Below, piece after piece: positions 1-41,138 of a stretch of 41,138 nucleotides of DNA. Origin of the DNA: Candidatus Barnesiella excrementipullorum (GTDB lineage Bacteria; Bacteroidota; Bacteroidia; Bacteroidales; Barnesiellaceae_A); assembly GCA_019114665.1 (NCBI GenBank), contig DXFB01000026.1:1-41138 (forward strand), written 5' to 3'. The notes under the pieces were generated by a model, which was not told the DNA's origin, searched no databases, and was given only the letters and a program-made list of their open reading frames with translations. Numbering within the stretch: the first letter of the stretch is position 1; each line of letters opens with the position of its first letter. The translations under genes were made by a program, and so were the position numbers.

Positions 1-425
1 ATAAGAATTTGTTTTATAGTTTGTTCGTTAATTTGGTTTTCATGGTGTGGAAATGTATTGAATACTATGTTTGCCACAGTATGCCACTATAGCAATAGAG
101 CAATACGGATCACACTTGATAATCAATCGCTTGTGATGTTTTGTGCATCTATGCAAGCGTTTGCTTATTAAGCGGTGGTAAAGGTAATGATAAAAATTTT
201 CATTACAAATACCTTATTTAATTATATATCAAAAAATCAATCTAAAAAATTAATTTTTCCACCTGGAAGTGTCCTCTATTATGCCTTCGAGGCTTTTGTG
301 TCAAGGGGGTTACATGTGTATGGGGGTATAAAATGCGAACTAATAAAATGGGTTGGAGCATAGTCTGTTTTCTAAAATCCGTTTCTTAAAGGCTTGTTGT
401 ATTTTATTGTGTGGGGCTGAAAATT

Positions 426-466
426 GCAACGGGAATCTTGCCTCGCTCGGCAAGAATTCCCGTTGC
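426..466 (-). terminator. Candidate intrinsic terminator downstream of the 541-2313 gene
   Basis: The arms gcaacgggaatcttgcc and ggcaagaattcccgttgc form a 17-bp stem with one bulged base and a 6-nt loop. On the minus strand the stem is followed by AATTTTC. A weaker AU-rich hairpin (520-537) with a T-run lies directly after the stop codon. Confidence 0.5.
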
Positions 467-540
467 CAACAAACACTACTTAATTAAATTAAATAACCAT
501 AAAAACATTAGAAAAATAGATTCTCTTCGCAGAGAATATC

Positions 541-2313
541 TCAGCGTCTTGCAACGCGTTTTATCACAGCCGCAGAGCCGTCGGTATATATTATGCGGGC
601 AATATATATGCCGTCTGTGGGCTCCGACAGCAAGCGGAAACCTTGTATAGAGTAAAATTCTGTATGCGATACCTCTTTGTTGATGCGGGTCGTGCCGACA
701 GCTTCGGGGGTATTGAAGCTCTGTTTGGCCGCATTGTAGACGTTGCAGTCGTTGCGGTCGTCGGGGTTGTAATTGGATACGAATACTACTGCCGTCATAC
801 GGGTCTCGTCCCAATCCTCGGGTATTGTTACCGTATAGCTCATGGTGGCTTCATTGCCGCTCCACGGGATGATATCGCCCCATACATCGTCCGATGCCAC
901 GTCGCGTACCACATTGGCATGTTTGAAGCTGCTCGATGAGATGCCGGCCTGGGCAACGGCTTTCACGCTGTCTTCTACGAGGAAGAGGGTGAGGCGCGAT
1001 TGGGGGCATTGCACGTCGAAGGCATCTATTTTGCTGCATGTTACGGTGATTTTTGCTTCGCGTGTGGTCTCATTGTAGTTTACCACGGGTATGGCCTCTA
1101 CGAGAGAGGGATTGGGGAGTACTGCCTCTATGGCCGAAATGACATCATCGGCATCGGCTATGCTCTCTACGGGGTACTCTTCTGAGAGTCGGCGACGGTC
1201 TACCATTTTGGCCGGTGCATACGAGCCGTCAGGGCCGTATAGCCATACGTAGGTGTCGCTGTCGTCGATGGTGAGCCAGTCGGCTGTGTAACCCGAGTGG
1301 TGTGCTACGTGTACGACCTTGTCGCCGTATACCTTCATGGCATCGTCGATGGCAAAGATGCCTCGGGGGCAGTTGGGGCACTCTTCGGAGGTGAATTGCT
1401 CCAAGAGTACTATGTGGTTGAAGGTATTGTCGTAGGTGGCAAACGGAATAGTCTGGCTGTTGTTGTCGGTGTTGTCATCGGCAACATCGCCTTTTATAGC
1501 GACCGATGTGCTCAGCGACGATACGCCGAGGGGTAGGGCATCGGCCGGTATCTCTATGCGCAAGGTGTCGCGCTGGCGGTATTGCAAGGTCTTCCCGACC
1601 GTGAGTTGCAGCTCTTCTCCGTCGTTTATCTGATAGGTGAGGTTGTAACCCTCTATCGGAGAAGAGGCGACATTGCGTATTACGCATGTAGCGCTGAATG
1701 GTGTGCCTGTGGGTTGCACATTGTTGTCGAAGAAGCAAGACTCTATCTCCAAGTCGTTTGCAGGCAGGTTGTCGCCTTCGATATACATCTCTATGCTTAC
1801 AACTCCCTCGCTTTCGAGGCCCTTGTCTTGCCACTCGTTGTCTTTGGCTAAGTAGTAGCCATATTGCGAGGGCTTGCCTACCAGGGAGATACATTTTGCT
1901 TGCTTTAATTGTTGGGTGAATGAGTAGCCGAGGTAGAGGTCGCTGTTGCCGTCGATAAGGTAGGGGGTGTCGAAGTCGGTTTCGTTCCATCCTGCCGTTT
2001 GTGTGGCAAACGAGCCCGAGGCGGCATTGTCGCCCGTGAGGTCGGTGCGTACCCACCCAACGAGCTCGGTCATGTTTTCGGATGTTGTCAGTCCTACTCT
2101 GATACCTGTGATATGTGTGCCGGCATATTGCGCAAGCATTTCCTGGGGGAAACATACGGCAACCGAGATAGTACCTATGCCCGATTTGCCTACGCCTTTC
2201 TCTGCCAGCTCGCCGTCGCAGTACCCTACTATCAGCGATGCGGCTTGTGCCGAGTGTCCCGACAGAACCGTAAGACATAGGATGATAAATGTATAAAGTA
2301 TATTTCGTGTCAT
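541..2313 (-). CDS. T9SS-secreted protein with a thioredoxin-like CxxC domain (possibly Omp28-related) and a C-terminal T9SS sorting domain
   Basis: 590-aa ORF. It has an N-terminal signal peptide (MTRNILYTFIILCLTVLSGHSAQA). The motif LLEQFTSEECPNCPRG is a thioredoxin-fold CxxC. The C-terminus YSIQGFRLLSEPTDGIYIARIIYTDGSAAVIKRV matches the type A Por secretion tail pattern. Confidence 0.8.
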   Translation of the reverse strand: MTRNILYTFIILCLTVLSGHSAQAASLIVGYCDGELAEKGVGKSGIGTISVAVCFPQEMLAQYAGTHITGIRVGLTTSENMTELVGWVRTDLTGDNAASGSFATQTAGWNETDFDTPYLIDGNSDLYLGYSFTQQLKQAKCISLVGKPSQYGYYLAKDNEWQDKGLESEGVVSIEMYIEGDNLPANDLEIESCFFDNNVQPTGTPFSATCVIRNVASSPIEGYNLTYQINDGEELQLTVGKTLQYRQRDTLRIEIPADALPLGVSSLSTSVAIKGDVADDNTDNNSQTIPFATYDNTFNHIVLLEQFTSEECPNCPRGIFAIDDAMKVYGDKVVHVAHHSGYTADWLTIDDSDTYVWLYGPDGSYAPAKMVDRRRLSEEYPVESIADADDVISAIEAVLPNPSLVEAIPVVNYNETTREAKITVTCSKIDAFDVQCPQSRLTLFLVEDSVKAVAQAGISSSSFKHANVVRDVASDDVWGDIIPWSGNEATMSYTVTIPEDWDETRMTAVVFVSNYNPDDRNDCNVYNAAKQSFNTPEAVGTTRINKEVSHTEFYSIQGFRLLSEPTDGIYIARIIYTDGSAAVIKRVARR

Positions 2314-2335
2314 ATCAATAGCCGTATTATGGATG

Positions 2336-2377
2336 AGAAAAAGGCGACTGTTATGTTCCGGAACATAACAGTCGCCT
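2336..2377 (-). terminator. Rho-independent terminator after the 2389-4497 gene
   Basis: Perfect 16-bp stem (aggcgactgttatgtt / aacataacagtcgcct) with loop ccgg. On the minus strand it is followed by UUUUCUC. It begins 12 nt after the stop codon. Confidence 0.8.
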
Positions 2378-2388
2378 GTGAGTAACTA

Positions 2389-4497
2389 TTATCTAACAAC
2401 CTTTACTGCTTGGTTGCCAACGCGTACGATGTAGACGCCTTTCTGTGTGAGGCGCGATGTCACTACTGTGTTGCCTGTGGCATCGGCTTTTATAAGGGCA
2501 CCGCCTACGGTATAGATGTATACGGGTTCTCCCGCGGGATTCTCAATGCGCAACTCGTCACCTGCGACGTAGGCTTTTGCAACTTTGTCAGCATCGATAG
2601 CCATCACTGCGTCGGGTGCATCGACATATACTTCCTCCGATGCCTCGCTGTACATGATTTCATCGCCGTAAACGGGGTCGATTGTTACGGGGAAGTATCC
2701 GTTTACGTTGTAGCTGAAGAAGCTGCCTGCCGTTTTTCCGGGTGTTTCTATGACAGCTTGCAGTACGTTAGGTTCGTCGGTCTTCGCTTTGCGGTAGGGG
2801 AATCTGATATATTCGTCTTTATTAAGAGTTTGCGTCACTTTCAGGTCGTCGAGATAGATGACGTCGCCGCCTTCTGTGGCATCGTATACCATGATGTAGA
2901 TTTCGCAACCGTTTACGCCGCCTTCGAGTTCATAAGAGAAATCTTGCCATGTGGTGCCGACAGATACGCCTACATAGCCCGGGAAAGGAACACCCTCTTC
3001 GAAGTTAACCAGTGAAAGGACGAGCACGGCATCGTCGAGGAAACTCTTGGCTTTGAATTCGACTTTTACTTTGCCGCCGCCGTTAGAGAGGTCGAAGGTG
3101 GGAGAGAGCAGGAAGCCCGGAATGCCCCAGTCGGCCATCATGTTGGTAATGCCGAGGATGCCGGCATCATCGGGTGTGAAACCGGTGAGGCCTAAGTCGA
3201 CCATCCATCCGGGTTGTTGCATGTATTTGTCCATGTAGTTTAATTGGACGAGTGTTTGAGGACCCTCTTCTGTGCCGCCGGGCATGAGGTCGAAGTTCTC
3301 ATCGGTGAGTACCAGAACTTCTCCATCGGCTTGTGCAATATGGTGTTTTGTTACGTTTACTTCATAGCCGTATGCAAAGGGTGCGGCATTCCAGTTGGCT
3401 GTAAAGCTCTCGTCTGTAACATCGGTGGCGGGAAGAGCCTCGGGAGTGCCGACAGCATCGGGTGAGAAGTATCCAAAGAATGTACCGGCAGGCGACAGGT
3501 GTTCGCCATCGGTGGCTTTCACTTCCAGACGGTAGTAGGTACCGGCAACGATGGGGAAGTCAATGATGCAGGTCGTGTCGGCCGATTGTAGGTCATATTC
3601 GGGCAGGGCATATACTCCGTTGTCTATATCGTAGAGAGCTACATGGTATGATGTTGCATTTTCTACCTTCGACCAACTGGCAGAGATTTGGTCTAAGCTC
3701 AGCAAAGACATATCTTTTACGATGGGTTTGCCAATGCCGTAGTCGTAAGCAATCACCTCAAAATCGTCGAAATATACCATACCTTGCATGCCGTGTAACA
3801 ATATCATAGAACGGTTACCGCCACCGGTAAAGTCCATTTCACACTCTGTCCACTCAGATGTTATGTCGTATCCGCGAGCGTTTATAATACTGCCGGTAGC
3901 GTTATCGAGAGTCCAAGTTTGTAATGCTTGTGTCTCTTGCATGGGGTTGGCACTGCGGGCACGGAATTTCAGTTTGTAAGCACCCCCGGTTGCGGCCAAA
4001 TTCAGTTCCGGTGTAAGTAAGGTGCCGGGGCCGTCATCGCCAACTTCGTCAAGACCCAGGTAGGCTACACCGCCGGCTTGGTAGGCAAGAAATCCGTTCC
4101 ATCCGGGTGTCTGCATGTAAGTTTGCATGGTGGTACTGTCGGTTGTAATGTCTGTTGCATCGGGATTGCCTTCGCTGCCGGCCGTCCATTTGGAGAAATC
4201 TTCAGAAAGTACGACTACCTCTTCGGGTGTAAAATCGGCGTTTTCTATGGCGGGAGCTTTTTGTATTGTGGAGGTGGGCTCGTTTCTCAAAAATTTAACA
4301 AAGTCGGCTGCTTCGTATTTTGAGCCTGCTTCGCTTTTTAAGAAACTTCTTAGCGGGGCGGGAAGTTCCGACAATGCCTTTGCCTCTCGTACTTGGTCGA
4401 GGTTGACTACTTCGATGGGGCGGCTTGTGTCGGCATAACCCAGAGGCGCGAGGCCCAAAGAGCAAGTTGCTAATACAAGGAATAGTTTTCTTTTCAT
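2389..4497 (-). CDS. T9SS cargo protein with the layout signal peptide, beta-sandwich, two FN3-like domains, second beta-sandwich, T9SS C-terminal domain
   Basis: 702-aa ORF with signal peptide MKRKLFLVLATCSLGLAPLGYA. FN3-like segments are present (ISASWSKVENATSYHVALYD and ESFTANWNAAPFAYGYEVNV). Two homologous modules each end in YFDDFEV or YLDDLKV. The C-terminus VYIYTVGGALIKADATGNTVVTSRLTQKGVYIVRVGNQAVKVV is a T9SS sorting domain. Confidence 0.85.
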   Translation of the reverse strand: MKRKLFLVLATCSLGLAPLGYADTSRPIEVVNLDQVREAKALSELPAPLRSFLKSEAGSKYEAADFVKFLRNEPTSTIQKAPAIENADFTPEEVVVLSEDFSKWTAGSEGNPDATDITTDSTTMQTYMQTPGWNGFLAYQAGGVAYLGLDEVGDDGPGTLLTPELNLAATGGAYKLKFRARSANPMQETQALQTWTLDNATGSIINARGYDITSEWTECEMDFTGGGNRSMILLHGMQGMVYFDDFEVIAYDYGIGKPIVKDMSLLSLDQISASWSKVENATSYHVALYDIDNGVYALPEYDLQSADTTCIIDFPIVAGTYYRLEVKATDGEHLSPAGTFFGYFSPDAVGTPEALPATDVTDESFTANWNAAPFAYGYEVNVTKHHIAQADGEVLVLTDENFDLMPGGTEEGPQTLVQLNYMDKYMQQPGWMVDLGLTGFTPDDAGILGITNMMADWGIPGFLLSPTFDLSNGGGKVKVEFKAKSFLDDAVLVLSLVNFEEGVPFPGYVGVSVGTTWQDFSYELEGGVNGCEIYIMVYDATEGGDVIYLDDLKVTQTLNKDEYIRFPYRKAKTDEPNVLQAVIETPGKTAGSFFSYNVNGYFPVTIDPVYGDEIMYSEASEEVYVDAPDAVMAIDADKVAKAYVAGDELRIENPAGEPVYIYTVGGALIKADATGNTVVTSRLTQKGVYIVRVGNQAVKVVR

Positions 4498-4555
4498 AAT
4501 TTGAGATTTTAGGATGAATAACTAAAATAATGCAGAAAAACCTGTCGTCTTTCGA

Positions 4556-4586
4556 CAAATTTATAAGAGCGAAAATCTATTTCAAA
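4556..4586 (-). promoter_or_regulatory. Bacteroidetes sigma-A type promoter for the 2389-4497 gene
   Basis: Read on the minus strand, TTTG (4586-4583) is followed by a 19-nt spacer and then TAaaTTTG (4563-4556). This lies about 60 nt upstream of the ATG at 4497. Confidence 0.5.
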
Positions 4587-4771
4587 GGAAACGTCGAGGA
4601 TAAAACGACCTACAAAACCTCTAAAACCTCTGTTTTTATATCTACAATACGTATATAATATGCTGATTATTAAATATATTTATTATATACACATATAAAA
4701 TGAAAACTTCCTTGATAAAAAACTTTGTGATTAATAAAACGTGTTATAAGATGGGTGAAATAAAAATATTT

Positions 4772-6418
4772 CTATATTTCCTGTAAGAAATCGACTAAAT
4801 CTTCATCGGATGAGAGGCGCAAAGTCTTGCGCAAACGGTAGCGTCCCATGTTGATGGATTTTAATTGATTGCCTGTCAGGAACGAGATTTCGTGTGTGGT
4901 AAAATTCATCCGCAGGAATACTGCCAGCTTCTTGTCGTTTTCGGTAATTTCGGGAAAACGTTTCTCCAATCTCTCTACAAAAGCCGCATTTTCGTTATTT
5001 AATCGTTCGGAGTATGGATTCTCTTTTGCAGGAAGCATGTTTTGGGCGATAAAGCTGTTTACGTTACGTAGCTGAGCCTGCTGGTCGGTATCGACCTGCT
5101 TATATGCCTGCCGTATCATTGTCCGTATTTTTGCGAGCAGGCCGTTGAAGCTGCAATAGAAACGATAGAAATAGTCTGCTTGCGCTTCTAAGTTTTTCAG
5201 GTTGAGCTCTAATGTCTCTATCTGTTTCTGGGCTTCTTCGTTCGAGGGCGATGCAGGCCGTGACTCGTCGTTGCAGGTGTTGGCCCTGTCGTGCCGACGG
5301 CGGTGAAGGTAAATGGCATATCCGCTTATGGCCGCTGCAACCAGCAGCAGAGCGATGCTTGTCCATAACCATATCTTGTAATCGCGCCAGCCTGTGTTGT
5401 GTGTTATTGTGACGGGTGTCTCTTCGTTTACGGTGGCAATGTGTGTTTGACACCAGTCGAGCAATGCATATACGTATTGTTGGTGTGTAAATATTTGTTG
5501 CATCTGCTTTTCTACATACTTTGAATGCAGGTCCTCGCGTTGTACGGCGCAACTGTATGCCATGGGGTAGTCTTTTTGTGCGGCGTAAATCTCCCCTTTC
5601 AGCTGGTAGCAGTTTATAAGGACCTCTTGCAACCCGTATTGCTCGGCGTAGGAGACCGACTTGTTGATTGCATCGAGAGCCTGGGGATAGTGCCTTGTGC
5701 CGAAGTAGTAGCGCGACAGGGCAAGGTGGTTGGAGGCATAAAGGACGGTGAACTCTTTCTCAAAGGCGAGTTTGATACCCCGGTTGAGCAGTTCGAGTTT
5801 TACGCTGTCATTCTTCTCTATCTCTTCCATATAGATAAGAATGATGCAGTAAAGCATGTCGAGGTTGTGAGCTTCGGCCACAGAGAGGGCCTCTGTGTAG
5901 TATGAGAGTGCCTTGACGCTGTTACCCTCGCGTTTGTGCAGGGTGCCTAAGTTGCAGCATACCTTGACAAACTCTTCGTAATAGTCGCTCTGTTTGTAGA
6001 ATGCGTAGGCTTTGAGAAAGAGATTGCGGGATTTTTCGTTCTCTCTTCTGTAAAGGTATATGCCGGCCAGGCCCGATTGGATGCTGTAATATAGTGTCTG
6101 CTTGTCTTGGGGACAATAGGCGGCAGCTCTCTCGAAGAGTTCGAGGCTGATGCTCCATTCGTTGTTTTGGATGAGGAACCAGCCGTATTGGCTCAGGGCT
6201 TCGGAGCAGCAGTAGGCCATCTCGGGTTCTCCTGCGGCGTGAAGCCGTTGCAGTATATCTATCAGTTGATGTGCCGATTGCTCGTTGCGAAGCTCTGTTA
6301 CGTCGAATAACGAGTCCCGGAGGGATGGCGTGGCAGAGTTCCCCTTGCATAGCGGTATGCAAAAGAGCAAGAGAAGTACGGAAACAAGTTTTATAATAGC
6401 ACAATTTCTCAAAACCAT
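4772..6418 (-). CDS. TPR-repeat, single-pass membrane transcriptional regulator with a C-terminal LuxR/GerE-type HTH
   Basis: The ORF is open to 6484, but MVLRNCAIIKLVSVLLLLFCIPLC (ATG at 6418) gives a signal/anchor at the N-terminus. It has TPR-like helical repeats and a transmembrane segment (IWLWTSIALLLVAAAISGYAIYL). The C-terminus NDKKLAVFLRMNFTTHEISFLTGNQLKSINMGRYRLRKTL is HTH-like. Confidence 0.75.
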   Translation of the reverse strand: MVLRNCAIIKLVSVLLLLFCIPLCKGNSATPSLRDSLFDVTELRNEQSAHQLIDILQRLHAAGEPEMAYCCSEALSQYGWFLIQNNEWSISLELFERAAAYCPQDKQTLYYSIQSGLAGIYLYRRENEKSRNLFLKAYAFYKQSDYYEEFVKVCCNLGTLHKREGNSVKALSYYTEALSVAEAHNLDMLYCIILIYMEEIEKNDSVKLELLNRGIKLAFEKEFTVLYASNHLALSRYYFGTRHYPQALDAINKSVSYAEQYGLQEVLINCYQLKGEIYAAQKDYPMAYSCAVQREDLHSKYVEKQMQQIFTHQQYVYALLDWCQTHIATVNEETPVTITHNTGWRDYKIWLWTSIALLLVAAAISGYAIYLHRRRHDRANTCNDESRPASPSNEEAQKQIETLELNLKNLEAQADYFYRFYCSFNGLLAKIRTMIRQAYKQVDTDQQAQLRNVNSFIAQNMLPAKENPYSERLNNENAAFVERLEKRFPEITENDKKLAVFLRMNFTTHEISFLTGNQLKSINMGRYRLRKTLRLSSDEDLVDFLQEI

Positions 6419-6591
6419 GTATGTTTTTATGGTTCGTTCACGGGCGACGGTACTGGTGGCGTTGTCATTGTAACCGACCGGCAACTTGTCGCTTGTATAG
6501 TAGTGTCTCTCTCCTTGCCGGGGATGGGCGGAGTATTCTCCTGCAAAACTACTAAATTTTTGCTATTTTGTCAAGGTGGTATAAAGTGACT

Positions 6592-8418
6592 CTAAGGTTG
6601 TTTCTTTATGACCATTTCGCAGTGTTGGCAATCGAAATGGAGTCCGAGACGTGTGTTTCCGTACGTCAAATAGAGCGGACCTTGCAGGCGTTTCCCTTGT
6701 GGCGTGCGAAGACATGCTCCCAGGTATCGTCTTATGCAGTGGCGCGTGCGCATGAGCTCGGCCTCCTCGACGGGGGTTATCTCAAAAGCCGGCTCGATGT
6801 GTTGGGCTCCGTGTGCGGTATAGAAATCGCGTGCTGTGGCGTTGGCCACGTTGGCGCGATAGTCTAATTGGGCCGATAGCACGTCGTTGTGGGTGCGTGC
6901 TGTATGACGCCGGGGGGCGCGGTAGGCCAGTCGCCTTGCCGTCTGAAACCATGAGATTGCCGTGCGCCGCCACTCGGTCAATTGCGACATGGGGATAAAG
7001 TAGTCGCAGGAGGTCTCTACCGTGACTTGGGTTGCAACGAATGGGGTGTTGCCCAGCTTGGAGAGTTCGGCCTTGATGCGTTCGCGCTGCGGGGCACGTG
7101 CCGGAGTCTTCGCTGTGTCGCAGCGGTGTGTAGTGAGGGTGTTGCCGTCGCTTATATCTATGGCAAAACCGGTGGGAAGTTCATAGAAACGGAGGGTGAC
7201 GGCGATGGTGCGCCGTGCTGTGGGGCGGGCTAGCTCGGTGTTGAAGCGGATGTCGCTATTGCGGAAAAGTTGTATGCCCGGGGTGAGTTTTTGCGGAGAG
7301 GCGGCATAGAGTTGCCTGCCTTCGGCTCGGTTGAGTCTGAATCCGCTAAAATTCCCGTTGGCGTCGATATAGCAGAGCCCGTCGCCATTGTGCAGTGCGA
7401 CGGTGCCGTCGTAGCGGAATGTGCGGCTGTCGGTGACTGCGGTTACCTTACCGACCGGTTCGCCCATAGATTTGGGCGTGGCGGCCTGAATAATCGGTTC
7501 CTCGGGTTGGCGATTGAGGAAGTAGGTGGTAAATCCCCGGTTGAAACTCTTGCGGGGATTGGGGGTGAATGTTATCTCAGAGACTCCGTCTGAGGCGCGG
7601 CGGTACTCGTGGGGACGGCGTGCCAGAATCTTGTCAATCTGTGCGCGGTAGTATGCCGTGACGTTCTTGACATAGGCGGTCTCTTTGAGTCGGCCCTCGA
7701 TTTTGAGTGAAGAGATGCCTGCGTCGAGGAGTTTTTCTATCGAGTCGCTCAGATTGAGGTCTTTGAGCGAGAGCAAGTGGCGGTCGCGGGCTATAACCTT
7801 ACCGGTGGCGTCGGTCAGGGTGTAGGGCAGGCGGCAGCATTGGGCGCATTCGCCCCGGTTGGCGCTGCGGCCTGTCGTGGCGGCACTCAGGTAGCACTGT
7901 CCGCTGTAACTTACGCACAGAGCTCCGTGTACAAAGGCTTCGAGGGCTACATCGGTAGTGGCTGCTATTGCCTCTATCTCTTTGAGGGAGAGCTCTCGTG
8001 CCAAAACAACCTGCGAGAAGCCTGCATCGGCAAGGAATTTTACCTTTTCGGGCGTTCGGTTGTCGCATTGTGTGCTGGCGTGGAGGGCTATGGGGGGTAA
8101 ATCGAGTTGCAGCAATGCCATGTCCTGTACGATGAGTGCGTCTACCCCGGCTCGATAGAGTTGCCATGCTATTTGCTCGGCTTCGGCCAGTTCGTGGTCA
8201 TACAGGATGGTGTTGAGGGCTGCATAGATGCGGGCATTGTATGGGTGGGCAAAGTCGCACAGGCGGGCTATCTCCTCGATTGAGCACCCGGCCGCAGCTC
8301 TTGCTCCAAAACGGGGGGCTCCTATATATACGGCGTCGGCTCCGTGCAGAATGGCCTCACGCCCCGTGGTGGCATCTTTGGCCGGCGATAGCAACTCTAT
8401 GGCACGTGGCTGGCTCAT
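6592..8418 (-). CDS. Peptidase U32 family Fe-S protein, long form, similar in size to RlhA/YdcP
   Basis: It carries the U32 signature EAFVHGALCVSYSGQCYLS followed by RGECAQCC (a Cys cluster). The N-terminus is MSQPRAIELLSPAKDATTGREAILHGADAVYIG. The ORF is open to 8493, but the ATG at 8418 forms an ATGA overlap with the metA stop codon. Confidence 0.85.
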   Translation of the reverse strand: MSQPRAIELLSPAKDATTGREAILHGADAVYIGAPRFGARAAAGCSIEEIARLCDFAHPYNARIYAALNTILYDHELAEAEQIAWQLYRAGVDALIVQDMALLQLDLPPIALHASTQCDNRTPEKVKFLADAGFSQVVLARELSLKEIEAIAATTDVALEAFVHGALCVSYSGQCYLSAATTGRSANRGECAQCCRLPYTLTDATGKVIARDRHLLSLKDLNLSDSIEKLLDAGISSLKIEGRLKETAYVKNVTAYYRAQIDKILARRPHEYRRASDGVSEITFTPNPRKSFNRGFTTYFLNRQPEEPIIQAATPKSMGEPVGKVTAVTDSRTFRYDGTVALHNGDGLCYIDANGNFSGFRLNRAEGRQLYAASPQKLTPGIQLFRNSDIRFNTELARPTARRTIAVTLRFYELPTGFAIDISDGNTLTTHRCDTAKTPARAPQRERIKAELSKLGNTPFVATQVTVETSCDYFIPMSQLTEWRRTAISWFQTARRLAYRAPRRHTARTHNDVLSAQLDYRANVANATARDFYTAHGAQHIEPAFEITPVEEAELMRTRHCIRRYLGACLRTPQGKRLQGPLYLTYGNTRLGLHFDCQHCEMVIKKQP

Positions 8419-9320
8419 TGGGAGGGAAGGTTGGGGTTGCACACGAAGTTGTGCAGCCAGTTGGTGAAAAAGAGGTTGCCGTGTGCCCGCCATGTTACGA
8501 CGGGCGGGTTGGCGGGATTGTTATCGCGGTAGTAGTGCCTGGGGAGAACGATGGGGAGGTTGCGCGAGAGGTCGCGCCGGTACTCGGCGTCGAGCGTGTA
8601 GGGCGCATACTCAGAGTGCCCCATGATGAAGAACTGTGCCCCTTGGCGTGTTGCAATGGCGTGCAGGCCGCTCTCGTGGGAGGCGGAGAGAATGGTGAGG
8701 TCGGCTACCTTTTCAACATCCTCGCGGCGTACCTCGCAATGGCGGCTTTGCGGGACGTAAAAGATGTCGTCGAAGCCGCGGAAAAGCGGGTGGGTGGCAT
8801 CGATTACCTCGTGGGGAAAAACGCCGAAGCACTTTTGCGGCAGCATCGATTTGGGAATGCCGTAGTAGTAATATAATCCGGCTACTGCCCCCCAGCATAG
8901 ATAGAGTGTGGAGGTGACGTGCGTTTGTGTCCAATCGAAGATTTCCGTGAGTTCTGCCCAATAGTCGACCTCCTCAAACGGGAGATGTTCTACCGGTGCC
9001 CCGGTGATAATCATGCTGTCGTAGTGCAACGGCTTCACATCTGAAAAGTGTTTGTAGTATTTTTCGATATGCTCTGCCGGCGTGTTCTTCGAGTGGTGTC
9101 CCTGCGGTACAATCCAGTCGGTCTCTATTGTGAATGGTGTGCCCGACAGTACGCGCAGCAGATTTATCTCGGTGTCGATTTTCAGCGGCATGAGGTTGAG
9201 TATCAGCAGTCGCGCGGGGTGGGCGCAAGGAGTCTCCGGTGAGGGTTTCCCGGTGAGATATATCTTTTCGCGTTGCAGTGCGGCGACAGCCGGAAATGAC
9301 GATGGTACTTTGATGGGCAT
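8415..9320 (-). CDS. metA: Homoserine O-acyltransferase (MetA family)
   Basis: 301-aa ORF. The N-terminus MPIKVPSSFPAVAALQREKIYL parallels the MetA N-terminus MPIRVPDELPAV. Also present are ILNLMP-K---E-Q-LRLL-like LILNLMPLKIDTEINLLRVL and YLCWGA. Confidence 0.9.
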   Translation of the reverse strand: MPIKVPSSFPAVAALQREKIYLTGKPSPETPCAHPARLLILNLMPLKIDTEINLLRVLSGTPFTIETDWIVPQGHHSKNTPAEHIEKYYKHFSDVKPLHYDSMIITGAPVEHLPFEEVDYWAELTEIFDWTQTHVTSTLYLCWGAVAGLYYYYGIPKSMLPQKCFGVFPHEVIDATHPLFRGFDDIFYVPQSRHCEVRREDVEKVADLTILSASHESGLHAIATRQGAQFFIMGHSEYAPYTLDAEYRRDLSRNLPIVLPRHYYRDNNPANPPVVTWRAHGNLFFTNWLHNFVCNPNLPSQ

Positions 9321-9331
9321 GACGACTCCTG

Positions 9332-9760
9332 TTACTTGCGTTTGGTCGATTTTGAGCGTTGCGACCCGCGGGCGGCTGCCGGTTTTTTGGGAGATGTGGG
9401 ACGCGAAGCCGAGGATTGTGCCGGGCGGTTGGCCGCTGTCTTGCGGGTTGCGCCGGTACGGCGTGCCGCACCCCTGCTGCCCGACCTTTGTGTACTCTGC
9501 TCTTCGGTATCTTCGACTCTGCCTTTGGGAGGTCCCCAGCGGTGTTTTTTAGGACGGTTTTCGAGAGGGACGAAGTAGAGCGGTTCCCCGTCGATGCGCA
9601 CTTTATCCTCCTCTCCTACACGGTCGCCGGGTATGGCCGGCCGGTTATTGATGGTTACGCGTCCGTCGGCGATGAGGCGGTCTGCTTCGCGGCGCGAGCA
9701 AAAGCCGTAGTCGCTAATCATTTTATTGATGCGGGTGCCTTGATTTTCGGTTTCTTTCAT
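9332..9760 (-). CDS. S4-domain RNA-binding protein with a long basic, disordered C-terminal tail
   Basis: The S4 motif is RINKMISDYGFCSRREADRLIADGRVTINNRPAIPGDRV. The tail is rich in R, K, S, T and A. Confidence 0.8.
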   Translation of the reverse strand: MKETENQGTRINKMISDYGFCSRREADRLIADGRVTINNRPAIPGDRVGEEDKVRIDGEPLYFVPLENRPKKHRWGPPKGRVEDTEEQSTQRSGSRGAARRTGATRKTAANRPAQSSASRPTSPKKPAAARGSQRSKSTKRK

Positions 9761-9781
9761 AACTAATGGTTCTGTAATTGT

Positions 9782-10618
9782 TTATCCGAGCTCTATCTGT
9801 TCTGCCACGATGTCGTCGTGCAGGAAGAGGGTTGCAGTCTCCATAAACTTGGCGGGCGACTCGGTTGTGAGATAGGTACACTCTCCGTGGCGTGAACAGG
9901 CCGACTCTATCTCGGGGTGCCGGCGCAGATAATCTTGCAGGCTGGCTGCTACGACATGGCCTTGCGATAGCAATGTGATGTGCGAGGGCAGGCTGGCGCG
10001 TATCTTGTCGTAAATCAGCGGGTAGTGTGTGCAGCCGAGGATGACGGTGTCGATGAGGCTGCTTTGTGCCAGAAGCGCATCGATATATTTCGTTACGAAG
10101 AAGTCGCACCCGGCATTATGAGTTTCGTTGTTCTCTATAAGGGGTACCCACATGGGGCAGGGCTGTCCGTAGAGTTGATAGTGGGGAAATAGTTTGGCAA
10201 CCTCGGCGGTATATGAGCCCGAGAGTACGGTTCCCGGCGTTGCCAGCAAACCTATGCAACCGGTGTGTGTCATGCCGCCAATGGCCTCTACGGTAGGGCG
10301 TATGACCCCCAAGACGCGGCGCGAGGCATCGATATGGGGCAGGTCGCACTGTTGTATGGTGCGCAGTGCCTTGGCCGATGCCGTGTTGCAAGCCAGGATG
10401 ACGAGGCGGCATCCGCGGTCGAAAAGATATTGTACCGCTTCTAAGGTGAAGCGATAGACAATCTCAAACGAGCGTGTGCCGTATGGGGCGCGTGCATTGT
10501 CGCCTACGTATATGTAGTCGTAGTCGGGCAGAAGGCGGCGAATCTCAGAGAGGATGGTAAGGCCTCCGTATCCCGAATCGAATACTCCGATAGGAGCGGG
10601 TGTTGCATGGGTTGTCAT
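9782..10618 (-). CDS. murI: Glutamate racemase
   Basis: Motifs present are IGVFDSGYGGLTIL, ACNTASA and GCTHYPL. The ORF is open to 10666, but that extension contains a terminator hairpin. The ATG at 10618 (MTTHATPAPIGVFDSG) gives a canonical N-terminus. Confidence 0.9.
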   Translation of the reverse strand: MTTHATPAPIGVFDSGYGGLTILSEIRRLLPDYDYIYVGDNARAPYGTRSFEIVYRFTLEAVQYLFDRGCRLVILACNTASAKALRTIQQCDLPHIDASRRVLGVIRPTVEAIGGMTHTGCIGLLATPGTVLSGSYTAEVAKLFPHYQLYGQPCPMWVPLIENNETHNAGCDFFVTKYIDALLAQSSLIDTVILGCTHYPLIYDKIRASLPSHITLLSQGHVVAASLQDYLRRHPEIESACSRHGECTYLTTESPAKFMETATLFLHDDIVAEQIELG

Positions 10619-10632
10619 AGGTGTATTGGTAC

Positions 10633-10666
10633 AAAAAACTGCGTCGGGGGAACTTCTCCCCGACAC
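10633..10666 (-). terminator. Intrinsic terminator or attenuator between ompH and murI
   Basis: The minus-strand RNA reads GUGUCGGGG-AGAAGUUC-CCCCGACGC followed by AGUUUUUUG. That gives a 7-9 bp GC-rich stem and a U6 tract. Confidence 0.7.
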
Positions 10667-10699
10667 AGCTTATCTCTTGACAGGCCTCGAAAGGTGCTG

Positions 10700-11209
10700 T
10701 TATTGTATTCCTAATTTGGCTTTTACAAGCGGCGTGATATCTTCGTTGCCAACGCCTTGGTAGAGTACAACGGGATAGGTGAGGTCGAAGATATAGGTAA
10801 ACTTGCCCTCTTCGCCCACTGCCTTGATAGCATCCATCAGTTTTTGTTGTATGGGGATGAAGAGCTCCTCTTGCTTCTTGGCGATGTCTTCCTGAGCCAT
10901 GGTACGGAAGCTCTCTATGCGTTGTTGCGACTCTTGTACCTCTTGCAGGCGGCGCATTCTTATCGTTTCGGGAACGGTGTCGCCTAAGGCTTGCAGTTCT
11001 TTATACTTGTTCTGAAACTCTTCTTGAACTTTGACAAATTCGTCTTCGTATTTCTTGGACAAGTCTTGCAACTGTTGCTCGGCTGCTGCACGCTCGGGCA
11101 TGGCAGCGATGATTTCGGCAGAATTGACTGTACCAAACTTGAAGGCAGTCTGCGCCATCAGACTCATGGGCAGGCAGCACAAAACGGCAATGATTAATTT
11201 TTTGAACAT
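10700..11209 (-). CDS. OmpH/Skp-family periplasmic chaperone
   Basis: 169 aa with signal peptide MFKKLIIAVLCCLPMSLMAQ. It has a coiled-coil body rich in E, Q and K and sits in the conserved position downstream of bamA. Confidence 0.85.
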   Translation of the reverse strand: MFKKLIIAVLCCLPMSLMAQTAFKFGTVNSAEIIAAMPERAAAEQQLQDLSKKYEDEFVKVQEEFQNKYKELQALGDTVPETIRMRRLQEVQESQQRIESFRTMAQEDIAKKQEELFIPIQQKLMDAIKAVGEEGKFTYIFDLTYPVVLYQGVGNEDITPLVKAKLGIQ

Positions 11210-11284
11210 GATATTTGTTTATATTTGTTTATATCTTTGTTTGACAGGCCGTAGCCTGTATGAAGCAGGCGCAAAGATAGTTAT

Positions 11285-11800
11285 TTATTTGGAATATCCC
11301 AACTTTGCGAGTACCTCGTTGCTAATATCGGCCTTGGGTGAGGCGAAAATGATGTTTCCCGACGAGGCGCGGTCGATAATCATCATGTAATTACGCTCCT
11401 CGGCAATCTTCTTCACGGCGTTGTATATCTCGTCCTGAATGGGTTTCATGAGGCTTTCGCGCTTTTTATACAGTTCGCCTTCGGGCCCGAAGTAGCGGCG
11501 GCGCAGCTCAGCTGCCTCTTGTTCCTTGGCCTGTACCTCATCGGCGCGTTGGGTTTTCATTTCGTCGGTGAGAAATACCAGGTCCGATTGGTAGTTCTTA
11601 TAGAGTGTTTCGGCTTCGGCGGCGAGGTCTTCGCACTCTTTTTGCCATCTTTTTGCCACTTGGTTGAGCTGTTCGTTTGCCATCTCATAGGCGGGTATGT
11701 TTTTCAGGATATACTCCATGTCTATGAGGGCGTATTTTTGAGCCGAAGCGCCTGCGGCGCATATTGCCCATAAGCAGGCTATCACAATAAGTCTCTTCAT
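11285..11800 (-). CDS. OmpH/Skp-family periplasmic chaperone (second copy)
   Basis: 171 aa with signal peptide MKRLIVIACLWAICAAGASAQ. It is a coiled-coil protein tandem with the other ompH gene. Confidence 0.85.
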   Translation of the reverse strand: MKRLIVIACLWAICAAGASAQKYALIDMEYILKNIPAYEMANEQLNQVAKRWQKECEDLAAEAETLYKNYQSDLVFLTDEMKTQRADEVQAKEQEAAELRRRYFGPEGELYKKRESLMKPIQDEIYNAVKKIAEERNYMMIIDRASSGNIIFASPKADISNEVLAKLGYSK

Positions 11801-11938
11801 AATCTCCTTGTTAAGGTTTTACAATCATACATATTTTGCGCTAAGAAAGCACGTAAAGATAACTACTTGCCGTCCATATCTATGAAAGATGGGTTGTGTT
11901 TTTATAGCATTTAACACTACGCGCTCCTTTTTTACACA

Positions 11939-14584
11939 TTAAAATTCTTGTCCGAGGATAAAGTGGAAGTGGCTTCCGCCTCGTTGTCCGAACACTTCGT
12001 CGAAGCCGTATGCCCAGTCGATACCCAGCAGACCTATCATAGGCAGGAATACGCGTACACCTACGCCGGCCGACCTTTTCATGGAGAAGGGGTTGAAGTC
12101 GCGGATGTCGGTCCATGCATTACCCGCCTCGGCAAAAGCAAGGCCGTATATGGTTGTGGAGGGTTGCAGCAGGAAGGGGAAGTGCAGCTCTAACGTGAAG
12201 CGCGTGTAGGCGTAGCCCTCGTAGCCCCACGGGGTGAAGGCTCCGTTGTCATATCCGCGCATACCGATTGTCTCGGTGGCGTATGTATAGGAGCCTGTCA
12301 TGCCGTCGCCACCCACATAGAAGGTCTCGAAAGGCGATTTCTTGTAGGGGTTGTAGCTGCCGAGCAAGCCGAAGTCGGCACGTGTCATGAGCACGAGCGT
12401 GTATTGGTTCTCGGGCGATGTGAGCGGCGTATAGGTACGGCTCTTGAATTTTATCTTGTAGTATTCTATCCAGCGGTACATCTCTTGGCGCGAGGCCTCG
12501 GTATTCTGTTGGGAGAGTGCCTTGTAGTCTTTCCCGTCGAAGAGCGAATAGGGCGGGGTGACTGTGGCCGAGAGCGAGAATTGCGAGCCGCGGCGTGTGT
12601 AGATGGGGTTGTCTATTGAGGTACGTGCCAGTGTCGCTCCAAGGGTGATACTGTGCGATACTCCGTTGTTCATGTAGTAGAGGTAGTCCCAGTCATCGAG
12701 GATATATGCCTGATAGCCGAGGTCGACCATGAAGGTGAAGTAGTCGTCGGGCCACGAGAGCCGTTTACCGAACGAGAAGTTGATACCGGCCATCTGCAAA
12801 GACTTGGAGGGGTCTATCGCGTTTTCCAGCTGTGCCTGATAATACGACTGGTCGTAGTAGCCTCCGTAACCGCCGTAGTAGCCTCCGTAGAGGTATGGGT
12901 TGTAATAGTTGTTGTTATAGAAAGAGCTTTCTATACCTGTCTGACGGCTATAATATGCCGATACCGAGAATGAGTTGGGGCGTTTGCCGCCAAACCACGG
13001 GTCGAAAAACGAGATACTGTATGCCTGATAGTATCGTGCGTTGGTTTGTGCACTGATGGTAAAGGTCTGCCCGTCTCCTTGCGGGATGATTCCCTTGTAG
13101 CTTTTGGGATTGAACAGGTTTCGCATGGAGAAGTTGGTAAACTTCAAGCTCAGCTTACCGATGATACCGGTCTGTCCCCATCCGGCGGAGAACTCTATCT
13201 GGTCATTCGATTTGCTGGTGAGGTTCAGTTCTATATCTACTGTACCGTTCTCGGGGTTGGGCTTGGGTTGTATATCCATCGACTCGGGGTCGAAGTGCCC
13301 CGTCTGCGCTATCTCGCGAGCCGAACGGATGAGGGCGCTCTTGTCGAAGAGTTCGCCCGGTTTGGTGCGGAGCTCGCGGCGTATCACATGCTCGTAGAGG
13401 CGGTCGTTGCCGTTGATGATGACTTTGTTGATGCGGGCCTGCGGTCCTTCGGTAATCATCATTTCGAGGTCGATGGAGTCGTTGGCGATATTGGTTTCGA
13501 GGGGGATGAGGTTGAAGAAGAGGTAGCCGCGGTCCATGTATAGGTTCGACACGGCGTCTTCGTCTTCATTGATACGTTTGTTGAGCAGTTTCTGGTTATA
13601 TACATCGCCGGGCTTCATGCCAAGGTATGCCGACAGTACATCGTTGGTATATATCGTGTTGCCTATCCATCTGATGTCGCGAATATGGTATTGGTCGCCC
13701 TCTTCGATGGAGATATATATGTCTACTTTGTTTTTGTCGTATGGCACAATGCTGTCGCACACGACGTAGGCGTCGCGATAACCTTTCTCGTTGTATTTCT
13801 CGGTAAGGACTTGCAGGTCGCTCTCAAAGTCGCTCTCGACAAATTTTTTCTGTTTGAAGATGGTGAAGATATTGTCGCGTTCGCTGGTCTTCTTCATAGC
13901 CCATTTGAGCTTGAAGTCAGAGAATACGTTGTTGCCTTTGAAGTATATGCGATGTACTTTTATTTTCTCGTTCTTATCGACGTTGATGTCGAGTATCACT
14001 TCGTTTTTGTGGGCCAGGTCTTCGTGTTGTATCAGGCGCACGTCGGCATTTTTGAAACCCTTTTCGTCGAAATATTTTTTGATAATCATCTCGGCGCGGT
14101 TCACGATATTGGGCGTTATCTGTTGCCCTTTTGCCAGTCCGAGGCGGGCTTCCAGGTCTTCGCGCTCGCCTTTTTTCACGCCGTTATAGTTGATTTGCGA
14201 GATGCGGGGTTGCGGCGTGAGTCTTATTTCGAGCCATGCTTTGTCGCCGTAGGCCTTTGTCCACAGGATAGCCACGTCTGAAAAAAGTCCTTGTCGCCAG
14301 AAACGCTTCAAGGCGTTGGTGATGTCATCGCCGGGGATTTCTATGCGTTGTCCTTTGGATAGTCCCGAGTAGCCGATGATGATATAATCTTCGTAGTTGT
14401 CGGCTCCGACAACCGTAATATCGGCTATTTCATATATTTGAGGCGTTTGTGAGTATACGACAGTGGGATTGTATATCGTGTCGGCTTCGACGGTCTGCGC
14501 TGCGCTGTATGGCGTGCAACAAACCGCGATAAGCATTGCGGCAAACAATATTTTTATTTTCTGTGACATGGATTTACTGAGCAT
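11939..14584 (-). CDS. bamA: Outer membrane protein assembly factor BamA (Omp85)
   Basis: 881 aa with a signal peptide. It has POTRA-like repeats (for example RIYFKGNNVFSD and IRWIGNTIYTNDVL), a C-terminal beta-barrel ending in GQEF, and uppS-bamA-ompH synteny. Confidence 0.9.
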   Translation of the reverse strand: MLSKSMSQKIKILFAAMLIAVCCTPYSAAQTVEADTIYNPTVVYSQTPQIYEIADITVVGADNYEDYIIIGYSGLSKGQRIEIPGDDITNALKRFWRQGLFSDVAILWTKAYGDKAWLEIRLTPQPRISQINYNGVKKGEREDLEARLGLAKGQQITPNIVNRAEMIIKKYFDEKGFKNADVRLIQHEDLAHKNEVILDINVDKNEKIKVHRIYFKGNNVFSDFKLKWAMKKTSERDNIFTIFKQKKFVESDFESDLQVLTEKYNEKGYRDAYVVCDSIVPYDKNKVDIYISIEEGDQYHIRDIRWIGNTIYTNDVLSAYLGMKPGDVYNQKLLNKRINEDEDAVSNLYMDRGYLFFNLIPLETNIANDSIDLEMMITEGPQARINKVIINGNDRLYEHVIRRELRTKPGELFDKSALIRSAREIAQTGHFDPESMDIQPKPNPENGTVDIELNLTSKSNDQIEFSAGWGQTGIIGKLSLKFTNFSMRNLFNPKSYKGIIPQGDGQTFTISAQTNARYYQAYSISFFDPWFGGKRPNSFSVSAYYSRQTGIESSFYNNNYYNPYLYGGYYGGYGGYYDQSYYQAQLENAIDPSKSLQMAGINFSFGKRLSWPDDYFTFMVDLGYQAYILDDWDYLYYMNNGVSHSITLGATLARTSIDNPIYTRRGSQFSLSATVTPPYSLFDGKDYKALSQQNTEASRQEMYRWIEYYKIKFKSRTYTPLTSPENQYTLVLMTRADFGLLGSYNPYKKSPFETFYVGGDGMTGSYTYATETIGMRGYDNGAFTPWGYEGYAYTRFTLELHFPFLLQPSTTIYGLAFAEAGNAWTDIRDFNPFSMKRSAGVGVRVFLPMIGLLGIDWAYGFDEVFGQRGGSHFHFILGQEF

Positions 14585-15340
14585 CTAAACTTTGTCGTTG
14601 TGTTGTATTTGTTCGCTTGTTTTCCCGAAACGGCGTTCGCGCTTTTGGTAATCGATAATGGCGCGGTAGAGGCTTTCGTCGGTGAAGTCGGGCCAGTACT
14701 CGTCGGTGAAGTAAAACTCGGCATACGCAAGTTGCCACAGCAGGAAGTTGCTGATGCGCAATTCTCCTCCGGTGCGTATGAGCAAATCGGGCTCGGGAAG
14801 CGATGCTGTGGTAAGGTACGAGGCGAAGAGCTTCTCGTCGATATGGCATGGGTCTGTGATGCCTTGCAGGACATCTTGCGCGATGTGTTGGGCCGCGGCG
14901 GCAATTTCCCATCGCGCGGAGTAACTCAATGCCAGATTCAGAACGATGCGTGTGCCGGCTGCTGTATCGTCGATACATTTTTGCAGCCGTTTCTGTACCT
15001 CGACAGGCATACGGGATGTGTCGCCTATCACTCCCAGCCTCACGCCGTTGGCTATCATGCCGGGTGTCTCGCGTTCGATACCGAAGACGACGAGCGACAT
15101 CAGGGCATCTACCTCTTCTTGGGGGCGATTCCAGTTTTCGGTCGAGAAGGCATATAACGTAAGACATTCCACCCCTATATCGGCAGCTGCATTGGTTATC
15201 TCGTGCACTACGTCGAGCCCTTTGCGGTGCCCTTGGGAGCGGTCGAGGTTTCGCTGTTTTGCCCACCGTCCGTTCCCGTCCATGATGATTGCTATATGGC
15301 GCGGTACGGTAGTTCTGTCTATTTTTTCTACAAGTGACAT
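14585..15340 (-). CDS. uppS: Isoprenyl transferase (undecaprenyl diphosphate synthase)
   Basis: Motifs HIAIIMDGNGRWA, TLYAFSTENW-RP, IRTGGE-R-SNFLLWQ-AY-E are present. Confidence 0.92.
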   Translation of the reverse strand: MSLVEKIDRTTVPRHIAIIMDGNGRWAKQRNLDRSQGHRKGLDVVHEITNAAADIGVECLTLYAFSTENWNRPQEEVDALMSLVVFGIERETPGMIANGVRLGVIGDTSRMPVEVQKRLQKCIDDTAAGTRIVLNLALSYSARWEIAAAAQHIAQDVLQGITDPCHIDEKLFASYLTTASLPEPDLLIRTGGELRISNFLLWQLAYAEFYFTDEYWPDFTDESLYRAIIDYQKRERRFGKTSEQIQHNDKV

Positions 15341-15362
15341 CTTGCGTTTTATATATCTGTAT

Positions 15363-16088
15363 TTATTTTTTCTTTTTTGGGTTGGGGCATCCGTTGCAGG
15401 GCAATGACTTGAAACCGAAATCGTAACTTATCGTGAAAACAAGCGTCGAAAACCAGTCGGTATTTTTCACGAGCGAGCTTGGTATCAGGTACGGGTCATC
15501 GAGTTGTTTCATGTCTACCCTGTCGCTCAACACCTTGTGCATGGCAAATTCGAGCCCTATATTCCAACGCTCGGCGAGTTTATATTTGATACCTACGCCG
15601 AAAGGAATATTTACCGCAAAGAAGTTGTTGCCCTCGGGAAAACCGCAGCAAAATGCTATGCCGGCCGTCAGATAGGGTGATATGCGGCTGGTATTGAGGT
15701 AGGATTTCCCCATGCCGTAATTAAAAAAGTTAAATTCGGCTCTACAACCTGCATCGAAGAGTGTCGTATTGAACCGGTATGTCTCCCCGCCGGGAAACAC
15801 GTTGCTGAGGTCGCCGCTATTGCCCGACAGCATGGCTGCCGACAGATTGGCTCTGATAGCCCATCGGTAGTTTATCACGTACCGGAACAGAAATCCGCCC
15901 GTAAAGCCGGGTCGGTATATCACCGATGCCTGGTTGGCATCGCCCCAGTAGCTGCTGATGCCTGCCTCGGCGCCCACTTCGTATTTATAGTCTTGCGCTG
16001 CCGTATGTTGTGCCGTACATAACAGGACACAACCTATAACACACGCTGTAAAGCATCTTTTACGCCAATATTTTATCTTATCGCCCAT
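15363..16088 (-). CDS. Small outer-membrane beta-barrel protein (DUF6089-like); by position the likely counterpart of T9SS-associated PorG
   Basis: 241 aa with a signal peptide ending in AAQ. It shows alternating aromatic/hydrophobic beta-strand patterning and ends in an aromatic-rich strand. It lies immediately upstream of uppS-bamA-ompH, where PG0189 (PorG) lies in P. gingivalis as I recall. Confidence 0.65.
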   Translation of the reverse strand: MGDKIKYWRKRCFTACVIGCVLLCTAQHTAAQDYKYEVGAEAGISSYWGDANQASVIYRPGFTGGFLFRYVINYRWAIRANLSAAMLSGNSGDLSNVFPGGETYRFNTTLFDAGCRAEFNFFNYGMGKSYLNTSRISPYLTAGIAFCCGFPEGNNFFAVNIPFGVGIKYKLAERWNIGLEFAMHKVLSDRVDMKQLDDPYLIPSSLVKNTDWFSTLVFTISYDFGFKSLPCNGCPNPKKKK

Positions 16089-16150
16089 CGCTCTTCTATT
16101 TTATGTAGAAACGCGAGAAAAACGCGAAAAGTATTTTCGGGTTGCATATT

Positions 16151-17611
16151 TTAAGGTATAGGCTCAAAACGCAACCTGTTTATTACGCCCCGCCATATCT
16201 GGTCGTAGACGTTGCCTTCGCGGTTCATGCCTCCGAACATATATATATAGGGTACGAGCTGTTCTGACGAAGCGGTGCGTAAAGGCATCGCGCGGTAGCC
16301 TTCCGGCAGGGAGGGCTCGTCCATACGGTGCCACTCGGCGGGAAGGACATCGTTGGATTCCTCGCATATTATGACCGAAGCATAGGCACGTGGCATGATA
16401 TAGGCCGGCATTTGCATCAAGAGGTCGGCCTCTTTCCACGACACGCCGTAGTTGGTCGTAAGCCATACGTCATTGAGCATCTCCTGGTCGTTTTCGCCGC
16501 CTATGACAAACCATGCTGTCTGTTCGGTCGTTACCCAGTTGTCGTCTACGATAAAGGTGACATATGAGAATAGCATGGCCCCTTGGCGAGGCGGCATGTC
16601 GTTGCTTAGCAGAGCCCATGTCGTGCCGTCATAACCCCACATTGCACCGGTGAGCGTACCGTCGGCGAGACGACCTCCCACTATCATGCCTTGTGGAGCG
16701 GTCATCCATGACGAGGAGTAGATGAGCATTTCGCTCATGCCCTGTACGGGGAAAGAGGCGGGCATGGGTGTGGGGGTAAAACCTTCGGGACGCGGATATT
16801 TGTCGTGATAGTATGTGTCGCCTTCTTTGCTTACCAGTAGCATACAGCCGTTCCAATCGCCCAATATCGCTGAGTAGGTACCTCCTGCGGCCGTCCATGT
16901 CGTGGCATCGGTCGAGGTGTAGAGTGTGCCCGAGGTGTCGAGCATGTAAAGGGCATTGTCGGCGGCTTTGATTGAGAGCAGGTCGGGTGTGAAGCCGAAT
17001 GACATCTCTTGGATTGTCCAATTATCTCCGGGAGAGTGTGCCGTTGCGACCTGATATACACCGCCGCGTTGCATAAAGCAGTAAATCAGTCCGTTATATT
17101 GTATTGTCTTTTGGCTTTGCAGTGTGCCGCTTCCCGGCAGGCTGCCGTAGCTCATGCCACCCCACGAAAGCAGGTCGGCATCGACGTTATGTACGTTGAC
17201 GGTGATTGTGTATTTTTTAGAGTTGTTGCCGCTTTGCGATACGACCTCCATCTCTACGGGCGAGGTAAAGTCGATTTTTGTATCGTCGGACTGCACGTAG
17301 TCGAATGTCGTCCCGTCGGCTTGCGTTATGATGGCCGATGATGCGCCCTCGAAGGTAATGGTGGCTGCAAGGCTCGAAACATCGGTGCCGCGAGGCAGTG
17401 AATCGGCGTTGAATATCAACCCGTTTTCAAGGTCTATTGTAAAAAATACATTGTCCAGGTTATCCAATACCGCGGTGTCGGCAGCCAGAGAGAATGCCGA
17501 TACGCGTACGCTGTCTGAAAAGACAGTCGGCTCTGTTTCTTCCTTTTTGCACGCCGAGAAAAGAATAATTGCGGCAAGAAAAAAAAGGATGTACTCTATT
17601 TTTCCTTTCAT
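16151..17611 (-). CDS. Lipoprotein with an N-terminal Ig-like beta-sandwich and a Kelch-like beta-propeller region
   Basis: The start MKGKIEYILFFLAAIILFSAC carries a lipobox Cys. The ORF is open to 17647. Repeated motifs of the G-x-Y / W-type are present (LYMLDTSGTLYTS and MFGGMNREGNVYDQIWRG). A TAccTTTG box at 17659-17652 fits the 17611 start. Confidence 0.7.
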   Translation of the reverse strand: MKGKIEYILFFLAAIILFSACKKEETEPTVFSDSVRVSAFSLAADTAVLDNLDNVFFTIDLENGLIFNADSLPRGTDVSSLAATITFEGASSAIITQADGTTFDYVQSDDTKIDFTSPVEMEVVSQSGNNSKKYTITVNVHNVDADLLSWGGMSYGSLPGSGTLQSQKTIQYNGLIYCFMQRGGVYQVATAHSPGDNWTIQEMSFGFTPDLLSIKAADNALYMLDTSGTLYTSTDATTWTAAGGTYSAILGDWNGCMLLVSKEGDTYYHDKYPRPEGFTPTPMPASFPVQGMSEMLIYSSSWMTAPQGMIVGGRLADGTLTGAMWGYDGTTWALLSNDMPPRQGAMLFSYVTFIVDDNWVTTEQTAWFVIGGENDQEMLNDVWLTTNYGVSWKEADLLMQMPAYIMPRAYASVIICEESNDVLPAEWHRMDEPSLPEGYRAMPLRTASSEQLVPYIYMFGGMNREGNVYDQIWRGVINRLRFEPIP

Positions 17612-17803
17612 TCTATGACACTTTTTGATGCTTATAGTTCGTAACAAACGACAAAGGTAGCAACTTTTTTGGCTTCGGTCTATTTATCGTCCTACAATTA
17701 TAATAATTTAGAGATAGTAATGTTCCTGTCATCGCTAAAATCGCAGTTTGCAGGGGCTTGAAAAGGAGTGAGCGGCAAACTTTGTCATACCAACCTCTAT
17801 TTT

Positions 17804-18895
17804 TTATCGACGAGTCAGTATCGTGGTGTATCTGCCGGGTGAATGAACATTTATTTGCATTTCGCGGCCTTCGATACGGGGGGCTGCAATGCCCTCGTGC
17901 AGCAACAGGGGAGAGGTCTCTATGCGTGCTTCGTCCCACAGCCCGGCGTCGATAAAGGATTGCAGCAGACGTGCGCCACCCTCAACCAGCAGACTTTGTA
18001 TCTTGCGGCGTGCCAGCTCGGGCATGAGGGCCTCTATCGCATTGCCGTCGGAGGGGAGGGGGAGTGTGTCGACGGTGGGCGATGAGCATTTTCCTACGAT
18101 GAGCGTTGGTGCCGACCCGTCCAGAAGTCGAGCCTGTGCAGGTATCGTGCCATTGCGGTCAATAGCTATGCGAAGGGGATTTTTGCCGCTCCAATGGCGT
18201 GTGGTCAGTGACGGATTGTCGGCCACGGCAGTGCGCGTGCCTACCAGAATAGCGTCGCACACAGCCCGCAGGCGGTGTGCCCACACGCGGGTGAGAGCGT
18301 CGGAGAGTTGTGCGGGCGGTTCGCAGTCGGGACGACGGCGGTCGATAAATCCATCGGAGCTTTGCGCCCATTTCAAGATGATGTAGGGGCGTTTTTTCTC
18401 TTGGAAGGTCATGAAAAAACGGTTCAGGGCGCGGCATTCGTCTTCGAGTATGCCTGTCGTTACTTCGATGCCTTGCTCACGCAGTCGCCCGATACCGCGA
18501 CCCGACACCTCGGGGAAGGGGTCGGTACAGCCTACTACGACGCGAGGAATGCGGCAGGAAATAATCAGTTCGCAACAAGGGGGCGTTTTGCCGTAATGAG
18601 AGCAGGGTTCGAGCGAGACGTAGAGAGTCGACTTTGCCAGCAGGCTTTTGTCGCGCACCGAGTTGATGGCATTGACCTCGGCATGGGCTTCTCCGCAGCA
18701 GCGATGATACCCTTCGCCGATGATGCGTCCGTCATATACGACTACGGCGCCCACCATGGGATTGGGCGAGGTGTGCCCTTGTGCCAATGCCGCTAATTGC
18801 AGGCAGCGGCGCATAAAAAATTCGTGGCTGCCGGGGAGTGTCTCCTTGGGGCGCACTCTCGATATGGCAGACGGCAAGTCAAAAGATATATCCAT
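17804..18895 (-). CDS. ribD: Bifunctional riboflavin biosynthesis protein RibD (deaminase/reductase)
   Basis: Motifs present are TSPNPMVGAVVV, HAEVNAI and SLEPCSHYGKTPPC (the CDA zinc motif), plus a C-terminal reductase domain with LLVEGGARLLQSF. The start could be downstream (M28, 18814). Confidence 0.9.
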   Translation of the reverse strand: MDISFDLPSAISRVRPKETLPGSHEFFMRRCLQLAALAQGHTSPNPMVGAVVVYDGRIIGEGYHRCCGEAHAEVNAINSVRDKSLLAKSTLYVSLEPCSHYGKTPPCCELIISCRIPRVVVGCTDPFPEVSGRGIGRLREQGIEVTTGILEDECRALNRFFMTFQEKKRPYIILKWAQSSDGFIDRRRPDCEPPAQLSDALTRVWAHRLRAVCDAILVGTRTAVADNPSLTTRHWSGKNPLRIAIDRNGTIPAQARLLDGSAPTLIVGKCSSPTVDTLPLPSDGNAIEALMPELARRKIQSLLVEGGARLLQSFIDAGLWDEARIETSPLLLHEGIAAPRIEGREMQINVHSPGRYTTILTRR

Positions 18896-18922
18896 ATAAT
18901 TTTTTTAATTTATCTATTTCTA

Positions 18923-18930
18923 TTATCTTT
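18923..18930 (+). promoter_or_regulatory. -7 promoter box (TAtcTTTG) for prmC
   Basis: tatctttgcag lies 67 nt upstream of the prmC ATG. The -33 region is T-rich but is not an exact TTTG. Confidence 0.4.
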
Positions 18931-18996
18931 GCAGACCGCTTGCACGACCGTGCCGAGCCTGTTCCATAAGAATGATTACGACCTTTTACGGGCATA

Positions 18997-19863
18997 TTGC
19001 AGCATAAAGTTATGCAGTACTCACTCGATTTGATACGTACAACGCTTCGCGGCTTGTATCCTCCGGGCGAGATAACATCCTTCACCCGCATGATATTGGA
19101 GGAGTTGTGCGGATTTACAACCGTCGATATCATTCTGCACAAAGATACGATTCTTCGAGACGAGATACACAAAAAAATCGCATCAATCGTAGAAAGGTTG
19201 TCGCATTACGAGCCTATCCAATATATTTTGGGCTCTACGCTTTTCTGCGGCCGGCGTTTTGCCGTGGGCAAAGGGGTGCTGATACCGCGTCCCGAGACCG
19301 AGGAGCTGGTGGATTGTATAATTCGCCAACACCAGGATGCGAAACCGACCTATATCGCCGACTATTGTACGGGTAGCGGCTGTATCGCCATTACGCTGGC
19401 GAAAAGTTTTGAGAACGTAAAAGTCGAGGGGTGGGATATATCGGAGGAGGCTCTGGCTTTTGCCCGCCGCAACGCCCGCGACAACGATGCGGCGGTAGAG
19501 TGGGGCATACGTGATGTGCTGGCGTACAAGCCTCGTGGAGAGTGCGGGTACGATATTGTCGTGAGCAATCCTCCATATGTGCTCGAAAGCGAAAAAGCCG
19601 GCATGGAGCGAAACGTCGTAGATTATGAGCCGCCTTGTGCCCTGTTTGTTCCGGATGACAATCCGTTGCTCTTCTACGATGCCATAGCGCAGATTGCATG
19701 GAGTGAGCTGCGCCCCGGCGGGAGACTCTATTTTGAGATAAACAGCCGGATGGGAGATGCGTGCCGTACCATGTTGCAGAACAAAGGTTGGAAAGAAATT
19801 GTAATATATAAAGACTTTTCGGGGCTCGACCGCATTGTCAGAGCCGAGAAAGTGATATGTTGA
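18997..19863 (+). CDS. prmC: Peptide chain release factor N5-glutamine methyltransferase
   Basis: Motifs present are YILG---F-GR-F-V---VLIPRPETE, a SAM-binding CTGSGCIA and the catalytic VSNPPYV. Confidence 0.88.
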   Translation: MQHKVMQYSLDLIRTTLRGLYPPGEITSFTRMILEELCGFTTVDIILHKDTILRDEIHKKIASIVERLSHYEPIQYILGSTLFCGRRFAVGKGVLIPRPETEELVDCIIRQHQDAKPTYIADYCTGSGCIAITLAKSFENVKVEGWDISEEALAFARRNARDNDAAVEWGIRDVLAYKPRGECGYDIVVSNPPYVLESEKAGMERNVVDYEPPCALFVPDDNPLLFYDAIAQIAWSELRPGGRLYFEINSRMGDACRTMLQNKGWKEIVIYKDFSGLDRIVRAEKVIC

Positions 19864-20375
19864 ATGTTAATATAAGGACAAACATGCCTGATACAATTAC
19901 CCGCGATGAAGCGTTCCGCAAACTCGCTGCCCGTTGCTCGGCCAAAGAGTGTTGCGTAGCCGAGGTGCGTGAAAAATTGCATAACTGGAATATTCCCCGC
20001 AAAGAGGAAGATAGTATTGTAGAGCAGTTGTTGAAGGAAAACTACATCGACGAGGCCCGCTATTGCAGGGCCTATGCGCAAGACCAGTTCCGTTTCTCGG
20101 GCTGGGGACGCATCAAGATAGGATATACTCTGAGACAGAAACAGATAGACCCTCTCACGGTGTCGCAATCGATGAAGGTTATAGATGAGACGGAGTATGT
20201 CGAGACGTTACTCCGCATTTTGAAGAGCAAATATCGGGGGCTTAAATCTGTCGACCCCTCGCTGCAAGGCGAGAAGCTGATGCGTTTTGCCGTGTCGCGC
20301 GGTTTTGAGATAGAGCTTATCAAGAAATGCCTCCGGGAGCTGTCGGTAGAATGCACGGTTGGCTCAGAGATATAG
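19857..20375 (+). CDS. recX: Regulatory protein RecX
   Basis: 172 aa made of repeated three-helix RecX-type modules (CCVAEVREKL---NI, VEQLLKENYIDEARYCRAYAQD and GWGRIKIGYTLRQKQI). It overlaps the prmC stop by 7 nt. Confidence 0.75.
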   Translation: MLNVNIRTNMPDTITRDEAFRKLAARCSAKECCVAEVREKLHNWNIPRKEEDSIVEQLLKENYIDEARYCRAYAQDQFRFSGWGRIKIGYTLRQKQIDPLTVSQSMKVIDETEYVETLLRILKSKYRGLKSVDPSLQGEKLMRFAVSRGFEIELIKKCLRELSVECTVGSEI

Positions 20376-21040
20376 GCGATTTTTTCTTTCCGCGTTGTTG
20401 CTTGGTATGCGGGAGGGTTTTGTTGCACGACGAAGAGTTTCTGTGCTGTCACTGTCTGCTCGACCTTCCGCGCACAGATTACGGGAGAGTGACCGACAAT
20501 CCTATGGAGCAACTTTTTTATGGCAAGTTACAGGTGGAGCGTTGTGCTGCCTATTTCTTCTTCACCGAGGGGGGCGACTATCGGCGGTTGATACACGACA
20601 TCAAATACAAGGGCGAGAAGGAGTGCGGGGCATACCTCGGAGCTCTCTTTGCCCGCGAGAATGCAGCGACGGGCCTTTTCGATTCGGTCGATTATCTGGT
20701 GCCCGTACCGCTCCATCCCCGCAAATGGCGCAAGCGCGGCTACAATCAGAGTGAGTGGATAGCCCGGGGCATTTCCGAAGCTACCGGCATACCTGTTTGC
20801 ACAGAGCTGCTCGAATGCGTTACAGACAGGCAGTCGCAAACTCATAAGGGCATATATGAGCGTTGGCTTTCGACACATGAGTCGTTCACAGCTCTGCCCG
20901 ATGTCATCCCGGCAGAGAGCCACGTGTTGCTGGTTGACGATGTCGTGACCACGGGGGCTACCCTGTTGGCTTGCGGTAAGGCTCTCGCCGCATCGGGGAT
21001 AAGCCGCATCAGTATCTGTGCGTTGTCGCTGGCTAAGTAG
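20351..21040 (+). CDS. ComF family protein (phosphoribosyltransferase domain)
   Basis: The N-terminus has a zinc-finger-like FFFPRCCLVCG----FLCCHC. The C-terminus has the PRTase motif VLLVDDVVTTGATL. The ORF is open from 20327. Confidence 0.8.
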   Translation: MHGWLRDIGDFFFPRCCLVCGRVLLHDEEFLCCHCLLDLPRTDYGRVTDNPMEQLFYGKLQVERCAAYFFFTEGGDYRRLIHDIKYKGEKECGAYLGALFARENAATGLFDSVDYLVPVPLHPRKWRKRGYNQSEWIARGISEATGIPVCTELLECVTDRQSQTHKGIYERWLSTHESFTALPDVIPAESHVLLVDDVVTTGATLLACGKALAASGISRISICALSLAK

Positions 21041-21117
21041 GCGAGGCAGATAGTGTTGTAATAAAAAAACAGAATCGAAATGTAACAGCCTGTGTAGTTT
21101 TATTCTTTTACTTTTTA

Positions 21118-21125
21118 TATCTTTG
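21118..21125 (+). promoter_or_regulatory. -7 promoter box (TAtcTTTG) for pyrE
   Basis: tatctttgcag lies 29 nt upstream of the pyrE ATG. There is a T-rich stretch about 20 nt further upstream. Confidence 0.45.
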
Positions 21126-21153
21126 CAGAGCAAATCAAAAAAATCTCCCAAAA

Positions 21154-21807
21154 ATGAAAAGTGTAGAAAAATTGCTGGCTGAGAAATTACTCGGCATTTG
21201 TGCCATAAAGTTACAACCCGCAAATCCGTTTGTATGGGCATCGGGATGGAACTCCCCTATTTATACCGATAACCGACGAACCCTGTCATATCCCGAAGTG
21301 CGCAGCTTTATCAAAGTGGAGTTGTGCCGTCTTATTCTCGAAAACTTCCCCGAGGTGCAAGCCATTGCCGGCGTTGCTACCGGAGCCATAGCACAAGGAG
21401 CGCTGGTGGCCGATACGTTGGGGCTCCCCTATGTATATGTGCGTTCGGCACCCAAAGACCACGGGTTGGAGAATCTTATAGAGGGCGCTTTGAAACCCGG
21501 TCAGAAAGTCGTTGTTATAGAAGACCTCGTATCGACGGGAAGCAGCAGTATCAAGGCGGTTGAAAGCATCCGCAATGCAGGCTGCGAGGTAATAGGTATG
21601 GCAGCCATATTTACCTACGGTTTCCCCGAGGCAACACGCCGTTTCAAGGCAGCCAATGTAGAGCTTGTAACGTTGGGCAACTACAATGCCATGCTCGAAG
21701 TGGCACTCGAAACCAATTATATCGCGGCCGATGAGCTGGAAACCCTGCAACAATGGCGTAAAGACCCGGCCAACTGGGGTCTGAACGACAAAGAGACAGA
21801 AATCTGA
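21154..21807 (+). CDS. pyrE: Orotate phosphoribosyltransferase
   Basis: Motifs present are WASGWNSPIYTDNR and the PRPP loop VVVIEDLVSTGSSS. Length is 217 aa. Confidence 0.9.
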   Translation: MKSVEKLLAEKLLGICAIKLQPANPFVWASGWNSPIYTDNRRTLSYPEVRSFIKVELCRLILENFPEVQAIAGVATGAIAQGALVADTLGLPYVYVRSAPKDHGLENLIEGALKPGQKVVVIEDLVSTGSSSIKAVESIRNAGCEVIGMAAIFTYGFPEATRRFKAANVELVTLGNYNAMLEVALETNYIAADELETLQQWRKDPANWGLNDKETEI

Positions 21808-21818
21808 TAACGATAGAT

Positions 21819-22253
21819 ATGAGTACCGAAACGTTCGAAAGTATCATAACGCATATACCGGCTCCCATAGAGACGGTATATGCTACTTTGTCGGACTTGA
21901 ACAACGTAAGTCGCTTGCGGGATGCAATCCCCCAGGACCGCGCGCAGCAGATAAAAGAGATGCGATTCGATGCCGACTCATGTACCATATCGGTCGACCC
22001 GGTGGGAGAGCTTACCTTTCGCGTCGTTATGCGTGAGCCGAACAAAACCATCAAGTTTACAGCCGAAAACTCCCCCATACCCCTGTTCTTGTGGATACAA
22101 CTGGTGGCGATAGACGAGCAAAATACGAAGACCCGCATTACGGTAAGGACCGATGTGAATCCCTTCTTGAAAAAAATGATTGCCAAACCGCTGAAAGAGG
22201 GGATAGACCGCATGGCACAAGCTCTCGCCATGATACCTTATAACAAATTGTAG
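21819..22253 (+). CDS. SRPBCC (START/polyketide-cyclase-like) family protein
   Basis: 144 aa. The N-terminus FESIITHIPAPIETVYATLSDLNNV is typical of SRPBCC. No other specific motif was seen. Confidence 0.6.
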   Translation: MSTETFESIITHIPAPIETVYATLSDLNNVSRLRDAIPQDRAQQIKEMRFDADSCTISVDPVGELTFRVVMREPNKTIKFTAENSPIPLFLWIQLVAIDEQNTKTRITVRTDVNPFLKKMIAKPLKEGIDRMAQALAMIPYNKL

Positions 22254-22388
22254 GCATACGCCGGCGCCTCTTTCCGTGGAGACCTTTTCCCGGACAAGGC
22301 TGCGACCTGTGCCGCCCTGTGATGTGGCTGCCCCCAAGCCTCTTGTAGAGGGCACAACCGAGTATAACCTTAAAATATATCTGTAACT

Positions 22389-22877
22389 ATGCAGAAAATC
22401 ATCATTGCCCTATGCGCCCTTGTTGCAGCAACCCTTTGGGCCGGCTGCGAAGAGACGCAATACGACCGCATTCCTGCGGCATCGGTAAGGATAGAGTTTG
22501 GCAACGCTGCGATATGGAGCGTCTACGGTGTTTCGGCATACCCCGACCATAGGGAGTTTATCAAAAACGAGAATTTGCCCCGCGGTTTTACGTATGTGGC
22601 CAATTCGGCAACGGGTTATGGCGGTGTCATGTTGTTGTGCGACCCGGTCAACACGATAAAGGCATACGACCTCTCATGTCCCGTAGAGCGTAGTTCTACC
22701 GTTCGCATAGAGTATGACGAAGAGGCTTTTGTATTGCGGTGCGACAAGTGCGGTTCTACCTACGATATTGCCACCGGTTCGCCTCTCTCGGGCATGGCCC
22801 ATGAGAACCGCTATTTCTTGCAGCAATATACAGTCTTTCTCAATGCGATGTCGGGAGGATGCCTTGTCACCCGCTGA
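22389..22877 (+). CDS. Lipoprotein with a degenerate Rieske-like domain
   Basis: The signal/lipobox is MQKIIIALCALVAATLWAGC. CPV-x18-CDKCGSTYDIATGSPLSG resembles CxH-x(n)-CxxHGxxFDxxTG, but the His ligands are replaced. Confidence 0.6.
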   Translation: MQKIIIALCALVAATLWAGCEETQYDRIPAASVRIEFGNAAIWSVYGVSAYPDHREFIKNENLPRGFTYVANSATGYGGVMLLCDPVNTIKAYDLSCPVERSSTVRIEYDEEAFVLRCDKCGSTYDIATGSPLSGMAHENRYFLQQYTVFLNAMSGGCLVTR

Positions 22878-22938
22878 GAGCATGCAGAGACAAGACCGCA
22901 ACATATAACTGAGTAATATAGAATAAAAGATAATTATC

Positions 22939-24927
22939 ATGGAGCATCTAAACGGTACGGCAACAGAAGAGTCCGAAGTTTGTGACTTGCGATTTCTCTC
23001 GTTGCTGTCGAAGAGATTCCCTACCATTGCAGACGCATGTACCGAGATAATCAATCTGGAAGCAATACTCGATTTGCCCAAGGGTACCGAGCACTTTCTT
23101 ACCGACATTCACGGTGAATACGAGGCTTTCCAGCATGTGCTGAAAAATGCTTCGGGTTCTGTCCGCCGGAAAGTAGATGAAATCTTCGGGCAAACCCTGC
23201 GTGAGGGCGAGAAGAAGGAGCTGTGTACGCTTATATACTATCCGGCCGAGAAATTGGAGCTGGTAAAGTCGACAGAGAAGGATATAGACGACTGGTACTA
23301 TATCACGTTGCACCAGCTTATCAAGGTATGCCGCAATGTCTCGTCGAAATATACGCGTTCCAAGGTGCAGAAGGCGCTGCCTCCCAAGTTTGCCTATATC
23401 TTGCAGGAGCTGTTGCATGAATCGCTCTCAGAACCCAAGCAGGGATATGTAAACGTAATCATATCGACTATTATAGAGGTGGGGCGTGCCGATGACTTCA
23501 TCATAGCCATGTGCGAGCTGATACAGCGTCTCATTATAGATTCGCTTCACATCGTGGGCGATATTTTCGACCGCGGTCCCGGCGCGCACATCATCATGGA
23601 CACGCTCTGCAATTACCACCATGTAGATATACAGTGGGGCAATCACGATATATTGTGGATGGGAGCGGCCTCGGGCAACAAAGCCTGTTTGGCCAATGTC
23701 ATACGCATAGCTTTGCGATACGGCAACCTCTCTACTATCGAAGACGGGTACGGCATCAACATACTGCCCCTCGCCACCTTTGCCATGGAGCAGTATGGCG
23801 ACGACGAATGCAGCGTATTTATGCCCACCGCTACGGCCCAAATCCACAATGCCAAGACCAACCGCCTCATCGCCAAGATGCAGAAGGCCATTGCCGTCAT
23901 ACAATTCAAGTTGGAGGGGCAAATCATACACCGCAACCCCGAGTATAAGATGGATGACCGTCTTTTGCTCGACAAGATAGATTTCGTAACCCGGAGTATT
24001 ACTATCGACGGTAAGTCATACCCGCTGCGCGATGCCTATTTCCCCACCATCGACCCTCGTAATCCCTACCGGCTTACCGATGAGGAGGCCGATGTGATGA
24101 AGAAACTGGGCCACTCTTTCCGCAACAGCGAGAAACTGCGCAAGCACATGCGCTGCCTTTACAGCAACGGAGGTCTCTATCTGGTACGCAACTCGAATCT
24201 GATGTTTCATGCCTCTATGCCCCTCAACGCCGATGGTACGTTCATGAAAGTGAGCATACGGGGCAAGGAGTATGCGGGCAAGGCTCTCTTCGATAAGGTA
24301 GAGCAGATTATACGGGAAGCCTATTTCGGCGATGCCTCCAACCCCGAGCATAACTTCGATGTCGACTATATGTGGTATCTGTGGTGTGGCCCGCAGTCGC
24401 CGTCGTATGATAAGGATAAAATGACGACTTTCGAGCGTTATTTTATTGCCGACAAAGAGGCGGCCAAGGAGGTAAAAGGGAACTACTATACGTTGCGCAA
24501 CGAAGAGGCTGTGTGCGACCGCATCTTGCGCGAGTTCGGCATCAACGGGCCTCATGCACACATTATCAACGGTCATATTCCCGTCAAGGTAGCCAAGGGC
24601 GAACAACCCGTCAAGGCAGGCGGTAAGCTGCTGGTTATCGACGGCGGTTTCTCCAAGGCATACCAGTCCGAGACGGGTATTGCAGGATATACGCTCATTT
24701 ATCACTCGCGAGGTTTGCAGCTGGTGCAGCATGAGCCGTTCCAGTCGACACAGAAAGCCATCGAAGAGGGCGTAGATATCATATCGAACCACTTTATCCT
24801 CGAATTCAGCAGCCAGCGCATGCATGTGAGAGATACGGACATAGGCGCCGAGCTGATAGAGCAGATTGGTGATTTGAAGAAACTGCTCTACGCATATCGT
24901 TCGGGACTTATCAAAGAGAGAGAGTAG
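22939..24927 (+). CDS. fbp: Fructose-1,6-bisphosphatase, class 3
   Basis: 662 aa with a metallophosphoesterase core (HIVGDIFDRGP and WGNHD). Overall length and the sequence LSKRFPTIADACTEIINLEAILDLPKGTEHFLTDIHGEY are characteristic of class III FBPase. Confidence 0.92.
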   Translation: MEHLNGTATEESEVCDLRFLSLLSKRFPTIADACTEIINLEAILDLPKGTEHFLTDIHGEYEAFQHVLKNASGSVRRKVDEIFGQTLREGEKKELCTLIYYPAEKLELVKSTEKDIDDWYYITLHQLIKVCRNVSSKYTRSKVQKALPPKFAYILQELLHESLSEPKQGYVNVIISTIIEVGRADDFIIAMCELIQRLIIDSLHIVGDIFDRGPGAHIIMDTLCNYHHVDIQWGNHDILWMGAASGNKACLANVIRIALRYGNLSTIEDGYGINILPLATFAMEQYGDDECSVFMPTATAQIHNAKTNRLIAKMQKAIAVIQFKLEGQIIHRNPEYKMDDRLLLDKIDFVTRSITIDGKSYPLRDAYFPTIDPRNPYRLTDEEADVMKKLGHSFRNSEKLRKHMRCLYSNGGLYLVRNSNLMFHASMPLNADGTFMKVSIRGKEYAGKALFDKVEQIIREAYFGDASNPEHNFDVDYMWYLWCGPQSPSYDKDKMTTFERYFIADKEAAKEVKGNYYTLRNEEAVCDRILREFGINGPHAHIINGHIPVKVAKGEQPVKAGGKLLVIDGGFSKAYQSETGIAGYTLIYHSRGLQLVQHEPFQSTQKAIEEGVDIISNHFILEFSSQRMHVRDTDIGAELIEQIGDLKKLLYAYRSGLIKERE

Positions 24928-24950
24928 TCTCTCTCCCTATCCTATACAAA

Positions 24951-24983
24951 GAGTCGTATCGTGTCGTGATGCGGCTCTTTTTT
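24951..24983 (+). terminator. Intrinsic terminator of fbp
   Basis: GAGUCGUAUC / GAUGCGGCUC forms a 10-bp stem with two G-U pairs and a 7-nt loop, followed by UUUUUU. It lies 24 nt after the stop codon. Confidence 0.75.
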
Positions 24984-25004
24984 ATCATAAGGTCTCTGTA
25001 TAAA

Positions 25005-25047
25005 CTCGCAGCGGCCGCTGTGAGTTATGACGAGCGGCCGCTGCGGG
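25005..25047 (-). terminator. GC-rich hairpin in the convergent gap; likely terminator of the pdxB-ending gene train
   Basis: Perfect 13-bp stem cgcagcggccgct / agcggccgctgcg (extendable to 15 bp) with a 13-nt loop. Each arm contains the GCGGCCGC palindrome. On the minus strand it is followed by AGUUUAUAC, a weak U tract. Confidence 0.5.
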
Positions 25048-25093
25048 GTATCTCTTGGAGCTGTTTTCCCAGAGCGGTATACCGGCGGGCAGG

Positions 25094-26215
25094 TTATGCT
25101 ATATGGAATCCTAACCGACGCAGTATGGCAGCCTCCTCTTCTTTTGCTCCGGTCACGGTGTAGGCCGGAAACTCGCGGCGAAGCCCATACGAGTTGCGCA
25201 TAGCCTCAAAGGTTTCGGGGTGCTGTTTCAGCTGTGCCGTTTCTGTGAGCGGATTGTAGCTTGACAATACCGCTGCCGACAGGCCGTCGGCAAGCCCCTC
25301 TACGCCGATTGTTGCAACCGTCGGCAGGGGCGGTACAATCGTTGATGTCTCTATTGTGATGCCCATTTCGCGCGCTACGGCTTCTACCGTCATACGGGTA
25401 GCGTTTGATTTTCCGTCGGCGGAGTATCCTGCGATGTGAGGCGTGGCGATGAATGCGGCGGCGAGCAATGCCGCATCTATCTGGGGTTCGCCCTCCCAAC
25501 AATCCATAATGACATCGCATATCTCTCCTTGCGACAGCGCCTTCAACAATGCCTTGTTGTCGACGACAGCACCGCGCGAGCTGTTTATAATCAGCGGCTT
25601 GCGTTGGGTTGCTGCAAAGAACTCCGCCGAGCCCAGATGATAGGTGGCATCACTCCCTTCGGCCGTGAGAGGGGTGTGGAAGGTAACAATATCGGCCTCG
25701 GCCGCGATGGTCGCGAGAGAGACAAACTTCTCGGCCCCTTCGGCCCGCGCGCGGGGTGGGTCGTTGAGCAAGACTCTCATCCCTATGGCCTTACAATATT
25801 GTTCTACCACCTTGCCTACATGTCCTGCGCCCACGATGCCTATCGTCAGGTCGGGCAGGTGCCGTTGCCGGGCATTTGCCCATGCCAGCAGCGATGCCAG
25901 CACGTATTGTCCCACCGATGAGGCGTTGCAGCCCGGGGCGTTGACCCAGCGGATGCCGTGGGCGGCACAGTATGCCGTGTCTATGTGGTCGTATCCGATG
26001 GTGGCCGTGGCAACAAAGCGGCAGGGGGAGCCTTGGAGCAGATGGCTGTCGATGTGCGTGCGGGTACGTATGATAAGCATGTCGGCCTCTCGCGCTACGC
26101 GATTGTCTATCTCGGCGGGTGCATGGTACGATACGAGAGCATAGGGCTCCAATATACCGCGCAAGTAGGGAATCTTGCTGTCGGCAACAATATGGGGTTT
26201 ATGGGTTGTCTTCAT
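25094..26215 (-). CDS. pdxB: 4-phosphoerythronate dehydrogenase
   Basis: It is a D-2-hydroxyacid dehydrogenase with the NAD motif IGIVGAGHVGK. It also has HTPLT and a PdxB-type start MKTTHKPHIVADSKIPYLRG, plus a C-terminal dimerisation domain. The ORF is open to 26257. Confidence 0.85.
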   Translation of the reverse strand: MKTTHKPHIVADSKIPYLRGILEPYALVSYHAPAEIDNRVAREADMLIIRTRTHIDSHLLQGSPCRFVATATIGYDHIDTAYCAAHGIRWVNAPGCNASSVGQYVLASLLAWANARQRHLPDLTIGIVGAGHVGKVVEQYCKAIGMRVLLNDPPRARAEGAEKFVSLATIAAEADIVTFHTPLTAEGSDATYHLGSAEFFAATQRKPLIINSSRGAVVDNKALLKALSQGEICDVIMDCWEGEPQIDAALLAAAFIATPHIAGYSADGKSNATRMTVEAVAREMGITIETSTIVPPLPTVATIGVEGLADGLSAAVLSSYNPLTETAQLKQHPETFEAMRNSYGLRREFPAYTVTGAKEEEAAILRRLGFHIA

Positions 26216-26293
26216 TGTGTCGTTATCACTATATCGGTTGGTTATTGCGGCTTGCATATTGAGCCGCGTTTTCTCTCACTCTTGTTATCCTTC

Positions 26294-29254
26294 CTATAAG
26301 AGGCATCCCCGGCGGGCGATGTAGCGCAATAGTCGGGCATATATGGGCGATGTTTCGAGCAGTGTCCGGTACCCGATGATTACGATTTGTTCCCGGGCTC
26401 TTGTGATGGCAACGTTGAGTTTGCGGTCTATCGGCCTGCCCTCCTCTTCGCTGCACTGCGACAGGAATGCGAGTTGCTCGGCCGTGGTTACGGCGCACGA
26501 AAAGATGATGATGTCGTTTTGTGAGCCTTGGAATCGCTCTACGGTGTCGATGCGTATTTTGTCGCAATCGGGCAGTTGCAGCAACTCCAGCTGTTGCCGG
26601 ATGGCGGCTATCTGGTTGCGATAGGGGGTGATGATGCCTATGGCTTTCTCGGGATGGAGCCTGTTGCCGTTTCTCTCGTTGAGCTTGTAATAGGCCTCCG
26701 TCACTCGTGCCACGGCAAGAGCTTCGTTCAGGTTGGCCGTGTTTGCGGTTTCTGCGGTTGGCAATGCCGGCGGTTCTATATTGATGAATGCCAGGCGTGT
26801 AGTAGCGAGCATCTTCTCTTCGGCGCACATCCCTTCATAGGGTTTATAGGGCAGCGTTCTTCCTTGATGCTTTGCCCCGCCGGCCTTTAACTTGTTGTCA
26901 TAAAATGCCTCCGAAGCAAAATCGGCAATATCGGGGTGCATGCGCCACTGTCGCGACAGCATGCCTGTCAGTTGGGGGAAGGCGCAGTATCGGCGGTATA
27001 ACCGTTCGAAGAGCGACATGCGACAGTCGGTAAGACCACACTCGGCAAGGCATTCCTCTTCTATGCGCGACTCCGCCTCCTCTTGCAATACGATGGCGGG
27101 CAGTTGTTTGTGGTCGCCGATGAGTACAAAGCGTTCTATGGCGGGATGCCCTTTGCCGTCGGTGGCTGCCAGCAAGCCCAGGAGCTGTGTTTCGAGTAAC
27201 TGGGATGCTTCGTCGATAATGGCGGTGTCGAACTGTTTTATCCCGAATAATTCGGGTTTGGCCAGCAGCGAGACCAGCGATGCGACGTAGAGGCGGCAGC
27301 CGGCAAGGTGTTGTATCACTTCGTCGCGGCGGCGGCAGTCGGTGAGCCGGTTGTTGATGAGGCGGTGGCGATATGCCGCGGCGCAGGAGTTTTCCATGCC
27401 GATGCGGATATAGTCGAGCCCTTTTTCTTCCTCCAAGTGAGAGCAAATCTCATCGACAGCCCGATTGGTGTAGGCTACCAGTAACAGGTTGCGTTGTGGC
27501 GATGCCATGATTTCGCGCACCATGCTCATCAGTGCTACCGATGTCTTGCCGGTGCCGGGAGGGCCCATCAGCAGGTAGATTTCGCCGTCACCGGCAGCCG
27601 TGGTCACGATTTGCTCTATCTCTTCCGATGCGTAGGGGTAAGAGGGCTTTATGGGAGTACCTATGCGGGGACGGTAGTCGCCCTGCCCCAGCAGCAGGCG
27701 GCGGCGTGGCTCGGGTGCCTGCAAGAAGGCGAAGAGTCCGGCAAATTGCATTTTGAAGGTCATGTCGGAATAGTCGGCCTCTAACACATAGAGGTCGCCG
27801 CAGATAAAGAGTGTGCGGCTTTGCTGCCTGTCGCGCAGGCGCACCACGACTTCGCCCGAGGTTACGGTCGCGATTACACCGCGAAACAGGATGTTGTCGG
27901 CGGCCCGGCTTGTTTCGTCGCCGTAACGATATAGCAGCACGATGTCGCCGTCGCGGAATTTGGGCATGGCCGTCTCTGTCTCTTGCCTGTATGAGAAGCG
28001 TAAGAGCGGGTTTTCGTCGCCGGCATGACTCTCTTGCAGAGAAAGAGGTGCCATAATGCAGCCCAAGGCGCGTTTCTCGGCAATGGAGGCTTGCCATAGT
28101 GCGGTCGTGCCCGTGTGTTCGGCGGTCGTGCGCGATACTTTCGACAGATACTGCTCCCGCGAAAGGAAACGATAGAAGCGGTCGAAATAGCGTGCCGAAA
28201 CCTCATCGGCGCTGAATCGGCGCAATGAGGCGCTTACTTGATACAGGTCGTTCTCGACATATCGCACCAAGGGGTGGGAGGGCTGTTCGTATGCAGGATG
28301 CTCCATAGCCTCTGTCAAGGTGCGCAGCGGGTGCTTGTCGGTCGTATAGCGAAGCTCTTCCAGAACGATTCTGTTGCGCACGCCTATGGCCTGTTGCATA
28401 AGCGGGAGCGACAGATGGTTCTTGACCAGTGAGTCTTGCTCGTAGCGCGAGTAGAGTGCATAAAAGTCGGGGTGTTCTACCCCCAGCGAGTAGTGGAGCA
28501 TGAGTTGGTAGAGGGAGAGTTGCACCCGGTGCGTATCGACGATGTATCCGCCCGACTTTTTGCCCGATTTCAATTCGATGCCGGCGGCTTGTCGGCCGTC
28601 GGTCTGCAAAAAGTCGAGCCGCCCGCGCAACCCTAAGGCCGGAGAGATGAATGTGGGCTCTGTTATACCCTCGCTGCATCGGAGAGAGGCTTTGGGGAAC
28701 TCCTGTTTTACGGCTTGCAGCAGATGTTTGTGGTGTAAGGCCAGGTCGGTAAAGAACGAGGCATCGATGTCGTCGCACACGGCATATTCCAACGGCGATG
28801 AGAGGAAAACTTTCTTTATTGCATCGGCGAGTTCCACCGAGTCGGGGGTGTCGGCATTGACCATCTCGTCGAAAATGAGGTTGGCGGCATTTCCCAACAA
28901 GATGTGGCGGTTGAGGTGCCGGGGACGCATGCGGTCGGCAAAATAGAGCTGCCACAGGTGGCCGAAGGTGCGGCAGCATTCGGCCAGGAGGCTGACGTCA
29001 ATCAGGAAGTCGGGCTCTGCTACGATAAACCGCGGTAGGAGGGAGATGCCGTCGTCGGTGGCATCGAGCAGGTGCAGCTTGTTGCCCGGTTGCAGCAGCG
29101 GGAGGTAGCCGCCCGTTGCGAGGTCGCCCCCCATCAATGAGATGCGACGCTCCGTATTGTCGGAGCGTCGCACTCTTATTTCGTGGCTCTCCACAGCTTG
29201 CACTACGGCATATAGGCACGAAGTGTGGGGTTGCTGCGGGGCATGCACATCCAT
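26294..29254 (-). CDS. PD-(D/E)xK nuclease fused to an SF1B (Dna2/Upf1-like) helicase
   Basis: The nuclease motifs are GRLD (D214), IELKSGK (E227, K229) and QLSLYQLM. The helicase motifs are GPPGTGKT (aa 564-571), IIDEASQ, LIGDHKQLPA, RMHPDI, TVERFQGSQNDIIIFS and NVAITRAR. Confidence 0.85.
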   Translation of the reverse strand: MDVHAPQQPHTSCLYAVVQAVESHEIRVRRSDNTERRISLMGGDLATGGYLPLLQPGNKLHLLDATDDGISLLPRFIVAEPDFLIDVSLLAECCRTFGHLWQLYFADRMRPRHLNRHILLGNAANLIFDEMVNADTPDSVELADAIKKVFLSSPLEYAVCDDIDASFFTDLALHHKHLLQAVKQEFPKASLRCSEGITEPTFISPALGLRGRLDFLQTDGRQAAGIELKSGKKSGGYIVDTHRVQLSLYQLMLHYSLGVEHPDFYALYSRYEQDSLVKNHLSLPLMQQAIGVRNRIVLEELRYTTDKHPLRTLTEAMEHPAYEQPSHPLVRYVENDLYQVSASLRRFSADEVSARYFDRFYRFLSREQYLSKVSRTTAEHTGTTALWQASIAEKRALGCIMAPLSLQESHAGDENPLLRFSYRQETETAMPKFRDGDIVLLYRYGDETSRAADNILFRGVIATVTSGEVVVRLRDRQQSRTLFICGDLYVLEADYSDMTFKMQFAGLFAFLQAPEPRRRLLLGQGDYRPRIGTPIKPSYPYASEEIEQIVTTAAGDGEIYLLMGPPGTGKTSVALMSMVREIMASPQRNLLLVAYTNRAVDEICSHLEEEKGLDYIRIGMENSCAAAYRHRLINNRLTDCRRRDEVIQHLAGCRLYVASLVSLLAKPELFGIKQFDTAIIDEASQLLETQLLGLLAATDGKGHPAIERFVLIGDHKQLPAIVLQEEAESRIEEECLAECGLTDCRMSLFERLYRRYCAFPQLTGMLSRQWRMHPDIADFASEAFYDNKLKAGGAKHQGRTLPYKPYEGMCAEEKMLATTRLAFINIEPPALPTAETANTANLNEALAVARVTEAYYKLNERNGNRLHPEKAIGIITPYRNQIAAIRQQLELLQLPDCDKIRIDTVERFQGSQNDIIIFSCAVTTAEQLAFLSQCSEEEGRPIDRKLNVAITRAREQIVIIGYRTLLETSPIYARLLRYIARRGCLL

Positions 29255-29267
29255 ATCTTGCAGAAGC

Positions 29268-30458
29268 TTATTTTCTGAGTTTTCCGCCTTTGGTACCGCC
29301 TTTCACGCCATTGCCGAGGGCGAAGATGTTTTGTGAGTAACTTACGGTTTTATGGGCTTGCTCGCGTTTCCGCTTCAAGGCGAGCGATACCAGCTTGTCC
29401 ATCAATTCGTCGAAAGGTACGCCGGTGGCCTCCCACAGATAGAAGGAGAACGAGCCCGGGATGGCGTTTATTTCGTTGACATATATGGCTCCCGAGTTGT
29501 CGTCGATCATCACGTCGACACGAGCCACGCCGTGGCACGAAAGCACGCGGAATGTCTCGCCGGCAAAGAAGCGTACCCGTTGTGTTTGCTCCTCTGAGAG
29601 GTCGGCCGGGATGCGTTTTTCGCTGGCTTGCATACCGCTCTCGCCTTTGCTGCCGCCCATGTATTTGTCCTCGTACGAGAGAATCTTGCCGCTCTTGATG
29701 GGCTCCTCGCATACCGAGGTGGCGTAGTCGTCACAGTCGCCCAATACCGAGCAGTTGATCTCTTTGAGGTTCTCTACCAAATCTTCTACGATGAGGCGTG
29801 TAGAGTAACGGCTGGCCTCTTCGACTTTTGTAATCAGTTCCTGGCGGTTGTCGGCGCGGGCAATGCCTACGCTCGACCCTAAGTTGGCAGGCTTTACGAT
29901 GACCGGATACCCTATCTTGCGCTCTATCTCCTCTACCCACTTGTCGCGAGTCGTAGCCCACTGCTTGTCGGTGAACCATACATAGTCTACCACGGGGATG
30001 CCGCTGTGTTCGAGCACCATCTTCATGACAATCTTATCCATGCCTATGGCTGCCGAGAGGGTGTCGCAGCCGGCAAAGGGGATGCCGATAGTCTCTAATA
30101 GGCCCTGAAATACGCCGTCTTCGCCGTTCGTGCCGTGCAGTGCCGGGATGACTACGTCGAGGGTCGCTGCAACGGGCGAGCCGAAAAGCGGTTTCTTGCG
30201 CCGGTAGAGGTTGTAATCGCCATACTCGGGATTCATGTACACCTCTTCGCAGCGGCTTTTCAGGGCTGCCATATCTTTGTAGTTCGATACCGACAGGAGA
30301 GGCTCGCCACTGTACCAGCGTCCCTCTTTCGATATATATATCGGTATGATGTTGTAGCGTGAAGCATCTATGGCATACATGGCTTGCAGTGCTGTCAGTA
30401 CCGATATCTCATGCTCTACCGACCTGCCGCCGAAGAATACGCCTATTGTCGTTTTCAT
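29268..30458 (-). CDS. D-alanine--D-alanine ligase family ATP-grasp enzyme (long, DdlA-like, atypical)
   Basis: Motifs present are GGRSVEHEISV, VIVKPANLGSSVGI, SYEDKY, ARVDVM and VNEINAIPG. It has an inserted omega-loop segment and a Gly/Lys-rich C-terminal tail. Length is 396 aa. Confidence 0.85.
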   Translation of the reverse strand: MKTTIGVFFGGRSVEHEISVLTALQAMYAIDASRYNIIPIYISKEGRWYSGEPLLSVSNYKDMAALKSRCEEVYMNPEYGDYNLYRRKKPLFGSPVAATLDVVIPALHGTNGEDGVFQGLLETIGIPFAGCDTLSAAIGMDKIVMKMVLEHSGIPVVDYVWFTDKQWATTRDKWVEEIERKIGYPVIVKPANLGSSVGIARADNRQELITKVEEASRYSTRLIVEDLVENLKEINCSVLGDCDDYATSVCEEPIKSGKILSYEDKYMGGSKGESGMQASEKRIPADLSEEQTQRVRFFAGETFRVLSCHGVARVDVMIDDNSGAIYVNEINAIPGSFSFYLWEATGVPFDELMDKLVSLALKRKREQAHKTVSYSQNIFALGNGVKGGTKGGKLRK

Positions 30459-30490
30459 GTGCTTATGATTTTATATCTTGATTCTGTCGT

Positions 30491-32086
30491 TTATTTGAAT
30501 GTGTCGGGCAGGTCGTTTTCATACAGTACCACATCGCCGGCACGGGCTATCTCTACCAGGCGGGCTTGTGCCGTGGCAAAACTGTCGGCGCAGAAGACGC
30601 CCTCTACCTTCATGCCTCCTGCTTGTAATCCTTCGAGGATGTCATCTCTGTTGTATGTGCCCACGACCATGACATAATCTGCAACTTTCGCCATTTGTTC
30701 GCCGAACCGGCGGTTGTATTCGGCCTGTTTGTTGCCCAGCTCTATCATGCCCGGGGTAATGACGATGCGGCGCGTTGCCCGCACGCGGCGCAATACATCG
30801 AGGGCCATGCGAGCTCCGTCGGGGTTGGAGTTGAAGGCGTCGTCGATGATGGAGAGCCCTCCGGGGGCACGCTTGATGTTGAGGCGGTGTTCGACCTGTT
30901 CTATGCGGCTCACGGCATAGCGTATGGCCTCTTCGGGCACATTCAGGTGCAAGGCCGCGATGACGGCGGCCATGAGGTTCGAGAGGTTGCAGTCGCCCAC
31001 CAGTTGAGTCGTTAGCGGCAGCCTGTGCCCGCCTCCTACGATGGTAAAACGGGTCTCTATCTCATCGTAAACAATATCTTCTACATGGTAGTCGGCCTTC
31101 CCGGCTTCGAGGGCATAACGCAGCACGGGTACGTTGGTGACAGGTCGTGAGGCTACGTAGGGGAAATCGTTGTTGAGTATGCCCAGCCCGTCGGAGGGAA
31201 GGGCGTCGATGAGTTCGAATTTGGTGCGCTGTACGTTCTCTATCGTTTTGAACGACTCCAAATGTTGTTCGCCTACCGCGGTGACAATGCCTATCGATGG
31301 AGCCACGAGGTCGCATATCTCCTTGATGTCGCCTATCTGCTTGGCGCCCATCTCTACAATGAAGATGTCGTAGTAGGGTTTCATCATTTCGCGTACGGTG
31401 CGTATCACACCCATGGGGGTGTTGTAGCTGCCCGGGGTCATGATGACGTTGTATTTCTCGCTGAGGATGCGGTAGAGATAGTGCTTGGTGCTGGTCTTGC
31501 CGTAGCTGCCTGTAATACCTATGATGGTGAGGTGCGGCATGTCGGCGAGGATTTTTTTCGCCTCATTATAGAACCCGCGGTTTATCAGTTTCTCGACAGG
31601 TATCATGAGGGTATTGGCACACAGCATCATTACCCAGGGGAAGGCAAGGGTTGCTATCAGTGTAAGGGCGGTTGCATATTGCTGTGCATCGGTGGGGAAA
31701 ATGGCTGCTATGGCAATGGTTACTATCGTAGTCACTACCCATGTTGCCACATAGAGCCTTGTGGCGCGGTGTGTGAATACCACAGGTTTTTTGTAGCGGG
31801 TGCGCAGCTCCCTGACGGCAAAGAGGATGAGGGCAATGGCAATAACGGCTTCGATAACCGTTGTGGCAAAGGGGGCGAAACTCGAACCGTAGAGCAGAAG
31901 CAGAAAGTAGAGGGTGAGGCTTCGCGGCGAAGAGAGGATGCCGCTGTTGCGCAGCCACCGCAGGTATCGGTTGTTGCGGTAGGAGTTTTGTTGCATCATT
32001 TGCAATTCGTAGCGCAGCGCCACAAAGAGGTAGAACAGCAGCGCAATCGTGAATATTACATGTACAATGGTGTGAATCAATTGCAT
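30491..32086 (-). CDS. MurF-like Mur ligase with a polytopic N-terminal membrane domain in place of the UDP-MurNAc-binding domain
   Basis: Residues 1-165 form 4-5 hydrophobic helices. These are followed by IIGITGSYGKTSTK (P-loop), FIVEMGAKQIGDI, TAVGEQHLESF, IIDDAFNSNPDG and ITPGMIELG, which are the MurF central and C-terminal signatures. Confidence 0.8.
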   Translation of the reverse strand: MQLIHTIVHVIFTIALLFYLFVALRYELQMMQQNSYRNNRYLRWLRNSGILSSPRSLTLYFLLLLYGSSFAPFATTVIEAVIAIALILFAVRELRTRYKKPVVFTHRATRLYVATWVVTTIVTIAIAAIFPTDAQQYATALTLIATLAFPWVMMLCANTLMIPVEKLINRGFYNEAKKILADMPHLTIIGITGSYGKTSTKHYLYRILSEKYNVIMTPGSYNTPMGVIRTVREMMKPYYDIFIVEMGAKQIGDIKEICDLVAPSIGIVTAVGEQHLESFKTIENVQRTKFELIDALPSDGLGILNNDFPYVASRPVTNVPVLRYALEAGKADYHVEDIVYDEIETRFTIVGGGHRLPLTTQLVGDCNLSNLMAAVIAALHLNVPEEAIRYAVSRIEQVEHRLNIKRAPGGLSIIDDAFNSNPDGARMALDVLRRVRATRRIVITPGMIELGNKQAEYNRRFGEQMAKVADYVMVVGTYNRDDILEGLQAGGMKVEGVFCADSFATAQARLVEIARAGDVVLYENDLPDTFK

Positions 32087-32880
32087 GATGATTGTTTGTT
32101 ATATATATCTTCTTTGAGGAATGCCATGACTATGGCTCTGAAACGGAATGGATTGTCGAGGAACGAATAGTGCCCGGCATCGTCGATGACCGCTAAGTCG
32201 GCGTGGGGGATGAGCCGCAGCATTACCCGTGCTTCACGCAGCGGTGTGGCGCTATCTTTGGCTCCCCATATCAGTTGCACGGGGCATTTGATGAGGGGCA
32301 TCACGGTTTCGAGGTATTCGTTGACTACTTTTACAAAGATGCGGCGCATCATGCCGTCTACGGCGTTATAGTCGGCCGAGCCTGCCGAGCGGCGCATTTT
32401 TTCCAAACGTTGCTCGGCTTTCTCTTTCCCTAAGAGGAGGCGGAGCAGCTGTTTACCGAGTTTGTATGTATAGACTTTGTAATAATACTTCAACGACCGG
32501 CGAGGCTTTGCTCCGGCGGCATCTGCCAATATTACTTTATGTGTATGGTTGCGCGATGCGTAGAGGATAGAGACCCGTCCGCCGAAAGAGTGCCCTATCA
32601 AGGTGGGCGATTCTATGCCGAGGGCTGCAACAAAGGCTTCGAGCATGCGGGTATATTCTTCTACGCCCCACACGGAGGAGGGTGTCTCGCTCCCGCCGAA
32701 GCCGGGAAAATCGAGTGAATATACCGTGAAATGCGGCGATAGCATGCTCTCTATCGAGGCGAGAGTGGTCATATTGCATCCCCAGCCGTGCAGCAATATC
32801 ACTGCACGTCCCGAACCGCACACTTTGTACTGTACTTCGGTGTCGCAGAGTTTTATACGGGTTGTTGTTGCGCCTTGCAT
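32077..32880 (-). CDS. Alpha/beta-fold hydrolase
   Basis: Motifs present are ILLHGWGCN, the nucleophile elbow GHSFGG (Ser98) and a C-terminal DDAGHYSF (His). It overlaps the start of the MurF-like gene by 10 nt. Confidence 0.8.
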   Translation of the reverse strand: MQGATTTRIKLCDTEVQYKVCGSGRAVILLHGWGCNMTTLASIESMLSPHFTVYSLDFPGFGGSETPSSVWGVEEYTRMLEAFVAALGIESPTLIGHSFGGRVSILYASRNHTHKVILADAAGAKPRRSLKYYYKVYTYKLGKQLLRLLLGKEKAEQRLEKMRRSAGSADYNAVDGMMRRIFVKVVNEYLETVMPLIKCPVQLIWGAKDSATPLREARVMLRLIPHADLAVIDDAGHYSFLDNPFRFRAIVMAFLKEDIYNKQSSCN

Positions 32881-32900
32881 TCTTTTGTGTTTTGGAGCTA

Positions 32901-32908
32901 CAAAAGTA
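32901..32908 (-). promoter_or_regulatory. Possible internal -7 box (TActTTTG) ahead of the hydrolase/MurF-like/Ddl-like genes
   Basis: The plus-strand sequence is caaaagta. It lies 21 nt upstream of the hydrolase ATG inside an 83-nt gap. The -33 element is imperfect (TTTA). Confidence 0.35.
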
Positions 32909-32963
32909 CATTATTCTACCGATAAATGGCGTACCCTTGTGAGAGTTTTTCCACGATGGCTCC

Positions 32964-34010
32964 TTACAGGCTTGTGTGCCCAAGCACTTTTTCGACCACG
33001 CGCTCGGGCCTGATTGCTCTCAGGCAGGCATAGTCGCCTCTGTAACAAGGCTTATTGCCGAAGACCGAACAGGGACGGCATGGCAAGTCGCTTTGTATGA
33101 CGTCGGCCGGAGAGGCGGTGTACCCCAAAAATCCGGCATAGGGGTGTGTAGCTCCCCATACAGATACAACCGGAACGCCGGCCAGTGCGGCCAGGTGCAT
33201 GTTGGCAGAATCCATCGAGAGCATCACGTCGAGGTAGCTCATCAGGGATAGTTCTACCTTGAACCCGAGGCGTTGTGATGCCAATGAGATGACTCGCGGA
33301 TAGCGTTCCTGCCACCGGGCGAGGAGTTCGGCTTCGCTGCCGGCACCGAAGAGGAAGATGTGCAGCCTTTCGTGCCGACTTAACAGCGCTACGACGCGCT
33401 CCATTTCGTCGGGAGGGTATATCTTCCCTTCGTGTTTGGCAAAGGGTGCGATGCCTATCCAATATTCTCCCTCCTTTTTGGGGGGCGTTAGGGCGGACAA
33501 TAGCCCGGCATCGCCTTTCCCCTCGGGGTATAGAGTTGTGAATTGTGGGGTATAAGGCATTGACATGGCCCTGAAAACGTCGGCATAACGTTCGGCCATA
33601 GGCTTCAAGGGGTGTAATTCTTTGTGGTGCCGGCTGGTGAGCTGCCTTTTGGATGCGCGCCCTTTGTCGATGACAAAGGTGGGCTTTCCGGCCAGGCGGA
33701 AGAGCAGGCGGAGTGTCTTCGTGCGTAAAACATTGTGCAAATCGGCCACGGCATCGATGCCCAAGGCCGATAGCTCTTTATATAATAACCACAGCCCAGC
33801 CATCCCTTTGTGCCGGGCTTTTACGTCGGCGATATATATTTGCAGATTGGCGGGAGCATACATGAAGAGTGATGACGTTACCCGTTGTGTCAGGATTACA
33901 AATGTGGTCTCGGAATAGGCTCGACATACCGAATATATTTGCGGTATGGTCATGGCCACGTCGCCTAACGCCGACAGGCGCATGACAAGCACTTTCTTAT
34001 ATGTTGTCAC
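32964..34010 (-). CDS. Glycosyltransferase family 9 (heptosyltransferase-like)
   Basis: KVLVMRLSALGDVAMTIP is the typical GT9 N-terminus. The C-terminal half has MDSANMHLAALAGVPVVSVWG. Length is 348 aa. Confidence 0.85.
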   Translation of the reverse strand: MTTYKKVLVMRLSALGDVAMTIPQIYSVCRAYSETTFVILTQRVTSSLFMYAPANLQIYIADVKARHKGMAGLWLLYKELSALGIDAVADLHNVLRTKTLRLLFRLAGKPTFVIDKGRASKRQLTSRHHKELHPLKPMAERYADVFRAMSMPYTPQFTTLYPEGKGDAGLLSALTPPKKEGEYWIGIAPFAKHEGKIYPPDEMERVVALLSRHERLHIFLFGAGSEAELLARWQERYPRVISLASQRLGFKVELSLMSYLDVMLSMDSANMHLAALAGVPVVSVWGATHPYAGFLGYTASPADVIQSDLPCRPCSVFGNKPCYRGDYACLRAIRPERVVEKVLGHTSL

Positions 34011-34043
34011 AAGGCTGCTGTTTATCGCTTATGCCCCTGTCGG

Positions 34044-34649
34044 TTACTTCTTCCCGTATAGTATGGGATTGAGTGCGGGGTCGTTATACATTTTCATCTG
34101 TTTATACACCTTCATATACTTATGTCCGGCTGCAATGTCGGCAATCAGCTGGTCTATCGCCGTGGATAGGTCTTCGCGTTGTTGCAGCAGTACGGCAAGT
34201 TTGGCGCGGCACTTCTCTATGTGCTCTTCCGAGGCGTCGTTTCGCTCTACCTCTTGTTGCATGTGATATATCTTCAATGCCAATATAGACAGGCGGTCTA
34301 TGGCCCAAGCCGGGCTTTCGGTATTGATGGTGGCATCGGGCAGGGGGGTAACCGCTTTGTACAGGTCGAGGAAGTAGCTGTCTATCAGCTCTACGAGGTC
34401 GGTACGGTCTTGGTTGGAGCGGTCGATGCGACGCTTGATGGCCAATGCCTCTATCGGGTCGATGTCGGGATTGCGGATGATGTCTTCCAAATGCCATTGC
34501 ACGGCATCGATCCAGTTCTTGGTGAACAGGAGGTTTTCTATTGTACACTCGGGGTAGGGATTCTCTACATGGGCATTTACGTCGTCGTGTTTGTGATACA
34601 ACGCTGTCGTAGCCTCGAATATATGGTTACATGTTTCGCTGATGCTCAT
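34044..34649 (-). CDS. DUF4254-like all-helical protein of unknown function
   Basis: 201-aa ORF with no signal peptide. It lies 33 nt upstream of the GT9 gene, a pairing I recall as typical for DUF4254. The family assignment is from memory and is not verified. Confidence 0.6.
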   Translation of the reverse strand: MSISETCNHIFEATTALYHKHDDVNAHVENPYPECTIENLLFTKNWIDAVQWHLEDIIRNPDIDPIEALAIKRRIDRSNQDRTDLVELIDSYFLDLYKAVTPLPDATINTESPAWAIDRLSILALKIYHMQQEVERNDASEEHIEKCRAKLAVLLQQREDLSTAIDQLIADIAAGHKYMKVYKQMKMYNDPALNPILYGKK

Positions 34650-34713
34650 AATCTTGTATTTTACAATGTTTCACGTTTTATCGTAAGTGCGGGCATTCTA
34701 CACCGCCGATAGG

Positions 34714-34746
34714 CAAATATAGCATAAAGCATTTGTATTTGCCAAA
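34714..34746 (-). promoter_or_regulatory. Candidate promoter of the DUF4254-GT9 gene train
   Basis: Read on the minus strand, TTTG (34746-34743) is followed by a 21-nt spacer and then TAtaTTTG (34721-34714). This lies about 65 nt upstream of the ATG at 34649. Confidence 0.4.
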
Positions 34747-34757
34747 TATATTGGCAA
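34739..34757. promoter_or_regulatory. Perfect 7-5-7 palindrome TTGCCAA-ATATA-TTGGCAA, an operator-like site
   Basis: The inverted repeat overlaps the candidate -33 element. A related GGCAAATA / TATTTGCC inverted pair lies at 34712-34719 and 34736-34743. Confidence 0.35.
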
Positions 34758-35002
34758 TTTGTTGCATCACTTCTGCACAAGAATTTTTATAAAGTCGTTA
34801 CACTTTTGATAATCAGCGGTATATGATGCCGCCTCCGATGGCAGGCCGGTCGCATCGGAGGTTGCTTTTGGTAGAGTAGCTTCTTTTTTCGCCGTTGGGA
34901 TATAAAAGTTTTTGCTGCGATAAGTTGTAAGTAGTAGAATGGGCTGTAAATCAGTGGTATAAAAATATTTTAGAAGAGCGTTGTATTTTTGTGGCAATAA
35001 AT

Positions 35003-35032
35003 TTTGACATTTATGGAATTTCGGTATCTTTG
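35003..35032 (+). promoter_or_regulatory. Candidate promoter of pflB
   Basis: TTTG (35003-35006) is followed by an 18-nt spacer and then TAtcTTTG (35025-35032). This implies a 5' UTR of about 140 nt. Confidence 0.55.
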
Positions 35033-35181
35033 TGGTTGCAGGAAAATACTACGAAATAACGGTTCTTCACGATGCCGGAAGCCGCTGCCGGTGCTTCTGT
35101 GCGTTACCTTTCGCTTCTGTAAATCATGGTTTACGGAGTATGATAAGCAAAATTGAACGAAAAAGATTTTTTTGAACAACT

Positions 35182-37410
35182 ATGGAAAAGACAATGCAAT
35201 TTAAGCCCGGTGTGTGGGAAAATGAAATTAATGTAGGCGACTTTGTACGTAAGAATATCACTCCGTACGAAGGCGACGCATCGTTCCTTGCCGGTCCTAC
35301 CGAGCGCACGCTCAAAGTGTGGGAAAAGTGCAAAGAGGCGCTTGCCGAAGAACGCAAGAATGGAGGTGTGCGAGCCATCGATAACCATACCATCTCGACA
35401 ATCACATCGCATAAGGCCGGATATATAGACCGCGAAAATGAGCTGATTGTGGGCTTGCAGACCGATATGCTGCTCAAACGTGCCATAAAACCCTTCGGCG
35501 GTATCAAGGTGGTGGAGAAGGCCTGCCATGAGCATGGCTTGGAACTGGACGAGCATGTAAAGGAGATATTTACCCACTATCGCAAAACGCATAACGATGG
35601 TGTTTTCGACGCATATACCGAGGAGATACGTACCTACCGTTCTCTCGGTTTCCTGACAGGATTGCCCGATAATTATGCCCGCGGCCGTATCATAGGCGAC
35701 TATCGCCGGCTTGCACTGTACGGTATAGACCGCCTTATAGAGGTGAAGCGTGCCGATTTGCACGGACTTACAGGCCCCATGACCGAGGCCCGCGTGCGAT
35801 TGCGCGAGGAGGTTGCCGAGCAAATACATGCCCTCGAAGCGATGAAGGAGATGGGCAGCTACTACGGGCTGGACCTGGGCCGTCCCGCAACGACGGCACA
35901 AGAGGCCGTGCAATGGGTCTATATGGCATACCTCGCAGCTGTCAAGGAGCAGGATGGGGCAGCGATGTCGTTGGGTAACGTATCGTCGTTCCTCGATATT
36001 TATATAGAGTATGATTTGGCTCACGGCAATATAGATGAGAGCTTTGCCCAAGAACTCATAGACCAGTTTGTCATAAAACTGCGCATGGTGCGTCACTTGC
36101 GCATGGATAGCTATAACGAGATTTTTGCCGGCGACGCCACGTGGGTAACCGAGTCGATAGGCGGTCGTCTCAATGATGGCCGTACGAAAGTGACAAAGAC
36201 TTCGTTCCGTTTCTTGCAGACGCTCTATAACTTAGGCCCTGCCCCCGAGCCCAATATGACCATTTTGTGGAGTCCCGAGCTGCCCGAAGGGTTCAAACGT
36301 TTCTGTACACAAGTCTCTATCGACACCTCGGCCATACAATATGAAAACGACGACCTGATGCGTGAGGTGCGCAAGACCGACGACTACGGTATTGCCTGCT
36401 GCGTGTCGTTCCAGGAGATAGGGCGCAGCATACAGTTCTTCGGCGCACGTGCCAACTTGGCCAAGGCGCTGTTGCTTGCCATCAATGGCGGACGTTGTGA
36501 AAACACAGGTACTGTCATGGTAAAAGATATTCCGGTGCTGAAAAACGACCTCCTCGACTATGACGAGGTGATGGAAAACTACAAGAAGGTACTGGCCCAG
36601 ATTGCCCGCGTATATAACGAGGCGATGAATATCATACATTACATGCACGACAAGTACTACTACGAGAAGGCTCAGATGGCACTCATCGATACCGACCCGC
36701 ACATCAATCTTGCTTATGGCGTGGCTGGTCTCTCCATTGCGGCCGATTCGCTCTCGGCCATCAAGTATGCTCGTGTAAAAGCACGCCGCAATGAGATAGG
36801 GCTCACGGAAGGATTTGATATAGAGGGAGAATTCCCCTGCTATGGAAACGACGACGACCGTGCCGACAGCATTGCTGTATGGTTGACACACTATTTCAGC
36901 AACGAGTTGAAGAAATATCCCGTATATCGCAATGCAGAGCCTACGATGTCGATACTCACCATTACATCGAATGTCATGTATGGCAAGAAGACCGGTGCGA
37001 CACCCGACGGCCGCGAGCGCGGCGTCGCATTTGCCCCCGGTGCCAATCCTATGCACGGACGCGATAACCACGGTGCCATTGCATCCTTGTCGTCGGTCGC
37101 CAAGCTCAGCTATGAGGATGCCCTCGATGGCATAAGCAATACTTTCTCTATCATACCCAAATCGTTGGGCGCCACACGGGAAGACCGTGTAGATAATCTC
37201 ATCACGCTCATCGACGGATATTTCAAGAAGAAAGCCCATCACCTCAATGTCAACGTGCTCAATCGCGAGATGCTCGAAGATGCCATGGAGCACCCCGAGA
37301 ACTACCCGCAGCTTACTATCCGCGTGTCGGGCTATGCGGTCAATTTTGTACGGTTGAGCCGGGCACACCAGTTGGAGGTTATTTCGCGTAGTTTCCACGA
37401 CCACTTCTGA
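35182..37410 (+). CDS. pflB: Formate C-acetyltransferase (pyruvate formate-lyase)
   Basis: The glycyl-radical motif is [11 protein letters not shown] and the catalytic Cys pair is GIACCVS. The N-terminus [25 protein letters not shown] parallels E. coli PflB. Confidence 0.95.
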
Positions 37411-37430
37411 TGCTTGCATCGGTTATATAT

Positions 37431-37474
37431 AACTTTGCCGGATGGGTTTTCTCTCCGGCAAAGTTTGTTGTTTA
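37431..37474 (+). terminator. Intrinsic terminator or attenuator between pflB and pflA
   Basis: A 12-bp stem (aactttgccgga / tccggcaaagtt) with an 11-nt loop is followed by UGUUGUUU. Confidence 0.65.
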
Positions 37475-37526
37475 GAAAGAGACAAGAATAGCATACAGTC
37501 ACCTCTTATAATCATCGCATCCTGTT

Positions 37527-38297
37527 ATGACTGAGACTTCTGCCATACAACCCGCATCGGCCGGCATGCCATTGCTGCGCGTCCATTCGTACGAATCGTT
37601 AGGAACATACGACGGCCCCGGCATACGCCTTGTCGTTTTTTTGCAGGGCTGTAATTTCCGTTGCCTTTATTGTGCAAATCCCGATACGATTGCCATGCAA
37701 GGCGGTACGCTCACACCGATAGACGAGATTGTGCAGAAGGCTCTCAACGAAAAGCCTTTCTTCGGGAAGAAAGGGGGGGTGACATTTAGCGGCGGAGAGC
37801 CAACATTGCAATCGGAAGCGCTTATCCCTCTGGTCGATGCGTTGCATGAGCACGGAATCAATGTTTGCATCGATACCAATGGTGGCGTACATACCGAAGC
37901 CGCCCGTGAGCTGTATCGTCGTGTCGACCTTGTGCTGCTCGATGTGAAGCAATTCGACAACCTGCGGCATCGTAATCTTACCGGGCGCGACAATGCCGAC
38001 ACTCTGGCTACCGCGGCTTTTCTTGCCGAGGTGGGGACGCCCTTCTGGCTGCGATATGTATTGGTGCCCGGTTATAGTGACGCCCCTGCCGACATAGAGG
38101 CTCTTTGCCGTCACTTACAGCAAAACACGGCTTTGCAGCGCGTGGAAATCCTTCCCTATCACACCCTCGGTATGCACAAGTATGAGCCTCTCGGCATGGA
38201 GTATAAGCTCAAAGATGTACCGTATAATACCCCGCAACAGTTGGAGGCTGCGCGAGAACTCTTTGCGCGGTATTTTGCCGACGTGCGGGTCAACTGA
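37527..38297 (+). CDS. pflA: Pyruvate formate-lyase activating enzyme (radical SAM)
   Basis: Motifs present are CNFRCLYCANPD (CX3CX2C) and GGVTFSGGEP. The start could instead be M14 at 37566. Confidence 0.9.
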   Translation: MTETSAIQPASAGMPLLRVHSYESLGTYDGPGIRLVVFLQGCNFRCLYCANPDTIAMQGGTLTPIDEIVQKALNEKPFFGKKGGVTFSGGEPTLQSEALIPLVDALHEHGINVCIDTNGGVHTEAARELYRRVDLVLLDVKQFDNLRHRNLTGRDNADTLATAAFLAEVGTPFWLRYVLVPGYSDAPADIEALCRHLQQNTALQRVEILPYHTLGMHKYEPLGMEYKLKDVPYNTPQQLEAARELFARYFADVRVN

Positions 38298-38333
38298 TTC
38301 TTGTCCGATAGAGTGAAGTGAACCTTATAAGAC

Positions 38334-38374
38334 AAACGGTGTGCATTCGTCTATGGAATGCACACCGTTTTTTG
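38334..38374 (+). terminator. Intrinsic terminator of pflA, probably bidirectional and shared with the convergent gamma-CA gene
   Basis: A 15-bp perfect stem (aaacggtgtgcattc / gaatgcacaccgttt) with a 7-nt loop is followed by UUUG. On the opposite strand it is followed by UUUGUCUUAU. Confidence 0.85.
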
Positions 38375-38474
38375 ATAAAATCCGGTATTTGCTTGTCCTT
38401 GTTGCGGCGATTTCCTGTAAGGAGAACCGGCGGTCAACCGGGAAAATGTGCCGGAGGGGTACCGGTAGGAGATA

Positions 38475-38996
38475 CTATTCTTCTTCGCTGTACCAGCGCG
38501 AATACATCAGATAGTTGTGGGCTATCTTTTGGTTTATCTCTTTCGACTGTTGCGGGTCGACCATCTTTATAAACTTGGCTGGCGCGCCACCCCATAGTTC
38601 GCCGGGCTTGATAACCGTTTTGCTCAGTACGACTGCACCGGCGGCCACAATAGCGCCTTCGCCCACCACGGCATGGTCGAGGATGACCGAACCCATGCCC
38701 ACCAGTGCGCCGTCCTTGATGGTGGCGCCGTGGATGGTGACGTTATGACCTATCGAGACATCGTTGCCTATCTCGATGGTCGATTTCTCGTAAAGCGTGT
38801 GCAGCACGCTGCCGTCTTGTATGTTGACACGGTTGCCTATGCGTATGGAGTTGACGTCGCCGCGCAGTACGGTGCCGAACCAGATGCTGCATTCGTCGCC
38901 CATTATTACATCGCCTATGATGGCGGCATTGTCGGCAAGAAAACAATCTTTGCCCATTTGCGGCGTGAAGCCGCGTACTTTCTTGATGAGTGCCAT
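38475..38996 (-). CDS. Gamma-carbonic-anhydrase-family (left-handed beta-helix, YrdA/PaaY-like) protein
   Basis: 173 aa with hexapeptide repeats (IGDVIMGDECSIWFGTVLRGDVNSIRIGNRVNIQDGSVLH and IGHNVTIHG). Confidence 0.85.
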   Translation of the reverse strand: MALIKKVRGFTPQMGKDCFLADNAAIIGDVIMGDECSIWFGTVLRGDVNSIRIGNRVNIQDGSVLHTLYEKSTIEIGNDVSIGHNVTIHGATIKDGALVGMGSVILDHAVVGEGAIVAAGAVVLSKTVIKPGELWGGAPAKFIKMVDPQQSKEINQKIAHNYLMYSRWYSEEE

Positions 38997-39036
38997 ATTT
39001 TACAGGGTTTAGGTTTGTCGTATGTATAATGTAATC

Positions 39037-40809
39037 TTAGAGGGCCGATGTCGCTTCGAGCAGCCATTTGCATTCGTCCGATGTGAGCGAGCCTTTCAGC
39101 TTGTCGTATACCATGCGGTGGTAGTCGTTTATCCAGGCAATCTCGTGGGGCGACAGGATGGAGATATCGAGAGCGCGTTTGTCGAACGGGAAGAGTGTGA
39201 GCGGCTCGAACCGGTAGAACTTGCCGAAATCGGTCTCTTTGTCTTCTACGGTCAATAGCAGATTCTCGTGCCGGATGCCATATTCTCCGGTGCGGTACAA
39301 TCCCGGTTCGCAAGAGGTAATCATGCCCGGAACCAGCGCGACGGGGTTTTCTTGCAACCTGATGCTTTGAGGCCCCTCGTGTACGTTCAGGAAATGCCCT
39401 ACGCCATGGCCCGTGCCGTGCAGGTAGGTGAGGCCCTCGTTCCAAAGCGGTTCGCGGGCCAACACGTCGAGTTGCGCCCCGCGTGTTCCCTGCGGGAAAC
39501 GACAGAGCGAGAGGGCGATATGTCCTTTCAATACCAAGGTGAAATCCCGTTTCTGCCGGGGTGTGAGCGACCCTATTACAAAAGTGCGCGTGATATCGGT
39601 CGTGCCGTCGAGGTATTGTGCCCCCGAATCGACCAGCAGAAAGCCTTTCCGTGTAATCTTCGCGTCGCTCTCGGGTGTTGCTGTATAGTGTACGATTGCG
39701 CCGTGCTCGTTGAAGCCGGCAATGGTATCGAAGCTCTCGTCGACAAACAGCTCTTGCTCGGCTCTGTATGCACGCAGCTGCTTGGCCGCGCTTATTTCGG
39801 TGACGTTGCCGGTATCTATATTGTTGTCGAGCCAGCGGAAGAAACGTATCAGGGCTACGCCGTCGCGTATCATGGCGTGGCGCAGACCATCTATCTGCAC
39901 TTTGTTTTTCACCGCTTTCAGCGTGGCGATAGGCGAGGCGGCTCTTACGACGCCGGTGTTGAGTGCCCGGGCAAGTGCATAGTTGGTTTTGGCGGGGTCT
40001 ATCAGGACATTCTTCTGTATATGGCCGGCAAAATCGAAAACGGCAGAGTAGGGCATGTTCTCTATGCCCTCTTCTTGTAGATAGGCTTTCCCGGCAGCAT
40101 CTATTTTCCGTTCATCGATAAAGAGGATGCGCCGTTCGTCGTCGATGTAGGCGTATGCTATCGTTACCGGGTTGCAGTGTACATCGCAACCGCGTATGTT
40201 GAACAACCATGCGATTTCGTCGAGTGCGGCCAATAGTAGGGCGTCGGCCCCGGCGCGACGTGTCAGGTCGAGCGCGCGCGATACTTTCGAGGCGGTATCT
40301 TCGCCGCAATATTTCAAATCATGTACAAAGAAGGGGTGTTGCGGAATCTCGGGGCGCTCCTTCCATATATGCTCATAGGGGGTGAAGTCGTTTTTGAGTT
40401 GCAACCCTTGGGCTGCAAAAACCTTTTGCATTGCCTCTACGGCGGTTACCGGAAAGAGCTCTCCGTCGATGGCAACGGTAGCCTGACCGGGTAAAACAGT
40501 TGTGAGCCATTCTGTATAAGAGGGCGTGTCGGGAAGCCCCTCTTTGAAAAGTTTTATCCCCGATTCGGCCAATTGCTCGTCGGCTTGCAGGAAGTAGCGC
40601 GAGTCGGTCCATAATCCGGCCTCTTGCAATGTAACGACAACGGTACCTGCCGACCCGTCAAACCCGCTTATCCATGTGCGGAAATCCCAGTGTTCGGCAT
40701 AATACTCGCTTTGGTGAGGGTCGGTGCCCGGAATGATATATGCGTCTATCCCAAGCGATGCCATTTCGGCTCGCAGAGCGGCAAGACGCGATGAAATTTC
40801 TGTTCCCAT
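39037..40809 (-). CDS. Xaa-Pro aminopeptidase (M24B, aminopeptidase P family)
   Basis: 590 aa. The N-terminus has creatinase-like domains. The M24 metal-ligand context is LLVDSGAQYLDGTTDITRT, HGTGHGVG and EPGLY. Confidence 0.88.
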   Translation of the reverse strand: MGTEISSRLAALRAEMASLGIDAYIIPGTDPHQSEYYAEHWDFRTWISGFDGSAGTVVVTLQEAGLWTDSRYFLQADEQLAESGIKLFKEGLPDTPSYTEWLTTVLPGQATVAIDGELFPVTAVEAMQKVFAAQGLQLKNDFTPYEHIWKERPEIPQHPFFVHDLKYCGEDTASKVSRALDLTRRAGADALLLAALDEIAWLFNIRGCDVHCNPVTIAYAYIDDERRILFIDERKIDAAGKAYLQEEGIENMPYSAVFDFAGHIQKNVLIDPAKTNYALARALNTGVVRAASPIATLKAVKNKVQIDGLRHAMIRDGVALIRFFRWLDNNIDTGNVTEISAAKQLRAYRAEQELFVDESFDTIAGFNEHGAIVHYTATPESDAKITRKGFLLVDSGAQYLDGTTDITRTFVIGSLTPRQKRDFTLVLKGHIALSLCRFPQGTRGAQLDVLAREPLWNEGLTYLHGTGHGVGHFLNVHEGPQSIRLQENPVALVPGMITSCEPGLYRTGEYGIRHENLLLTVEDKETDFGKFYRFEPLTLFPFDKRALDISILSPHEIAWINDYHRMVYDKLKGSLTSDECKWLLEATSAL

Positions 40810-40831
40810 AAAGGTGCTATATAAATGTATG

Positions 40832-40839
40832 CAAAGTTA
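40832..40839 (-). promoter_or_regulatory. -7 box (TAacTTTG) for the pepP / gamma-CA operon
   Basis: The plus-strand sequence is caaagtta, 23 nt upstream of the ATG at 40809. No exact -33 TTTG was found. Confidence 0.35.
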
Positions 40840-41073
40840 CGTTTTTTGCCCGATAAAGAAAATAGCAATGCGGGCACATGTGTATATTGCTGCGAAAAAT
40901 ATGCCGCTCGATGGCAAAATCCCCTTCCGACAGCTTTTGTAAGCGATTGTAGGAGGGTGTATTTTATGTGACAGTCTCTGTGTGTAATGGAAAACGCATA
41001 TCGCTGTAAGGTGGTTGCTTGGGGTGAAATGGGGCTATGCGAGAAAAACTTTTTATTTTTCTGTGTCGATATT

Positions 41074-41104
41074 TTTGATATTAGAGAAACAATGCGTAAT
41101 TTTG
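41074..41104 (+). promoter_or_regulatory. Consensus Bacteroidetes promoter firing rightward out of the window
   Basis: TTTG (41074-41077) is followed by a 19-nt spacer and then TAatTTTG (41097-41104). No downstream gene is visible before the window ends. Confidence 0.55.
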
Positions 41105-41138
41105 CCGCACTTTTCGTGAAGTGAAAGAATTAAAAATA

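Follow-up and report, generated by a model that had tools for sequence, protein, structure and literature searches.

A widespread, uncharacterised three-gene operon is described here, which combines a MurF that carries a membrane domain in place of its nucleotide-binding domain (hereafter TM-MurF), a Ddl of its own and a serine hydrolase. It was analysed in a stretch of 41,138 nucleotides from Candidatus Barnesiella excrementipullorum (the window), in which the genes for the alpha/beta hydrolase, the MurF-like ligase and the Ddl adjoin one another on the minus strand. The operon is very probably a module for the synthesis and addition of the D-Ala-D-Ala of peptidoglycan; the full proposal, a membrane-associated D-Ala-D-Ala module that includes a lipid-linked acceptor, is advanced tentatively and with somewhat less than even confidence. 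The original prediction was of a candidate envelope peptide-ligation system; its architecture and gene co-occurrence stood and a tie to peptidoglycan was obtained through slots in the dcw cluster, while its appeal to the logic of CapB and cyanophycin synthetase was not supported. The features of the locus are as follows.

32901-32908, minus strand: candidate -7 box TACTTTTG, 21 nt 5' of the hydrolase ATG, fitting TAnnTTTG
32881..32963, minus strand: upstream gap of 83 nt before the hydrolase, holding the candidate Bacteroidetes-type -7 promoter box
32880-32077, minus strand: hydrolase ORF, 267 aa, alpha/beta-fold serine hydrolase, cytoplasmic (Abhydrolase_1)
32086-30491, minus strand: MurF-like ligase ORF, 531 aa
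31547..32086, minus strand: ligase membrane domain, residues 1-180, five predicted TM helices and a long connecting helix (hydropathy, AlphaFold2)
30491..31546, minus strand: MurF-type catalytic core, central ATP-binding and C-terminal domains (Mur_ligase_M, Mur_ligase_C)
30459..30490, minus strand: ligase-ddl spacer, 32 nt (ORF coordinates)
30458-29268, minus strand: Ddl ORF, 396 aa, long Ddl-family ATP-grasp ligase of an operon-specific clade (NF002528)
29268..29363, minus strand: Ddl C-terminal tail, approximately residues 366-396, S-x-x-NI(L/F) followed by a Gly/Lys-rich GGxKGxKGxK stretch

The ORF coordinates agree with the tight minus-strand packing that had been predicted (a 10-nt overlap, a 32-nt gap and an 83-nt upstream gap). 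The hydrolase and ligase genes overlap by 10 nt with ATG as the ligase start and by 4 nt (TTGA) with TTG, the start preferred by gene callers; the ligase-ddl spacer is typically 5-90 nt in related loci. The promoter box suspected in the upstream gap was located as a candidate only: TACTTTTG fits TAnnTTTG, the Bacteroidetes -7 consensus, and may act as a promoter, the motif being enriched in the window (33 copies versus 19 +/- 4 expected). A scan of the window gave no minus-strand terminator-like site within or directly after the three genes. The operon is preceded in the window by a GT9/DUF4254 gene pair and is followed in one Barnesiella species by an Acyl_transf_3 gene. None of the three proteins matched the anti-phage defence models of PADLOC; a helicase downstream of the operon gave a weak, MkoA-like match.

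The catalytic core of the ligase is that of a MurF. Mur_ligase_M and Mur_ligase_C (Pfam) were assigned to residues 191-378 and 400-521, respectively, the best sequence matches in the PDB were MurF chains and the top ten Foldseek matches of the core were all MurF. The P-loop TGSYGKTS, Glu244, His274, Lys288, Asn366, Arg400 and the DDAFNSNP motif align with the catalytic residues of Escherichia coli MurF and are kept in 81 members of the TM-MurF family, so that the central and C-terminal domains are present with their catalytic residues. The N-terminal UDP-MurNAc-binding domain is missing: the murF model TIGR01143 scored 230.1 bits, under its cut-off of 288.6, and aligned over model positions 73-402 only, from ligase residue 185, whereas canonical Bacteroidales MurFs scored 393 and 362 bits. 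TM-MurFs are 25-37% identical to canonical MurF, and those of different phyla are 32-40% identical to one another.

In place of the UDP-binding domain stands a domain with five predicted TM helices, which were placed in residues 1-160 from hydropathy and an AlphaFold2 model (pLDDT 89); the predicted polytopic ligase without a nucleotide-binding domain was thereby borne out. No relative of this domain was found in Pfam, among PDB sequences or with Foldseek. The polar residues that stay invariant, even among sequences that share no more than 33-55% identity with the window ligase, are Gln31 and Tyr35 (HMxQLNSY), Thr104, Arg106 and Arg109 (KKPLVFTxRxKRL), and Pro162 and Glu164; the two motifs lie in loops predicted to face the cytoplasm. 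The family comprises 4108 clusters at 50% identity (E <= 1e-30), about a fifth of the MurF-like sequence clusters in a representative search (~4,100 of ~21,000), and the UDP-binding domain is absent from every member listed.

The partner enzyme is a true Ddl, long and atypical as had been predicted. It exceeds the curated cut-offs of NF002528 (329.4 versus 262 bits) and TIGR01205 (275.6 versus 245.65 bits), and the equivalents of DdlB Glu15, His63, Lys97, Lys144, Ser150, Ser151, Glu180, Glu187, Lys215, Tyr216, Arg255, Asp257, Glu270, Asn272 and Gly276 are kept in 74 partner Ddls (Glu15 in 73 of them, with one gap). Ser281 is also retained once canonical long Ddls join the alignment. The partner Ddls are monophyletic, in a clade that excludes canonical Firmicutes Ddl and is marked by Y210 -> L, an insertion of ~8 aa after Lys265-Tyr266 in the omega-loop and two 2-aa deletions around the Ser281 loop. 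Their C-terminal tail occurs in all phyla sampled and is missing from the canonical Ddls compared; it may dock the enzyme to the membrane or to a partner. The product would be D-Ala-D-Ala, although the omega-loop insertion and Y210 -> L allow for another specificity.

The hydrolase, foreseen as a translationally coupled serine hydrolase, matched Pfam Abhydrolase_1 (PF00561) with E = 9e-26 (91 bits versus a cut-off of 25.8) and has the Ser-Asp-His triad and GxSxG elbow of alpha/beta-fold serine hydrolases. Ser98 (GHSxGG), Asp209 and His237 do not vary across 71 distinct orthologues, nor do the oxyanion motif HGW and S168-x-D170-Y171, a cap motif; hydropathy gave no hydrophobic segment. Every named equivalog tried (EstV lipase, BioH, MenH and others) scored below its curated cut-off, the best being the EstV-type lipase model (114 versus 300 bits); 6i8w, an alpha/beta fold hydrolase, is a relative in the PDB. 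The likeness is to generic esterases and lipases only. The enzyme is proposed to be a catalytically competent and stoichiometric partner in the operon.

The expectation that the three genes would co-occur in other genomes was strongly upheld. The order hydrolase/TM-MurF/ddl is the same in 61 of 70 species-level GTDB loci and in 33 of 39 metagenome loci, more often than chance would give in independent loci, spread over Bacteroidales, Clostridia, Bacilli, Tissierellia and Poribacteria with unrelated flanking genes. No fourth conserved gene was found, the next ORF cluster being present in only nine of 82 loci. The three proteins co-evolve, their distance matrices being correlated (r = 0.75-0.80, Mantel p = 0.001), and the tree of TM-MurF agrees with taxonomy. 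Not all Bacteroidales have TM-MurF as their MurF, because Phocaeicola and Prevotella carry a canonical full-length MurF. A full-text literature search found neither a published description of the operon family nor a characterised system of the same architecture, in keeping with the original prediction.

The link to peptidoglycan comes from the dcw cluster. In three Poribacteria genomes the operon fills the murF slot between murE and mraY (rsmH-ftsL-ftsI-murE-[hyd-TM-murF-ddl]-mraY-murD-ftsW), and these clusters contain no canonical murF. In a metagenome contig (L178) it occupies the ddl slot between murB and ftsQ (murD-ftsW-murG-murC-murB-[ddl-hyd-TM-murF]-ftsQ-ftsA-ftsZ). Its presence in these slots therefore makes the operon part of peptidoglycan precursor synthesis, and suggests an unrecognised membrane-bound route for finishing the stem peptide. 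As a sign of D-Ala-D-Ala addition to UDP-MurNAc-tripeptide, the position in Poribacteria is suggestive only.

In the proposed mechanism, the Ddl-clade enzyme would produce D-Ala-D-Ala or a very close analogue, and TM-MurF would join it to a MurNAc-tripeptide precursor by standard MurF chemistry, in which ATP activates the terminal carboxylate of the acceptor and the dipeptide attacks. The five-helix domain would supplant the soluble UDP-binding domain, presenting invariant Arg, Lys, Gln, Tyr and Thr residues at the cytoplasmic face of the membrane. Because the N-domain has been exchanged for a conserved membrane domain with invariant residues on that face, a membrane-held acceptor is favoured, most probably undecaprenyl-pyrophosphoryl-MurNAc-tripeptide (lipid I/II without the dipeptide) in preference to the free UDP-MurNAc-tripeptide. 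A UDP-diphosphate might, however, be bound by the conserved cytoplasmic loops as readily as a lipid-diphosphate, and for a reaction at the lipid stage MraY would have to transfer the precursor in its tripeptide form. The role of the hydrolase, which is a guess, would probably be editing, by trimming or de-esterifying mis-terminated stems or by-products such as D-Ala-D-Lac, and the three proteins may form a complex. In its most specific form, the proposal would have TM-MurF and a membrane-recruited Ddl complete or mend stem peptides at the inner face, on the lipid-linked precursor, with the hydrolase proofreading, replacing the cytoplasmic MurF step in some phyla, for example Poribacteria; this form is less likely than not.

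A conservative explanation is a membrane-tethered isoenzyme pair performing the textbook reactions. Ddl would make D-Ala-D-Ala, TM-MurF would add it to soluble UDP-MurNAc-tripeptide and the membrane domain would bind UDP and place the product beside MraY; the pair would be the housekeeping MurF and Ddl in, for example, Poribacteria and a second copy elsewhere, with the hydrolase as an accessory. We give this explanation a substantial, though minority, chance of being correct. The slot directly before mraY in Poribacterial clusters lacking canonical murF, the ddl slot of L178, the size of the family, the complete set of MurF and Ddl catalytic residues and a tree that tracks taxonomy, as expected of a long-resident gene, all speak for it. 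TM-MurF may well be a housekeeping enzyme in Poribacteria, and if it is the sole MurF there the simplest reading is an ordinary, membrane-bound UDP-MurNAc-pentapeptide synthase. A simple tether, however, would be one helix on an intact MurF, whereas here the UDP-binding domain is lost in every member listed and five TM helices with invariant polar residues are found, and the near-obligatory, catalytically intact hydrolase is left unexplained. In Bacillaceae, moreover, the partner Ddl is no orthologue of the canonical Ddls; it is 36-41% identical to them while they share 61% with each other, which points to a specialised paralogue.

An alternative stem end, D-Ala-D-X (X being for example D-Ser, D-Lac or Gly), might be made in a stress response or after the manner of Van-type resistance, with the hydrolase stripping the normal end and TM-MurF installing the other; we regard this as improbable. 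The separate Ddl clade, with its insertion in the specificity-determining omega-loop, Y210 -> L and deletions by the Ser281 loop, would fit, and the pairing of a Ddl-family ligase gene with that of a hydrolytic accessory enzyme recalls the van clusters. The partner Ddl does score 234 bits on the VanG model, but the cut-off is 495, and all Van models fall far under theirs (VanA 174 versus 775). Unlike Van ligases, it retains Tyr216, which is invariant among the partner Ddls and marks dipeptide rather than depsipeptide ligases. The operon neighbourhoods hold no VanX, VanY, VanH, VanT or VanRS gene and no conserved neighbour beyond the three genes, and the hosts of the operon include Bacteroidales, which are Gram-negative, and in some genomes it lies within housekeeping dcw clusters. 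A non-peptidoglycan membrane acceptor with a carboxylate (a lipid, lipid-linked glycan or LPS/teichoic precursor) or a small lipopeptide, made by CapB- or cyanophycin-like logic, is likewise very unlikely: the membrane domain without relatives, the lipase/esterase-like hydrolase and the neighbouring GT9/DUF4254 and Acyl_transf_3 genes would suit it, but those neighbours are not conserved, the ligase is nearest to MurF and not to PgsB, FolC or CphA, its partner is a true Ddl, two independent dcw insertions point to peptidoglycan, and the operon occurs in Gram-negative lineages as well as in Gram-positive ones, between which few other envelope acceptors are shared.

The final cytoplasmic steps in making the peptidoglycan precursor are those of MurF and Ddl; their product, a D-Ala-D-Ala end, is the target of vancomycin and D-cycloserine, and penicillin-binding proteins make use of it. 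The TM-MurF family implies either an unrecognised mode of precursor recognition or, in a pathway considered fully mapped, a lipid-stage step that is new. Because its members are common in Bacteroidales and Clostridia of the gut, the family could have a bearing on antibiotic susceptibility, on the proofreading of precursors and on the design of inhibitors. The operon is a directly testable three-gene system with defined substrates.

Compared with known systems, TM-MurF resembles MurF in its central and C-terminal domains, its P-loop and its catalytic residues (Mg/carbamyl-Lys/His/Arg), but differs in its five-TM domain in place of the UDP-binding N-domain and in lying nearly always beside a hydrolase and its own Ddl. 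The partner Ddl resembles long-type Ddls (NF002528/DdlA-like) in its full-length match to Staphylococcus aureus Ddl (2i80, E = 6.5e-65) and in keeping all catalytic residues, including Lys215 and Tyr216; it is set apart from them by its clade-specific loop changes and its ~30-aa NI(L/F) and Gly/Lys-rich tail. The operon has the ligase before ddl, whereas Bacillus thuringiensis and S. aureus have ddl before murF. PgsB is membrane-anchored and CphA joins ATP-grasp and Mur-type modules, and the likeness to CapB/PgsB and cyanophycin synthetase is that of Mur-ligase superfamily members outside the classical Mur pathway. These analogies, drawn in the original prediction, were not supported: no PgsB or CapB model was among the matches reported for the ligase at E <= 0.01, the cyanophycin synthetase model scored 47.6 bits against a cut-off of 850, the ATP-grasp and Mur modules are separate genes here, and the partner is a genuine Ddl in a dcw context. 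Lipid II isoglutamine synthase, MurT/GatD, also contains a Mur-type ligase without the UDP-binding N-domain, which acts on lipid II and is an established precedent for the proposal. MurT, a soluble enzyme, works with a dedicated partner, a glutaminase, on a lipid-linked precursor, and its chemistry is the amidation of D-Glu. TM-MurF scored 22.8 bits on the MurT model (cut-off 800), and the likeness is one of working logic, the loss of the N-domain and a dedicated partner, and not of membership.

The operon comprised three open reading frames (ORFs) on the minus strand of the window, packed as originally predicted:

32880-32077, minus strand, alpha/beta hydrolase (ORF, 267 aa)
32086-30491, minus strand, MurF-like ligase with a membrane domain (TM-MurF; ORF, 531 aa)
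30458-29268, minus strand, Ddl (ORF, 396 aa)

The hydrolase/ligase overlap is 10 nt with the ATG start of the ligase and 4 nt (TTGA) with the TTG start chosen by the gene callers; either is compatible with translational coupling. The spacer from the ligase to ddl is 32 nt. A candidate promoter box of the operon, TACTTTTG at 32901-32908(-), lies in the 83 nt gap upstream of the hydrolase, 21 nt 5' of its ATG. It fits the motif TAnnTTTG, which we take to be the Bacteroidetes -7 consensus and which is over-represented in the window (33 copies versus 19 ± 4 expected). HIX44797.1 of Candidatus Barnesiella excrementipullorum has the same sequence as the window Ddl (100% identity), and no second copy of murF or ddl was found within the window.

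No terminator-like site was found on the minus strand 3' of ddl, including the interval up to the next gene (26294-29254(-)), which starts 13 nt past the ddl stop and encodes a 986-aa PD-(D/E)XK nuclease and SF1 helicase. This helicase is similar to the PLuB, MkoA and IGHMBP2 helicases, every score being below the cut-off, and its adjacency to the operon is not kept at other loci; in another Barnesiella species (locus L088) a helicase of the same domain content is situated about 4.5 kb from the operon. The genes directly upstream of the operon (32964-34649(-)) code for a DUF4254 protein and a heptosyltransferase-like glycosyltransferase of family GT9. They have TAnnTTTG boxes of their own (34714 and 34743(-)), and outside the closest Barnesiella relatives (L001 and L007) the pair does not adjoin the operon. 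Elsewhere the window has the content of an ordinary Bacteroidales chromosome (BamA, Skp, UppS, MurI, RibD, PFL). Long ORFs are also numerous within or opposite real genes, e.g. 31262-32170(+), 26229-26828(-) and 28203-28979(-), one of them (302 aa) antisense to the ligase; they were taken to be by-products of base composition and not genes.

The ligase contains the domains Mur_ligase_M and Mur_ligase_C and is nearest to MurF, yet its score with TIGR01143 (230) is below the cut-off of 288.6. It aligns to this model only from position 73 onward and thus lacks the N-terminal UDP-binding domain. The best sequence matches in the PDB were MurF chains (E = 6e-32), and the top ten Foldseek matches of the confident AlphaFold2 model (pLDDT 89.4) were all MurF. 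The catalytic residues line up with those of Escherichia coli MurF and are kept in 81 family members. In residues 1-180, hydropathy and the AlphaFold2 model predict five transmembrane helices together with a long connecting helix. The alignment and the helices agree with the original description of a polytopic membrane MurF-type enzyme devoid of a nucleotide-sugar-binding domain.

Motifs in the membrane domain were compared among representatives 33-55% identical to the window ligase. Q31 and Y35 of HMxQLNSY, T104, R106 and R109 of KKPLVFTxRxKRL, and P162 of PxE are invariant, and E164 of the last motif is present in at least 90% of the representatives. By the positive-inside rule, the first two motifs would be located in cytoplasmic loops beside the catalytic core. 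Searches by sequence and structure found no relative of the membrane domain. Among 20 members scanned against Pfam, no family was matched by more than one; the best PDB profile match of the membrane domain had E = 1.1, and Foldseek with the isolated domain gave no match at E ≤ 0.001 and TM-scores of at most 0.30.

The partner Ddl passes NF002528 (329 versus a cut-off of 262) and matches Staphylococcus aureus Ddl over its full length. The 74 partner Ddls retain every DdlB catalytic residue, K215 and Y216 among them. The clade is marked by a leucine in place of Y210, about 8 aa inserted in the omega-loop and a pair of 2-aa deletions that flank the S281 loop; an apparent change of S281 to tyrosine in the first alignment was rejected, as the serine was kept once canonical long Ddls had been added. 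The C-terminal tail is also conserved, with NI(L/F) followed by a Gly/Lys-rich stretch. The Gly/Lys-rich sequence GGxKGxKG occurs twice in partner Ddls:

Ddl residues about 268-279, minus-strand gene, copy 1, omega-loop insertion right after K265-Y266
Ddl residues about 366-396, minus-strand gene, copy 2, C-terminal tail after the conserved NI(L/F)

The hydrolase is a soluble alpha/beta-fold enzyme in which S98, D209, H237, the HGW oxyanion motif and the SxDY cap motif are invariant (71 sequences). It is similar to generic esterases and lipases only, with every score below the cut-off. Apparent hydrolase-ligase fusions of 806 and 779 aa (L059 and L064) were rejected because a stop codon separates the genes.

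A search for representatives gave at least 150 full-length ligase relatives (about 500-560 aa) with identities down to 36%; clusters of relatives at 50% identity numbered 4,108 at E ≤ 1e-30 versus 21,018 at E ≤ 1e-10. The co-occurrence of the three genes that had been called for was borne out: the order hydrolase, TM-MurF, Ddl was present in 61/70 GTDB species loci with room on both sides and in 33/39 metagenome loci, one further metagenome locus having the order Ddl, hydrolase, TM-MurF. The latter order is seen in some environmental lineages (L156, L164, L175 and L178). Carriers in Bacteroidales are Barnesiella, Muribaculaceae, Alistipes and Rikenellaceae; others are many Clostridia, Bacilli (Gracilibacillus and Pseudalkalibacillus), Tissierellia, Erysipelotrichaceae, Haloplasma and Poribacteria. 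Individual carriers include Barnesiella viscericola, Gracilibacillus massiliensis Awa-1, Butyrivibrio sp. FCS014, Peptoniphilus stercorisuis DSM 27563 and the Poribacteria record OZ245030.1. Correlated distance matrices (r = 0.75-0.80, Mantel p = 0.001) show that the three proteins co-evolve, and the branching of TM-MurF broadly tracks taxonomy. No fourth conserved gene was found beside the operon, the next ORF cluster occurring in 9/82 loci; the flanks are unrelated housekeeping genes that differ even among Barnesiella species. In one Barnesiella species (loci L088-L090), with a TM-MurF from a cluster that shares about 63% identity with the window ligase, an Acyl_transf_3 membrane acyltransferase gene (9618-10694) follows the operon after 49 nt.

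Several Muribaculaceae-like loci (L012, L015, L017, L105, L106 and L160) have the hydrolase and TM-MurF and no downstream Ddl, implying that another Ddl can supply the dipeptide. TM-MurF stands alone, with neither gene adjacent, in Chitinophagales, Balneolales and two metagenome contigs of more than 1.2 Mb (L024 at 4357-7213, L061, L146 and L150). In L024 the product of the following gene belongs to the beta-lactamase family, and its hydrophobic N-terminus resembles a signal peptide. Two apparent truncations of the ligase, 259-aa and 393-aa 'members' of the 90%-identity TM-MurF clusters of P0047 and P0048 (two family proteins), would have pointed to dispensability; they were rejected because they are the neighbouring hydrolase and Ddl. 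Their inclusion looks like a clustering artefact, possibly from read-through gene calls.

TM-MurF could have been the universal MurF of its lineage, which would have reduced the membrane domain to a lineage-specific anchor. Canonical full-length MurF is present in Bacteroidales (TIGR01143 393 bits in Phocaeicola massiliensis and 362 bits in Prevotella), so TM-MurF is not the universal MurF of the order. The Bacteroidales enzyme, which we had assumed to be a MurF-alanine racemase fusion (NF008897), is not one in Phocaeicola and Prevotella, where the MurFs are 431 and 471 aa long (NF008897 240 bits versus a cut-off of 804). Partner Ddls are monophyletic, with canonical Firmicutes Ddl outside the clade. 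Those of Gracilibacillus and Pseudalkalibacillus share 36-41% identity with canonical Bacillaceae Ddls, which are 61% identical among themselves, versus a median of about 48% with partner Ddls of other phyla. This pattern and the monophyly indicate that the partner Ddl is paralogous in Firmicutes. PLSDB contained no TM-MurF at all; many of its 'plasmid' records (OY725989.1, NC_022111.1, NZ_CP093325.1 and others) are chromosomes or chromosome fragments with housekeeping murF and ddl and served as a source of canonical sequences.

Three Poribacteria genomes have the operon within the division/cell-wall (dcw) cluster, exactly at the usual murF site (rsmH-ftsL-ftsI-murE-[hydrolase-TM-murF-ddl]-mraY, then murD-ftsW in L036). 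In L036 a UPF0236-family transposase gene (6478-7797) is inserted between the hydrolase and TM-murF. In the metagenome contig L178 the operon occupies the ddl slot (murD-ftsW-murG-murC-murB-[ddl-hydrolase-TM-murF]-ftsQ-...-ftsA-ftsZ). These are two independent integrations into the cluster, and the position suggests that the module is the housekeeping one in both. Taken with the assignment of the enzymes to MurF and Ddl, they leave a role in peptidoglycan synthesis as the only well-supported reading.

In this operon a MurF-type core bearing a conserved membrane domain is combined with a genuine Ddl and a hydrolase whose active site is intact; the genes are coupled at the operon level and found in dcw context. 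We propose that Ddl makes D-Ala-D-Ala at the membrane, to which its Gly/Lys tail may recruit it, and that TM-MurF would join the dipeptide to a MurNAc-tripeptide precursor. The acceptor would be carried on a diphosphate-lipid (lipid I or II tripeptide) rather than on UDP; this is favoured because the membrane domain takes the position of the UDP domain and presents, at the interface, basic and polar residues that are invariant. The chances are divided about equally between this acceptor and a membrane-bound MurF/Ddl pair performing the textbook reactions on UDP-MurNAc-tripeptide. The hydrolase might, speculatively, act as an editor of wrongly terminated stems or of by-products, for example D-Ala-D-Lac. 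The analogies drawn earlier to cyanophycin synthetase and CapB were not supported. The CapB, CphA, MurT and Van models were far below threshold or absent among the matches. A defence role was rejected, as PADLOC gave no defence-system match for the three proteins.

Databases annotate the ligase as MurF. In a full-text literature search, neither a membrane-integral MurF nor a hydrolase/TM-MurF/Ddl operon was found described, in line with the original prediction, which knew of no characterized system of this architecture. Of the two papers closest to the subject, a survey of Mur chimeras makes no mention of a transmembrane MurF (PMC10214165), and MurF is unmentioned in the lipocone survey, which covers membrane domains of peptidoglycan metabolism (PMC12419801). 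The MurF and Ddl chemistry is known; the architecture, with its obligatory third enzyme, is new.

Follow-up and report, generated by a model that had tools for sequence, protein, structure and literature searches.

On the accepted view, the cytoplasmic Mur pathway has been mapped in full and MurF is a soluble enzyme of three domains, the first of which is not the Rossmann-like domain of MurC and MurD. Extra MurF copies occur in glycopeptide-resistance and producer clusters, where a second enzyme of the MurF2 type serves a dedicated D-Ala-D-X ligase. The poly-gamma-glutamate synthase PgsB/CapB, an amide ligase of the Mur ligase family, acts at the membrane together with the small multi-helix protein PgsC. 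In the MurT/GatD complex, which amidates Lipid II, MurT is a Mur ligase homolog that lacks domain 1 and acts on Lipid II, and its nearest structural relatives are MurF enzymes (PMC6113224). In complexes of MurE and MurF, the pyrophosphate of the substrate lies at the boundary between domains 1 and 2, which is where Lipid II would leave the membrane (PMC6113224). The idea that the membrane replaces the UDP-binding domain has been argued before for MurT.

The window analyzed here is a 41,138-nucleotide stretch of DNA from Candidatus Barnesiella excrementipullorum, and it contains a gene on the reverse strand (30491-32086; all features below lie on this strand) for a membrane-embedded MurF-like ligase of 531 amino acids. 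Pfam reports only two domains in this protein, both above their gathering scores: the central, ATP-binding domain (Mur_ligase_M, PF08245; residues 191-378, 30953-31516; E 4.4e-41) and the C-terminal domain (Mur_ligase_C, PF02875; residues 400-521, 30524-30889; E 4.3e-15), which carries an ENDLPDTFK end. The protein is accordingly a member of the Mur ligase superfamily. MurF is both its best-scoring family and its best structural match, with residues 185-531 corresponding to a MurF-type central plus C-terminal domain and agreeing best, in sequence, HMM and structure, with the enzymes of E. coli (1GG4), S. pneumoniae (2AM1) and P. aeruginosa (4CVK).

The similarity extends to the active site. 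The P-loop, GITGSYGKTSTK, is found at residue 190, 28 residues past the last predicted helix and thus close to the 25 or so given in the preliminary description. Also shared with MurF are the Mg-binding Glu and His (in EMGA and QHL), a Lys that aligns with the carbamylated Lys, the C-terminal-domain Arg of HRL, and the DDxxNxNP and GMxELG motifs. The segments GSYGKTS, EMGAK, GEQHL, TKFEL, HRL, DDAFNSNP and GMIELG do not vary within the family and line up with canonical MurFs from E. coli, A. baumannii, S. aureus, Bacteroides and Phocaeicola, so that both the catalytic and the dipeptide-side motifs are conserved. The earlier view that the MurF motifs are intact is borne out for EMGA, TAVGEQHLE, DDAFNSNP and GMIELG, but not throughout: the acceptor-side loop GNxNNxIGxP of MurF is replaced by GS(Y/F)NT(P)MG, and the C-terminal KGSR motif and last helix give way to a family-specific ENDLPDxF/Y with which the protein ends. 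These changes suggest that the acceptor and the incoming substrate could both differ from those of MurF. Because the catalytic machinery is conserved, it seems reasonable to suppose, as was proposed at the outset, that the enzyme is probably active and recognizes its acceptor differently.

What the ligase lacks is the UDP-binding domain 1 of MurF. The NCBIfam murF model (TIGR01143; EC 6.3.2.10) matches only over profile positions 73-402 of 418, with 230.1 bits against a cut-off of 288.6, and a family member from Gorillibacterium likewise falls below that cut-off at 268.9 bits. MurF sequences from the PDB align to the ligase only from about chain residue 99 onward, the AlphaFold model (pLDDT 85.6) contains nothing but helix as far as residue 181, and Foldseek alignments with MurF structures cover only about 360 columns. 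Comparison of the N-terminal profile with a canonical domain-1 profile gave no similarity (hhalign probability 0.14%). HMM, profile-profile comparison and structure prediction thus reveal no counterpart of domain 1, in agreement with the original suggestion that a transmembrane domain has taken its place. The same suggestion had described the missing part as the Rossmann-like domain of MurC through MurF; its absence stands, although domain 1 of MurF differs from the Rossmann-like domain of MurC and MurD.

In place of domain 1 is a five-helix membrane domain without detectable homology to it. The preliminary description had placed four to five helices and intervening basic loops within residues 1-165 (31592-32086, exactly codons 1-165 of the 531-codon frame), and this picture holds: in Kyte-Doolittle plots (19-residue windows, mean ≥1.6) every window that passes the threshold lies inside residues 1-162, and none is found in the remaining 369 residues. 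From hydropathy, family-averaged hydropathy, positive-inside counts and AlphaFold helices, five transmembrane helices are predicted (31601-32074 overall), at residues 5-24 (32015-32074), 57-73 (31868-31918), 75-93 (31808-31864), 112-131 (31694-31753) and 139-162 (31601-31672); the model itself places helices at residues 2-33, 54-67, 71-95, 106-129, 132-148 and 150-181. All five hydrophobic segments are kept across 31 family members. Among these members, the loops at residues 25-56 and 94-111 contain on average 6.3 and 6.8 Lys plus Arg, whereas those at 73-76 and 131-140 contain 0 and 0.4, a pattern that places the N-terminus outside and the catalytic domain in the cytoplasm.

Conservation within this domain is concentrated in the polar and basic residues of the cytoplasmic loops, while the helices themselves are variable. 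A first cytoplasmic motif, LQMMQQNSYRNxRYxRW (residues 28-44, 31955-32005), is recognizable in Firmicute members as well and has M30, Q32, N34, Y36, R37, N38, R40 and W44 invariant in alignments A1 and A2. In a second, YKKPLVFTxRAxRLY (residues 98-112, 31751-31795), the invariant positions in these two alignments are K99, V103, F104, T105, R107 and R110, and its core (KKPL..T.R..R) is retained in alignment A3. The third conserved segment, ANxLMxPVExxIN...A..L..MP (residues 157-184, 31535-31618), comprises the end of the fifth transmembrane helix and a long connecting helix, with N158, P163, E165, I168, N169, A176 and L180 invariant. In the model, the helix spanning residues 150-181 is continuous and is followed by a strand (187-192) that is the first of the ligase domain. 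The membrane domain joins exactly at the counterpart of the domain 1/2 boundary of MurE and MurF. The conserved loops are in keeping with a site at which an anionic lipid head group would bind. The domain resembles no known fold (best Foldseek E value against the PDB, 0.41), yields only scattered noise in Pfam at E≤10 and matches neither a Pfam model, an NCBIfam model above its cut-off nor any transporter fold; its external loops are tiny.

Judged by sequence relationships, the N-terminal domain defines a large and coherent family. An HMM built from it finds 1,595 clusters (50% identity) at E≤1e-3, and among the matches listed, the P-loop lies at about residue 147-217 in 52 of the 54 that are at least 480 residues long, nearly all of which end in an ENDLPD-type sequence. 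Database searches with the ligase returned full-length homologs at 55-99% identity, and the full-length architecture is conserved at 33-99% identity in Barnesiella, Muribaculaceae, Lachnospiraceae, Oscillospirales and Paenibacillaceae, with 33-45% identity between members from Bacteroidales and from Firmicutes. Most carriers are anaerobes of the gut or rumen. A search with the N-terminal HMM for fusions to other enzymes showed this ligase to be the only partner of the membrane domain, two chimeras aside: P0169 (with a D5 primase) and P0128 (with a TPP enzyme), which are element insertions or assembly chimeras. The N-terminal 184 residues alone, in a word-index search, retrieved four truncated fragments and nothing else. 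We found no description of the family in the literature.

A long reading frame of this kind might in principle be an annotation or assembly artefact, in which a small membrane-protein gene is fused in frame to a truncated murF and the ligase is translated from an internal Met. Met codons do occur at residues 153, 154, 161 and 183, and the two chimeras could be cited in the same spirit, but the frame is kept as a single unbroken ORF in more than 160 loci from two phyla, which makes an internal start or a separate small ORF, the reading that would have overturned the original proposal, superfluous. In addition, a comparison with the closest homolog over codons 1-185 counts 48 synonymous and 34 non-synonymous changes, codon substitutions which indicate that the N-terminal region is translated and under purifying selection; residues 157-184, its best-conserved segment, join the two parts as one continuous helix; and a start at Met183 would still produce a ligase devoid of any domain 1. 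An artefact therefore has almost no probability left, and the conservation of the architecture across phyla speaks for a genuine protein, not a fusion artefact. The start codon itself is of little consequence. The nearest in-frame stop lies five codons upstream of the ATG, and other gene callers, as well as the 99%-identical protein P0001, begin at a TTG two codons downstream (32080), a choice that alters nothing in the reading of the ligase. The best explanation of the gene product is a probably functional Mur ligase of the MurF branch that is integral to the membrane.

The ligase is the middle member of a three-gene module. Upstream, and overlapping the ligase start by 10 nt, is a gene for a 267-residue alpha/beta hydrolase (32077-32880; Pfam Abhydrolase_1/6 and Hydrolase_4); downstream is a 396-residue paralog of D-Ala-D-Ala ligase, Ddl (29268-30458; NCBIfam NF002528). 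Across about 170 loci from Bacteroidales and Firmicutes, the only recurrent neighbors are the hydrolase, the ligase and a Ddl of 391-400 residues. The hydrolase is almost always beside the ligase. In 80 genome loci it lies upstream as long as the contig extends far enough, and it does so in about 66 of 71 metagenome loci. The Ddl usually accompanies them, following the ligase in most loci across phyla, with some Muribaculaceae lacking an adjacent copy. The hydrolase has invariant HGWG, GHSFGG, Asp and His elements, including the catalytic triad, and its closest relatives are lipases and esterases (the EstV family and the membrane phospholipase A1 PlaF, 6i8w) rather than peptidases, although these similarities are weak (114 bits against a cut-off of 300; PlaF, the nearest solved structure, E 1.5e-19). 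The Ddl paralog belongs to the D-Ala-D-Ala ligase family by its HMM scores (NF002528, 329 bits against 262; TIGR01205, 275.6 against 245.65) and by its omega-loop Lys-Tyr, as SYEDKY aligns with YKSKY of S. aureus Ddl. It is set apart by eight extra residues inserted behind the Lys-Tyr and by a Gly/Lys-rich tail that is conserved.

Neighbor clustering revealed no fourth conserved gene: two neighbors of 294 residues are unrelated to each other, and a PlsC-type acyltransferase (adjoining the module in one Firmicute clade) and Amj are lineage-specific. The same clustering found neither a peptidoglycan gene nor a lipid-synthesis gene consistently linked to the module. Upstream of the module there is no Rfam leader or riboswitch. 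The three proteins have no PADLOC match, and a role in anti-phage defence was set aside. The distribution is patchy across phyla and does not include the plasmids of PLSDB, a search of which also provided canonical Bacteroidales MurF sequences for comparison.

Set against the described systems, the membrane ligase shares with MurF its catalytic domains and a genetic linkage to a Ddl, and differs from it in its N-terminal domain, its acceptor-side and C-terminal motifs, and its near-constant pairing with a hydrolase. Like MurT, which uses a lipid-linked precursor on the inner side of the membrane, it has no UDP-binding N-terminal domain. MurT, however, is soluble, with a short disordered N-terminus, a Cys4 insertion, a DUF1727-type C-terminal domain and GatD as its partner, whereas the ligase is membrane-integral, scores only 22.8 bits with the MurT model (NF045635, cut-off 800) and has no GatD or other amidotransferase among the recurrent neighbors of the module. 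The combination of a Mur-ligase-family enzyme with a multi-helix membrane part recalls PgsB/CapB, but no PgsB/CapB model is among the HMM matches of the ligase, no PgsC or PgsA is among its neighbors, and its MurF-like catalytic domains and Ddl partner are distinct. The Bacteroidales fusion of a MurF-like protein with alanine racemase (PRK11930; P. gingivalis PG1097, P. massiliensis L092) is also non-canonical and linked to D-alanine metabolism, yet it keeps domain 1 and the KGSR end and adds a C-terminal racemase; on direct comparison with the P. massiliensis protein, the ligase has no racemase domain, and it reaches 149 bits with PRK11930 against a cut-off of 804. MurF2-type copies, finally, are ordinary three-domain soluble MurFs, unlike the membrane ligase, and no vanH- or vanX-type gene accompanies the module in neighbor clustering. 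Actinomycete plasmid copies of murF were seen in our searches.

That a membrane ligase travels with its own hydrolase and Ddl points to a step at the membrane that has so far gone undescribed and that probably belongs to cell-wall precursor metabolism. From the observed architecture, topology pattern, conservation, catalytic residues and gene linkage, we infer a dipeptide, an acceptor and a role for the hydrolase. We propose, with a probability of roughly 45%, that the ligase adds the dipeptide made by the Ddl to a membrane-embedded acceptor, most likely undecaprenyl-PP-MurNAc-tripeptide. The five helices would anchor the enzyme with its N-terminus outside, presenting three conserved Lys/Arg-rich cytoplasmic segments at the membrane surface, and the long last helix, which runs straight into the ATP-binding domain, would hold the active-site cleft against the inner face of the membrane, so that the membrane would stand in for the UDP-binding domain. 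The hydrolase, as the tighter partner, would most likely free the carboxylate that the ligase activates, and the Ddl paralog would supply D-Ala-D-Ala or a close variant. The ligase would then phosphorylate the carboxylate of the acceptor, Lipid I or Lipid II without its D-Ala-D-Ala end, with ATP and join the dipeptide to it; stem peptides of lipid-linked peptidoglycan precursors would in this way be completed or repaired by the module. Against this proposal are the altered GNxNNxIGxP loop and KGSR region, a hydrolase related to lipases and esterases rather than peptidases, the absence of any peptidoglycan gene with a consistent link to the module, and the Muribaculaceae in which the Ddl is not adjacent.

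Another possibility, which we consider unlikely but deserving of weight, is that the ligase and the adjacent Ddl are the housekeeping MurF and Ddl, the membrane domain only tethering the enzyme near MraY and its basic loops binding the UDP-diphosphate of soluble UDP-MurNAc-tripeptide in place of domain 1. In many Firmicutes murF and ddl are adjacent (in S. aureus, ddl is directly upstream of murF), many family members carry the NCBI name UDP-N-acetylmuramoyl-tripeptide--D-alanyl-D-alanine ligase, the catalytic residues are intact, and sequence identity across the two groups, Bacteroidales and Firmicutes, is at the level usual for housekeeping orthologs; none of the approximately 170 loci, each only about 20 kb long, contained a canonical MurF. 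Yet canonical MurFs with domain 1 occur in the same orders or families, including related Bacteroidales (Phocaeicola, Bacteroides, Prevotella), Oscillospirales and Paenibacillaceae (found in Subdoligranulum, Monoglobus and Paenibacillus), which suggests that the module is an extra system. The patchy distribution, the recurrence of the same cassette with a hydrolase that has no role in the classical pathway, the score below the murF cut-off, the altered motifs and the distinctive Ddl subtype also speak against a housekeeping function.

The acceptor might instead be a membrane carboxylate outside peptidoglycan, such as a fatty acid freed by the lipase-like hydrolase, an N-acyl amino-acid lipid, phosphatidylserine or a bile acid, with a lipid capped by a D-Ala-D-Ala-type dipeptide as the product. 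This seems rather improbable to us: the lipase-like character of the most constant partner, the loss of the MurF acceptor-side loop, the gut and rumen habitat and the PlsC-type neighbor in one clade are in keeping with it, but the hydrolase similarities are weak, MurF is clearly closer to the catalytic domains than any other Mur ligase, lipid-synthesis genes are not consistently linked, and the sole supplier gene that is conserved encodes a Ddl, an enzyme whose product otherwise serves peptidoglycan only. Very improbable is a split membrane-bound polymer synthase comparable to cyanophycin synthetase (ATP-grasp plus Mur-like domains) or PgsB/PgsC, with the hydrolase as depolymerase. The inventory of ATP-grasp enzyme, Mur-like enzyme, membrane part and hydrolase is similar, CphA1 is among the distant Foldseek matches, and cyanophycin synthetase models match residues 264-475, but only weakly (TIGR02068, 47.6 bits against 850), and the partner genes of such synthases are not among the neighbors; furthermore, the partner with the ATP-grasp fold scores above its family cut-off as a genuine Ddl, and the membrane domain has tiny external loops and matches no transporter fold.

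Whichever of these readings holds, the routine annotation "MurF" or "Mur ligase family protein" hides a distinct enzyme, one of a large, cross-phylum family in which the nucleotide-binding domain has been swapped for a membrane domain. More tentatively, gut Bacteroidales and many Clostridia could possess a hitherto unnoticed, membrane-level branch of peptidoglycan precursor metabolism, in which the hydrolase trims the stem peptide of Lipid I or II and the ligase re-extends it with a locally made D-Ala-D-Ala-type dipeptide. If so, the dipeptide step, assumed to take place only on soluble UDP-precursors, could take place on the lipid carrier as well, or be repaired there. Were the ligase instead the sole MurF of its carriers, domain 1 would be dispensable or replaceable. 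If it acts on lipid-linked precursors, it would represent a new enzymatic step of stem-peptide completion or repair at the membrane and a second Mur ligase on Lipid II after MurT, and it might newly help to determine how sensitive abundant gut commensals are to D-cycloserine, beta-lactams or glycopeptides.

The 531-residue membrane ligase is encoded at 30491..32086 on the minus strand, and the hydrophobic stretch that had been interpreted as a replacement of MurF domain 1 by transmembrane helices corresponds to its codons 1-165. Several lines of evidence establish that this domain swap is real. Pfam recognizes only the central (191-378) and C-terminal (400-521) Mur ligase domains, and the NCBIfam murF model is matched only over profile positions 73-402 of 418, with a score (230 bits) that falls short of the 288.6 cut-off. 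All solved MurF sequences begin to align to the protein at approximately chain residue 99. AlphaFold, run on the family alignment, gives a model (pLDDT 85.6) that is exclusively helical up to residue 181, and Foldseek aligns just ~360 columns of it to MurF structures. Modelled by itself, the N-terminal domain folds confidently (pLDDT 90.7, pTM 0.82); its model has no match in the PDB below an E-value of 0.41, and no Pfam family was found for it. As judged from sequence and models, the domain has no known relative. A cryptic UDP-binding fold in this region is ruled out by the helical model and by a profile-profile probability of 0.14% against canonical domain 1.

All strongly hydrophobic 19-residue windows of the protein fall inside residues 1-162, and hydropathy resolves five helices (~5-24, 57-73, 75-93, 112-131, and 139-162). 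The hydrophobic stretches quoted in the preliminary description are all there, as are its basic loops, P-loop, and downstream motifs. The five segments are hydrophobic throughout an alignment of 31 family members, in which Lys and Arg average 6.3 after helix 1 and 6.8 after helix 3, versus 0 after helix 2 and 0.4 after helix 4. By the positive-inside rule, this bias predicts an external N-terminus and cytoplasmic ligase domains, a topology that matches what an ATP-dependent enzyme requires. The nearest in-frame stop lies five codons 5′ of the ATG. Relative to the closest homolog, codons 1-185 carry 48 synonymous and 34 non-synonymous differences, and the catalytic part 90 and 25, respectively; thus, the N-terminal region is coding and constrained, albeit less tightly than the catalytic part, and an annotation artefact is exceedingly improbable. 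There are two candidate starts at 32080-32086, namely the ATG at 32086, which creates a 10-nt overlap with the end of the hydrolase gene, and a TTG two codons later at 32080, which is taken by other gene callers and by a 99%-identical database ligase (P0001, 529 aa). A 302-aa ORF antisense to the membrane-domain region (31262-32170, plus strand) is most likely a spurious frame opposite the real gene.

The N-terminal helices vary in sequence across the family, and conservation resides in three cytoplasmic segments: LQMMQQNSYRNxRYxRW after helix 1, YKKPLVFTxRAxRLY after helix 3, and ANxLMxPVExxIN...A..L..MP at the end of helix 5. The last of these is modelled as part of a single long helix (150-181) that leads into the opening strand of the ligase domain. 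The conserved residues R37, R40, K99, K100, R107, and R110 would accordingly lie at the membrane-cytoplasm interface adjoining the start of the catalytic domain and, judging from the topology, may be near the acceptor cleft.

Alignment with the canonical MurF enzymes of E. coli, A. baumannii, S. aureus, B. finegoldii, and P. massiliensis reveals that the P-loop, the Glu of EMGA, the His of QHL, the Lys corresponding to the carbamylated Lys (TKFEL), GxxNxxN, the Arg of HRL, DDAFNSNP, and GMxELG are all kept. However, the MurF loop lining the acceptor site, GNxNNxIGxP, is GS(Y/F)NT(P)MG in the membrane ligase family; Thr or Ser replaces the Asn of NxxxAHL; and the KGSR motif and terminal helix give way to ENDLPDxF/Y at the extreme C-terminus. 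The proposal that the MurF motifs are intact therefore holds for EMGA, QHL, DDAFNSNP, and GMxELG but not for these three sites. Together, the conserved motifs and altered sites suggest an enzyme that looks catalytically competent with both substrate pockets remodelled, in keeping with the earlier expectation of a probably active ligase that recognizes its acceptor differently.

By its catalytic domains, the protein belongs to the MurF branch of the Mur ligase superfamily. Nevertheless, it departs from MurF in lacking domain 1, in scoring below the family cut-off, and in its acceptor-side and C-terminal motifs, and so it is not filed as a MurF. It most resembles MurT, in likewise lacking domain 1, yet is not a MurT. 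Members are named MurF or “Mur ligase family protein” by NCBI, and neither a curated model nor a literature description of the family was found.

Full-length homologs with 55-99% identity are present in Barnesiella, Muribaculaceae, and other Bacteroidales genomes, and members with 33-50% identity occur in Clostridiales, Lachnospiraceae, Faecalibacterium, Ruminococcus, Acutalibacteraceae, Butyrivibrio, and Paenibacillaceae, among them the isolate Gorillibacterium sp. sgz5001074. Searching 1.84 billion representative proteins with an HMM built from the N-terminal domain yields 1,595 clusters (E<=1e-3). Among the matches listed, 52 of the 54 with at least 480 residues carry the P-loop at approximately residue 147-217, and nearly all of that length end in ENDLPDxF/Y. 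The two exceptions are both chimeras, to a D5-type primase (P0169) and a TPP enzyme (P0128). Since these are the only exceptions among the listed matches of that length, the membrane domain is evidently confined to this ligase. In the first chimera, the primase and neighbouring SNF2/HNH genes are inserted behind the membrane domain. This gene (L082 1287-2915) joins the membrane domain in frame with the primase, is preceded by the usual hydrolase gene and followed by the SNF2 helicase and HNH genes, and looks like either a mobile element inserted in a ligase gene or an assembly chimera.

The ligase gene resides between genes for an alpha/beta hydrolase (32077..32880, minus strand) and a Ddl paralog (29268-30458, minus strand). 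Across 80 Bacteroidales genome loci, the hydrolase is directly upstream wherever the contig reaches, and a 391-400-aa Ddl is directly downstream in ~65. A further 80 metagenome loci give similar figures (hydrolase in ~66 of 71 with room, Ddl in ~58 of 70). The triad also occurs on Firmicute contigs, including those of a spore-former and Gorillibacterium and one beside mreBCD-pbp2; the hydrolase is missing from one Gram-negative contig with the membrane ligase. When all neighbours are clustered, only hydrolase, ligase, and Ddl recur as families, the next commonest (DnaJ, ABC ATPase, PlsC acyltransferase) being lineage-specific and found at 11 loci or fewer. In one Firmicute clade, a convergent PlsC-type acyltransferase gene directly follows that for Ddl (L083 8798-9526; L121, L127, L134, L149). 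Some Muribaculaceae (L059, L067, L077, L065, L069, L009, L025, L042) keep hydrolase and ligase with no Ddl within 4-8 kb downstream, its place being taken by unrelated genes (DinB-type polymerase, RecQ, FadL-like protein), which indicates that the hydrolase-ligase pair is the core of the module. Searches for a riboswitch or leader, and for an association with defence-system models, found none for the module.

In the hydrolase, the Ser/Asp/His triad and the HGWG motif are invariant; the nearest relatives of the enzyme, all weak matches, belong to the esterases and lipases and include the membrane phospholipase PlaF. The Ddl paralog exceeds the cut-offs of the D-Ala-D-Ala ligase family models. 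Its omega loop retains the Lys-Tyr, straight after which is a conserved 8-residue insertion (KY-MGGSKGESGMQASEKR-IPA, with invariant GM), and the protein ends in a conserved Gly/Lys-rich C-terminal tail (SYxQNIF..G.KGG.K), which S. aureus Ddl lacks. The insertion and tail could alter specificity or help in binding the membrane or a partner.

Directly upstream on the same strand are a GT9 (heptosyltransferase-like) gene and a DUF4254 gene (32964-34649), a neighbourhood common only to the closest relative (L001) and hence outside the conserved module. Also adjoining the module only in L001 is a 986-aa protein (26294-29254, minus strand) that combines a PD-(D/E)XK nuclease domain with an SF1 helicase; the C-terminal half of the protein matches Mokosh MkoA/MkoC (PADLOC, E 1.8e-58). 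An envelope cluster typical of Bacteroidales (9782-15340, minus strand), approximately 20 kb away from the module, encodes uppS, a BamA-like POTRA-repeat protein, two OmpH/Skp proteins, and an Asp/Glu racemase-family protein that is probably glutamate racemase; this cluster confirms a chromosomal Bacteroidales context.

One explanation is that the protein is simply the housekeeping MurF of its carriers, tethered to the membrane, and the lack of a second Mur ligase in ~170 loci of ~20 kb each around members is consistent with this. However, canonical MurFs, taken from chromosome pieces filed as plasmids in PLSDB, indicate that the orders and families with the membrane type normally have an enzyme with domain 1: a 431-aa MurF beside folP and cdaA in Phocaeicola massiliensis (L088 3725-5020), and others in Bacteroides finegoldii, Prevotella, Subdoligranulum variabile, Monoglobus pectinilyticus, and Paenibacillus cellulosilyticus. 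(A second P. massiliensis protein, an 821-aa fusion of a MurF-like part to an alanine racemase that is also known in P. gingivalis, is encoded at L092 2935-5400 on a similar chromosome piece and labelled “vanT” by PLSDB resistance-gene prediction.) Added to the patchy cross-phylum distribution of the membrane type, which moves as a fixed cassette, the presence of canonical MurFs tips the balance towards an accessory system and leaves the housekeeping role unlikely, though a serious contender.

For the accessory system, the best supported model that we infer has four elements: the membrane would stand in for the UDP-binding domain, the acceptor would be a lipid-anchored carboxylate presented on the inner membrane face, the incoming amine would be the dipeptide product of the linked Ddl, and the hydrolase would prepare the acceptor. 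The hydrolase might thus trim, and the ligase re-extend, lipid-linked stem peptides without a proper D-Ala-D-Ala end, completing or repairing them. The strongest argument for a lipid-linked muropeptide as the putative acceptor is structural precedent. MurT, which lacks domain 1, uses Lipid II as its substrate. Complexes of MurE and MurF have the pyrophosphate of the substrate at the domain 1/2 boundary, the point at which Lipid II would exit the membrane, so that a domain 1 would collide with the bilayer (PMC6113224). In the membrane ligase, this boundary is the junction of the last transmembrane helix with the ligase, flanked by the conserved basic loops. The lipase-like hydrolase could instead point to a ligase for another, non-muropeptide lipid carboxylate, which seems rather improbable, and a split polymer synthase is very unlikely. 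An alternate Lipid II flippase, Amj (PF10997, L094 15426-16238), lies 3.8 kb downstream of the Gorillibacterium sp. triad, a single case that may be coincidence.

Overall, this is a large, conserved, and unannotated architecture in abundant gut bacteria, and its proposed activity would introduce a further step, at the membrane, into a pathway considered complete.
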